Shown here: piece after piece, positions 1-64,000 of the stretch | Layout: every line of letters begins with the position of its first letter | How positions within the stretch are numbered: the first letter of the stretch is position 1 | DNA from: Dehalococcoidia bacterium | Lineage (GTDB): Bacteria > Chloroflexota > Dehalococcoidia > UBA2979 | Reading direction: 5' to 3' | Assembly: GCA_965262725.1 (NCBI GenBank) | Contig: OZ253555.1 | Location: forward strand, 2,784,001 to 2,848,000 | DNA: 64,000 bases | Made by a program: the position numbers and the translations under genes | Notes under the pieces: generated by a model | What the model was told of the DNA's origin: nothing | Seen by the model: the letters and a program-made list of their open reading frames with translations, nothing else | Database searches by the model: none

Positions 1-378
1 CTCCCGCGGAGGGTCCCCCTGCTCGCGATCACGGGTCCGCGGGATCTCCAGCGGCGGCTGCCCGGATCTGTCTCCTGCGTGGTCGGCTTCGTGGAGGGCG
101 AGTCGATCCTGCTCGCGCTCGACCTCGCCGGAATCGCCGCCTCCTCCGGCTCCGCCTGCACGACCGGCTCGGTCGAGCCCTCCCACGTCTTGCTGGCGAT
201 GGGGCTCCCCCCCGACCTCGCCCGGGGCTCACTGCGCTTCACCGTCGGCCGCGGCAACGACGAGGCGGACGTCGAGCGATTGCTCAATACGCTGCCCCGC
301 ATCGTCGAGCGGTTGCGTGCCCTCTCGCCCGTGCCGACCGCCGAACCGCCCGACGACTGGCGCTCCTGGCTCACATGA
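1..378 (+). CDS. Cysteine desulfurase (IscS/NifS family), 3' part; runs off the window start
   Basis: C-terminal motif [21 protein letters not shown] with the catalytic Cys, followed by SLRFTVGR. Confidence 0.9.
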
Positions 379-467
379 GAGCCGACCGCGTCCCCGCCGC
401 GGGATGCCGCGGTGGGGCGTGGTCGGCTCGTTTGCCGGGCCCCCGCTGGGCGACTACGATCGCGCGC

Positions 468-1139
468 ATGGTGGAGTCCGCTGCCCTCCCGCTCGCGGAC
501 GGCGAGCAGATAGCATCACTGCACCTCGAGGAGGAGGTTCGCAAGAACATCCTGCTGAGTTCCGTGGACGGCGTCCTGAACTGGGCCCGGTCGTCCTCGC
601 TGTGGCCGGTCACGTTCGGGCTCGCCTGCTGCGCGATCGAAATGATCGCGACGGCCACCTCGCGCTACGACATCGCGCGCTTCGGCTCGGAAGTCTTCCG
701 CGCGTCGCCCCGCCAGGCCGACCTGATGATCGTGGCGGGCACGGTCACCTGGAAGATGGCGCCGGCCGTCCGCCGCATCTACCTGCAGATGGCGGAGCCG
801 CGGTGGGTGATCTCGATGGGGGGCTGCGCGATCATGGGGGGCCCCTTCGCCTACGCCTACTCGGTGCTACCGGGCGTCAACCTGATCTGTCCCGTCGATG
901 TCTACGTCCCGGGCTGCCCGCCGCGGCCGGAGTCGCTGCTCGAGGGGCTGATGCTGCTGCAGGACCGCATCCGCCACGCCGAGCAGGGCGGCGAGCGCCG
1001 CCGACCCGAGCCCGACGGCGACTTCTCGCGCTACCTACCGGACGGCGATCCGCTTCGCCGCGAACTGGAGTCGCTCTTCCCGCCGTTCGAGGGCCTGGAC
1101 GATCCCACGCGCCTCTCCGGAGGCGTCGCGCTCCGCTAG
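468..1139 (+). CDS. nuoB: NADH-quinone oxidoreductase subunit B (NuoB)
   Basis: [41 protein letters not shown] and [12 protein letters not shown] motifs; start placed at ATG 468. Confidence 0.9.
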
Positions 1140-2532
1140 CAGGGTTGTGATTTTCTCCCTGGGTGCCCGGAGCATGGCCGGCGGTGCCCCGCGGGTGCAA
1201 CAAACGCCCCCGGTAGCTGTCAGAAGCCCCAGGTAGTGGTCGACTGTAACTGATAAGACGAGTATACTAACGATCATACAAGAGGGACCCCCACGAGGGA
1301 GGATATCGATGCGAGGACAGAGCGAGGACCAGGGCCGCGCCACTCTCACCTGCCCGGAGATGTTCGTCCCCAGCGACCACCCGCTCCGACGCATCAAGCC
1401 CATCGTCGACCGGGCGCTCGCCAATCTCTCCCCGCGCTTCGACGGTCTCTACAGCGAGTCCGGGCGACCGTCGATTCCGCCCGAGACGCTGCTCAAGTCG
1501 ACACTCCTCATCGCCTTCTTCTCGATTCGTAGCGAGAGCCAGTTCTGCGAGCGGCTGCGGTCCGACATGGCGTTCAAGTGGTTCCTCGACCTCCCGGGAG
1601 ACCCCGGTTCCTTCGACCGCTCCACGTTCTCGAAGAACCGCTCCCGGCTCCTTGACGGCGACATCGCCCGGGGGTTCTTCGAGGAAGTCGTGAGGGAGGC
1701 GAGGGAGCGGAACCTGCTGTCCGAGGAGCACTTCACGGTCGACGGGTCGCAGCTCGAGGCGTGGGCGTCGCACAAGAGCTACCGGTCACGCGACGAGCAG
1801 GACGGGGACAAGCCTGCGGGCCGCAATCCGGACGTCGACTTCCGCGGCGAGCGCCGGCACCGGGACACCCACGTCAGCACGACCGATCCCGGCGCGCACC
1901 TGTACCGGAAGGGGAACGGGCAGGCGGCGCGCCCGAGCTACATCGGGCATGTGATGACGGAGAACCGCAACGGGCTCATCGTCGACGTCGAGCTCACGAC
2001 GGCGCACGGGCGGGCGGAGCGGGATGCGGCGCTGGCCATGGCCGAGCGCAGCCTGACACCGGGGGCGACGCTGGGCGCCGACAAGGGATACGACGCGAAG
2101 CACTTCGTGGAGGGGCTGTGCGAACTCGGGGTCGTGCCGCACGTGGCACGGCGAGCGAAGCACAGCGCCATCCCCGAGGAGGTGGCGCAGACGCCCGGCT
2201 ACGAGGTGAGTCAGCGCCGGCGCAAGATGGTGGAGGAGAGCTTCGGGTGGCTGAAGACCGTGGGGGGCGGGCGCAAGCTCCGCTACATCGGCGAACAGGT
2301 CAACGGTTTCTGGATGGAGATGGGCGCTGCCGCGTACAACCTGGTGCGCGTGGCCAATATCGACGCCGCGCTGTCACGGGCGTAGTGCGCCCGGAGTAGG
2401 TCCCGGGGCGCCCGGACGGGCTGAGAGAGCCCCGGAGGGGGCCAGAATCGGCCCCGAAATGACGCCGCATACGCCCTCTTGGCGGTGATTCGCTCCGTGG
2501 CCGCGCCAAAGGGGGCCTTTTTCCCGACCCTG
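1140..2532 (+). mobile_element. Complete IS5-family insertion sequence (about 1393 bp)
   Basis: Imperfect terminal inverted repeats CAGGGTTGTGA (1140-1150) and CAGGGTCGGGA (reverse complement of 2522-2532), flanked by CTAG at 1136-1139 and 2533-2536; encloses a DDE transposase. Confidence 0.85.
1309..2385 (+). CDS. IS5-family DDE transposase
   Basis: N-terminal VPSDHPLR...GRPSIPPE (DUF772-like); catalytic-region motifs VDGS, ADKGYD, VEESFGWLK; GGAGG RBS upstream. Confidence 0.9.
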   Translation: MRGQSEDQGRATLTCPEMFVPSDHPLRRIKPIVDRALANLSPRFDGLYSESGRPSIPPETLLKSTLLIAFFSIRSESQFCERLRSDMAFKWFLDLPGDPGSFDRSTFSKNRSRLLDGDIARGFFEEVVREARERNLLSEEHFTVDGSQLEAWASHKSYRSRDEQDGDKPAGRNPDVDFRGERRHRDTHVSTTDPGAHLYRKGNGQAARPSYIGHVMTENRNGLIVDVELTTAHGRAERDAALAMAERSLTPGATLGADKGYDAKHFVEGLCELGVVPHVARRAKHSAIPEEVAQTPGYEVSQRRRKMVEESFGWLKTVGGGRKLRYIGEQVNGFWMEMGAAAYNLVRVANIDAALSRA

Positions 2533-2578
2533 CTAGAGGCGCGCCCACCGCGTCCCGGCCGCTTCCGTCCCCCGGCGG

Positions 2579-2899
2579 CTACTCCCGGGGCGTCTCGCCG
2601 ATGTCGTAGTCGACTCCGGAAAGCGACTCCACAACCGGCGTGAGGACCTTCTCGACCATCTCGCGGTGGGCCGCGCTCTCCTCGTAGTCGCGATAGGCCT
2701 TGTAGGTGCGGAAATCGATGGTAACGACCCAGTTGTAGCGCGTGGATCGGCGCGATTCAGAGATATTCCGGCCCATCGAGAGGCTCACCCAGCCGTCTGG
2801 ATCCGCTGCTTGCATTGCCTCATAGCTCGAGCGAACAGCCTCGACTTGCTCCTCGCTGGTGTCGTCCTTGAACCGGAAACTGTAGATGTGTCGCCGCAC
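2579..2899 (-). CDS. Dabb-family (stress-responsive A/B barrel) protein
   Basis: RHIYSFRFK...F..Y..Y...AAH pattern, 106 aa; GTG start directly preceded by a G-rich GAGGGGGAGG tract. Confidence 0.7.
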   Translation of the reverse strand: MRRHIYSFRFKDDTSEEQVEAVRSSYEAMQAADPDGWVSLSMGRNISESRRSTRYNWVVTIDFRTYKAYRDYEESAAHREMVEKVLTPVVESLSGVDYDIGETPRE

Positions 2900-2991
2900 G
2901 CCTCCCCCTCGCCTCCGCCGTATCCGCGCCGGGCCGACCCGCAGTCTACCGCGCCCCACCGGGGCGGAAGGCCCGGGCGGCGTGGCCGGAT

Positions 2992-3021
2992 TTGACACGC
3001 GCACGGCCCGGCCGCCACGAT
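2992..3021 (+). promoter_or_regulatory. Candidate sigma70-type promoter for sodN
   Basis: TTGACA at 2992-2997, 18-nt spacer, CACGAT at 3016-3021. Confidence 0.4.
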
Positions 3022-3136
3022 CCGGCCGGCCGCGCGCGGCGAGACGGGGCAGGCCGGGCCGGCGGTCCCCTCCACCCGTGTCGCGCGCCACCCGTCGCCC
3101 GCGCGCCTGTCGGCGCCCAGCACTGAGGAGTCTCCC

Positions 3137-3577
3137 GTGAACCCTGTCCGTCTCGCCTCCAGCGTCCTGCAGATCGTGCGCCCGCCCTCAATCGGCCATG
3201 CCCACTGCGACATCCCCTGCGGCATCTACGATCCACACGCCGCGCAGCTGGGGGCCGAGACCGTCGAGAAGATGATGGCGCTGATTGCCGACCTCGGAGG
3301 CGATGTCTCCGGCGTCACGGCTGCCAACTCGATGTCACGCTACGTCACCGTGAAGGAGGAGCACGCCGAACTCGTCAAGCACGAGGTGCGCATCATCTGG
3401 GGCGACTACTTCAAGCCGCCGCACGTCGAGCAGTTCCCCGATCTGCACGACAAGGTCTGGAACATCATGAAGCTCGCCGCCGCCTGCAAGCAGGGGACGA
3501 GCGTCGATGACGCCCGGGCACTGCGCGCCGCCGTCGACGAATTCGCCGAGATGTTCTGGGCGACCAAGCAAGGCTAG
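3137..3577 (+). CDS. sodN: Nickel superoxide dismutase precursor
   Basis: Ni-hook HCDIPCGIYDP after a short N-terminal propeptide; KEEHAELVK and IIWGDYFKP motifs. Confidence 0.95.
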   Translation: MNPVRLASSVLQIVRPPSIGHAHCDIPCGIYDPHAAQLGAETVEKMMALIADLGGDVSGVTAANSMSRYVTVKEEHAELVKHEVRIIWGDYFKPPHVEQFPDLHDKVWNIMKLAAACKQGTSVDDARALRAAVDEFAEMFWATKQG

Positions 3578-3625
3578 CCGGGGACGGGCGCTCCACCGAG
3601 GCGCCGGGGCGCGAGTCGGCCCGCC

Positions 3626-4216
3626 GTGCTGCGCGCACGCCTACTGGGGGCGGCGCTCACGGGGGCGGTGCTCGCTGCTGCGCTCGGCCGCCTCGCACGC
3701 CGCCGTCTCTACCGCGTCGAGGTGCAGGGCGAGTCGATGCGACCCACCCTCGAGCCCGGCGACTGGCTGTTGCTCCGGCGCGGCGTGCCGTCGGCGGATC
3801 TGCTGGCGAGTGGCGACGCCTACGGCCTCGTGGTCGCGGCGCACTCCCCCTCCGGCCGGCTTCTGCTCAAGCGCATCGTCGGCCTACCAGGCGAATCGCT
3901 CCGCGCCGGCGCCACGGTGCATGTGAACGGCCGCGAACTCGATGAGCCCTACGCCTCCGGGGAGGCGCCCCGGTCGAGTTACCGAGGCGTCTCCCGCCTA
4001 GGGCCGGGATCACTCTTGCTGCTCGGCGACCGGCGCGATCAGAGCACAGACAGCCGCGACTTCGGACCGCTGGACGTCTCCTCGGTTGAGGGCGTGGTGC
4101 TCGCGCGCTACTGGCCGCCACACCGCATCGGGCGGCTACGCCACCCACCCCGGAGCTGGAGCGCGGGGGGAGGCCCGTGGCGGGAGGTCGGCAGACCCGC
4201 CAGCGCGGATCCGTAG
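3626..4216 (+). CDS. sodX: NiSOD maturation protease (S26 peptidase)
   Basis: GESMRPTL (catalytic Ser), LLKRIVG (Lys), GD...STDSRDFG; directly downstream of sodN. Confidence 0.85.
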   Translation: MLRARLLGAALTGAVLAAALGRLARRRLYRVEVQGESMRPTLEPGDWLLLRRGVPSADLLASGDAYGLVVAAHSPSGRLLLKRIVGLPGESLRAGATVHVNGRELDEPYASGEAPRSSYRGVSRLGPGSLLLLGDRRDQSTDSRDFGPLDVSSVEGVVLARYWPPHRIGRLRHPPRSWSAGGGPWREVGRPASADP

Positions 4217-4410
4217 AAGGCGACGTCCCGGGACCCGGCCTCCGGGGAGCGGCGGCAGGGGCATGAGCCCTCCGGCTCATCCGGCTCCGCCCCCTCCGCG
4301 CGGCCCGAGGTACCGCCTGCCGCCAGCGAGGCGAGCCCGATACCCATCCGCCCGCCGACGCGCCGCCCCTCCCAGCCGCTTGCGCGTGAGAGCCGGATTC
4401 GGTACAACCA

Positions 4411-6139
<1,729 letters not shown>

Positions 6140-6166
6140 GCTCCGCCGCCGCAAGCGGCATGACGA

Positions 6167-6196
6167 CGAAAGGCCGGCCACGTGGCCGGCCTTTCG
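6167..6196. terminator. Probable bidirectional terminator hairpin between groEL and the convergent MFS gene
   Basis: Perfect 30-nt palindrome CGAAAGGCCGGCCACGTGGCCGGCCTTTCG. Confidence 0.75.
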
Positions 6197-6218
6197 CGTT
6201 GGGGCCAGCGCGTGACCG

Positions 6219-7712
6219 CTACGCCGTGAACCACCAGCGCCGGCCTCCCTCCGCGGGGACGACCGCTCCGCGTTCCGGCGGCCGGCCGAGCATCGTGCAG
6301 AGCGCGGCGGCCACCACCAAGACCGCGGCCGCCGCGAGGAAGATCTCGCGGAAGGTATCGACCTGCGCCGCCCGCACGAGATCCTCGAAGTCAGGCGACC
6401 CGAACTCAACCGTGCCGGCGCGCGCGTAGAAGCGGCCGAGTCCGCTCGAGGTCAGCACCGCTGCACCGACCAGCATTCCGGCGACGCGCGCCAGCGTCAG
6501 CCACGCGGCCGCCGTCGCCCGCTCCCCCTCGCCCACGCGCGAGAGCACGGCGCTCGCGAGCGGCGCCAGTACGAGCCCGAAGCCGAGGCCGGCCACCAGC
6601 TGGGGCGCGCTGCGCAGCGGCTCGCCCAGCCCCTCGTCCCACGCCGCGAGCGCTCCCACGCCGGCGGCCGCGAGCAGCATCCCCAGAGCGGCGAGCGTGC
6701 GGAGATCGGCGCGCGCCGCAAGCCAGCCGCCGGCGAGCGCGCCCACCGGCACGGCGGCGGTCAGACGCAGCAGCGTGATCCCGCCGGCGAGCGGTCCCTC
6801 CGCCAGCACCAGGTTCACGAAGAGCGGGACGCCGATCAGGACCGTGATCAGCGCCATGCCGGCGAGAAGCGTCGCCGCCTCCGCCGCCAAGATGGTGCGC
6901 TCGGCCAGCATCGCCGGGCGCACCAGCGGGACGGGCGTGTTCAGCTCGCGCCAGGCGAAGGCCGCGGCGGCCGCGGCGGCCGCGGCGAGCAACGCGACCG
7001 TCGCGGGGAGAGCGCGCGGGTTCAGGGGGTCGTCCGCAAGCGTGACGGTGAGCACCGCGAGCGCCGCGCCCAGAAGCGCCGCCCCCCACCAGTCGACGCC
7101 GCCCGACCGTCGCTCGTGCGTGGCCAGGCGCCAGGCTGCAAAGGCGAGCGGCACGGCCATCGGCAGGTTGATCCAGAACACGGCGCGCCAGTGGAGCCAG
7201 TCGGCGATGGCCCCGCCCCAGAGCGGGCCGACCAGTGCGCCCGCCTCGGAGGCGGCGGCGATGGCCCCCAGACCCGGCGCACGCGCGCGGGCCGGCAGCT
7301 CGCGAATGACAATCGCCATCGCCACCGGCACCACGGCGCCGCCCCCCACCGCCTGCAGGGAGCGGGCGACGACGAGGAACTCCAGCCCGGGCGCCACCGC
7401 CACCAGCACGCTCCCGACAGAAAACAGCAGCAGCGATGCGGCGTAGATCCGGCCGGCGCCGTAGACATCGGCGACACGCCCCATCACCGGCAGCGCGACG
7501 AGGTAGCCCAGCAGGTAGCCGTTGATGATCCAGGAACTGCGGTAGAACTCGTCGGCCGTTATGTCCAGATCGGGGATCATCAGCGGAAGCACGGTGACGA
7601 CCGAGGTCTGGTCGTCCGCGGCGATGAAGACGCCCGCGGTCACGACCACGAGCAGCCAGCGTCCCCGTGCCGCCGAGGCCGGGGGCTCCTCGGCACGGCG
7701 CGCGGGCTTCAC
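6219..7712 (-). CDS. DHA2-type MFS transporter, Rv1410c/P55-like
   Basis: About 14 hydrophobic segments; DQTSVVTVLP and WIINGYLLGYLVALPVMGRVADVYG, which resembles the P55 N-terminus as recalled; adjacent to an LprG-like lipoprotein. Confidence 0.8.
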   Translation of the reverse strand: MKPARRAEEPPASAARGRWLLVVVTAGVFIAADDQTSVVTVLPLMIPDLDITADEFYRSSWIINGYLLGYLVALPVMGRVADVYGAGRIYAASLLLFSVGSVLVAVAPGLEFLVVARSLQAVGGGAVVPVAMAIVIRELPARARAPGLGAIAAASEAGALVGPLWGGAIADWLHWRAVFWINLPMAVPLAFAAWRLATHERRSGGVDWWGAALLGAALAVLTVTLADDPLNPRALPATVALLAAAAAAAAAFAWRELNTPVPLVRPAMLAERTILAAEAATLLAGMALITVLIGVPLFVNLVLAEGPLAGGITLLRLTAAVPVGALAGGWLAARADLRTLAALGMLLAAAGVGALAAWDEGLGEPLRSAPQLVAGLGFGLVLAPLASAVLSRVGEGERATAAAWLTLARVAGMLVGAAVLTSSGLGRFYARAGTVEFGSPDFEDLVRAAQVDTFREIFLAAAAVLVVAAALCTMLGRPPERGAVVPAEGGRRWWFTA

Positions 7713-7732
7713 CCGCCCGGCGCCCTTCTCCC

Positions 7733-8443
7733 TCAGCGCGGCGCCTCGATCGTGAAGGTCCCGCCGACGTCGGAGATCTCGAGGCGGCGCACGATCTCCT
7801 CGTCCTCGAACGCCGACGCCGCGCCGAGTATCTCCACGCGGCGAACGAGCTCGTCGTCGACCCCGACCCAGGCCCGAGCGACGAGCGTGCGTCCCGCCTC
7901 CGCCCCGGGCACGAGCAGGCCGAGGTCAGCCGACTCCACGCTCGCTTCGACGCGGTAGACGGCGGCCCCGCCGACGCTCTCGCGTCCGGTCACGCGGGCG
8001 CCGCTCGCCGCGCGCATCAGCGCGGTCACCCCGCCGGCCGGGTCGAAGATCGACTCGAGCGTGATGTCCTCGCGCTCCCACCGCCCGGTGAGGGGGTTGG
8101 TGATCCAGCCCTCCCCGTCGACGATGCGGATCTCGATGTCGACGGCCAGCGGGCCGGCGCGGGCGCGGACCTCGGCGCGCAGGCTCTCCGAGCCAACGAC
8201 CTCCCCCTCGGCGCTTTCCATCAGGAGCCCGCGTGCAATCTCGGTCGCGCCGTTTTCGTGCGTGAGGGCGAAGCGGAAGCTCTCGATCCGCTCCATGCGG
8301 TCGGCCGCACGCCCGAGCAGCGCCTCGGCATCAATGGCGGCGAACTCCGCCTTCCCCGCATCGTCGCCGCCGGGGGAGCAGGCGGCCGCGGCGAGGAGCG
8401 CGAGCCCCCCCGCGAGCGCCAGCGCGCGCGCCCGGCCACGCAT
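7733..8443 (-). CDS. LppX/LprAFG-like lipoprotein (LolA-like fold)
   Basis: Signal peptide with lipobox LLAAAA-C; FDPAGGVTALM and later WVGVDDELVRRVEI resemble the LppX/LprG family. Confidence 0.7.
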   Translation of the reverse strand: MRGRARALALAGGLALLAAAACSPGGDDAGKAEFAAIDAEALLGRAADRMERIESFRFALTHENGATEIARGLLMESAEGEVVGSESLRAEVRARAGPLAVDIEIRIVDGEGWITNPLTGRWEREDITLESIFDPAGGVTALMRAASGARVTGRESVGGAAVYRVEASVESADLGLLVPGAEAGRTLVARAWVGVDDELVRRVEILGAASAFEDEEIVRRLEISDVGGTFTIEAPR

Positions 8444-9480
8444 CAGCGGATCTCGACGACGGCCGGGCCCGCCTGCACGGAGCCGACCGTCCAGCCAGCG
8501 CCGGCCGCCCGCAGTTTCTCTGCCCCCTCCGGCGGGAGGGCGATGAGCAAGCCGCCCGATGTCTGCGGATCGTAGATGAGATCGACGAGGGCCGGCGGGA
8601 GGCCCCGGACGACGCGGACGCGGTCGCCGAGCTGCTCGACGTTGCGTCGTCCGCCGCCGGTCACGGACCCCCCCTCCGCGAGACGCAGCGCGTCCGGGAA
8701 GAGCGGCACCCGTTCCGCCTCGATCACGATCCTGACGCCGCTCGCTCTCGCCATCTCGGAAGCGTGACCGGCGAGCGCGAAGCCGGTGACGTCGGTCACG
8801 GCGTGCGCGGCGGCCTCGCGCGCGAGGCGCGACGACTCCCGGTTGAGCCGGACCATCGACGCGGTCGCGGCAGCGAGCGCCGCCTCGTGCCCGGCGACGC
8901 CGGTCTGCGCCGCCGTGAGCACCACGCCGGTCCCCACCGGCTTGGTGAGCAGCAGCGCGTCGCCGGGACGCGCGCCGCCCGTGCGCAGCACGGCACCCGG
9001 GTGCACGACGCCCAACACCGAGAGGCCGTACTTCGGCTCAGCGTCGAGAATCGTGTGGCCGCCGGCGACGACGGCGCCAGCCTCCGCCACCGCTTCGCCT
9101 CCGCCACGGAAGACCTCGGCGGGGATCGCCGGGTCCATCCCGTCGGGGAAGCCGGCGATGTTCAGGCAGACTCGTGCCTCCCCACCCATTGCGTAGACGT
9201 CAGAGAGGGCATTCGCGGCGGCGATCCGGCCGTAGAGGTAGGGGTCATCGACCACGGGGGGGAAGAAGTCGAGCGTCTGGATCACCGCCAGATCGTCGGA
9301 GACGCGGTAGACCGCGGCGTCGTCGCCGTGCGCGAGCCCCACGAGCAGGTCGGGGTGCTCACCTGGCGGGAAGAGCTCGTGCAGGGGGCGCAGGACCTGC
9401 GCCAGGGTCGCCGGACCCATTTTCCCTGCTCAGCCGGCGCAGGAGGCGAGGGACGTGAGCCGTATCTGATCGCGGGTCAC
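8443..9480 (-). CDS. selD: Selenide, water dikinase SelD, selenocysteine-containing (in-frame UGA at 9430-9432)
   Basis: GTG 9480 gives MTRDQIRLTSLASCAG-UGA-AGKMGP (CxxU...K site), in frame with DDAAVY, DFFPPVVDDP, NALSDVYAMGG, DVTGF and DPQTSGGLL. Confidence 0.93.
9381..9429 (-). promoter_or_regulatory. Candidate bacterial SECIS element of selD
   Basis: Immediately 3' of the UGA: a GCAGGG/CCCUGC basal stem enclosing GGGUC-CGGC-GACCC and a GCGCAG/CUGCGC hairpin. Confidence 0.55.
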
Positions 9481-9599
9481 CGGCAGCTCTTCCGTTGATG
9501 CGATGGGGGCCCATGGTCGCACCGCCGGCGAGCACTGCCTAGTCGCGAACGACGACCAATCCCACCATGCAGGGGCCGCGGCCACGCTACCATCACGAC

Positions 9600-10340
9600 A
9601 TGACGCCCACCCGCTCCGGCGCGTGCGACAACGCGGGGGCACTCCCGCGCTATGCGCTCGCCGAGCTGATCGCGCTGCTCGACGCCGAGTACGGACGGAT
9701 CCCGCTCCGCCCCCACGGCGACCCGATGGCGGAGCTCGTGCTGACGCTCCTCTCCCAGAACACATCCGACCACAACTCGGGGCGCGCCTTTCAGCGGCTG
9801 CTGGCACGGTTCCCCGGATGGGACGCGGTGCTCGCCGCGCCCACCGCCGACGTGGAGGAGGCGATCCGGCCCGGCGGACTCGCACCAACGAAGGCGCCGC
9901 GGCTCCAGGCCCTGATCGCGACCGTCCGGCAGCAGACGGCGACGCGTGACCGGGGCAAGCCATACGACCTGCGGTTCCTCGAAGCCCTCCCGCTCGCCGA
10001 GGCGAAGGTGTGGCTCCGCGGCCTCCCGGGCATCGGGCCCAAGACGGCTGCCTGCGTGCTCCTCTTCGCTCTCGGCCGGCCGGCCCTTCCAGTCGACACG
10101 CACGTCGAGCGGGTCTCCAGGCGTCTCGGACTCGTCCCGCCGCGGATGCCCGTAGAACGCCTGCACGACGAGCTCGAGGCGGCGCTCGAACCGGCCTCGG
10201 TCCACGCCTTCCACGTCGACCTGATCCAGCACGGGCGCCGAACCTGCCACGCGCGGCGCCCCGCGTGCGAGCGCTGCGTGCTGCATGAGCGGTGCCCTCG
10301 CGTCGGCGTCGAGGCGCAGCGGCCGGCACGCAATCCTTGA
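9600..10340 (+). CDS. Endonuclease III-family HhH-GPD DNA glycosylase
   Basis: LLSQNTSD, LPGIGPKTA (HhH), PVDTHV, and 4Fe-4S motif C-x6-C-x2-C-x5-C. Confidence 0.88.
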   Translation: MTPTRSGACDNAGALPRYALAELIALLDAEYGRIPLRPHGDPMAELVLTLLSQNTSDHNSGRAFQRLLARFPGWDAVLAAPTADVEEAIRPGGLAPTKAPRLQALIATVRQQTATRDRGKPYDLRFLEALPLAEAKVWLRGLPGIGPKTAACVLLFALGRPALPVDTHVERVSRRLGLVPPRMPVERLHDELEAALEPASVHAFHVDLIQHGRRTCHARRPACERCVLHERCPRVGVEAQRPARNP

Positions 10341-10451
10341 GAGCTCGCCGCCCGAGCCCGCGGCGTCGCGCCCCGGGCGGCGGGCCGTGGGGACCAGGCG
10401 AGCCGCGGATATAATCCCGCATTCGCCGGGTAGCATGCGGGGAGGATGCGG

Positions 10452-11714
10452 ATGGCGGCAGCGGAGGGGTCGACGCCGACGGGAGACGCGACGCCGGTGC
10501 GCGCGGCGGGAGGCGTGACCGCACCCGCCGGCTTCAGGGCGGGTGCCGCCTACGCCGGCATCCGCGGCTACGGCCCGGAGCCACGATACGATGTCGGGTT
10601 GCTCGTCTCCGAGACGCCGTGCGTGGCGGCCGGGCTCTTCACCACGAACGCGGTCGTCGGCAACGCGCTTGCCTGGACGAGGGAGCGCGTGCGCGGCGAG
10701 GATCAGGCGCGTGTGCGCGCCGTCGTCGCCAACTCCGGCAACGCAAACACGTGGACGGGCGAGCAGGGCCCCCGAGACGCGCGGCGGATGGCAGAGCTCG
10801 CGGCGGCGCGCCTCGGCCTCGCGCCCTCGGAGGTGCTGGTCGGCTCGACGGGGGTGATCGGCCGCCCCCTCCCGATGGAGCTCGTCGAGCGCGGGATCGC
10901 GGCCATCGACCTCGGAGCAGACCCGGCTGCCGCGACGACCTTCGCCCGCGCGATCATGACCACGGACACTCGCCCCAAGGAGGCGGCGCGCCGCGTGTCC
11001 CACGGCGGCCGCGACTACACCATTGGCGGCGCCGCGAAGGGGGCGGGAATGATCCATCCCCTCCTCGCCACGATGTTCGCCTTCCTCACCACGGACGCCC
11101 CGGTCGCGGCCGGCTGGCTCGACGCGACGCTTCGCGCTGTCTCCGCCGACAGCTTCGAGATGCTCGACATCGACATGGACAGCTCGACCTGCGACATGGT
11201 GATCGCCCTCGCCAACGGCGCCGCGGGCGGCGACCCGGTCGACGACAGCCATCCCGCGGCTCCGGTCCTGGCGGAGGCGATGGCGGCCGTGGCGACGGAA
11301 CTCACGCGCGAGCTCGCGCGTGACGGGGAGGGCGCCCGCACTCTGATCGAGGTCGCCGTGGAGGGTGCCGCCGACGAGCGGGAGGCGCGGCTCGCCGCCC
11401 GGACCATCGCCTCGTCCCCGCTGGTCAAGTCGATGGTCACCGGCCGCGACCCGAACTGGGGCCGCGTCGCGATGGCTGCGGGCCGCTCGGGCGCGCGGAT
11501 CGATCCGGCGCGGGCTCGCATCTGGATCGCCGGGCTCCTGGCCTTCGAGCGGGGAGCGCCGGCGCCGACGCCGGAGACCGCCCTGCGCGAGGCGATGGAG
11601 AGGCCCGAGATCGTCATCCGCGCCGACCTCGGGGTCGGCTCCGCGCGGGCAACGGCGTGGGGATGCGATCTCACCGAGGAGTACGTACGCATCAACGCGA
11701 GCTACACCACGTGA
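10452..11714 (+). CDS. argJ: Bifunctional ornithine acetyltransferase/N-acetylglutamate synthase
   Basis: NSGNAN, STGVIG, IMTTDT, KGAGMIHP..ATM, ARDGEGA, WGCDLTEEYVRINASY. Confidence 0.95.
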   Translation: MAAAEGSTPTGDATPVRAAGGVTAPAGFRAGAAYAGIRGYGPEPRYDVGLLVSETPCVAAGLFTTNAVVGNALAWTRERVRGEDQARVRAVVANSGNANTWTGEQGPRDARRMAELAAARLGLAPSEVLVGSTGVIGRPLPMELVERGIAAIDLGADPAAATTFARAIMTTDTRPKEAARRVSHGGRDYTIGGAAKGAGMIHPLLATMFAFLTTDAPVAAGWLDATLRAVSADSFEMLDIDMDSSTCDMVIALANGAAGGDPVDDSHPAAPVLAEAMAAVATELTRELARDGEGARTLIEVAVEGAADEREARLAARTIASSPLVKSMVTGRDPNWGRVAMAAGRSGARIDPARARIWIAGLLAFERGAPAPTPETALREAMERPEIVIRADLGVGSARATAWGCDLTEEYVRINASYTT

Positions 11715-11745
11715 GCGGTCTCCCGGGTCGGGCGGGAAGGCATCG

Positions 11746-12522
11746 ATGAGCAGGCCACGCGAGCGGCCCGTCGTCGTCAAGATCGGCGGCTCGACCCTCG
11801 GCGAGGAGGACACGAGCCTCGACGACATCGCGCGCCTCGCCGAGGAGGGACGGCGGCTGCTCGTCGTGCACGGGGGCGGAGCCCTGATCACCGACTGGCT
11901 GGACCGTCTCGGGATCGCCTCGGAGTTCGTCGAGGGACTGCGCTCGACGAGCGCAGAGGCGCTGGAGGTGGTGATCGGTGTGCTTCGGGGAGCCGTGAAC
12001 GCCCGGCTCGTCGCCGAGCTCACGCGACGCGGCGCCTGCGCCATCGGCGTCTCGGGCCTCGACGCGCAGACGCTCGTTGCCGAGCGCTACGACGAGCGCC
12101 TCGGCTACGTGGGCCGCCTCACCCGCGTCGACCCCGCCCACCTCCAGGATTTGCTCGCGGCCGGCTGCGTCCCCGTGCTCGCGCCCATCGCCCTCGAGCC
12201 GCCGGCGCAGCCGCTCAACGTCAACGCCGACACCGTCGCCGGCGAGGTCGCGCGAGCGGTGCGGGCGGAACTGCTTGTCTTCCTCACCGACGTCGACGGC
12301 GTGCTCGACGAGCGAGGCTATCCGCTGGCGCACCTCGCCGCGGAGCAGGCGGCCTCACTCCGCGAGGCCGGTACCCTCGCCGGTGGTATGCTTCCCAAGG
12401 TCGACGCATCTCTCAGAGCGGTGGACGGAGGCTCCGTCGCCGTGATCGCGAACGGCCGTCGGCGTGGCACCGTCCGCGAGATCGTGTCTGGAGGCCGCGT
12501 CGGTACGCGGCTGGGAGGGTAG
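11746..12522 (+). CDS. argB: Acetylglutamate kinase
   Basis: VVKIGGS, VHGGG, NVNAD, LTDVDGV, GGMLPKV. Confidence 0.92.
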   Translation: MSRPRERPVVVKIGGSTLGEEDTSLDDIARLAEEGRRLLVVHGGGALITDWLDRLGIASEFVEGLRSTSAEALEVVIGVLRGAVNARLVAELTRRGACAIGVSGLDAQTLVAERYDERLGYVGRLTRVDPAHLQDLLAAGCVPVLAPIALEPPAQPLNVNADTVAGEVARAVRAELLVFLTDVDGVLDERGYPLAHLAAEQAASLREAGTLAGGMLPKVDASLRAVDGGSVAVIANGRRRGTVREIVSGGRVGTRLGG

Positions 12523-12529
12523 TCGACCG

Positions 12530-15340
12530 GTGGGCTTCTTCGACGACCGCGATGACCAGGGGCCGCCTCCCGACCCCTTCCGCCTGGAGGACCGCGAAGA
12601 GGGCCAGCGCTTCCGCTCGCCGTTCGCGCTGCGCTGGCTCGGCATTGCCGCCGCCCTCCTCGTCGCCTTCGTGGCCGCGAACGTGCTCAAGTCGCTGTAC
12701 GTCGACCTGCTCTGGTTCGACTCGGTCGGGCCCTCCGGGGAGGACAGCTACGCCGGCATCTTCCGAACCGTCGTGGGGTGGCGCGTGGTGCTCTTCCTCG
12801 GGGGAGCGGCGATCACGGCGGCCGTCCTCGGTCTCAATATCTGGCTCGCGCGCCGCTTCGCCCCACGGGCGCCGGAGGAGTCGTTCATCGAGGAGGTCGA
12901 CGCGGGGGCGATCCGTCGCATAGTCACGGTGCTCCTGGTCGCGGCGACGCTCTTCCTCGCCGTGATCTTTGGCTCCGTCGCGGGGGGCTCCTGGGAGACG
13001 GTGCTGCGCTGGCTGAACGGCGTGGAGTTCGGCCGCCAGGATCCCCAGTTCCAGCGCGACATCTCCTTCTACCTCTTCAATCTCCCGGCGTACCACCTCG
13101 CGCAGGGATGGGTGCTCTCCCTGCTCGTCGTCACAGCACTCGCGTCGGGCGCCGTCTACGCCCTCGCGTTCTCGCTCCAGCGCTTCGTGCTGAACGTCAC
13201 GCCGGCGATGCGTATCCACCTGTCGGTGCTGGTAGGACTGATCTTCCTGATAATCGCCTGGGGAACGTACCTCTCGATCTTCGACCTCGCGAATTCCATC
13301 GGCGGCATCGTCTACGGTGCAACCTACACCGACGTCAACGCGAGGCTCCCCGTCCGTTATCTCCTGATCGGGCTCGCGCTCTTCGCCAGCGTCGCGACCG
13401 TGGTCAACGCCGTCCTCTCCAGCGGGTACCGGCTCCCGCTCTTCGCTTTCGGTCTGTGGGCGGCGGCCGGCCTCGTTGGCGGCGCCATCTACCCACAGGC
13501 GATCCAAGCCTTCACGGTCGAGCCCAACGAGCTCGAGCGCGAGGAGCTCTACATCGAGCGCAACATCACTTTCACGCGCGTGGGCTGGAATCTCGACACG
13601 ATCGACGAGCGGAGCTTCCCGGCGCTTCCCGCGGTCACGGCGGCCGAAATCGAGGCGAACGCCGCAACCCTCGACAACATCCGCGTCCTCGACCCGCGCC
13701 CGCTGCTCGACACCTTCAACCAGATTCAATCGATCCGGCCTTTCTACCAGTTCACCGACGTGGACGTGGATCGCTACACGATCGACGGTGTGCAGCGGCA
13801 GGTAATGCTCAGCCCGCGCGAGCTGAACGTCGCCCGCGCCCTGGATCGCAACTGGACGCGGGAGCGACTGCAGCTCACACACGGATTCGGGGCCGTCGTC
13901 ACCCCCGTCAACGAGGTGATAGCGGAGTCCGGACTACCGCGGCTGCTCACCGCCGACATTCCGCCCGTGAGCGCGATCGGGGCGCTAGAACTCACGATCG
14001 AGGGCTCGCGCATCTACTTCGGTGAGCTCACCAACCACTACGTCGTGGTCAACACCAACGTAGCGGAGTTCGACTACCCGCTGGGCGAGGGCCAGAACGC
14101 GGAGACGCGCTACGAGGCCGACCGCGGCATCCGCCTCTCCTCACTGGTTCAGCGCATGGCGCTGGCCTGGGAGCTCGGCGACACCAACCTCCTGATCTCG
14201 GGCCAGATCGGCTCGGGCTCACGGCTCCTGATGCACCGCGACCTGCAGAGCCGCATCGAGAAGGTCGCGCCGTTCCTGTTGCTCGACTCTGACCCCTACC
14301 TCGTCGTCGAGGACGGCCGGCTGTTCTGGATCCAAGACGGCTACACCACATCCGGAGGATTCCCCTACTCGGAGCCGCGCGGCGACGTCAACTACATCCG
14401 CAACAGCGTCAAGGTGCTCGTCGACGCCGTGACCGGCGACATGAACTACTACCTCATCGACGAGACGGACCCGGTGGCGCGCACGTGGTCGAAGATCTTC
14501 CCCGACCTCTTCCAGCCGGACTCGGAGATGCCGGACTTCATGCGGGAGCACCTGCGCTACCCGGAGCTTCTCTTCCGCCTGCAGGCCGACCTCTACCTCC
14601 AGTACCACGTCTCCGATCCCCAGGTCTTCTTCGTAGGCGAGGACTTCTGGAACATCCCGACCGAGCGCTTCCGGCAGCAGGAGCAGCAGGTCGACCCTTA
14701 CTACGTCGTCATGAAGCTCCCGGGCGAGTCGAGGGAGGAGTTCGCGCTCATCCTCCCCTTCACGCCGCGCAACAAGCAGAACACGGTGGCGTGGCTGGCC
14801 GCGCGCTCCGACGGCGATGCTTACGGCACGCTTCGCTCCTACCGCTTCCCGACCGACGACCTCGTCTTCGGACCGGCGCAGATCGAGGCGCGTATCGATC
14901 AGAACCCCGGCATCTCGCAGCAGCTCACGCTGTGGGACACGGCGGGGTCCGAGGTGATCCGCGGCAACCTGCTGATGATCCCGATCGGCGAATCGTTCCT
15001 CTTCGTCGAGCCGATATACCTGCAGGCATCCAACTCGCGGCTGCCCGAGCTCAAGCGCATCGTCGTGGCCAACGGCAACGCGATCGCGATGGAGGAGACG
15101 TTCGAGCAGTCGCTGGACGTCGTGCTCGGCCGGCGCGCCTCGTCGCTTCCCGGGACCGGCGCCTCGTTCGAGCCGACGGCCCCGAGCCCGACCACCCCCT
15201 CGACGCCGAGCCAGCCGCTGCCCGACGACCTGAGAGGGCTGCTCGATCGGGCGCAGGAGGCGTTCGACGCGACCGACGCCGAACTCGAGCGCCTGCGCGA
15301 GATCCTCGAGGCGCTGCGCGAACTCCAAGCGGCGCCCTAG
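12530..15340 (+). CDS. UPF0182-family membrane protein
   Basis: N-terminal TM bundle; DPQFQRDISFYLF, GATYTDV, DVDRY, THGFG, NYIRNSVK, GNLL motifs; about 936 aa. Confidence 0.9.
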   Translation: MGFFDDRDDQGPPPDPFRLEDREEGQRFRSPFALRWLGIAAALLVAFVAANVLKSLYVDLLWFDSVGPSGEDSYAGIFRTVVGWRVVLFLGGAAITAAVLGLNIWLARRFAPRAPEESFIEEVDAGAIRRIVTVLLVAATLFLAVIFGSVAGGSWETVLRWLNGVEFGRQDPQFQRDISFYLFNLPAYHLAQGWVLSLLVVTALASGAVYALAFSLQRFVLNVTPAMRIHLSVLVGLIFLIIAWGTYLSIFDLANSIGGIVYGATYTDVNARLPVRYLLIGLALFASVATVVNAVLSSGYRLPLFAFGLWAAAGLVGGAIYPQAIQAFTVEPNELEREELYIERNITFTRVGWNLDTIDERSFPALPAVTAAEIEANAATLDNIRVLDPRPLLDTFNQIQSIRPFYQFTDVDVDRYTIDGVQRQVMLSPRELNVARALDRNWTRERLQLTHGFGAVVTPVNEVIAESGLPRLLTADIPPVSAIGALELTIEGSRIYFGELTNHYVVVNTNVAEFDYPLGEGQNAETRYEADRGIRLSSLVQRMALAWELGDTNLLISGQIGSGSRLLMHRDLQSRIEKVAPFLLLDSDPYLVVEDGRLFWIQDGYTTSGGFPYSEPRGDVNYIRNSVKVLVDAVTGDMNYYLIDETDPVARTWSKIFPDLFQPDSEMPDFMREHLRYPELLFRLQADLYLQYHVSDPQVFFVGEDFWNIPTERFRQQEQQVDPYYVVMKLPGESREEFALILPFTPRNKQNTVAWLAARSDGDAYGTLRSYRFPTDDLVFGPAQIEARIDQNPGISQQLTLWDTAGSEVIRGNLLMIPIGESFLFVEPIYLQASNSRLPELKRIVVANGNAIAMEETFEQSLDVVLGRRASSLPGTGASFEPTAPSPTTPSTPSQPLPDDLRGLLDRAQEAFDATDAELERLREILEALRELQAAP

Positions 15341-15446
15341 GCCCCCCCTCCGGGGCCTGCCCCGGAGGATGCGGCGCCGCGGCCTGTGCCTCCGTTCAGC
15401 GGCGGTCGGGCGGGCGACGCGACCGGGACCAGGAGAGAGGCAGTCG

Positions 15447-16631
15447 ATGACGACGCTCCGCGAGCGCGAAGCGGCGCTCTACATGCAGGCGGGCCGGCGC
15501 ATGCCGGTCACCCTCGTGCGGGGCGCCGGCACGCGCGTCTGGGACGACGAGGGACGCGAGTACCTCGACTTCGTGGCCGGCATCGCGACGAACACGCTCG
15601 GCCACGCCGACCCCGAGTTGGCGGAGGTAATCGCGGAGCAGGCGCGCACGCTGATCCACACCTCGAACCTGGTCTACTCCCTCCCCCAGATCGAGCTCGC
15701 CGAGCTCCTCATCGCGCACTCCTGCGCCGACCGCGTCTTCTTCGTGAACTCCGGCGCCGAGGCGAACGAGACTGCCGTGAAGCTCGCCCGCAAGTGGGGC
15801 AAGATGCACCGGGGCGGGGCGCACGAGATCATCTGCGCCGAGAACGCCTTCCACGGCCGCACGCTCGCCACGATCGCGGCGACGGGGAACCCCCGCTACA
15901 GCGACCCGTTCACGCCGCTCCCCGAGGGCTTCGTGCACGTGCCCTACGACGACATCGACGCCCTCAGGGCCGCGACCGGCGGAGCGACCGTGGCGGTGAT
16001 GCTGGAGCCGCTGCAGGGCGAGGGCGGTGTCATCGTCCCATCCCCGGGCTACCTGCAGGCCGTGCGCGCGTGGTGTGACGAGCAGGGACTGCTCCTGATC
16101 CTCGACGAGGTGCAGTCCGGAATGGGTCGCACCGGGACACTGTGGGCCTACGAGCACGACGGGATCGAGCCCGATATCTTCACTTCGGCCAAGGCCCTGG
16201 GCGGCGGCGTCCCCGTGGGGGCGACGCTCGCCCGGGAGGACGCCGCGGTCTTCGAGCCCGGCGACCACGGGAACACCTTCGGCGGCTCCGTGCTGGCGAC
16301 GGCGGCGGCGGCGCACGTCGTGCGGCGCGTCGTCGAGGGCGGCGTGTTGGAGGCGGGACGTGCGCGCGGAGAGCAGCTCGGTCGCGGGCTCGAGGGTCTC
16401 GCCGACCGGGTTCCCGGGGCTTCCGGCGTCCGGGGACGTGGACTCCTGCGAGGCCTCGAGCTCGAGCGCGACGTCGCGCCCGAGGCCGTCGCGGCCGCGC
16501 TCGAGATGGGTCTCATCCTCAACGCGGTGCGGCCGAACGTGCTGCGCTTCGTCCCGCCCTTGACCGTGACCGAGGAGGAGGTCGAGCGCGCCGTCTCCCT
16601 CACCGAGCGAGCGCTCGCGGCCGCGCTGTAG
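15447..16631 (+). CDS. argD: Acetylornithine aminotransferase
   Basis: DFVAGIA, NSGAEANE, FHGRT, DEVQSGMGRTG, AKALGGG; arg operon context. Confidence 0.92.
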   Translation: MTTLREREAALYMQAGRRMPVTLVRGAGTRVWDDEGREYLDFVAGIATNTLGHADPELAEVIAEQARTLIHTSNLVYSLPQIELAELLIAHSCADRVFFVNSGAEANETAVKLARKWGKMHRGGAHEIICAENAFHGRTLATIAATGNPRYSDPFTPLPEGFVHVPYDDIDALRAATGGATVAVMLEPLQGEGGVIVPSPGYLQAVRAWCDEQGLLLILDEVQSGMGRTGTLWAYEHDGIEPDIFTSAKALGGGVPVGATLAREDAAVFEPGDHGNTFGGSVLATAAAAHVVRRVVEGGVLEAGRARGEQLGRGLEGLADRVPGASGVRGRGLLRGLELERDVAPEAVAAALEMGLILNAVRPNVLRFVPPLTVTEEEVERAVSLTERALAAAL

Positions 16632-16654
16632 CGGCGCCGGAGCGGATCCGTGCG

Positions 16655-16771
16655 CGTACCGGCGGCGCGCGCTCCCGGTTGCATGGCCCCTGAGCCAGTG
16701 CGAGAGTTGATGCCCGCCGCCGACCGCGCGCGCTCAGGAGCGCCGGCTCGCGAGCGCGTACCGCCGGTACG
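16655..16771. repeat. Long imperfect inverted repeat between argD and argG
   Basis: 20-nt arms 16655-16674 and 16752-16771 (18/20 Watson-Crick) plus an inner CCTGAGC/GCTCAGG stem. Confidence 0.6.
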
Positions 16772-16830
16772 ACGCCCGCAATCGAGCGAGACGCAATGAA
16801 TGGGGCACGAAGAGCGATGGGCGCAGAGCG

Positions 16831-18093
16831 ATGAGAGAGACGATCGTGCTCGCCTACTCGGGCGGGCTCGACACCTCCGTGGCGACCAAATGGCTCCAAG
16901 AGGAGCGCGGCTACGACGTCGTCTGCCTGCTCGCCGATCTAGGCAATCAGCCCGACGTTGACTCGGCGCGCGAGCGCGGGCTCGGCGCCGGTGCGCTCGC
17001 AGTGGAGGTGGTCGACGCGCGTGACGATTTCCTGAACTATTTCGCCTTTCCGGCCCTGGCCGCGAACGCCCTCTACCAGGGGGGCTACCCGCTCGCCACG
17101 GCGCTCGCGCGGCCGCTGATCGCGAAGCTGCTCGTCGACAAGGCGCGCGAGGTCAGGGCGAACGCCGTCGCACACGGCTGCACCGGCAAGGGCAACGACC
17201 AGGTTCGCTTCGACCTCGCCATCCGCGCGCTCGGACCCGACCTCGCGATCGTGGGCACGGCGCGCGAGAACCTGATGACTCGCGATCAGGCCATCGAGTA
17301 TGCGGCGCGGTTCTCAATCCCCGTCGAGACGACCGTGGAGTCGCCGTACTCCACCGACGAGAACCTCTGGGGGCGCTCCATCGAGTGCGGCATCCTGGAG
17401 GATCCGTGGATCGAGCCGCCCGAGGAGATCTACGCGTGGACGCGCCACCTGGCGGAGACGCCAGCGGAGCCCGACTACGTCACGATCGGATTCGAGCGCG
17501 GGGCGCCGGTCTCGCTCGACGGCGAGCAGCTCTCGCCCGTGCCCCTGGTCGAGCGGCTGAACGAACTCGCGGGGCGGCACGGGATCGGTCGGATCGACAT
17601 GGTCGAGGATCGCCTCGTCGGGATTAAGTCCCGCGAGATTTACGAGGCACCCGCCGCGGTCGCGCTCCTCGAGGCGCACCAAGCGCTCGAGGCCCTCACG
17701 CTTTCGCGCAAGCAGCGCGCCTTCAAGGCGCGCGTCGCGCAGGAGTACGCGGACCTGATCTACGAGGGTCTCTGGTTCACGGCGCAGCATCAGGATCTCG
17801 CCGCCTACGTCCAGTCCACGCAGCGACACGTGAGCGGCGAGGTGCGCCTGCGGCTCGCGCGCGCGAGCGCCGTCGCTGTCGGCCGGCAGGCGCCGCGGAG
17901 CCTCTACAGCCACGAGCTCGCGACCTACGGCGAGGGCGACCGCTTCGATCAGACGGCAGCGCAGGGCTTCATCGCGATCTTCGGGCTCCCCGTGCAGCTC
18001 CAGGCGGAGCAGCAACTGCTCCGCCAGCCCGGCGATCCCAAGACCCTCGCGATGCCCGCCCAGCCGGCCTCGGACAACGGCGCCGAGGCGTAG
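16831..18093 (+). CDS. argG: Argininosuccinate synthase
   Basis: LAYSGGLDTS, HGCTGKGNDQVRF, GIKSREIYE. Confidence 0.97.
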   Translation: MRETIVLAYSGGLDTSVATKWLQEERGYDVVCLLADLGNQPDVDSARERGLGAGALAVEVVDARDDFLNYFAFPALAANALYQGGYPLATALARPLIAKLLVDKAREVRANAVAHGCTGKGNDQVRFDLAIRALGPDLAIVGTARENLMTRDQAIEYAARFSIPVETTVESPYSTDENLWGRSIECGILEDPWIEPPEEIYAWTRHLAETPAEPDYVTIGFERGAPVSLDGEQLSPVPLVERLNELAGRHGIGRIDMVEDRLVGIKSREIYEAPAAVALLEAHQALEALTLSRKQRAFKARVAQEYADLIYEGLWFTAQHQDLAAYVQSTQRHVSGEVRLRLARASAVAVGRQAPRSLYSHELATYGEGDRFDQTAAQGFIAIFGLPVQLQAEQQLLRQPGDPKTLAMPAQPASDNGAEA

Positions 18094-18108
18094 CTCCGGG
18101 GGCGCCGC

Positions 18109-19620
18109 GTGGCCGACGAGCAACAGGGAAGCGGGCCCGGCACTCCGGGGTCGCGCGCGGACGGCACCGGCGGCGACACACGGCCCTCGGCCGGGCCCCC
18201 GGCGAAGCCGTGGGGCGGCCGGTTCGTGGGCGCGACGGCGAAGCTTGTCGAGGCGTACACGGAGTCGATCTCCTTCGATCGGCGGCTCTACCGCGAGGAC
18301 ATCGCGGGCTCCATCGCGCACGCGCGAATGCTCGCCGCGCAGGGGATCATCGACGACTCCGACGCCCGGGCGATCGTGGCGGGCCTCGAGGCGATTCGCG
18401 AAGAGATCGCGGCCGGCACGTTCTCCTTCCGCTCCGACCGCGAGGACATTCACCTCAACATCGAGGGAGCGCTGAGCGAACACATCGGCGAGGCGGCCGG
18501 ACGGCTCCACACAGCCCGCTCGCGGAACGATCAGGTCGCCACCGACCTCCGGCTCTTCGCGCGCACCGCTCTGGACGAGGCGGCGGCGGCGCTGCTGGCG
18601 CTGCGCCGCGCGCTCGTGGGGTTCGCCGAGCGGGAGCGGGAAACGATCATTCCCGGCTACACTCACCTGCAGCGGGCGCAGCCGGTGCTCCTCGCGCACC
18701 ACCTTCTCGCCTACGAGGCGATGTTCTCCCGCGACTCGGAACGCGTGGCGCAGATCCGCCGCCGGACGAACGTGCTGCCGCTCGGTTCGGGCGCGCTCGC
18801 CGGCGTGACCTACCCCATCGACCGCGAGCACGTGGCGCGCGAGCTCGGCTTCGAGGCGCTCTCCTCCAACTCCATGGACGCAGTCTCAGACCGCGACTTC
18901 GTCGTCGAGCTGCACGCCGCGGCCGCGCTCGCGATGGTGCACCTATCGCGGCTGGGGGAGGACCTCGTGCTCTGGGCCTCGGCGGAGTTCGCGCTGCTGC
19001 GGCTACCGGACGGTTTCGCGACCGGCTCGAGCATCATGCCGCAGAAGCGCAATCCCGATGTCGCGGAGCTGGCCCGCGGGAAGAGCGCGCGCGTGATCGG
19101 GAACCTGGTGCAGTCGCTGACGCTCCTCAAGGGACTGCCGCTCGCCTACAACCGGGACCTGCAGGAGGACAAGGAGCCGCTCTTCGACACTGTCGAGACG
19201 CTGCTCGCCTCGCTCCGCGTGACGGCGGCGATGCTCCCTGAGCTCAGCGTCGACGCCGAGCGGGGGCGCGCCGCGGCGGTCGCCGATCATGCCCTCGCCA
19301 CGGACCTTGCCGACCACCTCGCGAAGCAGGGCGTCCCCTTCCGCGAGGCACACCACGTCGTCGGAAGGCTCGTCGCGATGCTCGACCGCGAGGGGCGTGA
19401 ACTCGCCTCGCTGACGCTCGACGAGCTTCGGGAGGCGCACGCGTCGTTCGGCGAGGAGGCCCTCGACCTCGATCTGGATGCCTCGCTGGCGGCGCGCGCC
19501 GTCGCGGGCGGCACCGCGCCGGCGGCGGTGGCCGCGGCGCTCGCCAACGCCGTCGCGCGGCTCGACGCCGAGGAGCTCGCCGCGTCCCCACCCTCGCCCG
19601 CCGACGGCGTCCGCGGGTGA
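18109..19620 (+). CDS. argH: Argininosuccinate lyase
   Basis: WGGRF, RSRNDQV, GYTHLQRAQP, GSSIMPQKRNPD. Confidence 0.97.
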   Translation: MADEQQGSGPGTPGSRADGTGGDTRPSAGPPAKPWGGRFVGATAKLVEAYTESISFDRRLYREDIAGSIAHARMLAAQGIIDDSDARAIVAGLEAIREEIAAGTFSFRSDREDIHLNIEGALSEHIGEAAGRLHTARSRNDQVATDLRLFARTALDEAAAALLALRRALVGFAERERETIIPGYTHLQRAQPVLLAHHLLAYEAMFSRDSERVAQIRRRTNVLPLGSGALAGVTYPIDREHVARELGFEALSSNSMDAVSDRDFVVELHAAAALAMVHLSRLGEDLVLWASAEFALLRLPDGFATGSSIMPQKRNPDVAELARGKSARVIGNLVQSLTLLKGLPLAYNRDLQEDKEPLFDTVETLLASLRVTAAMLPELSVDAERGRAAAVADHALATDLADHLAKQGVPFREAHHVVGRLVAMLDREGRELASLTLDELREAHASFGEEALDLDLDASLAARAVAGGTAPAAVAAALANAVARLDAEELAASPPSPADGVRG

Positions 19621-20288
19621 GGGTGCGCATCGCCCCCTCGATCCTGACCGCCGACCTCGGCCGACTCGCCGACGAAATTGCCGCCGCGGAGGCGGGCGGT
19701 GCCGACCTCATACATCTCGACGTCATGGACGGTCACTTCGTCCCCGCGATCACCTTCGGCGCGGTCGTGGTGGCGGCGGTGCGCCGCGCCACCGCCCTCC
19801 CCCTCGAGGCGCACCTCATGGTCGCGCGGCCCCACGCACAGCTCGCGCCGATGGCCGAGGCGGGCGCCGGGCGTCTGATCCCCCATCTCGAGGCAGCGGA
19901 GGGCGAGACGGGCGGCGCGATGGGCCTCGTGGAGGCGATTCGCCGGCTCGGATGCGAGGCGGGCCTTGCCATCTCCCCGGAGACGTCAGTGGAGGCGGTG
20001 ACGCCGCTCGCGGGCGCGCTCGACGGCGTCACGGTGATGACGGTCCACCCCGGCCGCGGAGGGCAGTCATTCCTCCCGGAGATGCTTCTGAAGGTGGCGG
20101 CGCTCCGGGCGCTCTTCGACGAGCACGGGTTCGGCGCGGCGCTCGAGGTGGACGGCGGCGTGAAGGCGCACAACGCGGCGCTCTGCGTCGCCGCCGGCGC
20201 CGACACACTGGTCGCCGGATCCGCCGTCTACAACGATGCCGAGACGCCGACCCGCGCGCTCGCGGCGCTGCGGGATCGCTGCCGCTGA
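19617..20288 (+). CDS. rpe: Ribulose-phosphate 3-epimerase
   Basis: IAPSIL, HLDVMDGHFVP, EVDGG, VAGSA; GTGA overlap with argH. Confidence 0.93.
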   Translation: MRVRIAPSILTADLGRLADEIAAAEAGGADLIHLDVMDGHFVPAITFGAVVVAAVRRATALPLEAHLMVARPHAQLAPMAEAGAGRLIPHLEAAEGETGGAMGLVEAIRRLGCEAGLAISPETSVEAVTPLAGALDGVTVMTVHPGRGGQSFLPEMLLKVAALRALFDEHGFGAALEVDGGVKAHNAALCVAAGADTLVAGSAVYNDAETPTRALAALRDRCR

Positions 20289-20321
20289 CCGAGTGCCTCG
20301 GCCGGCGACGCGAGGGCGACG

Positions 20322-20552
20322 CTAGGCGGAGCGGATCTCGGCCGACTGCTTCATCTGCGTCCGGAGGCAGCGGGTGCAGACGTTGACGCGCCGCCAACGG
20401 CCGTCGATGAGCAGGCGCTTGCGGTGCACGTTAGGCCGGAATTGCCGGTTGGTGCGCGGGGCCTTGCGCTCCCAGCGGCCGGAGTGCTTGTGGCGAATGT
20501 TTCGCCCGAAACGCGTCACCTTGTCACAGAGGTCGCATCTGCCCGGCGCCAT
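20322..20552 (-). CDS. rpmB: 50S ribosomal protein L28 (Cys-containing type)
   Basis: CDLC...G.NI.H...TNRQFRPNV...VCTRC. Confidence 0.9.
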   Translation of the reverse strand: MAPGRCDLCDKVTRFGRNIRHKHSGRWERKAPRTNRQFRPNVHRKRLLIDGRWRRVNVCTRCLRTQMKQSAEIRSA

Positions 20553-20721
20553 CGTCAGCCCCCCGCCGCCCGCACCACCCCGGGGGTCGACATCCGACCT
20601 GCGACCGGCGTGCTGTTGAGATCGATCACGAGCCTATAGACTAGCCCCCACCGCCAGCTGCGGTCGAGTCGCCCCGCCCAGCAGGCGAGGTGGCGACCGC
20701 ATCCGGGGTCGAGGGAGGCGC

Positions 20722-22329
20722 GTGTCGATGGGTCAGGGGGACACCATCGACGCCTCTGCCTTCGACGCCGCCCTGCACGTGGCCGAGGGCTGGCTGACCG
20801 CGAACCGCGATGCCGTCAACGCGATCAACGTCTACCCGGTGCCGGACGGCGACACCGGCACCAACATGCTGCTCACCCACCGCGCCGCACTCGACGCGGC
20901 GGAAGCCGCGGCGGGGAGCGGGATCGGCGACTACTCACGGGCACTTGCCGAGGGCGCGCTGCTGGGGGCGCGCGGCAACAGCGGCGTCATCTTCTCGCAG
21001 ATGTTGCGCGGGATCGCGGAGGAGTTCGCCGGCCACCACGCCGTTGAGGTGCACAGGCTCTGCTCGGCGCTCGTGGGGGCGGCCCGCGCCGCCGACGAGG
21101 CGGTCGGCGAACCCGTCGAGGGCACGATGCTGACGGTGATGCGCGACGCGGCCCGTGCCGGCGCCACCTCCGCCGAGCGCGACGGCGAACTCCCAGCCGC
21201 TCTCGACAGCGTCGTGAGCGAGGCCGAAGCGAGCCTTGAGCGGACGCCGGAGCTGTTGCCGCGGCTGCGTGAGGCGGGCGTCGTCGACGCCGGGGGGATG
21301 GGCATCGCGGTCCTGCTGCAGGGACTCCGTAGTGGTCTCACCGGGGCGCCGCTCCCGCCGCCGCCGCCGGCCCCCATCGGCGAGGTCGAGCTCACCGGCG
21401 TCGCGCACGAGGGCCACGGCTACTGCACCGAGTACGTGGTCCGGGGCGCATCACTCGATCGCGGAGCCCTGGAGCGGGCACTGGGGGCCGTGGGCGGCGA
21501 GTCGCTCCTGGTGGTCGGGGACGCCCGGGCGCTCCACGTCCACGCCCACGTCGAGGATCCCGGGCCCGCGATCTCCGCCGGCGCCCAGGCGGGGGCGCTC
21601 GAGGCCGTGAAGGTCGAGAACATGCAGGCGCAGCACGACGAGTGGGCGGCCGGGCACCGCGGCGGCGGCGAGCCGCCCCGCCTGGGGCTGGTTGCGGTGG
21701 CGGCCGGGCCGGGGCTCGCGGCCGCCTTCCGCGACCTCGGCGCGTCGGCGATCGTCGAAGGCGGACCGACCTTCAACCCCTCGGCGGGCGAGCTGCTCGA
21801 GGCGGCGCGGCGCGCCGGTCTCGAGCACGTCTTCCTGCTCCCGAACGACTCGAACGTGCTGCTGGCGGCCGAGCAGGCAGCGTCCCAGGAACCGGATCTC
21901 ATCACCGTGATCCCGGCGCGATCGACGCCCGCCGGCCTCAGCGCCGCCCTCGGCTACCAGCCGGACGGTGAGCCCGCGGAGGTGCTCGCCCAGATGACGG
22001 CCCAGCTCGCCGACGTGCGGGCCGTGGAAGTCACACGCGCTGTTCGCGACACGACGATCGACGGGATTGACGTCGAGACCGGCGATGCGATCGCCCTCGT
22101 CGACGGTCGTCTCGTCGCCCGGGCCGAATCGCTCGAGGAGGCATTGCTCGCGGCCCTCGGCCCCCTCGCGGCGGGAGCCGAGGTGGTGACCATCTACCTC
22201 GGCGGCGGGACCGACCCCGGCTCGGGCGAGGCGGTGAAGCGCCTCATCGTGGACGCGCACTCAGACCTGGAGGTCGACGTGCTTGCAGGCGGACAACCGC
22301 ACTACCCCTACCTTGCGAGCGTCGAATAG
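20722..22329 (+). CDS. DAK2-domain protein (fatty acid kinase FakA/YloV-like)
   Basis: NVYPVPDGDTGTNM, GARGNSG, VVDAGG, GYCTE, GGQPHY. Confidence 0.9.
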   Translation: MSMGQGDTIDASAFDAALHVAEGWLTANRDAVNAINVYPVPDGDTGTNMLLTHRAALDAAEAAAGSGIGDYSRALAEGALLGARGNSGVIFSQMLRGIAEEFAGHHAVEVHRLCSALVGAARAADEAVGEPVEGTMLTVMRDAARAGATSAERDGELPAALDSVVSEAEASLERTPELLPRLREAGVVDAGGMGIAVLLQGLRSGLTGAPLPPPPPAPIGEVELTGVAHEGHGYCTEYVVRGASLDRGALERALGAVGGESLLVVGDARALHVHAHVEDPGPAISAGAQAGALEAVKVENMQAQHDEWAAGHRGGGEPPRLGLVAVAAGPGLAAAFRDLGASAIVEGGPTFNPSAGELLEAARRAGLEHVFLLPNDSNVLLAAEQAASQEPDLITVIPARSTPAGLSAALGYQPDGEPAEVLAQMTAQLADVRAVEVTRAVRDTTIDGIDVETGDAIALVDGRLVARAESLEEALLAALGPLAAGAEVVTIYLGGGTDPGSGEAVKRLIVDAHSDLEVDVLAGGQPHYPYLASVE

Positions 22330-22341
22330 GAGATCACCGCC

Positions 22342-23214
22342 ATGGCCATCCGCATCGTGACCGACTCCACCGCCGACCTCCCCGCCGAAGTGGCCGCGAG
22401 CCTCGGCATCACGGTCGTGCCGCTCTACGTGCACTTCGGGGACGAGCAACTGCGCGACGGGGTCGACATCTCCTCCGAGGAGTTTTTCGAGCGACTCCAG
22501 CGCGAGTCGCGCACGCCCACCACGTCGCAGCCACCGGCGGGCGCGTTCCGCGACGTCTACCGCAATCTCGCCGCTGACGGATCGGAGATCGTCTCCATCC
22601 ACGTCTCGTCGAAGCTCTCCGGCACCTTCGCCTCCGCCCAGCAGGGGGCCGCCGGTCTCGAGGGAACCGAGGTGCGCGTGGTCGACTCGGGCACCGCCTC
22701 GATGGCTCTCGGCATGGCGGCGATCGCCGCCGTCGAGGCCGCCGGACGCGGCGCCTCCATCGACGGCGTCGTGGCGGCCGCCGAGGATCTCCTCGGACGC
22801 TCGCACATGCTCGTCATCTTCGACACCCTGGAGTACCTGCGCCGGGGCGGGCGCATTGGTCGCGGCATGGAGCTCATCGGCACGCTCGCGAGACTCAAGC
22901 CCATCGCCACGGTGCGCGACGGCGAGGTTGCCGCCGCCGGGCGTGTGCGCACCAAGAACAAGGCGATCGAGGAGGTGCTGCGTCGCTTCGCGGAGCTCCG
23001 CCCCCTGGAGCGCGCGGGCGTCGTGCACGCCACGACGCCGGACGAGTGCGACTACGTCGCCGAGCGGCTGCGCGGGCTGGCACCGGAGATCCCGATCACG
23101 CAGAGCCGCATCGGCCCCGTGCTCGGCGTCCATGCCGGCCCGGGCGTGCTCGGCGCAACGGTGGTGGCGGCCGCTCCCGCCACCGGCGAGGGCTCCCCGC
23201 CGACGGGAGCGTGA
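22342..23214 (+). CDS. DegV-family fatty acid-binding protein (FakB-like)
   Basis: IVTDSTADL, TTSQP, SSKLSGT, LEYLRRGGRIG, HAGPG. Confidence 0.93.
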   Translation: MAIRIVTDSTADLPAEVAASLGITVVPLYVHFGDEQLRDGVDISSEEFFERLQRESRTPTTSQPPAGAFRDVYRNLAADGSEIVSIHVSSKLSGTFASAQQGAAGLEGTEVRVVDSGTASMALGMAAIAAVEAAGRGASIDGVVAAAEDLLGRSHMLVIFDTLEYLRRGGRIGRGMELIGTLARLKPIATVRDGEVAAAGRVRTKNKAIEEVLRRFAELRPLERAGVVHATTPDECDYVAERLRGLAPEIPITQSRIGPVLGVHAGPGVLGATVVAAAPATGEGSPPTGA

Positions 23215-25730
23215 GCGCCGACCTCGCGCGCCTCGGCGAGATCCTCCGGCGGGAGCTCAAGGCCGACTGCACCGATCTCCTCGTCACGGGCGGACTCGAT
23301 ACCCTTCTCCGCCGGCAGGCGCGGAATGAGGAACCTCGCTCGCCCCTCCTGCGGATGGTCGCCGCACTACCTGCGAGCGGCTATCGCGCCCTCGACCCGG
23401 AGGAGCGGCGCCGCTGGCTGCGGCGCGCGCTCGCCACGCTTTCGGAGGAGCAGGACGGGAGCGCTCGCGCCGGCGCGGAGAGCCGAGGCGGCGCCCCGGC
23501 GCGGCGCCGCCCCACCCGCGCCCGGCCGGGCAGCCCGGCCGCGATCCCCGAGGGGGCCGCGGCGCTGGACCTTCCGATCGCGCGCGCGGGCGTCCGGGTG
23601 GGAAGGGCGACGATCCCGCGCCTCGAGCGCCTCGGCCTAGACACGGTGGGCGACGCCCTCCGCCACTTCCCCTACCGACACCTCGACTTCAGTCGGATCG
23701 TCCCGGTCACGCAGCTCCGCATCGGCATGGAGCAGACGGTGCGCGGGCGCCTGGACCGGGTGCGAGAGGTCCGCATGGGCCGCGGCGGCCGGATGCGCTC
23801 CACCGAGGCGACGGTCTCCGATCAGTCGGGTGCGTCGATCCGCGTCATCTGGTTCAACCAGCCTTACCTTGCGCGGCAGCTGCGCGAGGGCTCCGAAGTA
23901 GCGATCGCCGGTAGCGTGCGCGCCTTCCGCGGGCGCCTCACATTCGACAACCCCGAATTCGAGCTGATGGGAACGGACGAGCACGGCCGCCACACGGGGC
24001 GGCTCGTCCCCGTCTACCGCCTCACCGCGGGGCTCGCCCAGCGCACCCTGCGCTCGCTCGTCGCCTCGCTCGTCGAGCGCTACGTCGACCGCGTCCCGGA
24101 GCCGCTCCCGGATGCGCTCATCGAGCGCCACGGGCTGCCGCCGCTCGCCCACGCAATGCAGCAGCTCCACTACCCCGACGACGCGTCCTCGCTCGCTCAA
24201 GCGCGGCGCCGGCTCGCCTTCGACGAGTTACTCGGCATCCAGATCGGCGTCGTCAGGCGCCGCCGGGCGTGGCGGGAGAGCGAGACCGCCCCCGCGATCG
24301 CCGAGCACGGAGCCGCGCGTGCCTTCGTCGCCTCGCTCCCCTTCGATCTGACGGAGGCACAGCGCCGCACGCTGGCCGAGGTGCTCGGAGACCTCGAGCA
24401 CCGGGTGCCGATGTCACGGCTGCTCGAGGGCGACGTCGGCTCGGGGAAGACGGTCGTCGCCCTCGCCGCCATGCTCGACATCGTCGCGGCCGGAAAGCAG
24501 GCGGCTCTCATGGCCCCGACCGAGGTGCTCGCGGAGCAGCACGTGCGCACGATCCGCCGCCTGCTCACCGGATCGGATGAACCGCCCCTCGGCGGAATCG
24601 TGCCCCTGCCCTTCCTCCCTGTGCCTCTGCGGCTGCTCTCCCTCACCGGCGCCTCGCGCGCGAAGGAGCGGCGAGAGGTGCTCGCGGCGCTCGCCCACGA
24701 CGCGACGCCGCAGATCGTCGTCGGGACCCACGCCCTGATCCAGGAAGACGTCGCGCTCCCGAGGCTCGGCCTGGCCGTCGTCGACGAGCAGCACCGCTTC
24801 GGAGTGCGACAGCGCTCGGCGCTACGCGAGCGCGCCCGCCCCCTGGGAGCGCAGGCCTCCCCCGACGGCGGGGCCGACCCGCCCGCCTGCCACCTGCTGG
24901 TGATGACGGCCACGCCGATCCCCCGCTCGCTCGCTCTCACCGTCTACGGCGACCTCGACCTCTCCGTGATCGACGAGATGCCACCCGGACGTCCGCCCAT
25001 CGAGACCCGCTGGCTCGAGAGCGGCGAGCGCCAAGCGGCGTTCGACCGGCTGCGGTCCGAGCTCGACGCGGGGAGGCAGGGATTCGTGATCTGCCCCCTG
25101 GTCGAGGGATCGGAGGCCATCGCCTCCCGTGCGGCGACCGAGGAGTACGAGCGGATCCGGCTCGACGAGTTCCCCGAGCGGGCCGACCGCGTGGCGCTCC
25201 TGCACGGCCGGCTCCCTGCACGGAAGAAGGAGGAAGTGATGGCGCGCTTCGTCTCCGGCGAGGCGCAGGTGCTGGTCTCGACCGCGGTCGTCGAGGTGGG
25301 GATCGACGTGCCGAACGCCACTGTGATGCTGATCGAGGGAGCCGATCGCTTCGGGCTGGCACAGCTCCACCAGTTCCGCGGCCGCGTGGGTCGCGAGCGT
25401 CACCCCTCGTGGTGCTTCCTGCTCGCCGACGAGCCCTCCGAGGAGGCGGTGCGGCGCCTCGCGGTGGTGGAGAGCACGCTCGACGGCTTCGATCTGGCGC
25501 AGGCGGATCTCGAGCTGAGAGGACCCGGCGAACTCTACGGTCTCAGGCAATCGGGGGCCTCCGTGCGAGTAGCGGCCCTGATCGACGCGCAGCTGATCGA
25601 CGCGACGCGACGCGAAGCGACCGAGCTGCTCACCGCCGACCCCGGCCTCGACGCCGCGGCACACGCGGGCCTGCGCGCCCTCGCCGCCGGCTCCGCGACG
25701 AGCGCCGCTGGCGCCGCAGAGGCGCACTAG
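23211..25730 (+). CDS. recG: ATP-dependent DNA helicase RecG
   Basis: GDVGSGKT, DEQHRFG, TATPIPR, VEVGIDVPNA, QFRGRVGR; wedge domain WFNQPY. Confidence 0.95.
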   Translation: MSADLARLGEILRRELKADCTDLLVTGGLDTLLRRQARNEEPRSPLLRMVAALPASGYRALDPEERRRWLRRALATLSEEQDGSARAGAESRGGAPARRRPTRARPGSPAAIPEGAAALDLPIARAGVRVGRATIPRLERLGLDTVGDALRHFPYRHLDFSRIVPVTQLRIGMEQTVRGRLDRVREVRMGRGGRMRSTEATVSDQSGASIRVIWFNQPYLARQLREGSEVAIAGSVRAFRGRLTFDNPEFELMGTDEHGRHTGRLVPVYRLTAGLAQRTLRSLVASLVERYVDRVPEPLPDALIERHGLPPLAHAMQQLHYPDDASSLAQARRRLAFDELLGIQIGVVRRRRAWRESETAPAIAEHGAARAFVASLPFDLTEAQRRTLAEVLGDLEHRVPMSRLLEGDVGSGKTVVALAAMLDIVAAGKQAALMAPTEVLAEQHVRTIRRLLTGSDEPPLGGIVPLPFLPVPLRLLSLTGASRAKERREVLAALAHDATPQIVVGTHALIQEDVALPRLGLAVVDEQHRFGVRQRSALRERARPLGAQASPDGGADPPACHLLVMTATPIPRSLALTVYGDLDLSVIDEMPPGRPPIETRWLESGERQAAFDRLRSELDAGRQGFVICPLVEGSEAIASRAATEEYERIRLDEFPERADRVALLHGRLPARKKEEVMARFVSGEAQVLVSTAVVEVGIDVPNATVMLIEGADRFGLAQLHQFRGRVGRERHPSWCFLLADEPSEEAVRRLAVVESTLDGFDLAQADLELRGPGELYGLRQSGASVRVAALIDAQLIDATRREATELLTADPGLDAAAHAGLRALAAGSATSAAGAAEAH

Positions 25731-25779
25731 ACGCAGCGGGGGAGCGACCCGGTGCTCGTGGAGGGAAAAGCAAGGGGAG

Positions 25780-26406
25780 GTGAGATCGGCATCCTCCAGG
25801 TGGGCAGGCGGCCCCTCCTCCCCCTGCTCTCCAGGTGGACGAGGGGCCGCCTGGCTTGAGCGGAACCACGGCGCGTCCTCCGGCGCCTGGCTGGTCTCGT
25901 GGACGAAGGCCTCGGGGAAGCCCTTCGTCCCCTACACGGAGGCGGTCGATGAGGCGCTCTGCGTCGGTTGGGTGGATTCGCGCCCCAACCGACTCGACGA
26001 GCAGCGCGCTATGAGGCTCTTCACGCCCCGGAACCCGGCGAACCCATGGTCTCGTCTCAACAAGGAGAAGGGCGCGCGCCTCACCGCGCAGCGCCTCATG
26101 GCCCCAGCCGGCATGAGGCTGGTTCAGGCGGCGAAGGCGAACGGGGCCTGGAGCATCTACGACGACGTGGAGGAGCTGGTGGTCCCGCCCGACCTCGCCG
26201 CCGCGCTCGCGACGAACGAGGCAGCCAAGACCTTCCGGGGCTTTCCCGCATCGTCCAGCAAGAACATTCTCTGGTGGATCAAGTCGGCCCGGAGATCCGG
26301 GACGCGGGCCGCGCGCGTCGCGCGGACGGTGGAGCTCGCCGCCGAGAACCGGATGGCCAATCACCCGAGCGGTCGCGACCGTGGACCGACCCCTCGCCCG
26401 GGCTAA
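25780..26406 (+). CDS. YdeI/OmpD-associated family protein (N-terminus uncertain)
   Basis: WLERNH...W...EAVDEALCVGWVDS...FTPR...WSRLNK and VPPDLAAAL...WIKSARR. Confidence 0.7.
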   Translation: MRSASSRWAGGPSSPCSPGGRGAAWLERNHGASSGAWLVSWTKASGKPFVPYTEAVDEALCVGWVDSRPNRLDEQRAMRLFTPRNPANPWSRLNKEKGARLTAQRLMAPAGMRLVQAAKANGAWSIYDDVEELVVPPDLAAALATNEAAKTFRGFPASSSKNILWWIKSARRSGTRAARVARTVELAAENRMANHPSGRDRGPTPRPG

Positions 26407-26864
26407 CGGCGGCGGGAGCGAGCGCCCGTACGCAGTTCCTCGTAGCGCGCGATGAACGCAGGGGGATCGACTGCGGCGATCGTGCGGCCGATGAGCTCGA
26501 GGGGCAGATCGTCGATCCGCCGGAAGCGCACGCAGGACTTCCCCATGTCGTAGCGTTTCCCGCTGTGGCGGTACTCCCGCTCGAACTCCTCCGCGGCGTC
26601 GGGGAACGCGTAGACGCTCGTCAGGTAGAGCGACATGTGGTTCTTCTGCGAGGCGAGCGCCGCGTACATCAGGGGTCTCTTGTTGTACGTGTCGGCGTAG
26701 ACGCGGAGCGGGATCTCGTAGCTGATCATCCCCCAGTTCATCGTCTCCTCGTAGCCCTCCGGGAGGTTCTCGATCACGATTTCGCGCACCGCCTCGAGCG
26801 CCGCCCTCCGCTCCCCCGGAAGGCTCGCGAGATACTCGGCAACAGTCGCCGCGTCGGACCGCAT
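26403..26864 (-). CDS. DUF1801 (YdhG-like) protein
   Basis: VAEYLASLP.ERR, GYEETMNWGMISY, LASQKNHMSLY, DMGKSCVRF. Confidence 0.85.
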   Translation of the reverse strand: MRSDAATVAEYLASLPGERRAALEAVREIVIENLPEGYEETMNWGMISYEIPLRVYADTYNKRPLMYAALASQKNHMSLYLTSVYAFPDAAEEFEREYRHSGKRYDMGKSCVRFRRIDDLPLELIGRTIAAVDPPAFIARYEELRTGARSRRR

Positions 26865-26992
26865 CGCCCCTCCTCCCGGCGCCAGGGGCGATGATACGAC
26901 GCCCCTGCGGGCGCCCGCCGCGCTCCTGTCGCCTCCGCTGGGGCGGCGCTACACTCGCTTCTTCGGGGCGCAAGGCGGGGGGCGCGGTCGAG

Positions 26993-28663
26993 ATGATCCG
27001 GGACGAGTTCGCGATTCTGGTGGCCCGCGCGCTCGCCGGCGCACAGGCTGCGGGTGACCTGCCCGCGTTCGCGGCGCCCGAGGTCGAGCTCCAGCACCCG
27101 CAGCGACCCGAGCATGGCGACTACTCCGCCAACCTGCCGCTCCGCATCCAGAGTCTCGTGCGCATGCGTGCCGTCGAGATCGCCACCGCCCTTCAGCGAC
27201 ACCTCCCACCCCACGAGGCGCTCGCCGAGGCGCGGGTCGCGCCGCCGGGATTCCTGAACCTCTACCTCACGCCGGGCTGGGTTGCCTCGCGGGCGGCGAC
27301 TATCGCCCGCCACGGCGAGCACTACGCCACGAGCGATCGGGGCGGGGGGGCGCGCGTTCAGGTCGAGTACGTCTCCGCGAATCCCACGGGACCGTTGCAC
27401 GTCGGCAACGGGCGCGGGGCCGCGATCGGCTCCACGCTCGCGAACGTGCTGCGAGCGTGGGGCTACGAGGTAGAGGAGGAGTACTACATCAACGATGCGG
27501 GGACGCAGGTCGCGATCTTCGCGCGGACGCTCTATGCACGCTATCAGCAGATCTTCGGCCGCGACGCGCCGATCCCCGAGAACGGCTACCCCGGCGAGTA
27601 CATCACAGGGATCGCCGGCCGCATCCGGGACGAGGACGGCGACCGCTACCTGAGGCCCGAGGGCGAGGAGCCCGACCACCGGCTCGGCGAGCGCGGCATC
27701 GACCTGATGCTCGACGGGATCCGGAGGGACCTCGAGACCATCGGCGTGCGCTACTCGACCTGGTACTCGGAGCGCACGCTGCAGGCCGAGGGCGGGCCCT
27801 ACCACACCGTGCTCGGGCGCCTGCGCGACCGCGGGCACGTCGTCGAACGGGAGGGCGCCGTCTGGTTCGCCTCCTCCGAGATCGGGGAGGAGAAGGACAA
27901 CGTCCTGATCCGCTCGGACGGCCTCCCGACGTACTTCGCCACTGACATCGCCTACCACTTCGACAAGCTGGTGACGCGCGGATTCGAGCGCACCATCGAC
28001 ATCTGGGGCGCCGACCACCAGGGCCACGTCTCGCGGCTGAAGGCGGCGATGCGGGCGCTCGACACCTCACCGGAGGCGCTCGATGTCGTTCTCTACCAGC
28101 TGGTCACGCTGAAGCGCGGCGACCGGGTCGTCCCGCTCTCCAAGCGCGCGGGGGAATTGGTCACGCTCGCCGACGTGGTCGAGGAGGTCGGCTCAGACGC
28201 CACGCGCTTCTTCTTCCTGCTGCCCTCCGCGGGGGCGGCTATGGACTTCGACCTCGAGCTCGCGAAGCGGCGCTCCGACGATAATCCCGTCTACTACGTG
28301 CAGTACGCGCACGCCCGCATCCGGGGCATCATCGATCGGGCGAGCGAGACCGGCCTCTCCGCGGCCGGCGCCGACACAGCCCTTCTGACGCACGACGCCG
28401 AGCAGACGCTTCTGCGCAAGCTTCTCCTCCTCCCCGAGGTGATCGAGACCGTCGTCCGCGAACTGGCGCCCCACCACCTGCCGCACTACGCGCAGGAGCT
28501 GGCGCAGGCATTCCACGTCTTCTACACGCAGTGCCGCGTCGTGGACGAGCAGGAGCCGGAGCTCTCGCGGGCGCGGCTCCTCCTGCTCGAGGCGACGCGC
28601 GTCGTGCTGGCGCGCACGCTGGGCCTCATGTCAATCTCGGCACCGGATCGAATGCAGCGATGA
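26993..28663 (+). CDS. argS: Arginine--tRNA ligase
   Basis: HGDYSAN, EYVSANPTGPLHVGNGR, WGADHQG, LSKRAG, YYVQYAHAR. Confidence 0.97.
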   Translation: MIRDEFAILVARALAGAQAAGDLPAFAAPEVELQHPQRPEHGDYSANLPLRIQSLVRMRAVEIATALQRHLPPHEALAEARVAPPGFLNLYLTPGWVASRAATIARHGEHYATSDRGGGARVQVEYVSANPTGPLHVGNGRGAAIGSTLANVLRAWGYEVEEEYYINDAGTQVAIFARTLYARYQQIFGRDAPIPENGYPGEYITGIAGRIRDEDGDRYLRPEGEEPDHRLGERGIDLMLDGIRRDLETIGVRYSTWYSERTLQAEGGPYHTVLGRLRDRGHVVEREGAVWFASSEIGEEKDNVLIRSDGLPTYFATDIAYHFDKLVTRGFERTIDIWGADHQGHVSRLKAAMRALDTSPEALDVVLYQLVTLKRGDRVVPLSKRAGELVTLADVVEEVGSDATRFFFLLPSAGAAMDFDLELAKRRSDDNPVYYVQYAHARIRGIIDRASETGLSAAGADTALLTHDAEQTLLRKLLLLPEVIETVVRELAPHHLPHYAQELAQAFHVFYTQCRVVDEQEPELSRARLLLLEATRVVLARTLGLMSISAPDRMQR

Positions 28664-29739
28664 CCGAGAGCAAACCCGCGACCGCGCCGGCGGAGGGCGC
28701 CGCGGCCGAGGACGTCGCCCAGGCGCGGCAGCGGATCCTGACGGGAGTACGACCCACGGGCCCGCTCCATCTCGGCCACTACGCCGGGGCGCTCGAGAAT
28801 TGGCTCCGGCTCCAGCGCGAGTACGACTGCTTCTTCCTGATCGCCGACTACCAGGTGTCCGACTACGCCTCCGACATCGATCTGGTGCGCCGGGGCGTGC
28901 TCGAGGTCGCGCTCGACTGGCTCGCGGTGGGGCTCGACCCCGAGAGGAGCCACTTCGTCATCGAGAGCCACGTGCCGGAGCACGCCGAGCTCACCGTATG
29001 GCTCTCCTGGTGGATCGGCCTGGGGCGGCTCGAGCGCAATCCGACGCTCAAAGCCGAGATGGCCGAGCTCGAATCGCGTTCCGACTCGGCTGTGCCGGTG
29101 GCGTTCTTCACCTACCCGGTGATGCAGGTCGCCAACATCCTGCTCCCGCGAGCGCACCTGGTGCCGACGGGCGAGGACCAGTCGCCGCACATCGAGCTGA
29201 CGCGCGAGGTGGCGCGCCGATTCAACCGGCTCTTCGGCTACACCTTCCCGGTGCCACGCGGCCTGATCGGGCGCGTGCCGCGGCTGGTGGGGACCGACGG
29301 CAGCGCGAAAATGGGGAAGTCGACCGGCAACGCCATCGACCTCCGGGACGACGCGGAGACCGTCACCGCCAAGGTCAGGGGGATGTACACCGACCCGACG
29401 CGGCTGCGGGCGACCGATCCCGGTCACGTCGAGGACAACCCGGTCTTCATGTATCACGACGCCTTCAACCCCAACACCGACGAGGTGAACGAGCTCAAGG
29501 AGCGCTACCGCGCGGGCCGCGTCGGAGATGTCGAGGTGAAGACGAGGCTCGCGGCGGCGCTGAACACCTTCCTCGACCCGATCCGGGAGCGGAGGGCGCA
29601 CTACGAGGGGCGCCCCGAGCTCGTGCGCGAGGCGCTCGCCGCGGGATCGAAGCACGCCCGCGCGATCGGCCGCGAGACGATGGCGGACGTGCGGGCCGCT
29701 CTGCGCCTCGACGACATCGGCGGCACCCCCACGAGGTGA
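28660..29739 (+). CDS. trpS: Tryptophan--tRNA ligase
   Basis: TGVRPTGPLHLGHY, YPVMQVA, VPTGEDQ, KMGKS. Confidence 0.95.
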   Translation: MTESKPATAPAEGAAAEDVAQARQRILTGVRPTGPLHLGHYAGALENWLRLQREYDCFFLIADYQVSDYASDIDLVRRGVLEVALDWLAVGLDPERSHFVIESHVPEHAELTVWLSWWIGLGRLERNPTLKAEMAELESRSDSAVPVAFFTYPVMQVANILLPRAHLVPTGEDQSPHIELTREVARRFNRLFGYTFPVPRGLIGRVPRLVGTDGSAKMGKSTGNAIDLRDDAETVTAKVRGMYTDPTRLRATDPGHVEDNPVFMYHDAFNPNTDEVNELKERYRAGRVGDVEVKTRLAAALNTFLDPIRERRAHYEGRPELVREALAAGSKHARAIGRETMADVRAALRLDDIGGTPTR

Positions 29740-30590
29740 GCCCAACCGAGAGCGCCCGCGCGGCGCTCCCCGTCACCCGCAGCGGCGAGGACGCGCTGAC
29801 CACGGCCGTTCGACTGGCTCGCGCCGCCGGCTCCCTCGTACGCGACGCCTCCCTCGGGGCGCGACCATACGAGCGCAAGGGGCGCATCGACTTTGTCACC
29901 GCGGCCGACCGCGCCTCGGAGGCCCTCATCATCGACGGATTGGGCGAGGCGTATCCCGGCCACGCGGTGCTCTCCGAGGAGTCACACCCCGACACGCCGT
30001 GGGCCGAGGGAGAGCTCTGGGTCGTCGATCCGCTCGACGGCACCCGCAACTTCACGGCCGGCATCCCGCTCTACTGCGTGACGCTGGCCTACGTCCGGGA
30101 TGGAACGCCCCGGCTCGGCGTGACCTACGACCCCAACCGCGACTGGTGCCTGGCCGGCGGGCCCGGTCTCGGGCTTGCGGCGAACGGCCGGATGGTTGGC
30201 GCCACCCAGGCCCGCGATCTCGCCTCCTCGCTGGTGGTCGCCGATCTCGGCCACGACGACGAGCGTGCCGCCGGCACGCTCGATCTCATGAGCAGCCTGT
30301 GGCCGGGCGTACAGGGCTACCGCGTGGTCGGTTCGGCCGCTCTGGGGCTCGCCTGGTCCGCCGCCGGTCTCTGCGACCTCATGGTCCATGGCTCCGTCTG
30401 GCCGTGGGACATCGCGGCGGCGCTAGCAATGGTGCCGGCGGGCGGCGGGGTGGTGCTCGACGAGGACGCGTCACCGGCCACACTTGGATCCCGCAGCGTC
30501 GTGGCGGGCGCCCGGCGGCCGGCCCGCGAGCTGCTGGAGCGGCGCGCCGGCTGGCCCGGCCCACCGTCGAAACCGGTGCCCCGCGGCTAA
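29736..30590 (+). CDS. Inositol monophosphatase-family protein
   Basis: DFVTAAD, SEE, WVVDPLDGTRNF, GSAAL, WDIAA. Confidence 0.9.
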   Translation: MSPTESARAALPVTRSGEDALTTAVRLARAAGSLVRDASLGARPYERKGRIDFVTAADRASEALIIDGLGEAYPGHAVLSEESHPDTPWAEGELWVVDPLDGTRNFTAGIPLYCVTLAYVRDGTPRLGVTYDPNRDWCLAGGPGLGLAANGRMVGATQARDLASSLVVADLGHDDERAAGTLDLMSSLWPGVQGYRVVGSAALGLAWSAAGLCDLMVHGSVWPWDIAAALAMVPAGGGVVLDEDASPATLGSRSVVAGARRPARELLERRAGWPGPPSKPVPRG

Positions 30591-30628
30591 CGGCCGACAC
30601 CGGTGGCACGCCCTCCGGGCTGCCTCGC

Positions 30629-31777
30629 CTAGCGCTCGGAGATCGGCACAAACCCGCGCACGTCCTCGCCGACGTAGATCTGACGCGGGCGAAAGAGGCG
30701 GTTGCCGGAGTCCCACTGCTCCCGCATGTGCACGACCCAGCCGAGCGTGCGCGACGCCGCGAAGAGCGGCGTGTAAAAGTCGACCGGGACGCCGATGCCG
30801 TTGAAAACGCAGCCCGAGAACAGGTCCACGTTGGGCCAGAGTCCCCGCTCGGAGAGCCGCTCGGTCGCGACGCGCTCCACCTCGAGCGCGATGTCGTAGA
30901 GATTGCGGTGCTCCGGAGCGACCAGAAGGCTCTCGGCGAGCCGCTGGATGACGATCGAGCGTGGATCCTTCACCTGGTAGATGCGGTGACCAAATCCGGG
31001 AATGCGCGCCCTCTCGTCGAGCATCCTGCTCACGAAGGCCGGGGCACTGTCGGGCTCGCCGATCTCCAGGAAGAGACGAATCGAGCGCTCGTTGGCGCCG
31101 CCGTGGGAGGGACCCGAGAGGGCGCCGATCGCCGCCGACACCACCGCCTCCGGCTCGGACCGGGTCGAGGTCACGACGCGCGTGGTGAAGGTGGAGGCGT
31201 TCCCGGCCGAATGGTCCGCCTGCAGGATCAACAGCGTGTCCATCGCCGCGACATGCTCCGCGGGGGGCTCGCCGCCGGTGATCATCCTCAGCACCATCGA
31301 GGCGTGCGACTCGCCCGACCGCGGTCCGTCGTAGGGACGACCGGCCGCCGCCTGCGCGATCACGCCCACGAGATGCCCGACCTTCGCGACTAGCGCGACG
31401 CCGCGCTCGCGGACCTCACCCAGTGACTGTTCGAAGTCGTTCTGCCGCGGCCCGAGGGCGGCAACCGCCGCCTGCAGGGCGAACATGGGGTGCGCGCCCT
31501 CGCCGGCTCGGCGCGCGATCTCGATCTGCGGCTCCGTGAGCGTGCGGGCGCTTTCCATCTCGGCCTGGACCTCGGCGATACGCGACGCCGTCGGGAGCTC
31601 GCCGTCGTAGAGCAGCGCGACGACTTCCTCGAAGGTGGTTGCGTGCGTGACATCTTCGATCGAGTAGCCGCGGTAGGTGAGCCGGCCCGCCGCTCCGTCC
31701 ACGAGCGAGACCGACGACTCGGCTATGGGAATCCCCTCTAGTCCCGGTATCAGAGTCGCGGTCGCGTCGGTCGTCAT
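30629..31777 (-). CDS. Citrate synthase / 2-methylcitrate synthase family
   Basis: GLEGI, LTYRGY, DH..NASTF, GPSHGGANE, GFGHRIY...DPR, PNVD. Confidence 0.93.
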   Translation of the reverse strand: MTTDATATLIPGLEGIPIAESSVSLVDGAAGRLTYRGYSIEDVTHATTFEEVVALLYDGELPTASRIAEVQAEMESARTLTEPQIEIARRAGEGAHPMFALQAAVAALGPRQNDFEQSLGEVRERGVALVAKVGHLVGVIAQAAAGRPYDGPRSGESHASMVLRMITGGEPPAEHVAAMDTLLILQADHSAGNASTFTTRVVTSTRSEPEAVVSAAIGALSGPSHGGANERSIRLFLEIGEPDSAPAFVSRMLDERARIPGFGHRIYQVKDPRSIVIQRLAESLLVAPEHRNLYDIALEVERVATERLSERGLWPNVDLFSGCVFNGIGVPVDFYTPLFAASRTLGWVVHMREQWDSGNRLFRPRQIYVGEDVRGFVPISER

Positions 31778-31943
31778 CACTCGTCCCCGCTCTCCGTCGC
31801 GACAGGCGCGCGCATCGCCACCGCGGGAGGCGCCGCGACCGTGCTTACCCGATGGGCGCGGCGCACGCGACGCCGTGCGGTGTCTCTCCGGGGGGGCAGT
31901 ATACGGGTGCGCGCCCGGCTGCGTGGGAGCGTCCGCGCGGGCC

Positions 31944-32690
31944 TCAGCCCCCGACCCGGTCGCCGGCATGCTCAGAGACGAATCCCGTGAGCAGTTCGCG
32001 CACCTCGTCGGCGTGCGAGTCGAGCGCGTGACCAGCACCCGGCAGGATCACGAGCTGCTTCGGCTCCCGGGCGCGCTCGAAGATGTCATCCGAGGCGGCG
32101 CGGTCGAGGACCGTGTCCTCGTCGCCGTGCACGAGCAGGAGCGGCTTGGCCAGCGCATTGACCTGCTCGGTGCCCGCGCGCTGCGGCGCGAGCGCCGCAA
32201 CCGCCGCCACGAGCGGCGCGAGGCCGCCTGCGCGGATCGCGACCGCGCCTCCGAACGAGACGCCGACGAGCACGACGCGCGCGGCCCCGATCCCCTTCAG
32301 GAAGGAGCAGCCAGCCAGCGCGTCGAGCACGCACTCGACGAGGTTGCCCGGCTCGCGGTACTGGAGGCGCAGCGATGTCACGCCGGCGGTCACAAGCTCG
32401 CGCGAGAGCCGCTCGTAGACCCCCTGCGCCGGCCCGCGGACGCCGCCCGAGGCCCCGCCCAGATAGATCGCGCAGCCGTCCCGGCCTTCGCACGGACGAA
32501 GCAGCCCCTCGAGGGAACCGCGCGAGGTCTCCAGCAGAACCGCGATCTCCCCGGGCTCGCCGGTCGGGCGGGCGCGCACATGCTTGATGCTAAGTTCGTA
32601 CGCCCCCTCGTCGACGCCGCCCGCGTGCGGTCCGCCATTATTCCCGCCGTCACCGTCCCTCGGCGGGCCGCCCGGCGGCCCCCCGCTCAC
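31944..32690 (-). CDS. Alpha/beta hydrolase
   Basis: GVSFGG nucleophile elbow, HGDED acid, GAGH His. Confidence 0.8.
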   Translation of the reverse strand: MSGGPPGGPPRDGDGGNNGGPHAGGVDEGAYELSIKHVRARPTGEPGEIAVLLETSRGSLEGLLRPCEGRDGCAIYLGGASGGVRGPAQGVYERLSRELVTAGVTSLRLQYREPGNLVECVLDALAGCSFLKGIGAARVVLVGVSFGGAVAIRAGGLAPLVAAVAALAPQRAGTEQVNALAKPLLLVHGDEDTVLDRAASDDIFERAREPKQLVILPGAGHALDSHADEVRELLTGFVSEHAGDRVGG

Positions 32691-33970
32691 GGGTTCGCCG
32701 TGCGCACCTGCCCGACGGAAGGCGTCCCTGTCGTCGAGACTCGGCGGCGCACGAAGCGCTCGATGCGGTCGAGCGCCTCCGAAAGCTGGTCGTAGGAAGC
32801 CGCGTAGCAGATCCGCACGAAGTCGCGGCCGTTCTCACCGAAGGCGATCCCCGGAACGACGGCGACCCGCTCCTCCTCCAGGAGCGCCTCGGCGAAGGCC
32901 TGCCCGTCGAGACCGACCGACCGCACATTGGGGAAGGCGTAAAAGGCCCCCCGCGGCTCCACCATCGGCAGGCCGATCTCGGCGATCCGCCGGCAGAGCA
33001 GGCCTCGCCGGCGGTCGTACTCGGCGATCATCCCGCGCACGTCCTCCTCGGCGCTCTGGAAGGCCTCCAGCGCCGCGTACTGGGCGACCGTCGGCGCCGA
33101 CATCATCACGTACTGGTGGATCTTCATGATCGCCTCCAGCAGGTCGGCGCGCGCCGCGACGTAGCCGAGGCGCCAGCCCGTCATCGCGTAGCTCTTGGAG
33201 AAGCCGCCCAAGAGCACGGTGCGCTCGCGCATCCCGGGGAGCGACGCGAAGCAGACATGCTCGACGCCGTAGACGAGGCGATCGTAGAGCTCGTCGGAGA
33301 TCACGAAGAGATCGTGCGCGCGCGCCACCTCGGCGACCGCCTCCAGTGCCTCCCGCGTCATCACCGCCCCGGTCGGGTTCGAGGGATAGGCGAGGAGGAT
33401 CGCCTTGGTCGCCGGCGTAATGCGCTCCCGGAGCGCCTCCGGCGTCAGCATGAAGCCATCCGCCGGCGTTGTCGGCACCGGGACGTAGACGCCGCCGGCC
33501 ATCATGACGACTGGCTGGTACGCCACGTAGCCGGGCTCCGGGACGAGCACCTCGTCGCCGGGGTCGAGCAGCGCCCGCATCGAGACGTCGAGCGCCTCCG
33601 AGACGCCGGTCGTGAACAGGAGCTCCGAGGACGGCTGGTAGTAGACGCCGTAGCGGTGTTCGAGGTGGCGCGAGAGCGCCTCGCGGAGCTCGAGCAACCC
33701 GTAGTTGCTCGTGTAACCGGTGTGGCCCGCGAGCATCGCATCGGCCGCGGCGCGCGTGATCTGCGCCGGCGTCGGAAAGTCCGGCTGCCCGACCGCGAGC
33801 GAGATCAGGTCGGTTGCGCCGTCCAGCAGCTCGAAGAATCGCCGGATTCCCGAGGAGGGCAGCATCGAGAGCGTTTCCGACGTCGCTCCCCGCCGCGCGC
33901 GGTACCCCGCCGGGCTCCCATCTCCGCCCGCCGGCGCCGACTCGGCCGCGCGGCCTCCAGGCTCTCTCAC
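32687..33970 (-). CDS. PLP-dependent class I/II aminotransferase
   Basis: GQPDF, YPSNPTG, SDELY, GFSKSYAMTGWRLG; GTGA overlap with the gatA stop. Confidence 0.9.
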   Translation of the reverse strand: MREPGGRAAESAPAGGDGSPAGYRARRGATSETLSMLPSSGIRRFFELLDGATDLISLAVGQPDFPTPAQITRAAADAMLAGHTGYTSNYGLLELREALSRHLEHRYGVYYQPSSELLFTTGVSEALDVSMRALLDPGDEVLVPEPGYVAYQPVVMMAGGVYVPVPTTPADGFMLTPEALRERITPATKAILLAYPSNPTGAVMTREALEAVAEVARAHDLFVISDELYDRLVYGVEHVCFASLPGMRERTVLLGGFSKSYAMTGWRLGYVAARADLLEAIMKIHQYVMMSAPTVAQYAALEAFQSAEEDVRGMIAEYDRRRGLLCRRIAEIGLPMVEPRGAFYAFPNVRSVGLDGQAFAEALLEEERVAVVPGIAFGENGRDFVRICYAASYDQLSEALDRIERFVRRRVSTTGTPSVGQVRTANP

Positions 33971-35457
33971 GCTGCGCCCCCTGCCGGCTTCGGAAGGGAT
34001 GGCGACCGCTCGTGCCAGTCTGTGATCGCCTGATAGGCGGCGGTCGCGCGCAACAGGGTTCCCTCTTCGAACGGCCGCCCCAGCAGCTGCAATCCGACCG
34101 GCAGGCCCTCGACGAAGCCACAGGGCATCGAGATGGCAGGGTACCCCACGATGTTCGCCGGGATCGTGTAGAGATCCGAGAGGTACATCGCCCACGGATC
34201 GTCCACGCGCTCGCCGAGGCGGAATGCGGGGCCGGGCGTGGTGGGGCTTACGATCAGGTCGTGGTCGGCGAGCGCGCGGTTGAACTCCTCCCGGATCAGC
34301 GTCCGCACGCGCTGCGCCTTCAGGTAGTAGGCGTCGTAGTATCCGGCGGAAAGAGCGTAGGTTCCGAGCATGATGCGCCGCTTCACCTCCGGGCCAAAGC
34401 CCGCGCCACGCGTGCGCTCCATCTCATCCCAGAGACCCGGACCGTCCGTGTCACCCAACCCGTACTTCACCCCATCGTAGCGCGCGAGGTTCGCTGAGGC
34501 CTCCGCCGGCGCGATCAGGTAGTAGGCGGGAAGCGCCGCCGGCGCGAGGGGGAGATCCACGCCGCGAACGAGGCGAGCACCGTTAGCCGCCAGCAGATCG
34601 AGCGCCGCCTCCACCGCTGCGGCAACGCCATCCTCCGCTCCCTCGAAGAAGGCGTCGGGAACGGCGACGGAGAGGCCGTCGAGCCCGCGCCCGAGCTCGG
34701 GGAGGTAGTCGGGAACCGGTTCGGGCGCCGTCGTCGAATCACGCGCGTCGAGACCGGCGATAGCGGAGAGGAGGTTCGCCACGTCCTCGGCGTCGCGTCC
34801 GAAGGGGCCAACCTGCTCGAGTGAGGAGGCGAAGGCCACGACGCCGTAGCGGGAGACGCGGCCGTAGGTCGGCTTCAGCCCGACGATACCGGTGAGCGCG
34901 GCCGGCTGCCGAATGGAGCCGCCGGTGTCGGTGCCGAGCGCGATCGGGACGCCACGCGCCGCCACGGTCGCCGCCGAGCCGCCGGAAGAGCCCCCGGGAA
35001 CGCGATCCAGGTCCCACGGGTTACGGGTGGCGCCGTAGGCGGAGTGCTCGGTGGAGGACCCCATCGCGAATTCGTCGAGATTGGCCTTTCCGACCAGGAC
35101 GGCGCCCGCGCTGCGCAGCCGGGCGGCGACCGTCGCGTCCTCTGCGGGGACGTAGCCCTCAAGGATGCGCGAGGCCGCGGTGGTCGGCACGCCCCGGGTC
35201 GCGATCAGGTCCTTGAGCGCGACGGGAATGCCGGTGAGCGGCCCCGCGTCGCCCTCGCGCAGCAAGTCGTCGGCGGCGGCGGCATCGGCGAGCGCCCGCT
35301 CGTCCTCGATCGTGATGTAGGCGTGGATCGCCGCTTCTTGCTCCCGGAGCCGGTCGAGGGTCGCGGCCGCGAGCTCGACGGCAGTGTACTCGCCCGATCG
35401 CAGGGCGCGCGCGTGCTCGTGTGCGGTGCGATCGAGGCCGACGGCCGCCGCGCTCAT
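33967..35457 (-). CDS. gatA: Asp/Glu-tRNA amidotransferase subunit A
   Basis: Amidase signature PGGSSGGS, GTDTGGSIRQPA; NLARYDGVKYG, EVKRRIMLG. Confidence 0.96.
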   Translation of the reverse strand: MSAAAVGLDRTAHEHARALRSGEYTAVELAAATLDRLREQEAAIHAYITIEDERALADAAAADDLLREGDAGPLTGIPVALKDLIATRGVPTTAASRILEGYVPAEDATVAARLRSAGAVLVGKANLDEFAMGSSTEHSAYGATRNPWDLDRVPGGSSGGSAATVAARGVPIALGTDTGGSIRQPAALTGIVGLKPTYGRVSRYGVVAFASSLEQVGPFGRDAEDVANLLSAIAGLDARDSTTAPEPVPDYLPELGRGLDGLSVAVPDAFFEGAEDGVAAAVEAALDLLAANGARLVRGVDLPLAPAALPAYYLIAPAEASANLARYDGVKYGLGDTDGPGLWDEMERTRGAGFGPEVKRRIMLGTYALSAGYYDAYYLKAQRVRTLIREEFNRALADHDLIVSPTTPGPAFRLGERVDDPWAMYLSDLYTIPANIVGYPAISMPCGFVEGLPVGLQLLGRPFEEGTLLRATAAYQAITDWHERSPSLPKPAGGAA

Positions 35458-35494
35458 CCGAGACGTCCCCGCCGCGGTCCCGCACTCGGCGGCC

Positions 35495-35788
35495 TCATTC
35501 GGCCTCAAGCACGGGGCGCACGCGCAGGTAGGGGCCCTCACGGCGCGGCGCGCGGGAGAGCACGTCCTCGGGAGCCAGAGACGGCCCCACAGCGTCATCG
35601 CGCTCGACGTTGGTGAGGGCACCCACGTGCGCCGTCGGCGGCACACCGTCGGTGTCGATCTCGGCGAGAACGCGGAAATGATCGAGGCACGCCGAGAGGT
35701 CGGAGCGCAGCCGTTCGACCTCGTTGTCGTCCAGCGAGATGCGGGCGAGACGCGCCAGGCGCCGGACGTCCCCGGCCGCGAGCACCAT
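35495..35788 (-). CDS. gatC: Asp/Glu-tRNA amidotransferase subunit C
   Basis: VRRLARLARI...DTDGVPPT...RDD...AP; upstream of gatA. Confidence 0.9.
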   Translation of the reverse strand: MVLAAGDVRRLARLARISLDDNEVERLRSDLSACLDHFRVLAEIDTDGVPPTAHVGALTNVERDDAVGPSLAPEDVLSRAPRREGPYLRVRPVLEAE

Positions 35789-36076
35789 CAGGCCATCCCG
35801 TTCACAGCCCGCCGCGCGCAGGGCCGCGACCCTCGGCGCCGCTCCCGTGGGGGTCGCCGCACGGAGGCGTTATGATAGAGGGCGTCCCTCCCCCACGCCA
35901 GCACGCCCGGTGCCGCTCACCCACCCGGCGCGGGCGAGTGGCGGAGGCGCATCCTCCGGGATGCGGTCGATCTCGGGCGGCGGAGTAACGCGCCGGCGCG
36001 CGGAGGAGGCTCTGCTATCCGGGCGAGCGATCCCACGGCCCCACGCACCCCGGCGGCCGACCGGAGCCACGGCTCG

Positions 36077-36940
36077 GTGTCGGCGACGGCCCGGGGAGCG
36101 CACCCTGACCATCGCGCGGCGTCCGCCCCCACCGACGACGCGGCACGACTTGGCAATCCCTCCTTCGTCTGGCGCTTCGGGCAGGAGCGGCGGCTCGCGA
36201 TAGTCTCCCGGTTCGTGGCGCTGCGCGGGGCGCTCGTGCTGGACCTCGGCTGCGGCGTCGGCGAGTACGTGCGGGCGTTCGCGCGGGAGGGCGCGCGCGC
36301 GGTCGGTCTCGACATCGCGCCGGAGCGCCTCGCCGAGGCCCGGCGCCGCCTGCTGACGGCACGCGCCGGAGGCGAGGACTCGGCACCCCCTGCCCGCGCC
36401 GTCGCGGGCTTCGTCGCCGCGGCCGCCGAGACGCTTCCGCTCCGCGACGGCTGCCTCGACGCCGTCGTGCTCAACGAGGTCATCGAGCACGTCGCCGATG
36501 ACGCCGCGACGCTCCGCGAGGTCGCGCGGGTGCTGAAGCCAGGCGGTGCCTGCGTGGTCTTCGCCCCCAACCGCCTCTACCCGTTCGAGACCCACGGGGT
36601 GTATCTCGGCCGGCGCTACATCTTCGGGAACATCCCGTTCGTCAACTGGCTGCCCGGGGTGCTCAGGTCGCGTCTCGTGCCGCACGCCCGCGCGTACCGG
36701 CACGGCGATTGGACGCCTCTGGCCCGGTCGGCGAGTCTCGACATCGTCCATCACGGCTATGTCTATCCGGGATTCGACAACGTCGCGGCGCGGTGGCCGC
36801 GCGTCGCGCGCGCCTTGCGCGCCGTCTGCTACCGGGCCGAGTGGACGCCGGCGGCCCGACTCGGCCTCTCGCACCTCGTGGTCCTGCGCCGCCGTGACGA
36901 CCCGAGCAATACTGCGCGCCGCGGCGGGGGCGAGCTGTGA
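36077..36940 (+). CDS. Class I SAM-dependent methyltransferase
   Basis: VLDLGCGVG, LDAVVLNEVIEH, RVLKPGG. Confidence 0.88.
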   Translation: MSATARGAHPDHRAASAPTDDAARLGNPSFVWRFGQERRLAIVSRFVALRGALVLDLGCGVGEYVRAFAREGARAVGLDIAPERLAEARRRLLTARAGGEDSAPPARAVAGFVAAAAETLPLRDGCLDAVVLNEVIEHVADDAATLREVARVLKPGGACVVFAPNRLYPFETHGVYLGRRYIFGNIPFVNWLPGVLRSRLVPHARAYRHGDWTPLARSASLDIVHHGYVYPGFDNVAARWPRVARALRAVCYRAEWTPAARLGLSHLVVLRRRDDPSNTARRGGGEL

Positions 36941-39900
36941 CGTCGGCGCGCCTCGCGCGGAAGCGGCGGATGAGGAGGAACGGCGGCGCAGCGGCCGCCG
37001 GGGATGGTGGAGGCCGCGGCCGGCACCTGCGCTGGCTGCTCGTGGCGGCACTCTCCGTCGCGGTCTTTCTCGTGCTCACGCTCGCCGGCGTGAGCGGCGC
37101 CGCCGTCTACGGCATCAGCCAGTACGACGAAATCGCCGACTCGGTCGTTCCCCCGGCGCAGCTGCTCGACCAGCTGCCCCGTGGCGGCGCCCGCATCTAC
37201 GACCGAAACGGCGTGCTGCTCTACGAGTTCGTCGACGAGCTCTCCGGCCTCCGGCGTCCCGTCCCACTCGCCGAGATCTCGCCGTGGCTCGTGCAGGCGA
37301 CGATCGCGACGGAGGACCGGAATTTCTTCGACAACAACGGGCTCAACGTGCGCGGCCTCGCGCGCGCCGCGGTCGAGAACTTCACGCCGTTCGGCGACGA
37401 GTTCCTCCAGGGCTCGGGAGGCTCCTCGATCACCCAGCAGCTCGCGAAGAACATCTACATCCCCCGTGAGGAGCGCGCCGAGCGATCCGTCGACCGCAAG
37501 GTCAAGGAGACGGTGATCGCGCTCGAGCTCACGCGCCAGTACGAGAAGGGACAGATCCTCGAGTGGTACCTGAACTCGATCTCGTACGGTGGCATCTACG
37601 TCGGGATCGAGGCGGCGGCCGAGGGCTACTTCGGCAAGCCAGCGTCGGACCTCACGCTGCCGGAGGCGGCCCTCCTGGCCGGCATACCGCAGTCGCCGGC
37701 ACGCTTTGATCCCATCAACAACCTCCCGCTCGCCAAGATCCGGCAACGAGACGTGTTGGACTTGATGGTGCGCTCCGGCGCGATCACCGGGGAGCAGGCC
37801 GAGGCCGCAGCGGAGGCGGAGTTCGTCTTCAAGGCGAACCGCTTCGACATCGAGGCGCCGCACTTCGTGCTGGGCCGCATCGCGCAGGAGGTCGAGGAGC
37901 GTTTCGGCCCGCGCGCACTGTACGAGGAGGGGCTGGAGGTCGTCACCACGCTCGACCTCACGCTACAGCACGAGGGGGAGCGCACCGTCGAACGCTGGGT
38001 GAGCGCGTTCGAGGAGCAGTCCGACGGCCACAACGGCGCGCTCTTCGCACTCGACCCGGCGAACGGCCAGATCCTCGTCTACGTCGGGAGCCGCGACTAC
38101 TTCCGCGACGACATTGAGGGTCGTAACGACAACATCATCGCCCAGAACTCGCCGGGATCGACGCTCAAGCCGTTCACCTACATGACGGCGTTCATGAAGG
38201 GGTGGAACACAGGCACGGGCATCATCGACCAACCCGTGACCATCCCCGACCCGGCGACCGGCGAGGACTTCGTGCCGAGCAACCCGGGTGGGCGCTTCCG
38301 CGGGATCCTCCCCGCCAGGGAGGCGCTCGGGAACTCCCTGAACATTCCCGCCATCAAGACAATCCTCTTCGCCGGCGTCGCCGAGACCGTCGACCTCCTC
38401 AAGCAGGTCGGCTTCACCACGCTCGACAACCCGCTCGGCTACGGCCCCGCGCTCACCCTGGGCGGAGTCGACATCACGCTCCACGACATCACCTACGCCT
38501 ACAGCGTGCTCGCCAACCAGGGACTGATGCGCGGGCAGGAGAGACGGACCGAGCCCGAGCCCGGAACGCGCCCGCTCGAGCCGGTCGCGCTCCTGCGCGT
38601 CGCCGACGCAGACGGTCGCGTGCTCTACCAGTTCATCGAGCCGACGACGCGTCGCGTCGTGCCGTCGAACTTCACCTACCTGGTGACGAGCATCATCTCG
38701 GACGGCGACAACCAGTGCCTCCTCTTCGGCTGCGACGCCCTCACCCTGCAGGGGCGGCCCTCGGCCCAGAAGACCGGCACCTCCGAGCCTTTCGAGGACT
38801 CGAACGCGATCGGCGACACATGGGCCATCGGCTACACGCCGGAACTCGTGTCGGGCGTGTGGGCGGGGAACTCCGACAACTCGCCCATGTTCGACATCCT
38901 CAGCACCTCGATCTCCTGGCGGAGCTGGCGCGACTTCATGAACTTCGCGCACGAGGAGCTAGAGCTCCCGCCCACAAAGTTCGTGCGCCCGCCCGGCGTG
39001 GAGAGCCGGGAGCTCTGCTGGCCCTCGGGCCGCCTCCCCTCGGAGACCTGCCCCCGCGTGAACCGCTACACAGGACTCTTCGCCACGGACGTGCTGCCCC
39101 GCAACGAGGTGGGGCGCGCGGCTATGGAGGACACGTGGTGGCAGCCCGTCCTGATCGACACGCGCACGGGGCTCGCCGGCGGTGCCGACACGCCCTCCGC
39201 CTTCCTCGTCGAGGAGGTGCGGCTTGTGCTCCCGCCAGACGAGATCGAGGAGTGGGACGACCTCCCCGATTGGGCGGCCGCGCACGGCATCAGCGGGCTT
39301 CTCGCCCCGCCGGCGGCGACCGACGAGGCGTTCCCACTGGTCTCCGTGACGTCGCCTCTGGCGACGCAGACCGTGTCGCGAACGCTCACCATTCGCGGCC
39401 AGGCCGATTCGCCGGACTTCGAGCGGCTCGTCGTGGAGTGGGGTCGCGGCACGAGCCCGGACGTCTGGGTACGGCTCCGCGCCTCCGACCGGCCGGTCGT
39501 GGACGGGATCCTGGCGAACTGGGACACCACCACCGTGCCGAACGGTCCCTACACGCTGCGCGTCGTCGTCATCGACCAGAGGCTCGGCCGGCTCCGCTTC
39601 GCCGTGCCGGTCACCATCGACAACGGCGACGCTGGAGCAGGGTCCGACGAGGCGCCGTGGGCGGCGATCAGCTGGCCGGGAGAGGGCGCGGTCGTCTCGG
39701 GCGCCTTCGTCGTGACCGGGAGCGTCATCACCGGCGACCTCCTCGACGCCCGTCTCGAAGTCGGCCGGGGCCGCGTCCCCTCGAGATGGGTCGAGGTAGG
39801 ACGCATCGGCCAGGCGCAGGTCTCGGCCGCGATCGGTCGCTGGGACACGGCCGAGTTCGAGAACGGCACGTACACACTGCGCCTCACCGTGCGCGACCGC

Positions 39901-39981
39901 CGGCTCGGCCTCACCGAGGTCACGACGACGGTCGTGGTGAACAACGAGCCCGACGAGCCGGATACACCCGGCGGCGAGTAG
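36937..39981 (+). CDS. Class A penicillin-binding protein (transglycosylase-transpeptidase) with two C-terminal Ig-like repeats
   Basis: One N-terminal TM; GT51 motifs EDRNF, GSSITQQLAK, RKVKE; transpeptidase motifs STLK, SLN, KTG. Confidence 0.92.
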   Translation: MTSARLARKRRMRRNGGAAAAGDGGGRGRHLRWLLVAALSVAVFLVLTLAGVSGAAVYGISQYDEIADSVVPPAQLLDQLPRGGARIYDRNGVLLYEFVDELSGLRRPVPLAEISPWLVQATIATEDRNFFDNNGLNVRGLARAAVENFTPFGDEFLQGSGGSSITQQLAKNIYIPREERAERSVDRKVKETVIALELTRQYEKGQILEWYLNSISYGGIYVGIEAAAEGYFGKPASDLTLPEAALLAGIPQSPARFDPINNLPLAKIRQRDVLDLMVRSGAITGEQAEAAAEAEFVFKANRFDIEAPHFVLGRIAQEVEERFGPRALYEEGLEVVTTLDLTLQHEGERTVERWVSAFEEQSDGHNGALFALDPANGQILVYVGSRDYFRDDIEGRNDNIIAQNSPGSTLKPFTYMTAFMKGWNTGTGIIDQPVTIPDPATGEDFVPSNPGGRFRGILPAREALGNSLNIPAIKTILFAGVAETVDLLKQVGFTTLDNPLGYGPALTLGGVDITLHDITYAYSVLANQGLMRGQERRTEPEPGTRPLEPVALLRVADADGRVLYQFIEPTTRRVVPSNFTYLVTSIISDGDNQCLLFGCDALTLQGRPSAQKTGTSEPFEDSNAIGDTWAIGYTPELVSGVWAGNSDNSPMFDILSTSISWRSWRDFMNFAHEELELPPTKFVRPPGVESRELCWPSGRLPSETCPRVNRYTGLFATDVLPRNEVGRAAMEDTWWQPVLIDTRTGLAGGADTPSAFLVEEVRLVLPPDEIEEWDDLPDWAAAHGISGLLAPPAATDEAFPLVSVTSPLATQTVSRTLTIRGQADSPDFERLVVEWGRGTSPDVWVRLRASDRPVVDGILANWDTTTVPNGPYTLRVVVIDQRLGRLRFAVPVTIDNGDAGAGSDEAPWAAISWPGEGAVVSGAFVVTGSVITGDLLDARLEVGRGRVPSRWVEVGRIGQAQVSAAIGRWDTAEFENGTYTLRLTVRDRRLGLTEVTTTVVVNNEPDEPDTPGGE

Positions 39982-39987
39982 GGGGCC

Positions 39988-40665
39988 TCAGGACGCCGGG
40001 CTGCGGACGTTGTGGATCGCGCTGAAGAAGCGCTCCATCTCGTCGAGCTCCCCGGCGAGCACGAGCACGTCGCGGGGCCGCAGCCGTTCCCCGCGATCGG
40101 GGTAGAGGATCACGCGCGATCCGCGCGCGAGGAGCAGGAGCGTGACGCCGTCGGGGCGGTTCCCGATGACGTCGCCGAGCTCCTGACCGACGATCTCCTG
40201 CGGAACCTGTACACGGCTCACCGTGTACCCCTCGACGACGTCGAGGGAGTCGGTGATGTCGGACGAAGACCAGCTGTGAGCGAGGCGCAGCCCGGTGTCG
40301 CGCTCGGGGTAGATCACGCGATCGGCGCCGACGCGGGTGAGGATCTCACCGTGGAGGTCGCTACGCGCCTTCGCGATCACGCGCTCGATGCCGAAACGCT
40401 TCAGCAGCAACGTGACCAGGATGCTGGTCTCGATGTGGCCCGTGATGGCGACCACTGCCGACTCGCAGTCGGCGACGCCGAGGCGCGCCAGCGCCTGCTC
40501 GTCGGTGGCGTCGGTCTGGACGACGTGGGTGACCCGCGGCGCGAGGCGCTGGACGACCGCCAGATCGGAGTCAATGCCCAACACATCGTGGCCGGCGGCT
40601 GCCAGTTCCTCGGCGACCGCCGAGCCGAAGCGCCCGAGACCGATGACGGCCACGTGCTGCTTCAT
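39988..40665 (-). CDS. TrkA/KtrA-family potassium uptake regulatory protein
   Basis: VIGLGRFG Rossmann motif, GADRVIYPE, C-terminal RCK_C domain. Confidence 0.9.
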   Translation of the reverse strand: MKQHVAVIGLGRFGSAVAEELAAAGHDVLGIDSDLAVVQRLAPRVTHVVQTDATDEQALARLGVADCESAVVAITGHIETSILVTLLLKRFGIERVIAKARSDLHGEILTRVGADRVIYPERDTGLRLAHSWSSSDITDSLDVVEGYTVSRVQVPQEIVGQELGDVIGNRPDGVTLLLLARGSRVILYPDRGERLRPRDVLVLAGELDEMERFFSAIHNVRSPAS

Positions 40666-40861
40666 TGCCGCGCCTCCCGTCCCGCGTCGTGTTCGACCAT
40701 TCTCGAACGCACCCTCTCCGCGATCCAGCAGCGCCGGAGGAAGGCGCATCCTCGCCGATGGGCGTGAGCGACGGTCGGAGGTGTCAGCTCCACACTTCCC
40801 GACCCATCAACTCCGGCATTCCGGGTGGTACGGGCGGATCTGTGGCGCCGGACTCCGGACC

Positions 40862-41647
40862 TCACCGCGACGAGCGCCCGACCGTGAAAGCGGAGACCCA
40901 GGCGGGGAAGAAGCCGACCGACTGGGCCGTGCGCCGCGAGGCGACATTGTCGGGCGGAGACCCGTAGTACGGAACCCGTCCCATCTGAAGGACGGCCTCT
41001 GTCACCCGGGACGTCAGGACCCTGCCCAGTCCTTTCCCTCTGTGCCCCACCTTCACGTCTACTCCCAGCTGCCACAGGACATCCGAGTCTGCGGTGGCCG
41101 CAACGACTCCGGCAACCGCATCGCGGCGGACCGCGACCGCAGCCACGGCGACGTGCCGGCCCTGGGCGGAGGCCCGCGCCGATATCGCATTGGGCCAGTC
41201 GGCGTCGACAAGTGATGCCAGCAACTCCGCGCCGCCCACATCGACGGTGTACCCCTCCGGCGTCTCGTGCGCGCGCCAATCCCGGCTCGAGGCGACGCTG
41301 TAGAGGACCGGTCCATGCAGCGAGTAGGAGTAGCGCGACGCCTGCCACGACGCCGCGCCGAGGAGCCCCGGGCTGAACACGGCACCGGGGCCGGCCTCCC
41401 GGAACACCTCCGCCACCCACGGCATCCATGACGGCGTCGCGGAGACGACGGCGCCGGCGCCCGTCGTCGTGATCGCCAGACTGTGCTCGGGACGCGGAAA
41501 CCGCCTCCGCCATCGATCGCCGCCCTGATTCGGCGAGACCTCCGATAGGCGCACGCCACCGGCAGTGAAGTCCCCGGGCTGGCAGCACGCTTCCGCTGCC
41601 AGCGCCGACAGCACGACGTCGAGGGCGTGCGACCGACTGAGAGCCAA
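40862..41647 (-). CDS. GNAT-family acetyltransferase
   Basis: WQLGVDV...HRGKGLG acetyl-CoA motif; NVASRRTAQSVGF. Confidence 0.75.
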   Translation of the reverse strand: MALSRSHALDVVLSALAAEACCQPGDFTAGGVRLSEVSPNQGGDRWRRRFPRPEHSLAITTTGAGAVVSATPSWMPWVAEVFREAGPGAVFSPGLLGAASWQASRYSYSLHGPVLYSVASSRDWRAHETPEGYTVDVGGAELLASLVDADWPNAISARASAQGRHVAVAAVAVRRDAVAGVVAATADSDVLWQLGVDVKVGHRGKGLGRVLTSRVTEAVLQMGRVPYYGSPPDNVASRRTAQSVGFFPAWVSAFTVGRSSR

Positions 41648-41665
41648 CGACCCACCTCCCGCCTG

Positions 41666-42925
41666 CTATGGAGTGACCGCCGCTGACTCCGGGAGACCCC
41701 ACGCCGCAGCGAGCTCCCGCAGCCGCTGCCGCGACGTCACGCTCCGCACCTCGCCGAGGAAGACGGCGAGGGAGCCCATTCGCTCGCGCAGCGCCCGCAG
41801 CTCCTCCCCCAGCGGATCGACCGAGTCCGCGCGCGCGGCGTACGTACCGAACCAGGCGAAGTAGGCCTGGTTGATGCGACGGATCACGATCCCCCCGGCT
41901 GCCAGCTCGTCGCGCGTCTGCTCCATCAGCCGCTCCGCATCAGCGATCCGCCCCTCGGCCAAGAGGTCGTCCACCGCGATGTGAAGCTCCCTCAAGGTCT
42001 CGGCCCGATACGACGCGCGCAGCGCCCGCGCCTCGTCGGGGGGCGCGTCCGACCCGCCTCCAAGCCCGGAACCCTCCGCCGCGGTTGGATCCCCGAAGCG
42101 TTCGAGGACCAAGACGGCCACCTCGTCTCCCACGATATCGGCGACGGTCTCGTTAATCGTGCGCAGCTCCTGCGAGCGGAAGTAGGAGAGACCGAGTGGG
42201 TAGAAGGCAAGGTAGTGGTGCACCCACTCGTGCGCGACGGTCGCAACGGTACCGGCGTAGCTGCGGTCGGCGCTGACCACGGCGGGGTAGAGCGCGATGC
42301 CGCCCGTCCGGAGGGCGACGGCCGAGATCGCCGCATCACCCGCCTCCCGCGCGCGCTCCAGCTCGACCGCCTCTTCGAGCGTCTTCCCGGGGGCCAGCAG
42401 CTCGTCGCCCGCGCGCTCGATGCGGTCGCGGGGGGAGGTGACGAGCACCCACGGCGATAGCGCGAGTTCGATGTCGACCGGGGGAAAGACAGAACCGGGA
42501 AGCGGGATACGCCCCTGGACGCGGAGCTCCCGGAGCACGGCGTCGACCCGCCCCTCGATCGCCGCCTCGACGGCGCCCTCCAGACGGGCGGCCGTCTCGC
42601 CGCGCCGATCGGCGAGCGCGAAGTAGCGCGCGATCGCCACATCCGCCGCGGGGTCATCGCGGAACGGGGCGCCCAGGGCATGCACCCATTTGTTGGGCGC
42701 GCTGGCCAGTTCCCAACGCAGATAGTCGTAGCGCTCGCCCCGACCCTCGAAGCGAAGGGCGAGCAGAGCGGTCCACAGGAGGGCGGCGGCTATGGCCACC
42801 GCAGCAGCGACCACGACCGCTCTCGTCCCCCGCCGCCCGCTCGCGCGACCGCCCCCGGGGACGACCGGGGCGTCGCCGGCGGGGCCTCGACGGGCCGGGT
42901 GAGCGGGGCGCTGCTTCTCTCCCAC
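41666..42925 (-). CDS. Membrane-anchored hypothetical protein, putative zinc metallopeptidase
   Basis: N-terminal TM; AHEWVHH (HExxH) followed by INETVAD. Confidence 0.55.
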   Translation of the reverse strand: MGEKQRPAHPARRGPAGDAPVVPGGGRASGRRGTRAVVVAAAVAIAAALLWTALLALRFEGRGERYDYLRWELASAPNKWVHALGAPFRDDPAADVAIARYFALADRRGETAARLEGAVEAAIEGRVDAVLRELRVQGRIPLPGSVFPPVDIELALSPWVLVTSPRDRIERAGDELLAPGKTLEEAVELERAREAGDAAISAVALRTGGIALYPAVVSADRSYAGTVATVAHEWVHHYLAFYPLGLSYFRSQELRTINETVADIVGDEVAVLVLERFGDPTAAEGSGLGGGSDAPPDEARALRASYRAETLRELHIAVDDLLAEGRIADAERLMEQTRDELAAGGIVIRRINQAYFAWFGTYAARADSVDPLGEELRALRERMGSLAVFLGEVRSVTSRQRLRELAAAWGLPESAAVTP

Positions 42926-43012
42926 ACGTCGAGCGTAGCGCGGAGGCGCTCGACGGATACGGTGCCGAGCGCTCGTATCGTCGGGTCCGCCCGGTGGCGT
43001 AGAGTAGCCTCA

Positions 43013-43552
43013 ATGCCGACCCCGCCTGCGGAACCGGGCCGTTCGCGGATCCTCGCGGCCGCCGCGATCGACGGCGTGCTGCTCGCCGCCCTCCACGCGG
43101 GCGCCCTCCTGCTCGCGACGGCATGGCTGCTGGCGCGATCCGGGCTCGGGCGCCTCGATGTCGGCAACATGGATGCCGCCGTCGCGCTCGCGGTCGCCGG
43201 AGCGGTGGCTCCCGCCTGGATCGCCTGGACGCTACTCGCCGCCCGCTGGCAGCTGGCCACGCCCGGACAGAGGGTCGCCCGGATCCGCCCCGTCCCGGCC
43301 GACGGCGCGACCCGCGGCGCTCTATACGTGCGGGCTGCGACGGCGCCGCTTTCGCTTCCGGGCTGGCTCTGGGCGGCGGCGACGCCGCTTCTCGCCGGCC
43401 TGCCGGCGTGGCTGGCGCTCCCGCCGCTGCTGGGAGCAACGGGCGTCGCGGTGACCGGGCTCGGATCGCTGGGCGTGCTGCTCGTCAGGCCGCGCGCTCG
43501 GCTGCTGCACGACCGGGTGGCGCGCACGACGCTGGTCGCGGTCGGGCCATGA
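43013..43552 (+). CDS. RDD-family membrane protein
   Basis: R.LAAAIDG, TPGQRVARI and LLHDRVART motifs. Confidence 0.7.
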   Translation: MPTPPAEPGRSRILAAAAIDGVLLAALHAGALLLATAWLLARSGLGRLDVGNMDAAVALAVAGAVAPAWIAWTLLAARWQLATPGQRVARIRPVPADGATRGALYVRAATAPLSLPGWLWAAATPLLAGLPAWLALPPLLGATGVAVTGLGSLGVLLVRPRARLLHDRVARTTLVAVGP

Positions 43553-44610
43553 GTGATCCCCCCCGGCAGCAGCACTTCGACTTCGGCGACGACGAGGTCG
43601 AGGGGGACGACGACGGAGCGACGGCCGCGCCTGAGACACCCGCGGAGGGGCCACCCGAAGGGGTCGCGCCCGCGCCCGACTCATCCGACCCCGCCGACCG
43701 GCCCGCCCCGGTGGTCACCGAGGACGGCGAGTACTGGTTCCCGCGCCGGGACGAGGAGATGGTCCCACGCGAGCTGCGCTCAGAGCGCTGGCTCGGGATG
43801 CGCAACGCCGCCGCATGGATCGCAGCCGTGGCGCTCGGCGGTCTCGCGGCGGCCGCACTCGTGGCGCACTCCGTCGTTCAGGCCACGAGCGATGAGGTCG
43901 CGCGGCCGGCGTTGAGGAACGCGATCAACGCGATCGCAGAGCCCGAGGCGCTCATCGATCTCCACTTCGAGCGCGTCGTGGAGGCCGCGACCCGCGCCGC
44001 GCCAGGCGAGGACGTCGTCGTACCGGGATATGCGGTCGTGGGCGTCGCGCTCACCGCGGAGGAGGCTGCGAGCGGGGATCGTGCACGGATGCGCGATGCT
44101 CTGCTGGAGCGCAGCGTCACGCTCGTCCGGGCCCAGGGCCGGCGCGCGCTCGCGGAGAGGGGGATCGCGCCGCCGGTGCGCGATCGGTTCTCCACGGCCG
44201 GCGCCGTCGCCGCCCTGCTGGACGGACTCACCACGGCGACCCACGAGAACTGGGCGGACTGGAGAACGAGGCTTGTAGTGGCGGCGGCGGTGCTCGGCGT
44301 CGCCGTGGCCGCACTGCCGCGTGGCTTCAACGGCGTCCTCGGGCTCGGGGCGGCCCTGCTCGGGGCGGGTGTCCTCGTGGCCGTTGGCTCGCTGGTGCTG
44401 CGCGTCGCGCTCTCCGCCGCGAGCGTCGAGGGCGCCCTTCTCGACGAGTACCTGCGGATCGGGCGCGACCTGACTCTCATCCCGCTGCGGAATGGCATCG
44501 TGCTCGGCGCTGCGGGAGCGGTTCTGGTGTTGCCGGCGGCGATGCTGCGAGCCTTCTTCGAGCGCTCAGAAATACGTGCGCCGCCGACCACTGCCGGCGG
44601 AGCGGGGTGA
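43549..44610 (+). CDS. Hypothetical membrane protein with acidic N-terminus
   Basis: ATGA overlap with the RDD gene; about 4 hydrophobic segments. Confidence 0.55.
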
Positions 44611-44750
44611 AGTGGGGGACGAGAGCGGTGGCGGCGACGGCGCCCCGGCGGGCCGTCGCCCGGCGCCGGTTGACGGGTGCGCGGGCGGGGGATAGCGTCC
44701 CGTGTCGCGCCGTGGGCGCCCATCACGACGCCCCACCCGGAAGGTCCCGC

Positions 44751-45842
44751 ATGCTGCGCAACCCGCGCACCTTCGTCGAGCCACTCGCGATCGGGGCACC
44801 GGCGCCGCCTCGCGAGATCCCGGCGCGGCCGATGCGGATGGTCCACTTCTTCGACCCGAGCCACCCGCGAATGCGCGCGCGCATTCCGCAGATCATCCCC
44901 CAGGTGGATGTCCTCCTCGGCAACCTGGAGGACGCGATCGCCGCCGACAAGAAGGATGAGGCTCGCGCCGGGTTGATCGAGATCGCGCGCGAGAACGACT
45001 GCGGCGACACCGCGCTCTGGACCCGCGTCAACAGCCTCGACTCGCCGTGGTTCCTCGACGACATCACGGAGCTCGTCGCGACGATCGGCGACCGGCTCGA
45101 CGTGATCATGCTCCCCAAGGTGAACGGCCCGTGGGACATCACCTTCCTCGACCAGCTGTTGGCGCAGCTCGAGGCGAAGCACGCCATCCGGAAGCCACTG
45201 TTGGTGCACGCCGTCCTAGAGACAGCGATCGGCGTCGCCAACGTCGAGGAAATCGCCACCGCCAGCCCGCGCATGCAGGGGATGAGCCTTGGCCCCGCGG
45301 ACCTCGCCGCGTCGCGACGCATGAAGACGACGCGGGTCGGTGGCGGGCACCCGGGTTATGTCGTGCGGAGCGATCCCGACCCCGCAGACGCCGACGCGCC
45401 TCGGCCGACCGCGCAGCAGGATCTATGGCACTACACCATGGCGCGCATGGTGGACGCCTGTAACGCGGCGGGCTGCTACCCGTTCTACGGCCCCTTCGGC
45501 GACATCGCCGACCCCGTGGCCTGTGAGGATCAGTTCCGGAACGCGTTCCTGATGGGATGCGTCGGGGCGTGGTCCATCCACCCGAGCCAGATCGAGATTG
45601 CCAAGCGCGTCTTCTCCCCGCCCGCAGACGAGGTCGCCTTCGCACGCCGCATCACCGAGGCGATGGGCGACGGCTCCGGCGTGATCATGCTCGATGGAAA
45701 GATGCAGGACGATGCGACCTACAAGCAGGCGCAGGTCATGCTGACCACCGCGCGCCGGCTCGCCGAGCGAGACGCCGAGCTCGCCGCGCTCTACGGTTTC
45801 GAAAGCGGCTCCGGCGGGGGCGACGCCGCCCCGCAGGGCTAG
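44751..45842 (+). CDS. mcl: L-malyl-CoA/beta-methylmalyl-CoA lyase, Chloroflexus type
   Basis: [60 protein letters not shown], co-linear with C. aurantiacus Mcl as recalled. Confidence 0.88.
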
Positions 45843-45857
45843 GCGGCGGGAAGAGCG

Positions 45858-47072
45858 ATGCGCTTCTACGAGTTTGAGGCGAAGCAGCTGCTGCGGCGGC
45901 GCGGCGTTCCGCTCCCCGGAAGCCGGCTCGCGCACACGGCCGACGAGGCCGCGGATGCGCAGCGCGCGCTCGGCGGCCCGGTTGTCCTCAAGTCGCAGGT
46001 ACTCAGCGGCGGCCGCATGAAAGCGGGCGGCGTGCGCTTCGCCGATACCGCCGAGGAGGCCCGCAGCGCCGCCGAGGCCATCCTCGCGCTCTCGATCAAC
46101 GACCAGCGCCCCACCGGCGTGCTGGTCGAGCAGAAGGGCGAGATCGCGCAGGAGTACTACGCCGCCGTGACGTGGGACGGTCGAGCGAAGCGCCCCGTCA
46201 TCATCTTCAGCGACATGGGGGGCATCGACATCGAGGAGGTCGCCGAGACACACCCCGATCACCTCTCCCGCACGCACCTCTCGACCCTGCGCCCGCTCTC
46301 CGACTACCAGGCGAAGCTCGCCGTCGCGCGCACCGGCGTGACCGGCGGCGACCTCAACCGCCTCGGCCGCATCGTGCTCCAGCTCGCGCGCGCCTTCCGC
46401 GAACACGACCTGACGCTGGCGGAGATCAACCCGATCGGGAAGCTCACGGACGGCAGCATCCTCGCTCTCGACGCGCACATGGAGATGGAGGCGGAGGCGC
46501 GCGGCACGCACCGCGCCCTCCTCGCCGAGCTCGGGATCCCCGAGCACGACACCCGCCAGGCGCGTCCGCCCACCCCCTTCGAGGTCGCGGGTGCCCGAGT
46601 GGACGCCCAGGACACCCGCGGCGTCGCCGGCAACGTCACCGAGTTCTCGGGCACGCTCGGGCTCGTGATCGGGGCGGGCGGCGGCTCGCTCACCCTCTTC
46701 GACGCGGTGCGCGCCGCCGGCGGCGACCCCGCGAACTACTGCGAGGTCGGGGGCAATCCCTCGGTGCGCAAGACGGCCGCCCTCACGCAGCTCATCGTCT
46801 CGAAGCCGGGCGTAGACAAGATCGCGGTGATGATGAACGTCGTCTCCAACACCCGGGTCGACATCATGGCGCGCGGCGTGATCAAGGGGGTGATCGACGC
46901 CGGATTCGACCCGGCCGAGAAGATCGCGATCTTCCGCATCCCCGGCTCCTGGGAGGAGGAGGGCTTCGCCATCCTCAGGCGCTACGGCGTCGAGTACGTG
47001 GACCGGTCGGTCTCGATGCACGAGGCGGCGAGGCGCGCCGTCGCGAAGCTCGCTCGACCGGACGGGGGCTAG
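45858..47072 (+). CDS. ADP-forming acyl-CoA ligase beta subunit (SucC/MtkA-like, ATP-grasp)
   Basis: YEFEAK, VVLKSQVLSGGRMKAGGV, GGIDIEE, EINP, PANYCEVGG. Confidence 0.85.
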   Translation: MRFYEFEAKQLLRRRGVPLPGSRLAHTADEAADAQRALGGPVVLKSQVLSGGRMKAGGVRFADTAEEARSAAEAILALSINDQRPTGVLVEQKGEIAQEYYAAVTWDGRAKRPVIIFSDMGGIDIEEVAETHPDHLSRTHLSTLRPLSDYQAKLAVARTGVTGGDLNRLGRIVLQLARAFREHDLTLAEINPIGKLTDGSILALDAHMEMEAEARGTHRALLAELGIPEHDTRQARPPTPFEVAGARVDAQDTRGVAGNVTEFSGTLGLVIGAGGGSLTLFDAVRAAGGDPANYCEVGGNPSVRKTAALTQLIVSKPGVDKIAVMMNVVSNTRVDIMARGVIKGVIDAGFDPAEKIAIFRIPGSWEEEGFAILRRYGVEYVDRSVSMHEAARRAVAKLARPDGG

Positions 47073-47076
47073 CCGC

Positions 47077-47979
47077 GTGTCGATCCTCATCGACCGCGAG
47101 AGCACGTTCATCATCCAGGGGATCACGGGCCGCGAGGCCGTGACGATGGCCAGAGAGCTCCTGGACTACGGCGCGAAGTTGCTGGGCGGCGTCACGCCCG
47201 GGCGCAAGGGGCGAGAGGTGCACGGCGTTCCCGTGGAGGACACGGTGCGGGCGTTCACGGAGCGGACGCGAGTGGACGGCTCCATCGTCGTGGTCCCGCC
47301 GGCGTTCGCCGCCGACGCCGTGCACGAGGCCATCGAGGCCGGCGTGAAGCTGATCGTCGTCGTGACCGAGCGCATCCCGCGCAGGGAGGTCGCGGAGTTC
47401 GTGGAGCACGCCGAGCAGGAGGGCGCCCGCGTCATCGGCCCCAACTGTCTGGGTATCATCTCGCCGGGGAAGTCGCGGATGGGAGGGATCGGCGGCTCGG
47501 CGGACGCCACGCGCCGAGCCTTCCATCCGGGATCGGTCGGCGTGATGTCGCGCTCCGGCGGGATGACGGTCGAGATCGCGAACGCGCTCTCTCAGGCGGG
47601 GCTCGGCATCTCGACGGCGTGCTCAATCGGAGGCGACGCCATTATCGGCTCCACCTACGCCGAGCTCATGCCGCTCTTCGAGGGGGACCCGGAGACGCAG
47701 GGGATCGCCATTTACAGCGAGCCGGGCGGGCGCGCGGAGGCGGCGCTCGCCGAGTACATGGAGGCCGTCTCCTCGCGCCTTCCCGTGGTGGCCTTCATGG
47801 CCGGTCGCTTCATGGACGCTATGCCGGGGATGCGCTTCGGCCACGCCGGGACGATCGTGGAGGGACGCGAGGACACGACCGCGGAGAAGATCGAGCGCAT
47901 GGAGCGAGCCGGGATCGCCGTCGCCGACCGGATCGAGCACATCCCCGCGCTCCTGCGCGAGAGGATGGGCGCACGCTGA
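47077..47979 (+). CDS. ADP-forming acyl-CoA ligase alpha subunit (SucD/MtkB-like)
   Basis: IQGITG, IGPNCLG, SRSGG, IGGD, phospho-His motif FGHAG. Confidence 0.88.
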   Translation: MSILIDRESTFIIQGITGREAVTMARELLDYGAKLLGGVTPGRKGREVHGVPVEDTVRAFTERTRVDGSIVVVPPAFAADAVHEAIEAGVKLIVVVTERIPRREVAEFVEHAEQEGARVIGPNCLGIISPGKSRMGGIGGSADATRRAFHPGSVGVMSRSGGMTVEIANALSQAGLGISTACSIGGDAIIGSTYAELMPLFEGDPETQGIAIYSEPGGRAEAALAEYMEAVSSRLPVVAFMAGRFMDAMPGMRFGHAGTIVEGREDTTAEKIERMERAGIAVADRIEHIPALLRERMGAR

Positions 47980-48206
47980 TGCCGGACGGGCTCTTCATCC
48001 GCGTCGACATCGCCGAGTCGGTCCAGAAGGACCCGGAGCTCGTACAGCGCCTGATCGAGGTCTGTCCCGTCGACATCTTCGATCGGGCGGAGGGGGGTGG
48101 CGTGACGACGGTGACGGCGAACCTCGACGAGTGCACCCTCTGCGACCTCTGTATTCAGGCCGCGGGCGACGACCGCGTCCGAGTGGTGAAGCTTTACGCG
48201 GAGTAG
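47979..48206 (+). CDS. Small ferredoxin-like protein
   Basis: VCPVDIF and CTLCDLC; TGATG overlap with the ligase alpha gene. Confidence 0.75.
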   Translation: MPDGLFIRVDIAESVQKDPELVQRLIEVCPVDIFDRAEGGGVTTVTANLDECTLCDLCIQAAGDDRVRVVKLYAE

Positions 48207-48215
48207 GGGGCGACG

Positions 48216-48737
48216 ATGGCGACGATGCTGATCTCCGAGTCGATGGCGGACGGGCTCTCGCTCCAAGTGGGGCGGGAGTTCCAGGCCTCCCTCCAGTACG
48301 AGATGCTCGCGGCCTACTTCGAGCGAGAGGCGCTCCCCAATCTCGCCGCCCGCTACCGCGGGCAGGCCGAGGAGGAGCGGAGTCACGGACTCAAGCTGAT
48401 CGCCTTCCTCAACAACGCGGGCGCCATCGTCCGCATCCCCGCGATCGAGGCCGGGCAGGCCGAGTTCTCCTCACCCATGGAGGCGCTTGAACTCGCGCTG
48501 ACGAGCGAGACCGAGGTCACGAAGGCGATCAACACGCTGATGGATCTCGCCCTCGAGGAGCACGATCACATGTCGCGCGGCCTGCTCCAGTGGTTCGTCG
48601 ACGAGCAGCTCGAGGAGGTCGCAACCGCCGATGCGCTCGTGATCGTCGCCCGGCGCGCCAGCGGCGACCTCCTCTACCTCGAGCAGTACGTCGCGGGGCT
48701 CCCTGCGCCCGGCACCGAGGCCGACGCCCCGGCTTAG
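48216..48737 (+). CDS. Ferritin (non-heme)
   Basis: E..ASLQY, QAEEERSH, E.EVTKAI, LQWFVDEQLEE ferroxidase residues. Confidence 0.88.
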   Translation: MATMLISESMADGLSLQVGREFQASLQYEMLAAYFEREALPNLAARYRGQAEEERSHGLKLIAFLNNAGAIVRIPAIEAGQAEFSSPMEALELALTSETEVTKAINTLMDLALEEHDHMSRGLLQWFVDEQLEEVATADALVIVARRASGDLLYLEQYVAGLPAPGTEADAPA

Positions 48738-48996
48738 GCAGCAGCCGGCGCCCGCACCTGGTCTGATCTCTCGCAGGAGGCCGTCTCGCATCGACCCGGC
48801 AGCGCCGTAGCGGAAGCGACGACGACCTCATGAGGGCCCTGCGTCGAGGGAGAGCGGGTCGACGAGGAACTCATGGTGCTCCGTCCGACGGGAGAGCGGT
48901 AGGAGCACTCACACCGCGGCCGCTCCCTCCCACGCCCGGGCGGCCAGAGGTCGACGCGACTCGCGCTACGCTCGCGCGCAGTGAGAGCGGGACGAA

Positions 48997-49308
48997 TCAG
49001 AGCGCGCCGTCTCCCGTCGCCGACGGTGGCGGTGGCGGTGGCGGTGGCGAGATCGTCGGGCGGCCGTGCATCGCGATCTCCGTGTCGCGCTCCTGCCGGC
49101 GCAATGCCTCACCCGAGCAGCCGCGCGCACGCAGCTGACGCTCGAACATCTCGCGCTCGTGGCGGGCCGCCAGGAGTTCCGCGCGGCCGAAGCGGCCGCT
49201 CGTGTCGACGACGACCGCGTGGTACCGGCGCCACTCGCGGTAGAGCTCGGCACACCTCTCGTCGTGCTCGTGGCCGGGAGCGACGGACGGCTCCTCCGCC
49301 ACGGTCAT
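48997..49308 (-). CDS. Hypothetical small protein with poly-Pro tail
   Basis: ATGA overlap with the rpiB stop; GGAGG upstream. Confidence 0.55.
   Translation of the reverse strand: MTVAEEPSVAPGHEHDERCAELYREWRRYHAVVVDTSGRFGRAELLAARHEREMFERQLRARGCSGEALRRQERDTEIAMHGRPTISPPPPPPPPSATGDGAL
49025..49048. repeat. (GGTGGC)4 hexamer tandem repeat encoding poly-Pro on the minus strand
   Basis: Seen directly. Confidence 0.8.
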
Positions 49309-49745
49309 CCCCCTCCGGCGGGATCGATCTGCGCGATGCGCCGGGCGTGGCGTCCGCCATCGAAGGTGGTCCCCAGCCACATGTCGACGATCGCGACCGC
49401 GAGTTCCTCGCTCACCATTCGCTCGCCGATGGAGATCACGTTGGCGTCGTTGTGACGCCGCGCGAGCTCCGCCGCCTCGACGCTCCAGCACACAGCGCAG
49501 CGAATCCCCCGGAGCCGGTTCGCGACGATCGCCTCGCCGTTGCCCGAGCCGCCGAGCACGATGGCGCGCTCGCACTCGCCGCGTGCCACCGCCCCGGCCG
49601 CCGAGCGGATGAAGGGCGGGTAGTCGACCTCCTCCGCCGAGTTCGTCCCCATGTCGACGACATCGTGCCCGGCCGCCTCGAGGTGGCGACGGATCGTCTC
49701 CTTGTGGCGGTAGCCCGCGTGGTCGGAGGCGACGGCGATGCGCAT
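49305..49745 (-). CDS. rpiB: Ribose-5-phosphate isomerase B
   Basis: SDHAG, VDYP, GGSGNGE, ARRHNDAN, FDGGRHARRI. Confidence 0.93.
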   Translation of the reverse strand: MRIAVASDHAGYRHKETIRRHLEAAGHDVVDMGTNSAEEVDYPPFIRSAAGAVARGECERAIVLGGSGNGEAIVANRLRGIRCAVCWSVEAAELARRHNDANVISIGERMVSEELAVAIVDMWLGTTFDGGRHARRIAQIDPAGGG

Positions 49746-49753
49746 TCGCCGCG

Positions 49754-51424
49754 CTAGCCCCCGCGCGCGGCGCGTGCCAGAAGCTGGCGGCCGATCACCT
49801 TCAGCTCCAGCACTGGCTTGACGCCCTCGAAGATCGGGAGCACCAGCGCGTCCACGACGTACCGCGCGATCGGGTCCTCCTCGGAGAAACCCCAGCCGCC
49901 GTGCAGAAGCTGCGCCTCGCGCGTCACCTCGCCCGCGATGTCGCAGGCCAGGAGCTTCGCCATCGCCGGCTCCACGGCGCGTGTGTCGAAGTCCCGGGCC
50001 GCGACGTAGGTCAGCTGCCGCGCCGCCGCCGTGTGCGTCGCCATCACGCCGATCTTGTGCTGGGTCAGCTGGTACTCGGCGAGCGGGAGCCCAAACTGCG
50101 AGCGCTGCGTCACGTACTGACACGCCTTCTCGAGACCGGCCTGCGCCACGCCGATCGCGCGACCGCCGGTCTGCAGCCGTCCCGCGGCGAAGCCGCCCAT
50201 CTGCACGAAGAAGCCGTTGCCGATGCCGTCGTCCCCGCCGACCAGATTGGAATGCGACACCCAGACATCGTCGAGCGCGATCGTAAAGGAGTGCATGCCG
50301 CGGTAACCCGGCGTGGGGTTCGCCGTCCCCTCCATGACGCCACCCTGCGGCTGCTCGTAGCGCCAGTGGTGCCCCTCGAAGGTGGGTTTCGGCACCATGA
50401 AGAGCGAGAGACCGCGGTTGCCCGAGGCGGGATCGGGATCGGTGCGCGCGAGCAGGGCGAGTACGGTGGCGCGCCCGGAGAACGTGCTCCACGCCTTCTG
50501 CCCGCTGATGCGCCAGCCGCGCACGCCCTCGTGCTCGGAGGGGACGGCGCGCGTCTGGAGCGAGGCGACATCGGAGCCCACATCGGGCTCCGTCACCGCA
50601 ATCGCCACCAGTTCCTCGCCGGTGGCGATGCGCGGCAGCCACTGCGCGCGCTGCTCATCCGTGCCGCCGGAGAGGAGTGCCTTCGTCAAGATCTCCGGAC
50701 GCGTAGCGAGCGATCCGGCCGCCGCCAGCGACGCCATCGAGAGCTCTTCGGTGATGATGATCATCGGGAGATCGCCCATACCCGTCCCGCCGTACTGCTC
50801 CGGGATCGAGGACCCGAAGAAGCCCTGGCGCGAGAAGGCCTCCAGCAGCGAGTCGGGCACGAGCATGTCCTCGCGATGGATCTGCTGGGCGATCGGCGCG
50901 ACCTCGTTACGGGCGAACTCGCGTGCCATGTCGCGCGTCAGCGTGGCCGTCTCGTCCTCGAGGTCGACGTTGTTTGCGCCGAGGGTGGCGATCACCTCTC
51001 GGCCGAGCTCGCGCAGCCGCCCGTCCGCAAGGCCGCCGCGCAGTTCCACTCGGAGCGCCGGCTCGAGCAGCGGGCCGAGGTCGTCCTCCTCGAGCCCGAA
51101 CTCCCCCCACGCCGCCTCGATCGCCGAGCCGAGCGCGTGCGCGATCTCGGCCGCGTAGGCGTGCGCCATCATCGCCTGCCGCCAGTCCGGCTGGCCCTTC
51201 GCGGCGAGACGCTCTGCGTACGAAGTGAGTTCGTGCGCGGCCCGCACCTGCGTCGCGAGGTAGGAGACGCGCTCGACGTGCACCTGATGGTCGTCGATCC
51301 GGCGGCCGCCCTCGGTGAGCGCCGCAGCGCTCCGAAGCGCCGCACCAACAACACTCGTCGACGCCTCTACCAGCCGCCGCGCCGAGGCGATGGCCGCGCC
51401 CGGCGTGGTCTCCGTCGTCGTCAT
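49754..51424 (-). CDS. Acyl-CoA dehydrogenase, (2S)-methylsuccinyl-CoA dehydrogenase-like
   Basis: 556 aa with N-terminal extension; GSLATRPEI, TEPDVGSD, GYRGM, RLQTGGRAIG, IFEG; adjacent to mch. Confidence 0.75.
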   Translation of the reverse strand: MTTTETTPGAAIASARRLVEASTSVVGAALRSAAALTEGGRRIDDHQVHVERVSYLATQVRAAHELTSYAERLAAKGQPDWRQAMMAHAYAAEIAHALGSAIEAAWGEFGLEEDDLGPLLEPALRVELRGGLADGRLRELGREVIATLGANNVDLEDETATLTRDMAREFARNEVAPIAQQIHREDMLVPDSLLEAFSRQGFFGSSIPEQYGGTGMGDLPMIIITEELSMASLAAAGSLATRPEILTKALLSGGTDEQRAQWLPRIATGEELVAIAVTEPDVGSDVASLQTRAVPSEHEGVRGWRISGQKAWSTFSGRATVLALLARTDPDPASGNRGLSLFMVPKPTFEGHHWRYEQPQGGVMEGTANPTPGYRGMHSFTIALDDVWVSHSNLVGGDDGIGNGFFVQMGGFAAGRLQTGGRAIGVAQAGLEKACQYVTQRSQFGLPLAEYQLTQHKIGVMATHTAAARQLTYVAARDFDTRAVEPAMAKLLACDIAGEVTREAQLLHGGWGFSEEDPIARYVVDALVLPIFEGVKPVLELKVIGRQLLARAARGG

Positions 51425-51463
51425 GGGAACCCCCCTTAGGTCACCGCAGCTGGCGGACGGCGC

Positions 51464-52561
51464 CTAGCGCGCCATGGGCATCAGCACCGTGTAGTCGAGA
51501 TCGAGCACGACCGCGGGGTGGTAGCGCTCGCGGCCGTTCTCGCCCCTCACGCGCAGCGTCACGTCCTCGGTTGCCGGATCGGCGTTCTTCGCCGCTACCA
51601 GGCGCAGCCTGAGCGCGGCGGCGTCCGGGCGCCCGAGGTCGATACGCTCGAGCACGTCTGTCCACGCGAAGATGGTGTCGCCCGCGAAGGTCGGGCTCGC
51701 GTGCGTGCCGCCGTTGAAGGCGAGCACGCGGACCGCGTTCTCCAGTCCATTGAACGAGAGCTCCCGCGCCACGGAGATGACGTGGCCGCCGTAGATCACG
51801 CGGCGCCCGAAACGGCTCCCCTTCAGGGCATGCGCGTTGAAATGCGCGCGGGCCGTATTCTGGTAGAGACGCGCGGCCATCTGGTGCTCCGCCTCCTCGA
51901 TCGCGACACCCTCCACGTGGTGAATGCGCTCGCCCGCCTCGTAGTCCTCCCACCACGCGCGGCCGCCGGTCACTGCGGGATCGAAGGCGGCGAGGTCGAG
52001 TTCGGGCGGGACCACCAGGTCGGTGCTCGTGACGACGTCCGGCGTCGCCGGCGCGTCGTCGATTCCGGTCACCTCATCCGGCTCGCGCTTCGCCATGAGC
52101 ACCCAGCGGAGGAAGGAGAGCACCTCCTCGCCCCGCTGATTGCGGCCCACCGTGTGCACCCAGACGGCGCCGGTGTCACCGGAGCGCGACTCCCGGCGGC
52201 CGAGCACCGTCGTGCGCGAGCTGAGCGTGTCGCCGGGGTAGACAGGGGGGCCGAAACGCACGTCCGCGTAGCCTAGGTTGGCGATGGCATTGAGCGAGAT
52301 ATCCGGAACGGTGTTGCCGAACACGATGTGGAAGACGAGGAGATCGTTGACAGTCTCCCGCCGGAAGCCGAGTGCGCGCGCGAACTCGGCGTCGCAGTGC
52401 AGGGGGTAGCGGCTGGCGGTGAGCGCGATGTAGAGCGACTGATCGCCCTCGGTGACCGTGCGCGGCACGGCATGCTCGACCTCAAGCCCGGTCACCAGGT
52501 CCTCGAAGTAGTTGCCCGTGGTCGCCTTGCCGACCGCGGTCGCCGCCTCCCCTTTCGCCAC
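51464..52561 (-). CDS. mch: Mesaconyl-C1-CoA hydratase (double MaoC hot-dog fold)
   Basis: GNYFED, FHIVFGNTVPDISLNAIANLGY, IEEAEH...RLYQNTA..HFN, YGGHVIS, VVLDLDYTVLMP; co-linear with Chloroflexus Mch as recalled. Confidence 0.88.
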   Translation of the reverse strand: MAKGEAATAVGKATTGNYFEDLVTGLEVEHAVPRTVTEGDQSLYIALTASRYPLHCDAEFARALGFRRETVNDLLVFHIVFGNTVPDISLNAIANLGYADVRFGPPVYPGDTLSSRTTVLGRRESRSGDTGAVWVHTVGRNQRGEEVLSFLRWVLMAKREPDEVTGIDDAPATPDVVTSTDLVVPPELDLAAFDPAVTGGRAWWEDYEAGERIHHVEGVAIEEAEHQMAARLYQNTARAHFNAHALKGSRFGRRVIYGGHVISVARELSFNGLENAVRVLAFNGGTHASPTFAGDTIFAWTDVLERIDLGRPDAAALRLRLVAAKNADPATEDVTLRVRGENGRERYHPAVVLDLDYTVLMPMAR

Positions 52562-52676
52562 GCGCACCCCCCGCCCGCGCCCATTGTAGGGCGAGGGGAT
52601 CGATACGCGCCCGGAGCGCCGGCGGGGGTCGATATACTGCGCTCGGACGGCAAACGACCGGGAAGGGAGAGGCGAC

Positions 52677-52904
52677 GTGGGGTCCAAGGAGCTAGCGGCG
52701 CTGCTCACCGTGCTTGAGCAGGAGCTCGCGCGCGGGCGCGAGGGGCACATCATCGGAACGTGGACGATCCGGTACGAGAAGGAGCGCAGCGCGTTCTCCT
52801 TCGACAAGTGCGAGAACGACGGCTACTGCGAGGAGCGGCCCGCCGTGCTCGCGCTCGACGGCTCCGTGCTCGACCCGGGCGGCCCGATCGTGATCGGGGG
52901 TTGA
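52677..52904 (+). CDS. Hypothetical 75-aa protein with CxxxxxC
   Basis: GGAGAGG RBS, upstream TATACT at 52633-52638, typical codon usage. Confidence 0.6.
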   Translation: MGSKELAALLTVLEQELARGREGHIIGTWTIRYEKERSAFSFDKCENDGYCEERPAVLALDGSVLDPGGPIVIGG

Positions 52905-52908
52905 GGCC

Positions 52909-53784
52909 ATGACGGACACGACGTCGGTGGCCGACCTCTCACACTGCGCGGTCGCCGTGCGCGACCTCGACGAGGCAGTCACCACCTACGAGCGGCTCTT
53001 CGGGCTTCAGGTCGGTGAGCGAGGCGCGAACCCGTGGGGGCACTTCCGCTGGGCGCAGATGGGCTGGGCCGGCGAGCAGGCGATCCAGTTGATCCAGCCG
53101 GAGAGCGACGACACCCACGTGACGCGCGTGATGCGTGCACGTGCCACGGAGAAGAACCCGCACGGTGAGGGCTACTACATCTCCGTCTGGACCACACCGG
53201 ATCCTGCCGCCCTCGCCGCGCGCATCGAGTCGAGCGGCGGGCGCGTGATCGACCGCGGCGACGGATCCGGCGTCCACTGGGTGCACCCCTCGGCGGCGCA
53301 CGGCGCCTTCCTCGAGATCGTTCCTCAGAAGGCGCCCACGCCGGAGGGGACCCCGCTTCGGATCTCGCACCTCGGGGTCGCGGTCGCCGACCTCGACGAG
53401 GCCGAGGAGACCTTCCGAGAGCGCTTCGGCTGGGTCCGCCCGGACGAGCGATGGGTGCTCGAGTCGGGCGACTTCGAGGCCGCCTCGATCTTCGCCGGCG
53501 ACGCGCAGGCGATGACACTGATCCAGCCGCGCACCCCGGAGAGCCCGATAGCCGTCGAGATGCGCAGGCGCGCCGACGAGAAGAACCCGCGCGGCGAGGG
53601 GCCGCACATCTCGGTCTGGACGTCGCCCGACACGGCCGCCGTCGCCGAGCGCATCGAGGCGGGCGGCGGCCGTGTGATCCGGACGTCGGGCTGGCCCGGC
53701 GCCGGCAGCATGCTGATCCCCCCGTCGGTGACGCACGGAATGCTCATGGAGGTGACGCCCCAGCGCGCCGAGCCAGCGCACTAG
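52909..53784 (+). CDS. VOC-family protein with two methylmalonyl-CoA-epimerase-like modules
   Basis: Internal duplication SH.AVAV.DLDEA...LIQP...EKNP.GEG..ISVWT.PD.AA.A.RIE..GGRVI...HG...E. Confidence 0.75.
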   Translation: MTDTTSVADLSHCAVAVRDLDEAVTTYERLFGLQVGERGANPWGHFRWAQMGWAGEQAIQLIQPESDDTHVTRVMRARATEKNPHGEGYYISVWTTPDPAALAARIESSGGRVIDRGDGSGVHWVHPSAAHGAFLEIVPQKAPTPEGTPLRISHLGVAVADLDEAEETFRERFGWVRPDERWVLESGDFEAASIFAGDAQAMTLIQPRTPESPIAVEMRRRADEKNPRGEGPHISVWTSPDTAAVAERIEAGGGRVIRTSGWPGAGSMLIPPSVTHGMLMEVTPQRAEPAH

Positions 53785-53917
53785 CGAGGAGGTCGCGCGT
53801 CGGGCGGCACCGGCGAAGGGAGCGGCGATGAACTGAGCACGGTGAGGTTTGCACCACTCGACGGGGAGCCCGGGCGGAGCGCCCGTGGTTCGAAGAAGTC
53901 ATGGAGGTTCACCAGGC

Positions 53918-54331
53918 ATGGAGACGTTCAAGCGCCCGATCGGCCTGTATCTCATCGCAGTCGCGGTCGCCGTCGCCGTCCATTTCGTTCTCGACCCCGT
54001 GATCTACGACTGGGCGGACGGCGAGACGCCGCCTGTCTGGCTCGTCCTCGACGCCCTGATGGTGGTCGGTCTTGTCCTCGCCATCATCCTGTCCTGCCAG
54101 GCGAAGCGCGCCGCGGACGCGATGGACACCGTCGACGTGCGCCAGTACGTGCGCGCCAACGTGACCTTCTACGTCGCGGCCGGCCTGCTCCTGCTCACGC
54201 TCTGGAACATCGTGCAGATCGACTGGTCGGCGGGGGACCAGCAACCCGACGGCCAGGTGTGGGTGCTGATCGACACGGTCCTGCCGCTGCTCTTCTTCTC
54301 GCTCGGTCGGCGGCTTGTTCGGGAGGGCTGA
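53918..54331 (+). CDS. Hypothetical 4-TM membrane protein
   Basis: GGAGG upstream; four hydrophobic helices. Confidence 0.6.
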   Translation: METFKRPIGLYLIAVAVAVAVHFVLDPVIYDWADGETPPVWLVLDALMVVGLVLAIILSCQAKRAADAMDTVDVRQYVRANVTFYVAAGLLLLTLWNIVQIDWSAGDQQPDGQVWVLIDTVLPLLFFSLGRRLVREG

Positions 54332-54467
54332 CCGCCCCGTCTTCCGCCCGTAAGCGCTCATGGCGAGAGCGCGGGCGCCCGGCGGCCGGCCTTCGTTGGG
54401 GAGGCGCTGCCGGGCGCTCGTGCGGCAGGGTCGCCCGCTCCCGAAGCACGTGAGCGGAGGCCGCGTC

Positions 54468-55745
54468 CTAGAACTCGCGGCGGCGGAGTTGACCCGCCGG
54501 GCGGCGGTAGTAGGCGATCAGATCCGTGGGCGGACGCGCCGCGAGGACGAGCGGGACGCCGACGGCGACGACCGCCGCCGAGATCAGCCAGCCCGGCGTG
54601 TAACCGCCCCCCGAGTCGACGATCAACCCCACCGTGAGGGGCCCCCCGAACGACCCGATCGTGACCCACAGTCGGGAGAGACCGGCGATCGTGCCGAAGC
54701 TCGTCGTCCCGAAGTAGTCGGCGAGCAGAGCCGGACGGAGTGGGGCCGTCCCGCCGAAGCCCGGCGCCACGATCAGCATCACGAGGTAGCTCTGCTTGAG
54801 GGTGTGCACAAGCGGCATTAGCGCGATCCCCACCGCCATCAGGGCAATCGCACCGGCGAGTATCACGCGCTTATCGTAGCGATCGGCGAGCCAGCCGCCG
54901 GAGAGACGCCCCACGACCGAGGCGAGCGCGAAGGCGAGCACCGTGCTCCCCGCCTCCGCCTTGGAGACGCCCAGCGACTCCATGAACGGCACCTGGTGCA
55001 CGATCAGGGCGGTCCAGCCGAAGCCGTTGGCAATGAGGCCGAGCGCGAGCAGCAAGAAGGCGCGCGTCCGGATCGCGCGGCGCGCGGGGATGCCCCAGGC
55101 ATCGCCCCGGGCGCCGCCGTCGTCCGCAGCGGCCGGGAGACCATCCATCGGCTGCGGATGCCCCCGGGGCCGGCGGCGCACGTTGACCCCGGCGAGCGAA
55201 CCGGCGAGCAGCACGACGACCGCGAGCACGCGGAGGGCGATGCGCCATCCGAGCTCGTCGACGAGCAGCGCCACCGGCACCGTCATCACACCCGCCGCGG
55301 CGCCCCCCAGCGAGAGCATCGCCAGCGCGCGGCCGCGGCGCGCCTCGAACCAACTCGCCGCGGCCACCGTGCCGACCGGCCCCGAGGCGGAACTGATCCC
55401 GAGCGCGATCAGCACCATCGCCAGGTAGAACTGCCAGATGCTCTCCATGTAGGAGGTCAGCAGGACCCCCAAACAGACCAGTGCCAGCCCGCCGATCAAC
55501 ACCCTCTGCGGACCAAGTCGGTCGATGGCGACGCCGATCACGGGCGCGGCGATGCCGCCCGCCTCCGAGCGCACCGAGAAGGCGAGGCTCGTCGCCGCCA
55601 CGCTCCAGCCGAACTCGTCGATGATCGGGTTGAAGATTGTGCCGAAGCCGTAGAAGAAGGCGCCCCCGATGAAGGTGGTGATCGCAGCCGCCGAGAAGAC
55701 GACCAGCCAGCCTTCGTAGACGTTCGGGAAGAGGCGCCTGAGCAC
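54468..55745 (-). CDS. MFS transporter (OFA/MCT-like)
   Basis: Y.GWLVV, EFGWS, WFEARRGRA, GWLADRY, DYFG...FGTI; about 12 TM. Confidence 0.85.
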   Translation of the reverse strand: MLRRLFPNVYEGWLVVFSAAAITTFIGGAFFYGFGTIFNPIIDEFGWSVAATSLAFSVRSEAGGIAAPVIGVAIDRLGPQRVLIGGLALVCLGVLLTSYMESIWQFYLAMVLIALGISSASGPVGTVAAASWFEARRGRALAMLSLGGAAAGVMTVPVALLVDELGWRIALRVLAVVVLLAGSLAGVNVRRRPRGHPQPMDGLPAAADDGGARGDAWGIPARRAIRTRAFLLLALGLIANGFGWTALIVHQVPFMESLGVSKAEAGSTVLAFALASVVGRLSGGWLADRYDKRVILAGAIALMAVGIALMPLVHTLKQSYLVMLIVAPGFGGTAPLRPALLADYFGTTSFGTIAGLSRLWVTIGSFGGPLTVGLIVDSGGGYTPGWLISAAVVAVGVPLVLAARPPTDLIAYYRRPAGQLRRREF

Positions 55746-55937
55746 CGGCCCGCCCCTCGCCCCTGCGCGCCGCCCGCGCGACGGGCGTCGGGCCGGCCTC
55801 ACGCTCCGATGACGCTCTCCCTCGCGTCCGCCATCATACAGAGGCTCGCGCCGGCGGCGGCCTTGCGGCGACGCCCGGCCTCGTGCACGGTGCGCGGGCG
55901 CCGGGGCCGCCCTGCGAGGTGTGGCGAGGAGCGTGCC

Positions 55938-56735
55938 GTGGACTATTCGGGATTTCGCGACATCGTCGTCACGGTCGAGGATCGCGTCGCCACCTTCCGC
56001 ATCGACCGGCCAGAGACCCTGAACTCGTTCGGGCCAGACAGCTGGAACGAGTTGCTGACCCTCGCGCGCATGCTCAACGAGGATGACCAGGTGCGCGCCG
56101 TGGTCTGCGCCCCCGAGGGACGGGGCTTCAGCTCCGGCGCCTACGTTGGCGAGCGGGGCACACCCGACCCCTCAACCGCGCCGCGCTTCGCCGACCGCAC
56201 GCATCGCATGGGAAACGCAGCCATCGGCCTCGCGATGCCCTCCATCGACAAGCCGACCATCGCGGTGATCGACGGCGTCGCCGCCGGGGCGGGGATGGCC
56301 TTCGCCTGCTCCTTCGACATCCGGATCCTCGGACCGGGCGCACGCTTCACGACGGTCTTCGTGCGCCGGGCGCTGGGTCCAGATTGCGGCCTTACCTGGT
56401 TCCTGCCGCGCTTGGTGGGACCGGGGCTCGCGGCGGAGTTGCTCTTCTCGGGCCGCGAGGTGGGGGCGGAAGAGGCAGCTCGGATCGGGCTGGGCAACCG
56501 CCTCGTCGACGACCCGCGCGGCGAGGCGCAGGCGCTCGCTCGCGAGCTCGCCCAGGCGCCCCCGCTCTCGATCCTGTGGTCGAAGCGCGAGCTGCAGGAG
56601 AGCGACCGCCACACCCTCAGCGAGCAGATCGAGTTCGAGTGGGTGGCCGCCCGGCACTTCCGGGGCAGCCGTGACGTCGAGGAGGGGATGCGGGCGTTCC
56701 GCGAGAAGCGCGAGCCCCGCTTCACGGGGGAGTAG
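55938..56735 (+). CDS. Enoyl-CoA hydratase/isomerase (crotonase) family
   Basis: DRPETLNS, KPTIAVIDGVAAGAG, PDCGLTWFLPRLVG, EGMRAFREKREPRF. Confidence 0.88.
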   Translation: MDYSGFRDIVVTVEDRVATFRIDRPETLNSFGPDSWNELLTLARMLNEDDQVRAVVCAPEGRGFSSGAYVGERGTPDPSTAPRFADRTHRMGNAAIGLAMPSIDKPTIAVIDGVAAGAGMAFACSFDIRILGPGARFTTVFVRRALGPDCGLTWFLPRLVGPGLAAELLFSGREVGAEEAARIGLGNRLVDDPRGEAQALARELAQAPPLSILWSKRELQESDRHTLSEQIEFEWVAARHFRGSRDVEEGMRAFREKREPRFTGE

Positions 56736-56766
56736 CGGCCCACATGGCGGCGACGCCGCCGCGCGC

Positions 56767-57765
56767 CTATTCCCCTGCGGCCGTTCCCACGACGGGCAGC
56801 ACGTCCTCGATCAGCGACTCGAGCGTTCGGTCGGCGAACCCGGGCTCGATGCCGCCGAAGTCGACCCAGGCGATGGCCGTACCGAGGCCGAGCTCCTCGA
56901 CCTCGAGCAATCGCTCGGCGACCGTCCGCGCAGAGCCGTAGACGCAGGCCCGCTCGAGGAAGTCGTCGAGCTCGTGCGGCTCGTTCACTTCGTGGGCGCG
57001 GGCGATGTAGCCGGCCATCGCCTCGCGCGCGATGGCGTACGCCTCCTGATCGCTCGGGGCGATGACGACGTGACGCAGCGCCGCCGAGTGCGCAAGCAAC
57101 GACTCGCTCTCGGCCTCGCTCGCCCCCGCGGCCGAGAGCGTGCGCCGGTAGATCTCGACGGTCGGAGCCAGACGCGCCCGCGGGAAGCGGCCGAGCAGCA
57201 TCGGCATCCGGGCGTGCGCCGCCGCGATCGAGGAGTCGTCGTGCACGATCGCGCGCAAGAGCGGCGGGTGCGGGAGCTGCTGGGGCCTGAGCCGCCCGCC
57301 GGGGAAGCGCACCGGGAAGTGCGGACCCCGGTGCTCGAAGGCCTCCCCGCTCCAGATGCGCGGGAGCAGCGCCAGAGCCTCGTCGAAGAGTTCGTGCGGA
57401 TCCTCGAAGGCCAAACCGAGGGCACGCGCCTCCACTCCCGCCCGCCCGCTCCCGACGCCGACCAGCAGCCGGCCCCCTGAGAGCACGTCGAGCACGGCGA
57501 GTTCCTCGGCGAGCTGGAAGGGGTTGTGCAGGGCCAGGATCAACGCCGCGAAGCCGATACGGATGCGCGACGTCCGCGCCGCGACCGCCCCCGCGAGCAC
57601 CACCGGGTTGCCGATCGTCCCGTAGGAGGTGAAGTGACGTTCGGCGAGCCATACCGACTCGAATCCGCCAGCCTCCGCACGCTCGGCGTGCCGGAGGAAG
57701 CGCCTCAGCGCCGCAGCTTCATCACCCGGCCGTGACTGGATCGTGCTGAAGAGCCCGAGCCGCAT
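56767..57765 (-). CDS. LLM-class flavin-dependent oxidoreductase
   Basis: GFESVWLAERHF, RTSRIRIG, AEELAVLDVLSGGRL.VGVG.G, PQQLPHPP. Confidence 0.9.
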   Translation of the reverse strand: MRLGLFSTIQSRPGDEAAALRRFLRHAERAEAGGFESVWLAERHFTSYGTIGNPVVLAGAVAARTSRIRIGFAALILALHNPFQLAEELAVLDVLSGGRLLVGVGSGRAGVEARALGLAFEDPHELFDEALALLPRIWSGEAFEHRGPHFPVRFPGGRLRPQQLPHPPLLRAIVHDDSSIAAAHARMPMLLGRFPRARLAPTVEIYRRTLSAAGASEAESESLLAHSAALRHVVIAPSDQEAYAIAREAMAGYIARAHEVNEPHELDDFLERACVYGSARTVAERLLEVEELGLGTAIAWVDFGGIEPGFADRTLESLIEDVLPVVGTAAGE

Positions 57766-57922
57766 GTGCCCCCGAGACCGGACCCCGCTCGGATGCGACC
57801 TCCGACGGTGACCGCTCCGCCTCGGTCTCCGCAGGGTCGCGCGGCACGAGTCTAGCGGGGCCGCGGGCGTCGCGACAGGACCGCGCGCGCTACCCTGCCG
57901 GGGAAGCGGGGGAGCGTCGCCT

Positions 57923-58762
57923 GTGGAGAACGGAGTCCGGCGCGGCTTCGTCGCCACGTCGCTGGGGCAGCTGCACTACCGCACGGCCGGAGCGGGGCCG
58001 CCGCTCGTGCTTCTTCACAACACGTGGCTCTCCTCGCGCATGTTCGGCGCCGCCCTCCCTGGACTCGCGAGGGAGTTCGAGGTCTTCGCCATCGACACCC
58101 TAGGACAGGGGCAGTCGGATCCCGCGCCCGCGGGCGCGATGGAGATCGCCACCTACGCCGCCGCGCTCCGCGAGGCGATCGTGGAGCTCGCCCTGACGCG
58201 CCCCGCGATCGCCGGACAGGCGACCGGGGCCGCGATCGCCGCCGAGGCCGCGGCCCAGGATCCCGACGGCGTCCGGCGCCTCGTGCTCACCGGGCTGCCG
58301 TTGTGGCGCAACCCGGCCACGCGCCTCGCGCAGCTCGATGTCGAGACCTTCGCCGACTGGGAGCCCGGCTCCGACGGCGAGGGGTTGAGGCGCGCCTGGC
58401 AGCAGCACGGTCGCGAGGCGCTCTCCGGCTACGACGGCGCCACCGATGTGCTCGTCGACTACCTGAGGCCCGGTCCGCGCACCAGCCTCGCGCTCCGGGC
58501 GCTCTTCCGCTGGGATCCGCGGGAGCGGCTGCCGCTCGTCACGTCGCCGACTCTGGTTCTCTCCCACGCCGGCAACATCTTCTCCCGCAACGCGCCGCTC
58601 GTCGCCGAGCTCCTCCCGCGGTGCGAGCTTCGCATCGTCACCGAAACGGTCCCCCACCCGCACCAGGCGATCTTCGCCGAGGAGATCGCCGCCTTCTGCC
58701 GTCGGACGACGGATAGGGACGACGGCCAGCCGTCTCCACCGCCCCCGCCTGGCGTACCCTGA
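57923..58762 (+). CDS. Alpha/beta hydrolase-fold protein with non-canonical elbow (GQATG)
   Basis: GQLHYR..G.GPPLVLLH, AIDTLGQGQSD, PTLVL. Confidence 0.75.
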   Translation: MENGVRRGFVATSLGQLHYRTAGAGPPLVLLHNTWLSSRMFGAALPGLAREFEVFAIDTLGQGQSDPAPAGAMEIATYAAALREAIVELALTRPAIAGQATGAAIAAEAAAQDPDGVRRLVLTGLPLWRNPATRLAQLDVETFADWEPGSDGEGLRRAWQQHGREALSGYDGATDVLVDYLRPGPRTSLALRALFRWDPRERLPLVTSPTLVLSHAGNIFSRNAPLVAELLPRCELRIVTETVPHPHQAIFAEEIAAFCRRTTDRDDGQPSPPPPPGVP

Positions 58763-58799
58763 GGCCAGGCCTCCGACAGGGCTGCGGGGAACGCGAGGC

Positions 58800-59636
58800 G
58801 TGGACGTGAACGCGACAGGCCATGTGCAACGGGGCTTCGTGCACGGACCGCACGGCAACATCGAGTACATGGAGGGCGGCTCCGGACCGGCCCTGATCCT
58901 CCTCCATTCGGCGCCGAGTTCCTGCGCGCTCTTTGAGGAGGCGATCCCGCTCCTCGCCAACGACCTCCGCGCGATCGCCATGTCGCAACCGGGCTTCGGC
59001 GAGTCCGATGCGCCGCCCGCCGCGTACACGACCGTGAACGACTACGCGCGGGCCGTGATCTACCTCCTCGACGGACTGGGCATTGAGCGCGCGGCCGTGC
59101 TCGGTGCGCACACCAGCGCCCTGACCGCCCTCGAGGTGGCGGCGGCCTGGCCCGACCGCGTCGAGCGCCTCGTGATCGAGGAGTGCTTCAACTGGAGCCG
59201 GCCCGGCAGGCTCGAGGCGCTCGAGCGCCGTCACGGCTTCACCGAGCAGGCCGATGGGAGGCATCTGCTCGCGATGTGGGAGCGAGCCCACGAGCGCACG
59301 CTCCGCAACACGAGCGATCCCTCCGAGGTCGCGCGGTTGACGCGGCGAGGCTTCCTCGACACAGTGCGCGCCGAGCGGCCGGGACCGGACGGGATCAGTG
59401 GGCAAGACGCGTCCACCCGGGCGCTCGCGAGCTACCCGCTCTGGGAGCGTGCCCCGCTGGTGGAGGCGCCGACCCTGGTTGTGCACGGCGCGTCGAGCGA
59501 ACTCGGCCGCGCGCACGAGCGGCTGCTCGCCGCGATTCCCGGTGCACGCGGCATCCGGCCGCCGACCGCGCACCAGTTCACCTGGCGGGTGGCGCCAGAG
59601 CTGTGGGCCGCAGAGCTGCGAGCCTTCCTGACCTAG
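58800..59636 (+). CDS. Alpha/beta hydrolase-fold protein with non-canonical elbow (GAHTS)
   Basis: GSGPALILLH, PGFGESD, AAAWPDRVERL, APTLVVHG. Confidence 0.75.
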   Translation: MDVNATGHVQRGFVHGPHGNIEYMEGGSGPALILLHSAPSSCALFEEAIPLLANDLRAIAMSQPGFGESDAPPAAYTTVNDYARAVIYLLDGLGIERAAVLGAHTSALTALEVAAAWPDRVERLVIEECFNWSRPGRLEALERRHGFTEQADGRHLLAMWERAHERTLRNTSDPSEVARLTRRGFLDTVRAERPGPDGISGQDASTRALASYPLWERAPLVEAPTLVVHGASSELGRAHERLLAAIPGARGIRPPTAHQFTWRVAPELWAAELRAFLT

Positions 59637-59744
59637 CGACCCCTCAGCGATGCAGCCCTCCCTGGCCGGTACCGGCTCGCTGCCAGCGTGCGCGCCGGCG
59701 ACCATCGCCTTCGACCACGCCGGTCGACGGGGCGGCGTGCGACG

Positions 59745-61523
59745 TCAGGGCGACCAGACGAGCACGATCAGCGGCACGGCGACGACCGTGATCACGGCCT
59801 CGAGCGGCAGTCCGAGGCGCCAGTAGTCACCGAAGCGGTAGCCCCCCGGGCCCATCACCAGCAGGTTCGACTGGTGACCGATCGGCGTCAGGAACGCAGC
59901 CGAGGCGCCGACCGCAACGGCCATGAGGAAGGGGTCGGGCGAAGCCGAGAGTCGGCTGGCAACGCCGAGGGCGATCGGCGCCATCAGCACGGCGGCGGCC
60001 GTGTTGTTGACGATGTCCGAGAGGAACATCGCGATCACCAGCACTGCCGCCACGCTCATCCAGACCGGAAGGTCGCCGCTGACCGCGACGAGTGCTGCGG
60101 CCGCCCGGGCCGCGACGCCCGTGTCCTCGAGTGCCCCGCCCACGGGGATCATCGCTCCGAGGAGGACGATCACCCTCCAGTCGATCGACTCGTACACCTC
60201 CTTCGGGGAGAGGAGCCCGACGAGCCCCATCACCGCAGCGGCGCCGGCGATCGCAACCTGGATCGGCAGCAGCCGGAGCGCGGCCGCCATCAGCAGCGCA
60301 CCGCCGAAGATCGAAGCCGCCAGCAGCGCGCGCCGCTCCTGTCGGCCGACGCTCAGACCGCGCTCCGCGAGCGGCAGGCAGCTCAGCGCCTCGAGTGCGG
60401 CCGGGAGCTCCCGGCGATTCGACTGGAGGAGCAGTACGTCCCCGGCCTCGAGCAGCGTCTCCCGGAGTCGGGAACGGGACTGCCGGCCGCGGCGCGAGAT
60501 CGCCAGCAGGTTGACGTGGTGGCGCCGCCTCAGGTCGGCGTCCACCACCGTCCGGGCTCGCAGCGGTGAGTCGGGCATCACGACCGCCTCGGCGACGACG
60601 ACATCGCCGCCACCGAGCTCCGCCACTGCGTTCTCGCGCGAGCTGGTCTCCTCCAGGCCGGCGTCGGTGACGAGCGCATCCAGCGCGTCGCCGCTCCCTT
60701 CGACGACGAGCACGTCGCCAGCGCGCAGCATTTCGAAGCTCGAGGGAAGCGCGATCCGGCGATCACCACGCACGATCGCGGCCACGAGGAATTCCGCATC
60801 GTAGGCGGCGCCGAGCTCGGCGATGCTCCGTCCGTCCGTTCGGGACCCCTCAGGGATCCGGACTTCGAAGAGATAGTCGCTGATCTCGAAGAGGCTTCCG
60901 CTCACCGCCGCCTCGCGCTGCGGAATCAACCGCCACCCGACGAGCGAGATGAACGCGAGCCCCGCGAGCGCGACTCCGACGCCGACCGGTGCGAAGTCGA
61001 ACATCGCGAAGGCCTCGCCCGAGACGTCCGAGCGGAAGGTCGCGATGACGATGTTGGGAGGTGTCCCCACAAGCGTGACGAGTCCCCCGAGAAGGGAGCC
61101 GAACGCCAGCGGCATGAGCACGGCCGACGGGCTGTTTCCGGCATGTCTGGAGATCCGGATCGCGGTCGGCATCAGGACGGCCAGCGCCCCGACGTTGTTG
61201 ATGAATGCCGAGAGCACGGCGGCCAACCCGGAGGTCGCGGCGATCTGGCGAGTGGGCGAGCTGCCCGCGCTCGTGAGCCAGCGGGCCAGGACGTCGACCG
61301 CTCCCGAGTTCTGCAGGCCCCGACTCACGACCAGGACGCCGGCGACGGTGACGACGGCGGGATGGCCGAAGCCAGCGAACGCCGCCTCGCCGGGGATGAT
61401 GTCGAACAGCACGAGCGTCAACAGCGCGAGCAGCGCCACCGCATCGTATCGCCAGCGCCCCCACACGAAGAGGACGAAGGTGAGGACGAGCACGAAGATA
61501 ACGAGCAGCTGGTCGGCTTCCAC
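59745..61523 (-). CDS. SLC13-family permease with TrkA-C domains
   Basis: RWRYD, GFGHPAVVTV, SAFINN, TLVGTPPN, FLTPIGHQSN...GPGGYRFGDY. Confidence 0.9.
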   Translation of the reverse strand: MEADQLLVIFVLVLTFVLFVWGRWRYDAVALLALLTLVLFDIIPGEAAFAGFGHPAVVTVAGVLVVSRGLQNSGAVDVLARWLTSAGSSPTRQIAATSGLAAVLSAFINNVGALAVLMPTAIRISRHAGNSPSAVLMPLAFGSLLGGLVTLVGTPPNIVIATFRSDVSGEAFAMFDFAPVGVGVALAGLAFISLVGWRLIPQREAAVSGSLFEISDYLFEVRIPEGSRTDGRSIAELGAAYDAEFLVAAIVRGDRRIALPSSFEMLRAGDVLVVEGSGDALDALVTDAGLEETSSRENAVAELGGGDVVVAEAVVMPDSPLRARTVVDADLRRRHHVNLLAISRRGRQSRSRLRETLLEAGDVLLLQSNRRELPAALEALSCLPLAERGLSVGRQERRALLAASIFGGALLMAAALRLLPIQVAIAGAAAVMGLVGLLSPKEVYESIDWRVIVLLGAMIPVGGALEDTGVAARAAAALVAVSGDLPVWMSVAAVLVIAMFLSDIVNNTAAAVLMAPIALGVASRLSASPDPFLMAVAVGASAAFLTPIGHQSNLLVMGPGGYRFGDYWRLGLPLEAVITVVAVPLIVLVWSP

Positions 61524-61665
61524 GACGCACCTAGCGTAGACGACGAATCGACGCCCGTCGCAGCCGGGTTGGGGTGTGCCACAGCCTTGGCCGAGTAGAG
61601 TGGATGGTGGACCACCGGCAAGCCGCGCTCTTCGCGGAGCGGCGCGCCTCGGCATGAGGTACGGC

Positions 61666-62484
61666 ATGGCGCAAATCCGGAGGCGCAGTCTCGGCCGAAC
61701 CGGGCTGCTCGTCGGCGAGGTTGGCCTGGGAGCGATGGACACGCCGACCGCTGCCGACGGGGTCGAGACGCTGGCCACCGCGCTCGACCTCGGCATCGAC
61801 TTTGTCGACACGGCACGCGAGTACGCGGGCAGCGAGTTCCTGATCGGTCAGATCGTCCGCGCGCGAGGAGGCGCCGACTTCCACATCGCGACGAAGACCT
61901 TCAGCCACGGTGTCGATAACAGCCAGCGCGACGTCGACCGCTCGCTCTCGATCCTCGGCGTTCCGCGCGTGAGCCTCTACCAGCTCCACGACATCTCGAC
62001 GCCGCAGGCCTGGGACGAGGTGATGGCGGAGGAGGGAGCCCTCGGCGGACTGAAGGTCGCCCAGTTCCGCGGTCTCATCGACCACATCGGCATCTCCTCG
62101 CACAGCACCGATGTCCTGCGGAACGCCATCGACAGCGGCGAGTTCGACACCGTCATGCTCGAGTACTCCGCCTTCCTCCCCGAGACCGCCTCGCTCATCG
62201 ACCGCGCCTACGAGCGCGACGTCGGCGTGATCGTGATGAGGCCGCTCGGGGGCTCGGGCAGAACGAGCGCGATGCGCGGTCTCATCGCCGACGGCTATGC
62301 CGGCCCGCTGACGCCGGCCGCCCTGCTGCGCTACGTGCTCTCCCACCCAGGCGTCTCGGTCGCGATCCCCGGCGCGCGGCACCCCTCGCGCGTACGCGAG
62401 AACGTGGCCACCGCTCACGCAGCCAAGCCGATGGGCGCAGCGGAGCGGCGGGAGGTGGAGCAGGAGGCGGAGCAACTCTACTGA
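61666..62484 (+). CDS. Aldo/keto reductase
   Basis: LGRTGL.V..VGLG, FVDTAREY, IATK, LYQLH, HIGISSH. Confidence 0.9.
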   Translation: MAQIRRRSLGRTGLLVGEVGLGAMDTPTAADGVETLATALDLGIDFVDTAREYAGSEFLIGQIVRARGGADFHIATKTFSHGVDNSQRDVDRSLSILGVPRVSLYQLHDISTPQAWDEVMAEEGALGGLKVAQFRGLIDHIGISSHSTDVLRNAIDSGEFDTVMLEYSAFLPETASLIDRAYERDVGVIVMRPLGGSGRTSAMRGLIADGYAGPLTPAALLRYVLSHPGVSVAIPGARHPSRVRENVATAHAAKPMGAAERREVEQEAEQLY

Positions 62485-62560
62485 TGTCGGGAGGGTGTCG
62501 GCCCTTCGGCCGCTGAACGCCCCACCCGACCCGAAGGCCACGGCCGGCGCCGTCGACCCG

Positions 62561-62929
62561 TCAGCTGCGTCTCGCCTCCTCGGCGAGCCGGTTCACATCC
62601 GCGGCGAGCTCGTCCGGCCGGCGGCTGTTCAGGTAGTGGCGCCGCCCCTGACGCGTATCGACGACGACGCCGGTGCGGAGGAACGGCACCGAGCAGGCGC
62701 GACCCGCTCGCCCCCCGTCGCCGCCCCAGCGCAGGACCCAGCCGCCGTACGAGCGCCAGCGGTACCGCGCGACGCGCGCGCTCTCGATCTCCTGGCCGGG
62801 GATGGTGAGACCGCAGGGCCCGAACCGCGCGCGCAGCGTCTCCCGGCCGACCTCGATGCGGAGCACGCGGAAGACGCGCAGCACGGCGGCGGTCGAGCCC
62901 CCGGCGAGGAGCAGCGCCACGCCCGCCAA
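62561..62929 (-). CDS. Hypothetical membrane-associated protein, possibly 5'-truncated
   Basis: TM followed by YGGW.LRW...Y.NSRRPDELA; no clear upstream start. Confidence 0.45.
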   Translation of the reverse strand: MAGVALLLAGGSTAAVLRVFRVLRIEVGRETLRARFGPCGLTIPGQEIESARVARYRWRSYGGWVLRWGGDGGRAGRACSVPFLRTGVVVDTRQGRRHYLNSRRPDELAADVNRLAEEARRS

Positions 62930-63041
62930 GACCTGATCGGCGGCGACGGCCAGCCAGCACCGGAGCGCCCGGAGCGAGTCGCCCGGGGCCGACCGGGTCC
63001 TGGCGCGCCTCCGCGAGCCTCATCGGGGTACGCTTCGCCCC

Positions 63042-63818
63042 ATGCGAGAGCTGCTGACGCCGGCCGGAGCGCGGCTCCGTTACCGGGATGAGGGAGCGGG
63101 CGACGATGCCCTGCTTCTGGTCCACGGCTGGTGCTCCAGCGGGAGGGCGTGGGAGCGGACCGCGCGCGCCTTCGCCCGGCGCGGGAGAGTGCTGCGCGTC
63201 GACCTGCGCGGCCACGGCGCGTCGGAGGCGCCGGAACGCGGCGGCTTCCTCTGGAGCGATTTCGCGGACGACCTCGAGGCGCTGGTCCGCTCGCTCGGCC
63301 TCGCCCGCCTCGTCGCCGTCGGACACTCGATGGGGAGTCCGATCTCGCTCGAGCTCGCCGGGAGGCTGCCGCGCATCGTGACCGGGGTCGTCGCGGTCGA
63401 CGGCCTCTCCGGCCTCGGTCTTTCGGAAGAGCGAGCCGCGACGCATCCCTGGGTCGTGGCGCTCACGCCGACCAGCACCGCGGAGACGAGGCGGCGCCTC
63501 GTCGAGACCTTTCTTCCAGCCGATCCCCGGGGCCGGCAGATCGTAGCCGGCGACGCGGCGCGCGCCGATCCCGGGGCCGCCCTCGCCGCGTACCGCGACT
63601 CCGTGGTCACCGGAACGCCGCGCGAGGCGTGGCGGCAGCAGAAGCACCCATTCCTGTACGTCGCCGCCAGCCGCAGCCGCCGCACGGCGGTGGATGTGCG
63701 GGCCGTGATCCCCCACGCGCAGTTCGGGCAGGTCGTGAACTCCGGCCACTACGCCCAGCTCGACGCCGCGGCGCAGCTTCACGCGATGTTGGATCGCTTC
63801 CTCGCGCACATCCCGTAG
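63042..63818 (+). CDS. Alpha/beta hydrolase
   Basis: LLLVHGW, DLRGHGAS, GHSMG, SGHY. Confidence 0.85.
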   Translation: MRELLTPAGARLRYRDEGAGDDALLLVHGWCSSGRAWERTARAFARRGRVLRVDLRGHGASEAPERGGFLWSDFADDLEALVRSLGLARLVAVGHSMGSPISLELAGRLPRIVTGVVAVDGLSGLGLSEERAATHPWVVALTPTSTAETRRRLVETFLPADPRGRQIVAGDAARADPGAALAAYRDSVVTGTPREAWRQQKHPFLYVAASRSRRTAVDVRAVIPHAQFGQVVNSGHYAQLDAAAQLHAMLDRFLAHIP

Positions 63819-63887
63819 CAGCGATCCGCACCATCGGGCCCGCCGACCCGTCGGCGAGCTGTGACGGCCGGGCGTGGCGCCGCGTCG

Positions 63888-64000
63888 TCAGCTCCCGCGC
63901 GCGATCACCTCGACGTAGAGCCCGTGCAGCGCGCGGGGGTGGATCCAGTAGGTGCCACCACCGCCTCCCGCGATACCTGCGCCGGCCGCTGCAGCGGCTT
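63888..64000 (-). CDS. VOC-family protein, C-terminal end; runs off the window end
   Basis: Minus-strand frame ends ...TYWIHPRALHGLYVEVIARGS-stop, similar to WVHPSAAHGAFLEI in 52909..53784. Confidence 0.55.
   Translation of the reverse strand, partial: AAAAAGAGIAGGGGGTYWIHPRALHGLYVEVIARGS

Follow-up and report, generated by a model that had tools for sequence, protein, structure and literature searches.

The window, by which we mean the whole 64,000-nucleotide stretch analyzed, holds a plus-strand operon that converges with a set of minus-strand genes. The operon opens with mcl (44751..45842; 363 aa, ATG start at 44751 checked), encoding a predicted Chloroflexus-type (S)-malyl-CoA/beta-methylmalyl-CoA/citramalyl-CoA lyase, and continues with ligB (45858..47072) and ligA (47077..47979), the putative beta (ATP-grasp) and alpha (CoA-binding, phosphohistidine) subunits of an ADP-forming-type acid-CoA ligase. 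These are followed by a gene for a 75-aa single-cluster ferredoxin-like protein (47979..48206), whose start overlaps the ligA stop, and finally by one for a ferritin-like protein (48216..48737; Pfam Ferritin, 104.2 bits). On the minus strand lie mch (51464..52567; GTG start candidates at 52567 or 52561), for a putative fused double-hotdog mesaconyl-CoA hydratase; mcd (49754..51424), for a 556-aa acyl-CoA dehydrogenase (ACAD) of the (2S)-methylsuccinyl-CoA dehydrogenase type; and, downstream of mcd, rpiB (49305..49745), for ribose-5-phosphate isomerase B. Gaps between genes are operon-like (plus strand: 15, 4, -1, and 9 nt; minus strand: 39 and 8 nt). A two-domain VOC/glyoxalase-fold gene (52909..53784, plus strand) diverges from mch as a loose associate of the module, and a carboxylate-type MFS transporter gene (54468..55802, minus strand; start possibly at 55745; MFS_1, 143.5 bits) lies beside it. 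Pfam, NCBIfam, and PDB matches recovered all nine genes of the initial annotation where it had placed them.

The arrangement of the module is not due to chance, because mcl-ligB-ligA is kept convergent with mch-mcd in six of eight other related loci, down to 62% Mcd identity, a count that sets aside one locus (L003) 100% identical to that of the window and that comes from genomes that are kin rather than independent samples. The linkage that the initial annotation had proposed is thus conserved among Dehalococcoidia relatives. A 2.9-kb fragment (L009) agrees with this arrangement, and an 11.4-kb locus (L010) carries mch-mcd only. All module genes are under purifying selection in the window genome and its sister species G180 (dN/dS between the two of 0.06-0.25).

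Lyase, hydratase, and dehydrogenase

Enzyme identities were drawn from PDB, Pfam, and NCBIfam scores together with residue checks. Mcl scores 508 bits against PDB entries 4l7z/4l80 and 6kin versus 206 bits for 4l9y, which is of the Rhodobacter type, matches Pfam HpcH_HpaI (87.9 bits), and has all seven MCLC active-site residues that were checked (N58, E60, D61, R92, E157, D184, and D318; list from PMC3832036). Mch scores 399 bits against 4e3e, 350 bits against 8hgn, and 78.3 bits against Pfam MC_hydratase (cut-off 26.5). We therefore assign the former as a Chloroflexus-type malyl-CoA lyase and the latter as a fused mesaconyl-CoA hydratase, in agreement with the Chloroflexus-type affinity first suggested for both.

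Mcd scores 413 bits against 8ciw (query residues 34-553) and 276 bits against 6es9 (residues 8-549), versus 200 bits for the best other ACAD in PDB. Its R242, R375, R422, and E533 correspond to the arginine triad and catalytic glutamate of PdMCD (R252, R376, R421, and E535; PMC5798300), and all four are conserved in 120-121 of the 121 sequences compared (the window protein and 120 homologues). With its N-terminal extension, these features place the protein in the Mcd family, as had been proposed, and we assign it as an ethylmalonyl-pathway-type methylsuccinyl-CoA dehydrogenase. The methyl pocket differs from that of the alphaproteobacterial enzymes, which have Ala at a position occupied by Val in 64 and Ile in 57 of the 121 sequences (Ile275 in the window) and by Ala in none.

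This pocket bears on a natural "fumaryl-CoA route," in which the ligase would form succinyl-CoA, the Mcd-like enzyme fumaryl-CoA, Mch malyl-CoA, and Mcl acetyl-CoA and glyoxylate. Ile275 falls at the I275 position of the Pseudomonas migulae enzyme PmMcd (8CIW), the closest solved relative, for which PMC10266731 gives a pronounced side activity toward succinyl-CoA (5.2 U/mg, Km 78 uM) and, moreover, hydration of fumaryl-CoA by an Mch; the A282V exchange in RsMCD raises efficiency with succinyl-CoA (PMC5798300); and the ligase is itself an SCS-superfamily member. However, PMC10266731 still treats PmMcd as a methylsuccinyl-CoA dehydrogenase, the co-occurrence of the module with Ccr (below) points to methylsuccinyl-CoA, ligB is without the FGGI.R.D stretch of SCS-type enzymes, a housekeeping sucCD is encoded elsewhere in the genome, and there is no evident physiological need for such a route, which we consider improbable.

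The ligase next to the lyase

The ligB product matches Pfam ATP-grasp_2 (163.7 bits) and, weakly, Citrate_bind; a Pfam search found no Ligase_CoA domain in it. Its PDB matches are 3ufx_B (183 bits) and 6hxq_B (161 bits), and with the latter it shares an RPPT..RG.AG insert and the motifs GGNP and NTRVD; its C-terminal half carries citryl-CoA synthetase motifs where SCS has the FGGI.R.D stretch. Citryl-CoA synthetase is a hydroxy-acid-activating enzyme. The ligA product combines CoA_binding, Succ_CoA_lig, and Ligase_CoA domains with a phosphohistidine motif, GHAG, at residue 255. Orthology to housekeeping SucCD or to proteobacterial MtkAB was considered and rejected, as scores fall under the NCBIfam cut-offs (ligB, 235 vs. 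370 for SucC and 183 vs. 604 for MtkA; ligA, 279 vs. 336 bits for SucD) and identity to the genome's other sucC and sucD is 35% and 40%, respectively. Thus, the ADP-forming ligase initially proposed beside the lyase is upheld by its ATP-grasp_2 domain and phosphohistidine motif, but a simple likeness to SucCD is not, given the citryl-CoA-synthetase-like acid-binding half.

Among the 201 Dehalococcoidia genomes of our class sample, 25 have ligase orthologues, 20 of them together with Ccr, and the ligase adjoins CitE-family lyases that fall into three subtypes, namely the MCL_C type (window, L004-L008, L011, G069, G157, and G105), a G119 type (G119, G175, and G124), and another CitE-like type (G123, G141, and G033). 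The lyase-ligB-ligA adjacency occurs in at least six families of the sample (f1, f28, f53, f58, f60, and f61) and in others. G119 has the gene order mch-mcd-lyase-ridA-ligB-ligA-MFS and an adjoining malic enzyme gene; in G123 and G141 the ligase is clustered with Ccr and a clade-B mutase (defined below); and the lyase-ligase pair is present even where neither Mcd nor Ccr gave a hit (G175, 91% complete, and G033, 96% complete). One could suppose that the enzyme serves independently as a citryl-CoA or succinyl-CoA synthetase and that its place beside the lyase means nothing functionally; both the motifs common to ligB and 6hxq_B and the label [quoted passage not shown] that JGI gives to relatives would fit. 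We find this highly improbable: the ligase genes adjoin lyases of three subtypes in those six or more families, and here mcl, ligB, and ligA are separated by just 15 and 4 nt.

The two-subunit ligase may instead represent a third branch, alongside the succinyl-CoA and citryl-CoA synthetases, acting on the hydroxyacyl-CoA of the lyase. Coupled to the lyase, it probably interconverts malyl-CoA and malate, most likely as malyl-CoA + ADP + Pi <-> malate + ATP + CoA; we infer both substrates and direction, and the enzyme could represent a malate-CoA ligase of a new kind. If it acts thus, it would stand in for the step otherwise catalyzed by malyl-CoA thioesterase or malate synthase, with a saving of one ATP. 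Malate synthase occurs in three of 25 ligase-positive versus 36 of 176 other genomes and in five of nine Mcd-positive genomes without the ligase; the two are not cleanly complementary across genomes.

Pathway context and competing readings

The window genome encodes a crotonyl-CoA carboxylase/reductase (Ccr; 542.6 bits, above the equivalog cut-off of 378.55) and one propionyl-CoA-carboxylase-type carboxyltransferase (644.7 bits). Searches of this genome found no malate synthase and only partial matches to ICL (up to 51 bits). Across the class sample, 27 genomes have Mcd orthologues and 47 have Ccr, which is present in 26 of the 27 Mcd-positive genomes versus 21 of the 174 others. A mutase of clade B, defined by an identity of 64% or more to the G030 copy adjoining Ccr, is present in 55 genomes (39 of 47 Ccr-positive vs. 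16 of 154 others; 23 of 27 Mcd-positive), and in G030, G089, G160, G123, and G062 its gene is no more than 5 kb away from Ccr; ten f6 genomes have clade-B-like copies with Ccr absent. We call clade B Ecm-like and clade A Mcm-like purely from gene neighborhood and distribution; scores against PDB and NCBIfam do not separate the clades. The single mutase of the window genome, as of G180, is of clade A, and no Ecm-like mutase or remnant of one was found in either genome, which leaves no candidate enzyme here for the conversion of ethylmalonyl-CoA to methylsuccinyl-CoA.

With confidence evenly balanced, we read the block from its sequence as most likely the C5-dicarboxyl-CoA segment, or lower half, of an ethylmalonyl-CoA-type pathway with a lyase-coupled malyl-CoA/malate ligase. 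Mcd would oxidize (2S)-methylsuccinyl-CoA to mesaconyl-C1-CoA, with electrons presumably passing to ETF; Mch would hydrate this to beta-methylmalyl-CoA; and Mcl would cleave the latter to propionyl-CoA and glyoxylate and condense glyoxylate with acetyl-CoA to (S)-malyl-CoA. We infer a flow from Ccr to Mcd; with no Ecm-like mutase found, this genus would need its single mutase to act on ethylmalonyl-CoA as well, or else an outside supply of methylsuccinyl-CoA or mesaconyl-CoA. Of the two readings first offered, the hybrid acetate-assimilation route gains support from the presence of Ccr, the failure to find malate synthase, and the association of Mcd with Ccr, but with the Ecm-like mutase absent a complete ethylmalonyl-CoA pathway is not supported in this genome.

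Since G000 (the window genome) and G180 keep the module under purifying selection without an Ecm-like mutase, uptake and breakdown of methylsuccinate or mesaconate is a serious rival, if an unlikely one. The MFS protein would import the acid, the ligase would make its C1-CoA ester, and Mcd, Mch, and Mcl would yield propionyl-CoA and glyoxylate, with a single block covering the whole linear route; the module of this genus would then be what remains of an ethylmalonyl pathway, now serving degradation. The MFS gene adjoins mch in L003, L004, L006, L008, and L011, and a different one adjoins the module in G119, which fits uptake of an external acid. The genome is also rich in acyl-CoA metabolism (69 family-III CoA-transferase and 33 ACAD matches), and methylsuccinate utilization clusters are known from pseudomonads and Cupriavidus (PMC12290011). 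However, the ligase stays beside a lyase even where no Mcd orthologue was found (G175, G033, and G124); in G123 and G141, where it accompanies Ccr and the clade-B mutase, its substrate would be made intracellularly; Mcd tracks Ccr; and ligB, in its acid-binding half, looks like a hydroxy-acid (citrate) enzyme and not like SCS.

Least probable of all is glyoxylate assimilation as in the 3-hydroxypropionate bi-cycle, with propionyl-CoA and glyoxylate passing via beta-methylmalyl-CoA, mesaconyl-CoA, and citramalyl-CoA to acetyl-CoA and pyruvate. Families f82 and f114 do have Mcl and Mch of the window type in the order CoA-transferase-mcl-mch, which matches the Chloroflexus arrangement; on the suggested bearing of the module on where bi-cycle parts originated, the analysis covered this distribution of the genes. 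But the window genome holds no close relative of that CoA transferase (best match, 27.8% identical) and no Pcs-like long fusion (four AMP-binding matches, open frames all at most 695 aa), and the linked gene here is mcd, whose product the bi-cycle does not use.

Accessory and neighboring genes

The VOC gene had been described as epimerase-like. It is present and divergent from mch, but its match to the methylmalonyl-CoA epimerase model is under the cut-off (70.6 bits vs. 115; PDB epimerases, about 30 bits), and it is not a conserved module member, being found in L003, L004, and L006, single-domain in L008, and absent from L011. Glyoxalase_4, Glyoxalase_3, and Glyoxalase each match two stretches of the protein, which has at least four paralogues elsewhere in the genome. 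For the MFS protein, the closest NCBIfam models describe an L-lactate MFS transporter and the oxalate/formate antiporter family, and neither match reaches its cut-off.

Like the VOC gene, the ferredoxin-like and ferritin genes are kept only in nearer relatives (both present in L003-L009 and absent from L011). The 75-aa protein has the cysteine pattern C29-P ... C53xxC56xxC59, with Fer4_7 (19.8 bits) and Fer4 (17.1 bits) both under cut-off; the named Atlas clusters closest to it carry Fer4_ETF_QO at 0.90, no more than a lead. The rpiB product matches LacAB_rpiB (177.8 bits) and the NCBIfam rpiB equivalog (141.7; cut-off 138.65), and its gene follows mcd in L003-L007, L009, and L011.

Gene content and enzyme identities

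The genome that carries the window (G000; the window is C1:2784001-2848000) is a single contig of 3.67 Mb with ~71% G+C, and the nearest homologues of the window proteins are labelled as Dehalococcoidia or Chloroflexota MAGs. High G+C gives rise to numerous spurious ORFs; genes were chosen by third-position G+C and profile matches. On the plus strand are mcl (window positions 44751-45842), ligase beta (ligB, 45858-47072), and ligase alpha (ligA, 47077-47979), and the operon ends with genes for a 75-aa ferredoxin-like protein carrying a CP...CxxCxxC motif (47979-48206) and a ferritin (48216-48737). Convergent to these, on the minus strand, are mch (51464-~52567), the acyl-CoA dehydrogenase (ACAD) gene mcd (49754-51424; 556 aa), and rpiB (49305-49745), 8 nt after mcd. 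Beyond mch lie a divergent two-domain VOC gene (52909-53784), a minus-strand gene for an MFS carboxylate-type transporter (54468-55802), and an enoyl-CoA hydratase gene (about 55953-56735), and the outer flanks hold unrelated genes (PBP, TrkA-type, RDD-family, luciferase-like monooxygenase, hydrolases). Elsewhere in the window, a citrate synthase family gene of citrate or methylcitrate synthase type is found at 30629-32047, 13 kb upstream of the module, and genome-wide the two-domain VOC protein has at least four paralogues. Ferritin and rpiB are separated by a convergent spacer of 570 nt (48740-49300), in which a proline-rich ORF of 100 aa, matching no family, runs on the minus strand. A promoter/terminator scan of the block was uninformative (no promoter-like and three terminator-like sites vs 1.5 expected).

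Among Mcl structures in the PDB, the malyl-CoA lyase (Mcl) reaches 508 bits with those of Chloroflexus aurantiacus and Roseiflexus and 206 bits with the Rhodobacter type. In the alignment to 4l7z, it keeps all seven residues N58, E60, D61, R92, E157, D184, and D318, and its C-terminal lid domain is full length, the alignment reaching residue 347 of the 348-residue chain. For the MCLC group, PMC3832036 describes Arg92 and Asp318 as catalytic and Glu157 and Asp184 as Mg ligands, together with Glu60, Asp61, and a group-specific Asn58; this signature asparagine is a likeness to the 3-hydroxypropionate (3-HP) bi-cycle enzymes of Chloroflexus and Roseiflexus (mcl/mch structures 4L7Z/4L80, 6KIN, 4E3E, 8HGN). 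Mesaconyl-CoA hydratase (Mch) matches the Chloroflexus Mch structure 4e3e over its whole length (399 bits, chain residues 4-350). It has the fused double (R)-hydratase fold of ~350 aa and exceeds the cut-off of PF19315 MC_hydratase (78.3 vs 26.5 bits, profile positions 19-334 of 353), and it falls below that of the NCBIfam haloarchaeal model (81.5 vs 560 bits).

The initial annotation had described the ACAD as Mcd-like, and PDB scores and key residues give no sign that it groups outside the clade of methylsuccinyl-CoA dehydrogenases (Mcd). It scores 413 bits to the enzyme of P. migulae (PmMcd, 8CIW), 276 to that of Paracoccus (PdMCD, 6ES9), and 200 to the best ordinary ACAD. The hallmarks of Mcd, according to PMC5798300, are an N-terminal extension of ~170 residues, an arginine triad for the terminal carboxylate (R252, R376, and R421 in PdMCD), and the catalytic base Glu535. 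All are present here: Pfam ACAD domains begin at residue 158 of the 556-aa ORF, alignments cross the extension (6es9 over residues 8-549, 8ciw over 34-553), and R242, R375, R422, and E533 align with the four PdMCD residues and are kept in 120, 121, 121, and 121, respectively, of 121 sequences (the window and 120 homologues). At the methyl-pocket position (PdMCD Ala285), the alphaproteobacterial enzymes have Ala and the window enzyme has Ile275, as does PmMcd (I275); across the same 121 sequences, the residue is Val in 64 and Ile in 57. As far as scores and residues tell, the ACAD is thus an Mcd of the ethylmalonyl-pathway type, a predicted (2S)-methylsuccinyl-CoA dehydrogenase.

The PmMcd-like Ile/Val pocket, together with kinetics in PMC10266731, suggests a different use that we consider very improbable, namely a natural “fumaryl-CoA route” from C4 to C2 compounds. 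Succinate would be activated, the Val/Ile-pocket Mcd relative would form fumaryl-CoA, Mch would convert this to malyl-CoA, and Mcl would release acetyl-CoA and glyoxylate, bypassing fumarase, malate dehydrogenase, and isocitrate lyase. The same source reports that PmMcd with I275 in its methyl pocket is active on methylsuccinyl-CoA.

Read instead as the lower ethylmalonyl-CoA pathway known from Rhodobacter/Cereibacter, Paracoccus, and Methylobacterium (Mcd, Mch, Mcl1, Mcl2), the block would follow the expected Mcd-Mch-Mcl reaction order. It resembles that pathway in the Mcd extension, arginine triad, and catalytic Glu (PMC5798300) and in the occurrence of crotonyl-CoA carboxylase/reductase (Ccr) within G000; it differs in having a lyase and hydratase of Chloroflexus type, Ile rather than Ala in the methyl pocket, and a two-subunit ligase where the thioesterase Mcl2 would act, and in that an ethylmalonyl-CoA mutase (Ecm)-like gene was not found in G000.

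The nearest named Atlas clusters of the small ferredoxin-like protein bear the ETF-QO ferredoxin domain. A protein of this kind would be suited to taking up electrons that leave the ACAD, but we treat the similarity as a lead only. rpiB keeps its place after mcd in relatives down to 54% identity (locus L011), and a link to the pathway is not evident.

A ligase paired with CitE-family lyases

By Pfam and motif, the ligase fits the succinyl-CoA synthetase (SCS) superfamily, with an ATP-grasp beta subunit and a CoA-binding alpha subunit whose phosphohistidine motif GHAG is at residue 255. Both subunits are under the NCBIfam SucCD equivalog cut-offs (beta 235 vs 370, alpha 279 vs 336), and a separate sucCD at 3.10 Mb in the same genome is 35-40% identical to them. 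LigB has no match to Pfam Ligase_CoA and a weak, sub-cut-off match to Citrate_bind (20.6 vs 26.8 bits). In residue-level alignment, its C-terminal half has in common with CcsA, the citryl-CoA synthetase subunit of Hydrogenobacter thermophilus (6hxq_B), an RPPT..RG.AG insert, GGNP, and NTR(V/I)D. In the SCS of Thermus and E. coli, the insert is absent and GGG. and FGGI.R.D stand at the corresponding places; NVVSNTRVD of LigB is found where these enzymes carry NIFGGI.R.D. The likeness to 6hxq_B (161 bits) stops at residue 347, and for the N-terminal half Thermus SCS is the better match (183 bits). The sub-cut-off scores, the missing SCS-type FGGI.R.D, and the presence of sucCD elsewhere argue against SucCD as the identity of the ligase, which is probably a third branch of the superfamily with an acid substrate other than succinate.

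The conserved setting of the ligase offers further indications of its role. Among 80 related loci, nine are true orthologues (62-100% identity), and 71 ordinary ACADs (28-37% identity, mostly Actinomycetota) were dropped. Setting aside L003, which is identical to the window, mcl-ligB-ligA is convergent with mch-mcd in six of the eight orthologous loci; what the L009 fragment contains fits this arrangement, and L010 has mch-mcd only. Linkage is therefore conserved in relatives, where the initial annotation had proposed to test synteny. The accessory genes vary: the ferredoxin-like gene and ferritin are retained in L003-L009, the MFS gene in L003, L004, L006, L008, and L011, and the two-domain VOC gene in L003, L004, and L006 only. 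Other families of the class carry these parts together with different lyases, as mch-mcd-lyase-ridA-ligB-ligA-MFS with an adjoining malic enzyme in G119, mch-mcd-lyase in G030 and G006, lyase-ligB-ligA in G175 and G124, ligB-ligA-lyase in G033, and mcl-ligB-ligA with a mutase and one more CitE-like gene adjoining it in G157 and G105. A CitE-like lyase-ligB-ligA-Ccr-ACAD-MaoC-mutase cluster is present in G123 and G141. The feature that stays constant across families with differing lyases is the ligase beside a CitE-family lyase.

We propose that the ligase would take as substrate the hydroxyacyl-CoA of its partner lyase, the simplest case being an interconversion of malyl-CoA and malate with a physiological direction towards malate. 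This role is argued for by its constant place beside three lyase subtypes, even where Mcd or Ccr is lacking, by its occurrence inside the Ccr-mutase clusters, by the malic enzyme that adjoins it in G119, and by its citryl-CoA-synthetase-like acid-binding half. Such a role matches the earlier suggestion of an ADP-forming ligase rather than a malyl-CoA thioesterase. Tentatively, and with a confidence a little short of even, we regard the lyase-ligase pair as a new, non-orthologous malate thiokinase system through which an ethylmalonyl-type pathway would gain ATP in its final step.

Two known ligase-lyase systems provide points of comparison. In the serine cycle of Methylobacterium, where mtkAB and mcl are linked, MtkAB and malyl-CoA lyase parallel the proposed malate/malyl-CoA reaction, with a two-subunit SCS-superfamily ligase encoded with the lyase. 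The window ligase is not an orthologue of MtkAB, being far under the cut-off of the proteobacterial malate-CoA ligase MtkA model (NF010647, 183 vs 604 bits), and differs from it in the citryl-CoA-synthetase-like C-terminal half of its beta subunit and in the proposed direction towards malate. From CcsAB it differs in overall score and in its SCS-like N-terminal half; moreover, its partner lyase is of the CitE family, unlike the citryl-CoA lyase of Hydrogenobacter, which has a citrate-synthase-like fold, and its genomic company is Mcd, Mch, and Ccr rather than rTCA genes. In addition to the motifs of CcsA, the two systems have in common that a ligase using ATP acts first and a lyase, as an enzyme of its own, acts second (PMC13147460).

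In engineered routes, the reverse glyoxylate shunt for example, the malate thiokinases known so far form a weak link, and a new malate-CoA ligase family would for this reason be of practical use if the main reading is true. The malyl-CoA thioester energy would then be recovered as ATP by a ligase from an uncharacterized branch related to SCS and citryl-CoA synthetase.

Completeness of the pathway in the genome and across Dehalococcoidia

The initial annotation had raised a hybrid acetate-assimilation route as a possibility. Of the remaining ethylmalonyl-CoA pathway genes, G000 has Ccr above the equivalog cut-off (TIGR01751, 542.6 vs 378.55 bits), and an Ecm-like mutase was not found, the genome having one acyl-CoA mutase catalytic subunit (a single MM_CoA_mutase match, of clade A). 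One acyl-CoA carboxylase carboxyltransferase was found. The Ccr gene is apart from the module and outside the window (G000:C1:860854-862032; L001:7849-9090), where its neighbors are a tartronate-semialdehyde-reductase-like gene in divergent orientation and a pair of DUF35/thiolase-like genes. A glyoxylate shunt in G000 was rejected, as malate synthase was not found and matches to the ICL family were partial only. Likewise, the methylaspartate route was rejected as a source of mesaconate, since the search for the glutamate mutase E subunit found none and the methylaspartase match, at 25 bits, is below cut-off. G000 has five HpcH/CitE-family genes besides mcl, and its repertoire of acyl-CoA enzymes is much enlarged, with 69 matches to CoA_transf_3 and 33 to ACAD over the 3.67 Mb.

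Mutases of five related genomes fall into three clades. Clade B is <5 kb from Ccr in G030, G089, G160, G123, and G062, and clade A is near-universal; from this neighborhood alone, we call clade B Ecm-like and clade A Mcm-like (methylmalonyl-CoA mutase). PDB and NCBIfam scores fail to split the clades, both of which score alike against Mcm and HcmA, and Ecm/Mcm signature residues were not found in the part of the literature available. With a clade-B limit of ≥64% identity (the gap lies between 64% and 61%), clade B is present, within the Dehalococcoidia sample, in 39 of the 47 genomes that have Ccr and in 16 of the 154 that do not; ten genomes of family f6 have clade-B-like genes without Ccr. 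G000 and its sister species G180 have clade A only, and a clade-B copy or remnant was not found in G000.

Co-occurrence was counted in 201 Dehalococcoidia genomes, G000 included, which are kin, so that the counts are no statistical test. Orthologues of Mcd occur in 27 genomes, Ccr in 47, and ligB in 25. Almost every Mcd-positive genome has Ccr (26 of 27, the exception, G108, being fragmented), and clade B occurs in 23 of these 27 genomes, all but G000, G180, G038, and G111. Among the ligB-positive genomes, 18 have Mcd and 20 have Ccr; the seven that lack an Mcd orthologue include two that are <75% complete, and nine Mcd-positive genomes, of families f7 and f31, lack a ligB orthologue. Malate synthase (39/201) is present in 3/25 ligB-positive and 5/9 Mcd-positive, ligB-negative genomes, a weak hint of complementarity between malate synthase and ligase.

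What the enzymes are, how Mcd is tied to both Ccr and the Ccr-linked mutase, and the lack of a glyoxylate shunt together argue for an ethylmalonyl-type pathway in the class, and we give an even chance to the reading of the block as its lower half. The weakness of this reading is G000 itself, where a gap lies between Ccr and Mcd because an Ecm-like mutase was not found. This absence, along with the carboxylate-type MFS transporter next door, leaves room for another reading, also raised in the initial annotation, in which the block would degrade imported methylsuccinate or mesaconate; we hold it to be less likely. The low dN/dS against G180 indicates that the module and Ccr are maintained in the genus without an Ecm-like mutase (Ccr 0.12, mcl 0.11, ligB 0.14, ligA 0.07, mcd 0.075, mch 0.13, remaining module genes 0.06-0.25). 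A genus with Ccr and Mcd under selection and the Ecm-like mutase lost would imply either that its mutase is bifunctional or that the module has turned to C5-acid degradation.

If the ethylmalonyl-type reading is true, aerobic members of the Dehalococcoidia, a large and mostly uncultured group, assimilate C2 units by such a pathway with Mcl and Mch of Chloroflexus type. A search of open-licence papers and bioRxiv for the ethylmalonyl-CoA pathway in Dehalococcoidia or Chloroflexi apparently met with incidental mentions only, and a report of such a pathway in these groups was not found.

A second cluster type, seen at L083 (G123:C85) and L084 (G141:C143), joins the CitE-like lyase, ligB, ligA, and Ccr to an AcrC-like ACAD devoid of the N-terminal extension, one single MaoC hydratase, and a mutase of clade B. 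This could represent the pathway in a parallel form.

Relation to the 3-HP bi-cycle and to itaconate clusters

Chloroflexus-type Mcl (E ≤1e-90) was found in 23 of 401 Chloroflexota genomes, namely G000, G022, and 21 genomes of families f82 and f114. This Mcl type therefore occurs in two parts of the phylum that lie far apart, and the search met it in none of the remaining sampled families. Compared with their f82/f114 counterparts, the Dehalococcoidia copies have identities of ~64-66% for Mcl and ~54% for Mch, and in G022, the other Dehalococcoidia genome concerned, neither ligB nor mch is within 9 kb of mcl. The surroundings also differ, with a ligase and an Mcd as neighbors in the window and a family-III CoA transferase as the neighbor in f82/f114, seen in one f82 (G410) and one f114 genome (G469) in the order CoA transferase-mcl-mch. 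By two of its markers, a 3-HP bi-cycle in G000 is very improbable: for the mesaconyl-CoA C1-C4 CoA transferase expected next to mcl, an orthologue of the f82/f114 transferase was not found, the best of the 69 family-III matches having 27.8% identity, and there is no fusion resembling propionyl-CoA synthase (Pcs) among four AMP-binding matches with open frames of ≤695 aa. The patchy sharing of Mcl and Mch between Dehalococcoidia and f82/f114 provides concrete material for the question of where the bi-cycle parts originated. Outside the window, at G000:C1:1533579-1535472 (L002:4763-5692), a family-III CoA transferase is directly upstream of a CitE-like lyase, and it is the best G000 match (35-40%) to two further CoA transferases near the f82/f114 mcl.

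The itaconate-methylsuccinate clusters of Pseudomonas and Cupriavidus (Ict, Ich, Ccl, methylsuccinyl-C4-CoA dehydrogenase, Msi), as described in PMC12290011, resemble the block in combining a methylsuccinyl-CoA ACAD, a MaoC-type hydratase, and a CitE-family lyase, and some also carry a VOC-fold gene. According to the same source, their ACAD uses the C4-CoA ester, their route leads to citramalyl-CoA, acetyl-CoA, and pyruvate, and activation is by CoA transferase; the block has a ligase, and its ACAD, to judge from the N-terminal extension, would be of the C1-ester (ethylmalonyl-pathway) type. A Pfam search of the block did not find the itaconate CoA transferase, MmgE/PrpD isomerase, or C4-ester-specific ACAD families, and given these missing markers and the ACAD extension, the block does not match a cluster of the Pseudomonas type. 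Elsewhere in the genome, outside the window at G000:C1:3385266-3389569, an itaconate-degradation-like set is made up of a single-domain MaoC hydratase, which shares 41% identity with Mch over the first half of the latter, together with a CitE-like lyase and a pair of family-III CoA transferases.

Follow-up and report, generated by a model that had tools for sequence, protein, structure and literature searches.

The locus described here raised the question of which acid is joined to CoA, or released from it, by a two-subunit ligase whose genes directly follow a gene for a malyl-CoA lyase (Mcl). It lies in a window of 64,000 nucleotides from the genome of a Dehalococcoidia bacterium. Genes of this ligase family are automatically annotated as succinyl-CoA synthetase, citryl-CoA synthetase or mtkAB, and our literature searches found no assay, description or characterisation of the family. 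In the Binatota papers, mtkA/B and mcl are annotated by KO number. The initial annotation had proposed that the pair was not the SucCD of the TCA cycle but an acid thiokinase that acts with Mcl. From the evidence presented below, the probable reaction of the ligase family is the ATP-linked interconversion of malate, or of a closely related acid, and the corresponding CoA ester.

Gene organisation of the locus

The genes of the locus are listed in Table 1. The lyase stop codon (TAG, 45840-45842) was separated from the beta ATG at 45858 by a purine-rich stretch of 15 nt (gcggcgggaagagcg), the same spacing as had been noted initially, and a gap of 4 nt lay between the end of the beta TAG at 47072 and the alpha GTG at 47077. 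A scan of positions 44000-49000 found no promoters or terminators. Short near-exact metatranscriptome contigs matched the alpha gene in run X19 (47474-47718 and 47893-48000) and run X20 (47433-47669); these were two runs of one study, their contigs fell on alpha only without bridging one gene to another, and they came from an RNA library that possibly contained DNA. They do not demonstrate an operon transcript, and the lack of contigs on the remaining stretches carries no weight.

Table 1. Genes of the ligase locus, with positions in the window.
Gene	Position	Strand	Features
Mcl (lyase)	44751..45842	+	HpcH_HpaI and solved-structure matches; longest ORF from 44607
Ligase beta subunit	45858..47072	+	404 aa; SucC-like N-terminal ATP-grasp, CcsA-like C-terminal acid-binding domain
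Ligase alpha subunit	47077..47979	+	300 aa; CoA-binding and phosphohistidine domains
Ferritin/Dps-like	48216..48737	+	Between ligase and mcd; Pfam Ferritin 104.2 bits
Mcd, (2S)-methylsuccinyl-CoA dehydrogenase	49754..51424	-	Long N-terminal extension; acyl-CoA dehydrogenase Pfam domains
Mch, mesaconyl-CoA hydratase / beta-methylmalyl-CoA dehydratase	51464..52807	-	Pfam MC_hydratase 78.3 bits
Tandem glyoxalase/VOC-fold protein	52909..53784	+	Pfam Glyoxalase_4 and Glyoxalase_3
MFS transporter	54468..55802	-	Pfam MFS_1 143.5 bits

The lyase belonged to the HpcH_HpaI family (87.9 bits) and showed close full-length similarity to solved and characterised Mcl enzymes (4L7Z_A, 6KIN_A). Its match to 4L7Z/4L80 and 6KIN reached 507.7 bits (E 2e-151) over residues about 52-398 of the longest reading frame. 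Since this homology begins near residue 52, translation likely starts at ATG 44751 and not at GTG 44607. By sequence, the enzyme is a Chloroflexus-type (S)-malyl-CoA/beta-methylmalyl-CoA/(S)-citramalyl-CoA lyase. Lyases of this type cleave citramalyl-CoA and beta-methylmalyl-CoA as well as malyl-CoA, and CitE proteins are by ancestry citryl-thioester lyases.

Mcd and Mch also had matches in the PDB. Mcd scored 412.8 bits to 8CIW_A over its full length and 275.6 bits to 6ES9_A, and Mch scored 398.6 bits to 4E3E_A and 349.9 bits to 8HGN_A. The VOC-fold protein was a weak candidate for an ethylmalonyl-/methylmalonyl-CoA epimerase, with 70.6 bits to TIGR03081 (methylmalonyl-CoA epimerase) against a cut-off of 114.95. 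The MFS transporter, a possible carboxylate carrier, was syntenic in a few close relatives, and 7 of 80 related loci had it in their flanks. The Ferritin/Dps-like gene kept its place in 8 of the 80 and is probably a neighbour outside the pathway.

Sequence features and domains of the ligase

All domains of the NDP-forming acyl-CoA synthetase superfamily (SCS/ACL/ACD) were found in the two subunits, including ATP-grasp_2 (163.7 bits), CoA_binding (75.9 bits) and Ligase_CoA (47.8 bits), together with the catalytic histidine (His256) in the GHAG motif at residues 255-258 of alpha. Judged from these domains, the catalytic apparatus is complete. Both motifs that had first drawn attention to the pair were present, GLVIGAGGGSL at residues 268-278 of beta and SRSGGMT at residues 158-164 of alpha. 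The former, written as G[LI][VI]IGAGGGS, recurred in every one of the 80 related beta genes. SRSGGMT and GHAG were each found in 75 of 75 alpha genes, these being the ones with a tblastn match spanning the motif region. The conservation of the beta and alpha motifs was beyond chance. AGGGAS, the version of the beta motif in ATP-citrate lyases, was seen in the alignment to Chlorobium AclB (6HXJ_A), and SRSGGMS is presumably the corresponding ACL-type motif in alpha.

Further motifs, GGNPS and SNTRVD, were located in the C-terminal acid-binding domain of beta. The C-terminal insertion typical of CCS/ACL enzymes (RPPT..E..D..D.RG.AG) was also present in beta, along with the GGGGS-type, GGNP and NNTR.D motifs that it shares with CcsAB and AclAB. 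Asn346, Thr348 and Arg379 are candidate citrate-binding residues of human ACLY, and the comparison made here is one of domains and motifs. According to PMC13670275, the citrate site of human ACLY is formed by domain 5. When residues 210-404 were searched alone, the best PDB match was CcsA of Hydrogenobacter thermophilus (6HXQ_B, 76 bits), with SucC chains at 22-41 bits and AclB at 38. Thus, the acid-binding domain of beta is, on these sequence features, of the citryl-CoA-synthetase/ATP-citrate-lyase type. At the level of the whole protein the picture was different: the best PDB match of beta was Thermus SucC (182.8 bits), and alpha was overall nearer to SucD (243.7 bits, archaeal) than to CcsB (178.7) or AclA (120.4). 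In a Foldseek search of the PDB with a structure model of beta (pLDDT 84.8, pTM 0.61), SCS beta chains came first (E 2e-36), and the modelled fold was thus confirmed as SCS-beta. Thermus SucC ranked 1 and CcsA ranked 17, with a high rmsd from domain orientation. Because Foldseek did not separate SucC from CcsA, we left the whole-protein fold search out of the argument for a CCS-like enzyme.

Relation to SucCD, MtkAB and citryl-CoA synthetase

Both subunits scored below the equivalog cut-offs of succinyl-CoA synthetase (beta 235.4 bits against 370 for SucC, NF001913; alpha 277.4 bits against 336 for SucD, NF004230). Beta was also far below the cut-off of the MtkA model for the malate-CoA ligase beta subunit (NF010647, 183.2 against 604 bits). 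The score distribution was bimodal, with orthologues at 467 bits or more, then 244 and then 207 or less. A separate canonical sucCD, for which the initial annotation had advised a search, was found in the same genome at C1:3104210-3106279 (460.3 bits against the TIGR01016 cut-off of 375.55). The identity of beta to this SucC was 35% and that of alpha to this SucD 40%, and in the alignment the canonical SucC had GCLVNGAGLA where beta has the GAGGGS loop.

In a tree of beta subunits, the SucC side (40 rows, the genome's own SucC included) was parted from the GGGG-type (citryl-CoA-synthetase/ATP-citrate-lyase) side by branches with SH-aLRT support of 99, and the ligase of the window was on the GGGG-type side. 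Its family (support 100) formed a separate paralogous group inside a 21-row clade (99), apart from the CcsA/AclB-like clade of 7 rows (99), which was labelled through the representative P0154 (292.5 bits to 6HXQ_B). The tree contained 83 of 150 representatives (360-450 aa), 4 family members, the beta of the window and the genome's own SucC, whereas P0152, P0160, P0161, P0164, P0209, P0248 and P0272 were dropped as partial or frame-scrambled. It came from a 'quick' search of beta alone, with SH-aLRT as the only support, a midpoint root and no MtkA reference; the motif labels assigned by regular expression were wrong for P0143, P0201 and P0257. Judged from scores and tree, the ligase is not the TCA-cycle SucCD, and by its MtkA score it is not orthologous to MtkAB. 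The central claim of the initial annotation and its ACL/CCS-type reading of the motifs therefore held: the pair neither nests in canonical SucCD nor is the only sucCD of its genome.

We regard it as improbable that the ligase is a second succinyl-CoA synthetase, dedicated to the succinyl-CoA that the ethylmalonyl-CoA pathway derives from propionyl-CoA, or acting as the sole such enzyme in some genomes. The best matches of the whole proteins to SucCD and the SucC chains at the top of the fold search would fit such a role. The domain architecture and the phosphohistidine mechanism are also common to the ligase and SucCD. A canonical sucCD was, however, present in 16 of 19 carriers of the ligase as well as in the genome of the window. 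Moreover, the NGAGLA loop of SucC was invariantly GAGGGS in the ligase family, the acid-binding domain fitted CcsA twice as well as SucC, beta fell outside the SucC side, and succinate offers no rationale for the conserved adjacency of a lyase. The other 3 of the 19 carriers (completeness 54, 84 and 96%) had no second SucC-type match; therefore, the ligase might be the succinyl-CoA synthetase of these three.

The likeness to CcsAB and AclAB raised another alternative, namely a true citryl-CoA synthetase that works with a CitE-type citryl-CoA lyase, i.e. a two-enzyme ATP-citrate lyase with a CitE fold. Like these systems, the ligase is a two-subunit ADP-forming enzyme that shares their side of the tree, and a separate lyase is predicted to cleave its 3-carboxy-3-hydroxyacyl-CoA product. 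The CcsA-like C-terminal domain, the ancestry of CitE and the JGI label of many members ('succinyl-CoA synthetase beta subunit/citryl-CoA synthetase large subunit') point in the same direction. In contrast, beta matched Pfam Citrate_bind (PF16114) only partially (profile positions 26-121) and below the gathering score (20.6 against 26.8 bits), whereas the genuine CcsA-like P0154 reached 107.9 bits. The family forms a clade other than that of CcsA/AclB, its ATP-grasp half and alpha subunit are more SucCD-like, and its partner is close to characterised malyl-CoA lyase and has the CitE/Mcl TIM-barrel fold, not the citrate-synthase fold of the CcsAB/AclAB lyases. In addition, its setting is that of the ethylmalonyl-CoA pathway and not that of the reductive TCA cycle. 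We consider this alternative very unlikely.

Distribution and gene context of the family

The ligase family was large and highly conserved, and species genomes contained at least 597 loci. Each of the 80 loci kept for analysis derived from a MAG or an uncultured record, and the organisms belonged to the Dehalococcoidia, Solirubrobacterales, Binatia and Myxococcota. Of these 80 loci, 62 had Mcl in their flanks and 50 had a MaoC/Mch-type hydratase somewhere in theirs. Among the 50 loci with full flanks of 5 kb, a CitE/Mcl-type lyase was present in 41, a hydratase in 21 and an acyl-CoA dehydrogenase in 14; within 1.5 kb, the lyase was found at 36 of 68 loci and the hydratase at 11. A count at 10 kb was meaningless, as only 2 loci had full flanks of that width. 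The linkage of ligase and lyase occurred in two gene orders and in several phyla, and the coupling to Mcl suspected from a single locus is thus conserved.

The ligase also co-occurred with crotonyl-CoA carboxylase/reductase (Ccr). In the class sample, Ccr scored above the cut-off in 15 of 19 carriers but in 19 of 132 non-carriers, ratios that overstate the association because kin are not independent. Among 24 carriers from other phyla, Ccr was found in 17, gave no match in 6 and gave a partial match below the cut-off in 1. In the clusters L103, L104 and L106, the ligase was accompanied by Ccr, a mutase, MaoC/Mch, a CitE-like lyase and an acyl-CoA dehydrogenase (Mcd or a different one). An anti-correlation of malate synthase with the ligase, although expected, was not clear (2 of 19 carriers, 26 of 132 non-carriers). 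Malate synthase was also missing from 16 of the 19 Ccr-positive genomes that lacked the ligase; therefore, another solution exists.

Compact clusters of hydratase, ligase, lyase and MFS transporter genes were found in carriers without Ccr, e.g., L046 in genome G167, where a separate MFS gene follows mcl. By their gene content, the L046-type clusters resemble a module that breaks down an unsaturated C5 diacid. Such clusters raise the possibility, which we consider rather doubtful, that the acid activated by the ligase is a C5 dicarboxylate akin to the other substrates of Mcl. Citramalate could be converted to citramalyl-CoA and cleaved to acetyl-CoA and pyruvate; alternatively, mesaconate, itaconate or methylsuccinate could enter as a CoA ester that is processed by the neighbouring MaoC-type hydratase (and Mcd) and then cleaved by Mcl. 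The resulting ligase-dependent pathway would resemble the Ict/Ich/Ccl route for itaconate, or the step at mesaconate in the citramalate and methylaspartate cycles. The frequent hydratase, the MFS transporter that is syntenic in close relatives of the window and the known activity of Chloroflexus-type Mcl on citramalyl-CoA and beta-methylmalyl-CoA are consistent with a C5 substrate, and citramalate, the closest analogue of citrate, fits a CCS-like pocket. The hydratases of L023, L046 and L103 scored 120-159 bits to RipB/Ich, but these scores do not discriminate because the genuine Mch of the window scored alike (115.4 bits). The NCBIfam models did not separate Mch from itaconyl-CoA hydratase types, as the hydratases of L046 and L023 and the Mch of the window had near-equal, sub-threshold scores.

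Several observations argue against a C5 diacid. The tightest neighbour of the ligase is the lyase and not the hydratase or Mcd, and the 15-nt spacing hints at an intermediate shared by the two enzymes, with which citramalate is still compatible. No methylaspartate ammonia-lyase scored above the cut-off (25 bits). The strong association with Ccr is in keeping with the ethylmalonyl-CoA pathway, where CoA esters are the only form of mesaconate and methylsuccinate. Among the functions proposed initially, those based on malate or malyl-CoA were favoured by the context. Activation of methylsuccinate had the least support, since linkage to the ligase was less frequent for the dehydrogenase than for the lyase.

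A possible malate-CoA ligase of the ethylmalonyl-CoA pathway

On sequence and context, we give about an even chance to the ligase being a reversible ADP-forming malate-CoA ligase that is not an MtkAB orthologue and is tied to the ethylmalonyl-CoA pathway. The products of both genes would form a heterodimer that belongs to the succinyl-CoA-synthetase superfamily and works as an ADP-forming acid-CoA ligase; alpha would provide the CoA site and the phosphohistidine, and beta the ATP-grasp and acid-binding domains. The predicted reaction is (S)-malate + ATP + CoA <-> malyl-CoA + ADP + Pi. Malyl-CoA and citramalyl-CoA are 3-carboxy-3-hydroxyacyl thioesters, as is citryl-CoA, so a CCS-type pocket would suit the substrates of Mcl. 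The short gap between mcl and the beta gene suggests that the product of the ligase is the substrate of the lyase, and the product or substrate of the ligase may be passed directly to Mcl.

In the proposed route, Ccr, the mutase, Mcd and Mch would act before Mcl produces glyoxylate and propionyl-CoA, and glyoxylate would then be joined to acetyl-CoA to give malyl-CoA. The ligase would close the route by converting malyl-CoA to malate with a gain of ATP in place of hydrolysis. In the ethylmalonyl-CoA pathway as depicted in PMC8307300, this conversion comes last, sets free an acid and has a dedicated thioesterase. The ligase is proposed to occupy the same position as Mcl2, the malyl-CoA thioesterase of Rhodobacter sphaeroides, which acts beside Mcl1. 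However, Mcl2 is a CitE paralogue from an unrelated protein family, and the ligase would keep the thioester energy as ATP, reversibly. The genome of the window had two further CitE paralogues, L092 and L093, either of which could be an Mcl2-type thioesterase; in that case, the ligase would be unnecessary for forming malate from malyl-CoA.

A close functional parallel would be MtkAB of serine-cycle methylotrophs (EC 6.2.1.9), also a ligase of the SucCD superfamily that adjoins malyl-CoA lyase and co-occurs with the ethylmalonyl-CoA pathway; its reaction is the one proposed here for the ligase of the window. It differs in that the ligase of the window has a CCS-type acid-binding loop and its main direction may be ATP-forming. 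In settings like the serine cycle, the ligase could run in the opposite direction. In the genome of the window, we found no malate synthase and only three weak matches to the ICL superfamily (48-51 bits), in favour of the proposed function, and a single PF01642 mutase, which counts against it. Of the markers of the serine cycle and methylotrophy, no PQQ alcohol dehydrogenase scored above the cut-off and no MOFRL glycerate kinase was found, while formate-THF ligase was present. These markers are too thin to fix the direction of the reaction, and we infer both substrate and direction from the family and its context.

A broader and more tentative proposal is that the family, perhaps with the whole 21-row radiation that is sister to CcsA/AclB, supplies the ligase of a two-enzyme 'ATP-malate lyase', which in reverse would be an ATP-conserving 'malate synthase'. 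A CCS-like synthetase would here be paired with a CitE-fold lyase, in a mechanistic parallel to CCS/CCL and ATP-citrate lyase, although the fold of the lyase is another one. The reverse mode would operate in uncultured Dehalococcoidia, Solirubrobacterales, Binatia and Myxococcota, thousands of them in all, as an energy-saving variant of the ethylmalonyl-CoA pathway with substrate-level phosphorylation in place of the malyl-CoA thioesterase.

Implications

If the proposed function is correct, metagenome surveys that rely on the automatic labels of the family may wrongly report a reductive TCA cycle or a serine cycle. Together, malate thiokinase and Mcl are a module of synthetic carbon-conserving pathways, for which a new malate thiokinase family, if confirmed, would be of practical interest. 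On the same condition, malate thiokinase arose twice in the superfamily, on the SucCD side (MtkAB) and on the CCS/ACL side, and the evolution of ATP-citrate lyase and citryl-CoA synthetase would gain a living intermediate. [quoted passage not shown]

Organization of the ligase locus

The window (C1:2784001-2848000) had a G+C content of about 71% and belonged to a genome assembled as a single contig of 3.67 Mb. Its genes were mapped from a list of ORFs filtered by third-position G+C, together with family scans. Translation bore out the two motifs read in the initial annotation, GLVIGAGGGSL in the beta subunit (residues 268-278) and SRSGGMT in the alpha subunit (residues 158-164), as well as the close spacing of mcl and beta: the mcl TAG ended at 45842 and the beta ATG was at 45858, leaving a purine-rich spacer of 15 nt. 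The alpha GTG followed the beta stop after a 4-nt gap, and alpha kept the phosphohistidine motif GHAG with His256. Short near-exact metatranscriptomic contigs matched alpha alone in two runs of one study, which was weak evidence of expression.

Genes and ORFs around the ligase (window coordinates)
Feature	Position	Strand
PBP1a-type gene	36937-39981	
419-aa protein	41666-42925	-
ORF upstream of mcl	43123-44610	+
HpcH/CitE-family lyase (Mcl)	44607/44751-45842	+
Ligase beta	45858-47072	+
Ligase alpha	47077-47979	+
Ferritin-like gene	48216-48737	+
Long acyl-CoA dehydrogenase (Mcd)	49754-51424	-
MaoC/mesaconyl-CoA hydratase (Mch)	51464-52807	-
Tandem glyoxalase-fold protein	52909-53784	+
MFS transporter	54468-55802	-

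The 419-aa protein had no Pfam match and contained the HExxH-like string HEWVH; it may be an uncharacterized metallopeptidase. Together with the upstream PBP1a-type gene it was syntenic in 13-14 of 80 related loci. The 1.7 kb upstream of mcl (42926-44606, plus strand) held a single ORF that failed the third-position G+C filter and had no Pfam match; its product had an Arg/Ala-rich N-terminus and a hydrophobic-looking C-terminal half. A comparable gap preceded mcl in related loci, and the ORF is a doubtful candidate gene, possibly beginning further downstream.

Separation from canonical SucCD and MtkAB

According to Pfam, beta and alpha contained the full domain set of the succinyl-CoA synthetase (SCS) superfamily, and the ligase shared its architecture with SucCD. 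With the NCBI models, both subunits fell below the equivalog cut-offs (beta 235.4 vs. 370 for SucC, alpha 277.4 vs. 336 for SucD), and beta scored just 183.2 against the malate thiokinase beta model (cut-off 604). A separate canonical sucC (460.3 bits, above the cut-off) with an adjoining sucD was located 275 kb away; its products were 35% (SucC) and 40% (SucD) identical to beta and alpha. The ligase was thus a paralogue, in agreement with the proposal from the sequence that it is not the TCA-cycle SucCD.

In a sample of 151 genomes from the same class, beta match scores were bimodal: orthologues scoring 467 bits or more, at 56-100% identity, were present in 19 genomes, a single genome had an intermediate match of 244 bits, and every other match was at most 207 bits. 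A second, SucC-type match was present in 16 of the 19 carriers. The other three (completeness 54, 84 and 96%) favored a succinate isoenzyme, a reading that we considered improbable.

Position in the SCS/CCS/ACL superfamily

Among solved structures, the whole beta subunit matched Thermus SucC first (182.8 bits), with Hydrogenobacter CcsA close behind (160.7). Its acid-binding C-terminal part alone (residues 210-404) matched CcsA at 76 bits, SucC chains at 22-41 and Chlorobium AclB at 38, and its alignment with CcsA spanned an insertion (RPPT..E..D..D.RG.AG) that was absent from SucC. The whole alpha subunit scored higher with SucD (243.7 bits) than with CcsB (178.7) and AclA (120.4). A fold search with a predicted structure of beta confirmed the SCS-beta fold, with no finer discrimination.

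When 1.84 billion cluster representatives were searched exhaustively with HMMER, 581 proteins matched at E <=1e-30, many of them with 36-51% identity. We built a tree of 89 rows from 83 of the 150 listed representatives (of the 581), four family members, the window beta and the SucC of the same genome. Branches of 99 SH-aLRT split a SucC side (40 rows with an NGAGLA-type loop, including the genome's own canonical SucC) from a GGGG-type side. The window's ligase family formed seven rows with support of 100, nested in a 21-row clade (99) with the motifs G[GA]GG[AG]S and YCE[IV]GGNP. CcsA/AclB-like sequences were in another, distinct 7-row clade (99), whose label rested on the representative P0154 (292.5 bits to CcsA 6HXQ_B and a full Citrate_bind domain at 107.9 bits). 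Taken together, the scores and the tree placed beta as CCS-like in its acid-binding domain yet outside CcsA/AclB, SucC and MtkA. The nearest known systems were CcsAB/AclAB, MtkAB and SucCD. With CcsAB and AclAB, the window ligase shared the type of acid-binding domain, but it differed from them in clade and in lyase fold. The window beta stayed under the Citrate_bind cut-off with 20.6 bits, and we regarded citrate as a very improbable substrate.

Spread and conservation

Among the matches listed in a word-indexed search, 120 proteins had 68-91% identity; they were labeled as hypothetical, 'ATP-grasp domain-containing', 'succinyl-CoA synthetase beta subunit' or '.../citryl-CoA synthetase large subunit'. 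In an alignment of 13 sequences, IGAGGGSLTLFD, PANYCE.GGNPS and SNTRVD were among the extended stretches without variation. A one-genome-per-species scan confirmed at least 597 ligase loci, 80 of which were kept. All 80 were MAGs or uncultured records, with titles from Dehalococcoidia/Chloroflexota, Solirubrobacterales/Thermoleophilia and other Actinomycetota, Binatia, Deltaproteobacteria/Myxococcota and a few others. The motif G[LI][VI]IGAGGGS was found in 80/80 betas, and SRSGGMT and GHAG in all 75 alphas covered.

Linkage to the lyase

The window Mcl was closely related to the solved Chloroflexus/Roseiflexus malyl-CoA/beta-methylmalyl-CoA/citramalyl-CoA lyase (507.7 bits, E 2e-151). Downstream and divergent were the methylsuccinyl-CoA dehydrogenase Mcd (412.8 bits to 8CIW, full length including the N-terminal extension) and the mesaconyl-CoA hydratase Mch (398.6 bits to 4E3E). 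Alpha followed beta in 77 of the 80 loci. An Mcl (at least 56% identity) flanked the ligase in 62 of the 80; it was upstream of the ligase in Chloroflexota and Actinomycetota and 3' of alpha in the deltaproteobacterial/Binatia group. Where full flanks were available (n=50 for 5 kb, n=68 for 1.5 kb), a lyase was present within 5 kb in 41/50 loci and within 1.5 kb in 36/68, compared with 21/50 and 11/68 for a MaoC/Mch hydratase and 14/50 and 5/68 for an acyl-CoA dehydrogenase.

A Chloroflexus-type Mcl at E <=1e-60 was found in just 8 of the 19 class-sample carriers. Six loci were fetched from carriers without it: in four (L103, L104, L106 and L107) beta and alpha adjoined a CitE-family lyase of lower similarity (28-31% identity), and in L105 and L108 no CitE-family lyase was found within the stretch fetched.

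An intermediate pair at L109 (G021:C33:27001-46000; beta 37% and alpha 47% identical to the window's) had a CitE-like lyase about 1.3 kb away, which hints that the wider sister clade may be lyase-coupled too. In the class sample, family f23 (G022, G060, G084, G103, G121 and G138) had a Chloroflexus-type Mcl (64-69% identity), malate synthase in all six genomes and no ligase orthologue, its SucC-type matches being weak and N-terminally shortened. Thus, some relatives used Mcl without the ligase. In a Solirubrobacterales-type MAG (L023, 1944-4501, minus strand), the genes directly upstream of mcl encoded a GTP-dependent PEP carboxykinase and a half-size MaoC hydratase, and mcl was separated from the ligase by an Rrf2 regulator and an ABC importer; this grouping of PEPCK, mcl and ligase recalls serine-cycle clusters.

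The ethylmalonyl-CoA pathway context

The genome encoded a genuine crotonyl-CoA carboxylase/reductase (Ccr; 542.6 bits, cut-off 378.55) and one acyl-CoA mutase large subunit. Malate synthase was not found in it, the ICL superfamily gave just three weak matches, and no methylaspartate ammonia-lyase scored above the cut-off. Ccr was above the cut-off in 34 of the 151 class-sample genomes, namely 15/19 ligase carriers vs. 19/132 non-carriers, and in 17/24 carriers from other phyla. The four Ccr-negative class-sample carriers were 54, 74, 84 and 96% complete.

Several loci combined these genes. The order was CitE-like, beta, alpha, MaoC, Ccr, acyl-CoA dehydrogenase, MaoC, mutase in L103; mutase, acyl-CoA dehydrogenase, alpha, beta, two CitE-like genes, Ccr in L104; and mutase, Mch, Mcd, CitE-like, beta, alpha in L106. 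L075 (Binatia) also had 3-hydroxybutyryl-CoA dehydrogenase and Mcd. At the end of the pathway, as outlined in a review (PMC8307300), Mcl makes malyl-CoA and a malyl-CoA thioesterase frees malate. This last step was the obvious place for an acid-CoA ligase.

Among the carriers from other phyla (G151-G174), Ccr was seemingly on the ligase contig, about 17-37 kb away, in 12 of the 17 Ccr-positive genomes, and a partial, below-cut-off Ccr was similarly placed in G161; these distances (loci L023, L024, L027, L033, L049, L050, L053, L060, L061, L066, L069, L072 and L075) assume that contig numbers (C4, C13 etc.) match the record numbering. The sole PF01642 mutase found in the window's genome (L099, G000:C1:1547000-1549264) was a large subunit with no fused B12 domain, scoring 630 bits against the methylmalonyl-CoA mutase equivalog (cut-off 876). 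Its relatives (56-68% identity) were located in Ccr/Mcd/ligase clusters of other genomes, and it may be an ethylmalonyl-CoA mutase. If so, methylmalonyl-CoA mutase was unaccounted for in this genome. Next to ccr (L098) were a tartronate-semialdehyde-reductase/3-hydroxyisobutyrate-dehydrogenase-like gene (G000:C1:859694-860638; 294.4 bits, cut-off 340.75) and a thiolase (G000:C1:858112-859269; 428 bits, cut-off 421).

Proposed function

We gave about an even chance to malate as the substrate; the enzyme would then work reversibly as an ADP-forming (S)-malate-CoA ligase and exchange malyl-CoA with the adjacent Mcl. The lyase was its tightest neighbor, and the ethylmalonyl-CoA pathway context would supply malyl-CoA. 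Citryl-CoA, like malyl-CoA and citramalyl-CoA, is a 3-carboxy-3-hydroxyacyl thioester; thus, a CCS-type pocket next to a lyase for such esters was chemically coherent. On the other hand, the genome had two more CitE paralogues that were possible thioesterases, and no anti-correlation between malate synthase and the ligase was found in the class sample. Moreover, compact hydratase-ligase-lyase-MFS clusters in Ccr-negative carriers resembled mesaconate/itaconate catabolism, pointing to a C5 diacid (citramalate, mesaconate, itaconate or methylsuccinate), which we judged the next most likely substrate after malate, though clearly less likely. The remaining probability went to some other reading.

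If the malate assignment is correct, the malate-forming direction would keep the thioester energy as ATP, and the malyl-CoA-forming direction would give a role like that of malate thiokinase in a serine-cycle-like scheme. Such a role was assumed for Binatota by the KO-based annotation of a preprint. MtkAB shares with the window ligase the reaction proposed here and the gene neighbor but was not orthologous to it.

Our literature search, which covered the Binatota papers short of their supplementary detail, turned up neither a description nor an assay of this family; the only related statements in it were KO-level 'mtkA/B' counts in Binatota genomes. The ligase family is a conserved, widespread and uncharacterized branch of the SCS/CCS/ACL superfamily. 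Its metabolic neighborhood is well supported, and malate is a candidate substrate.
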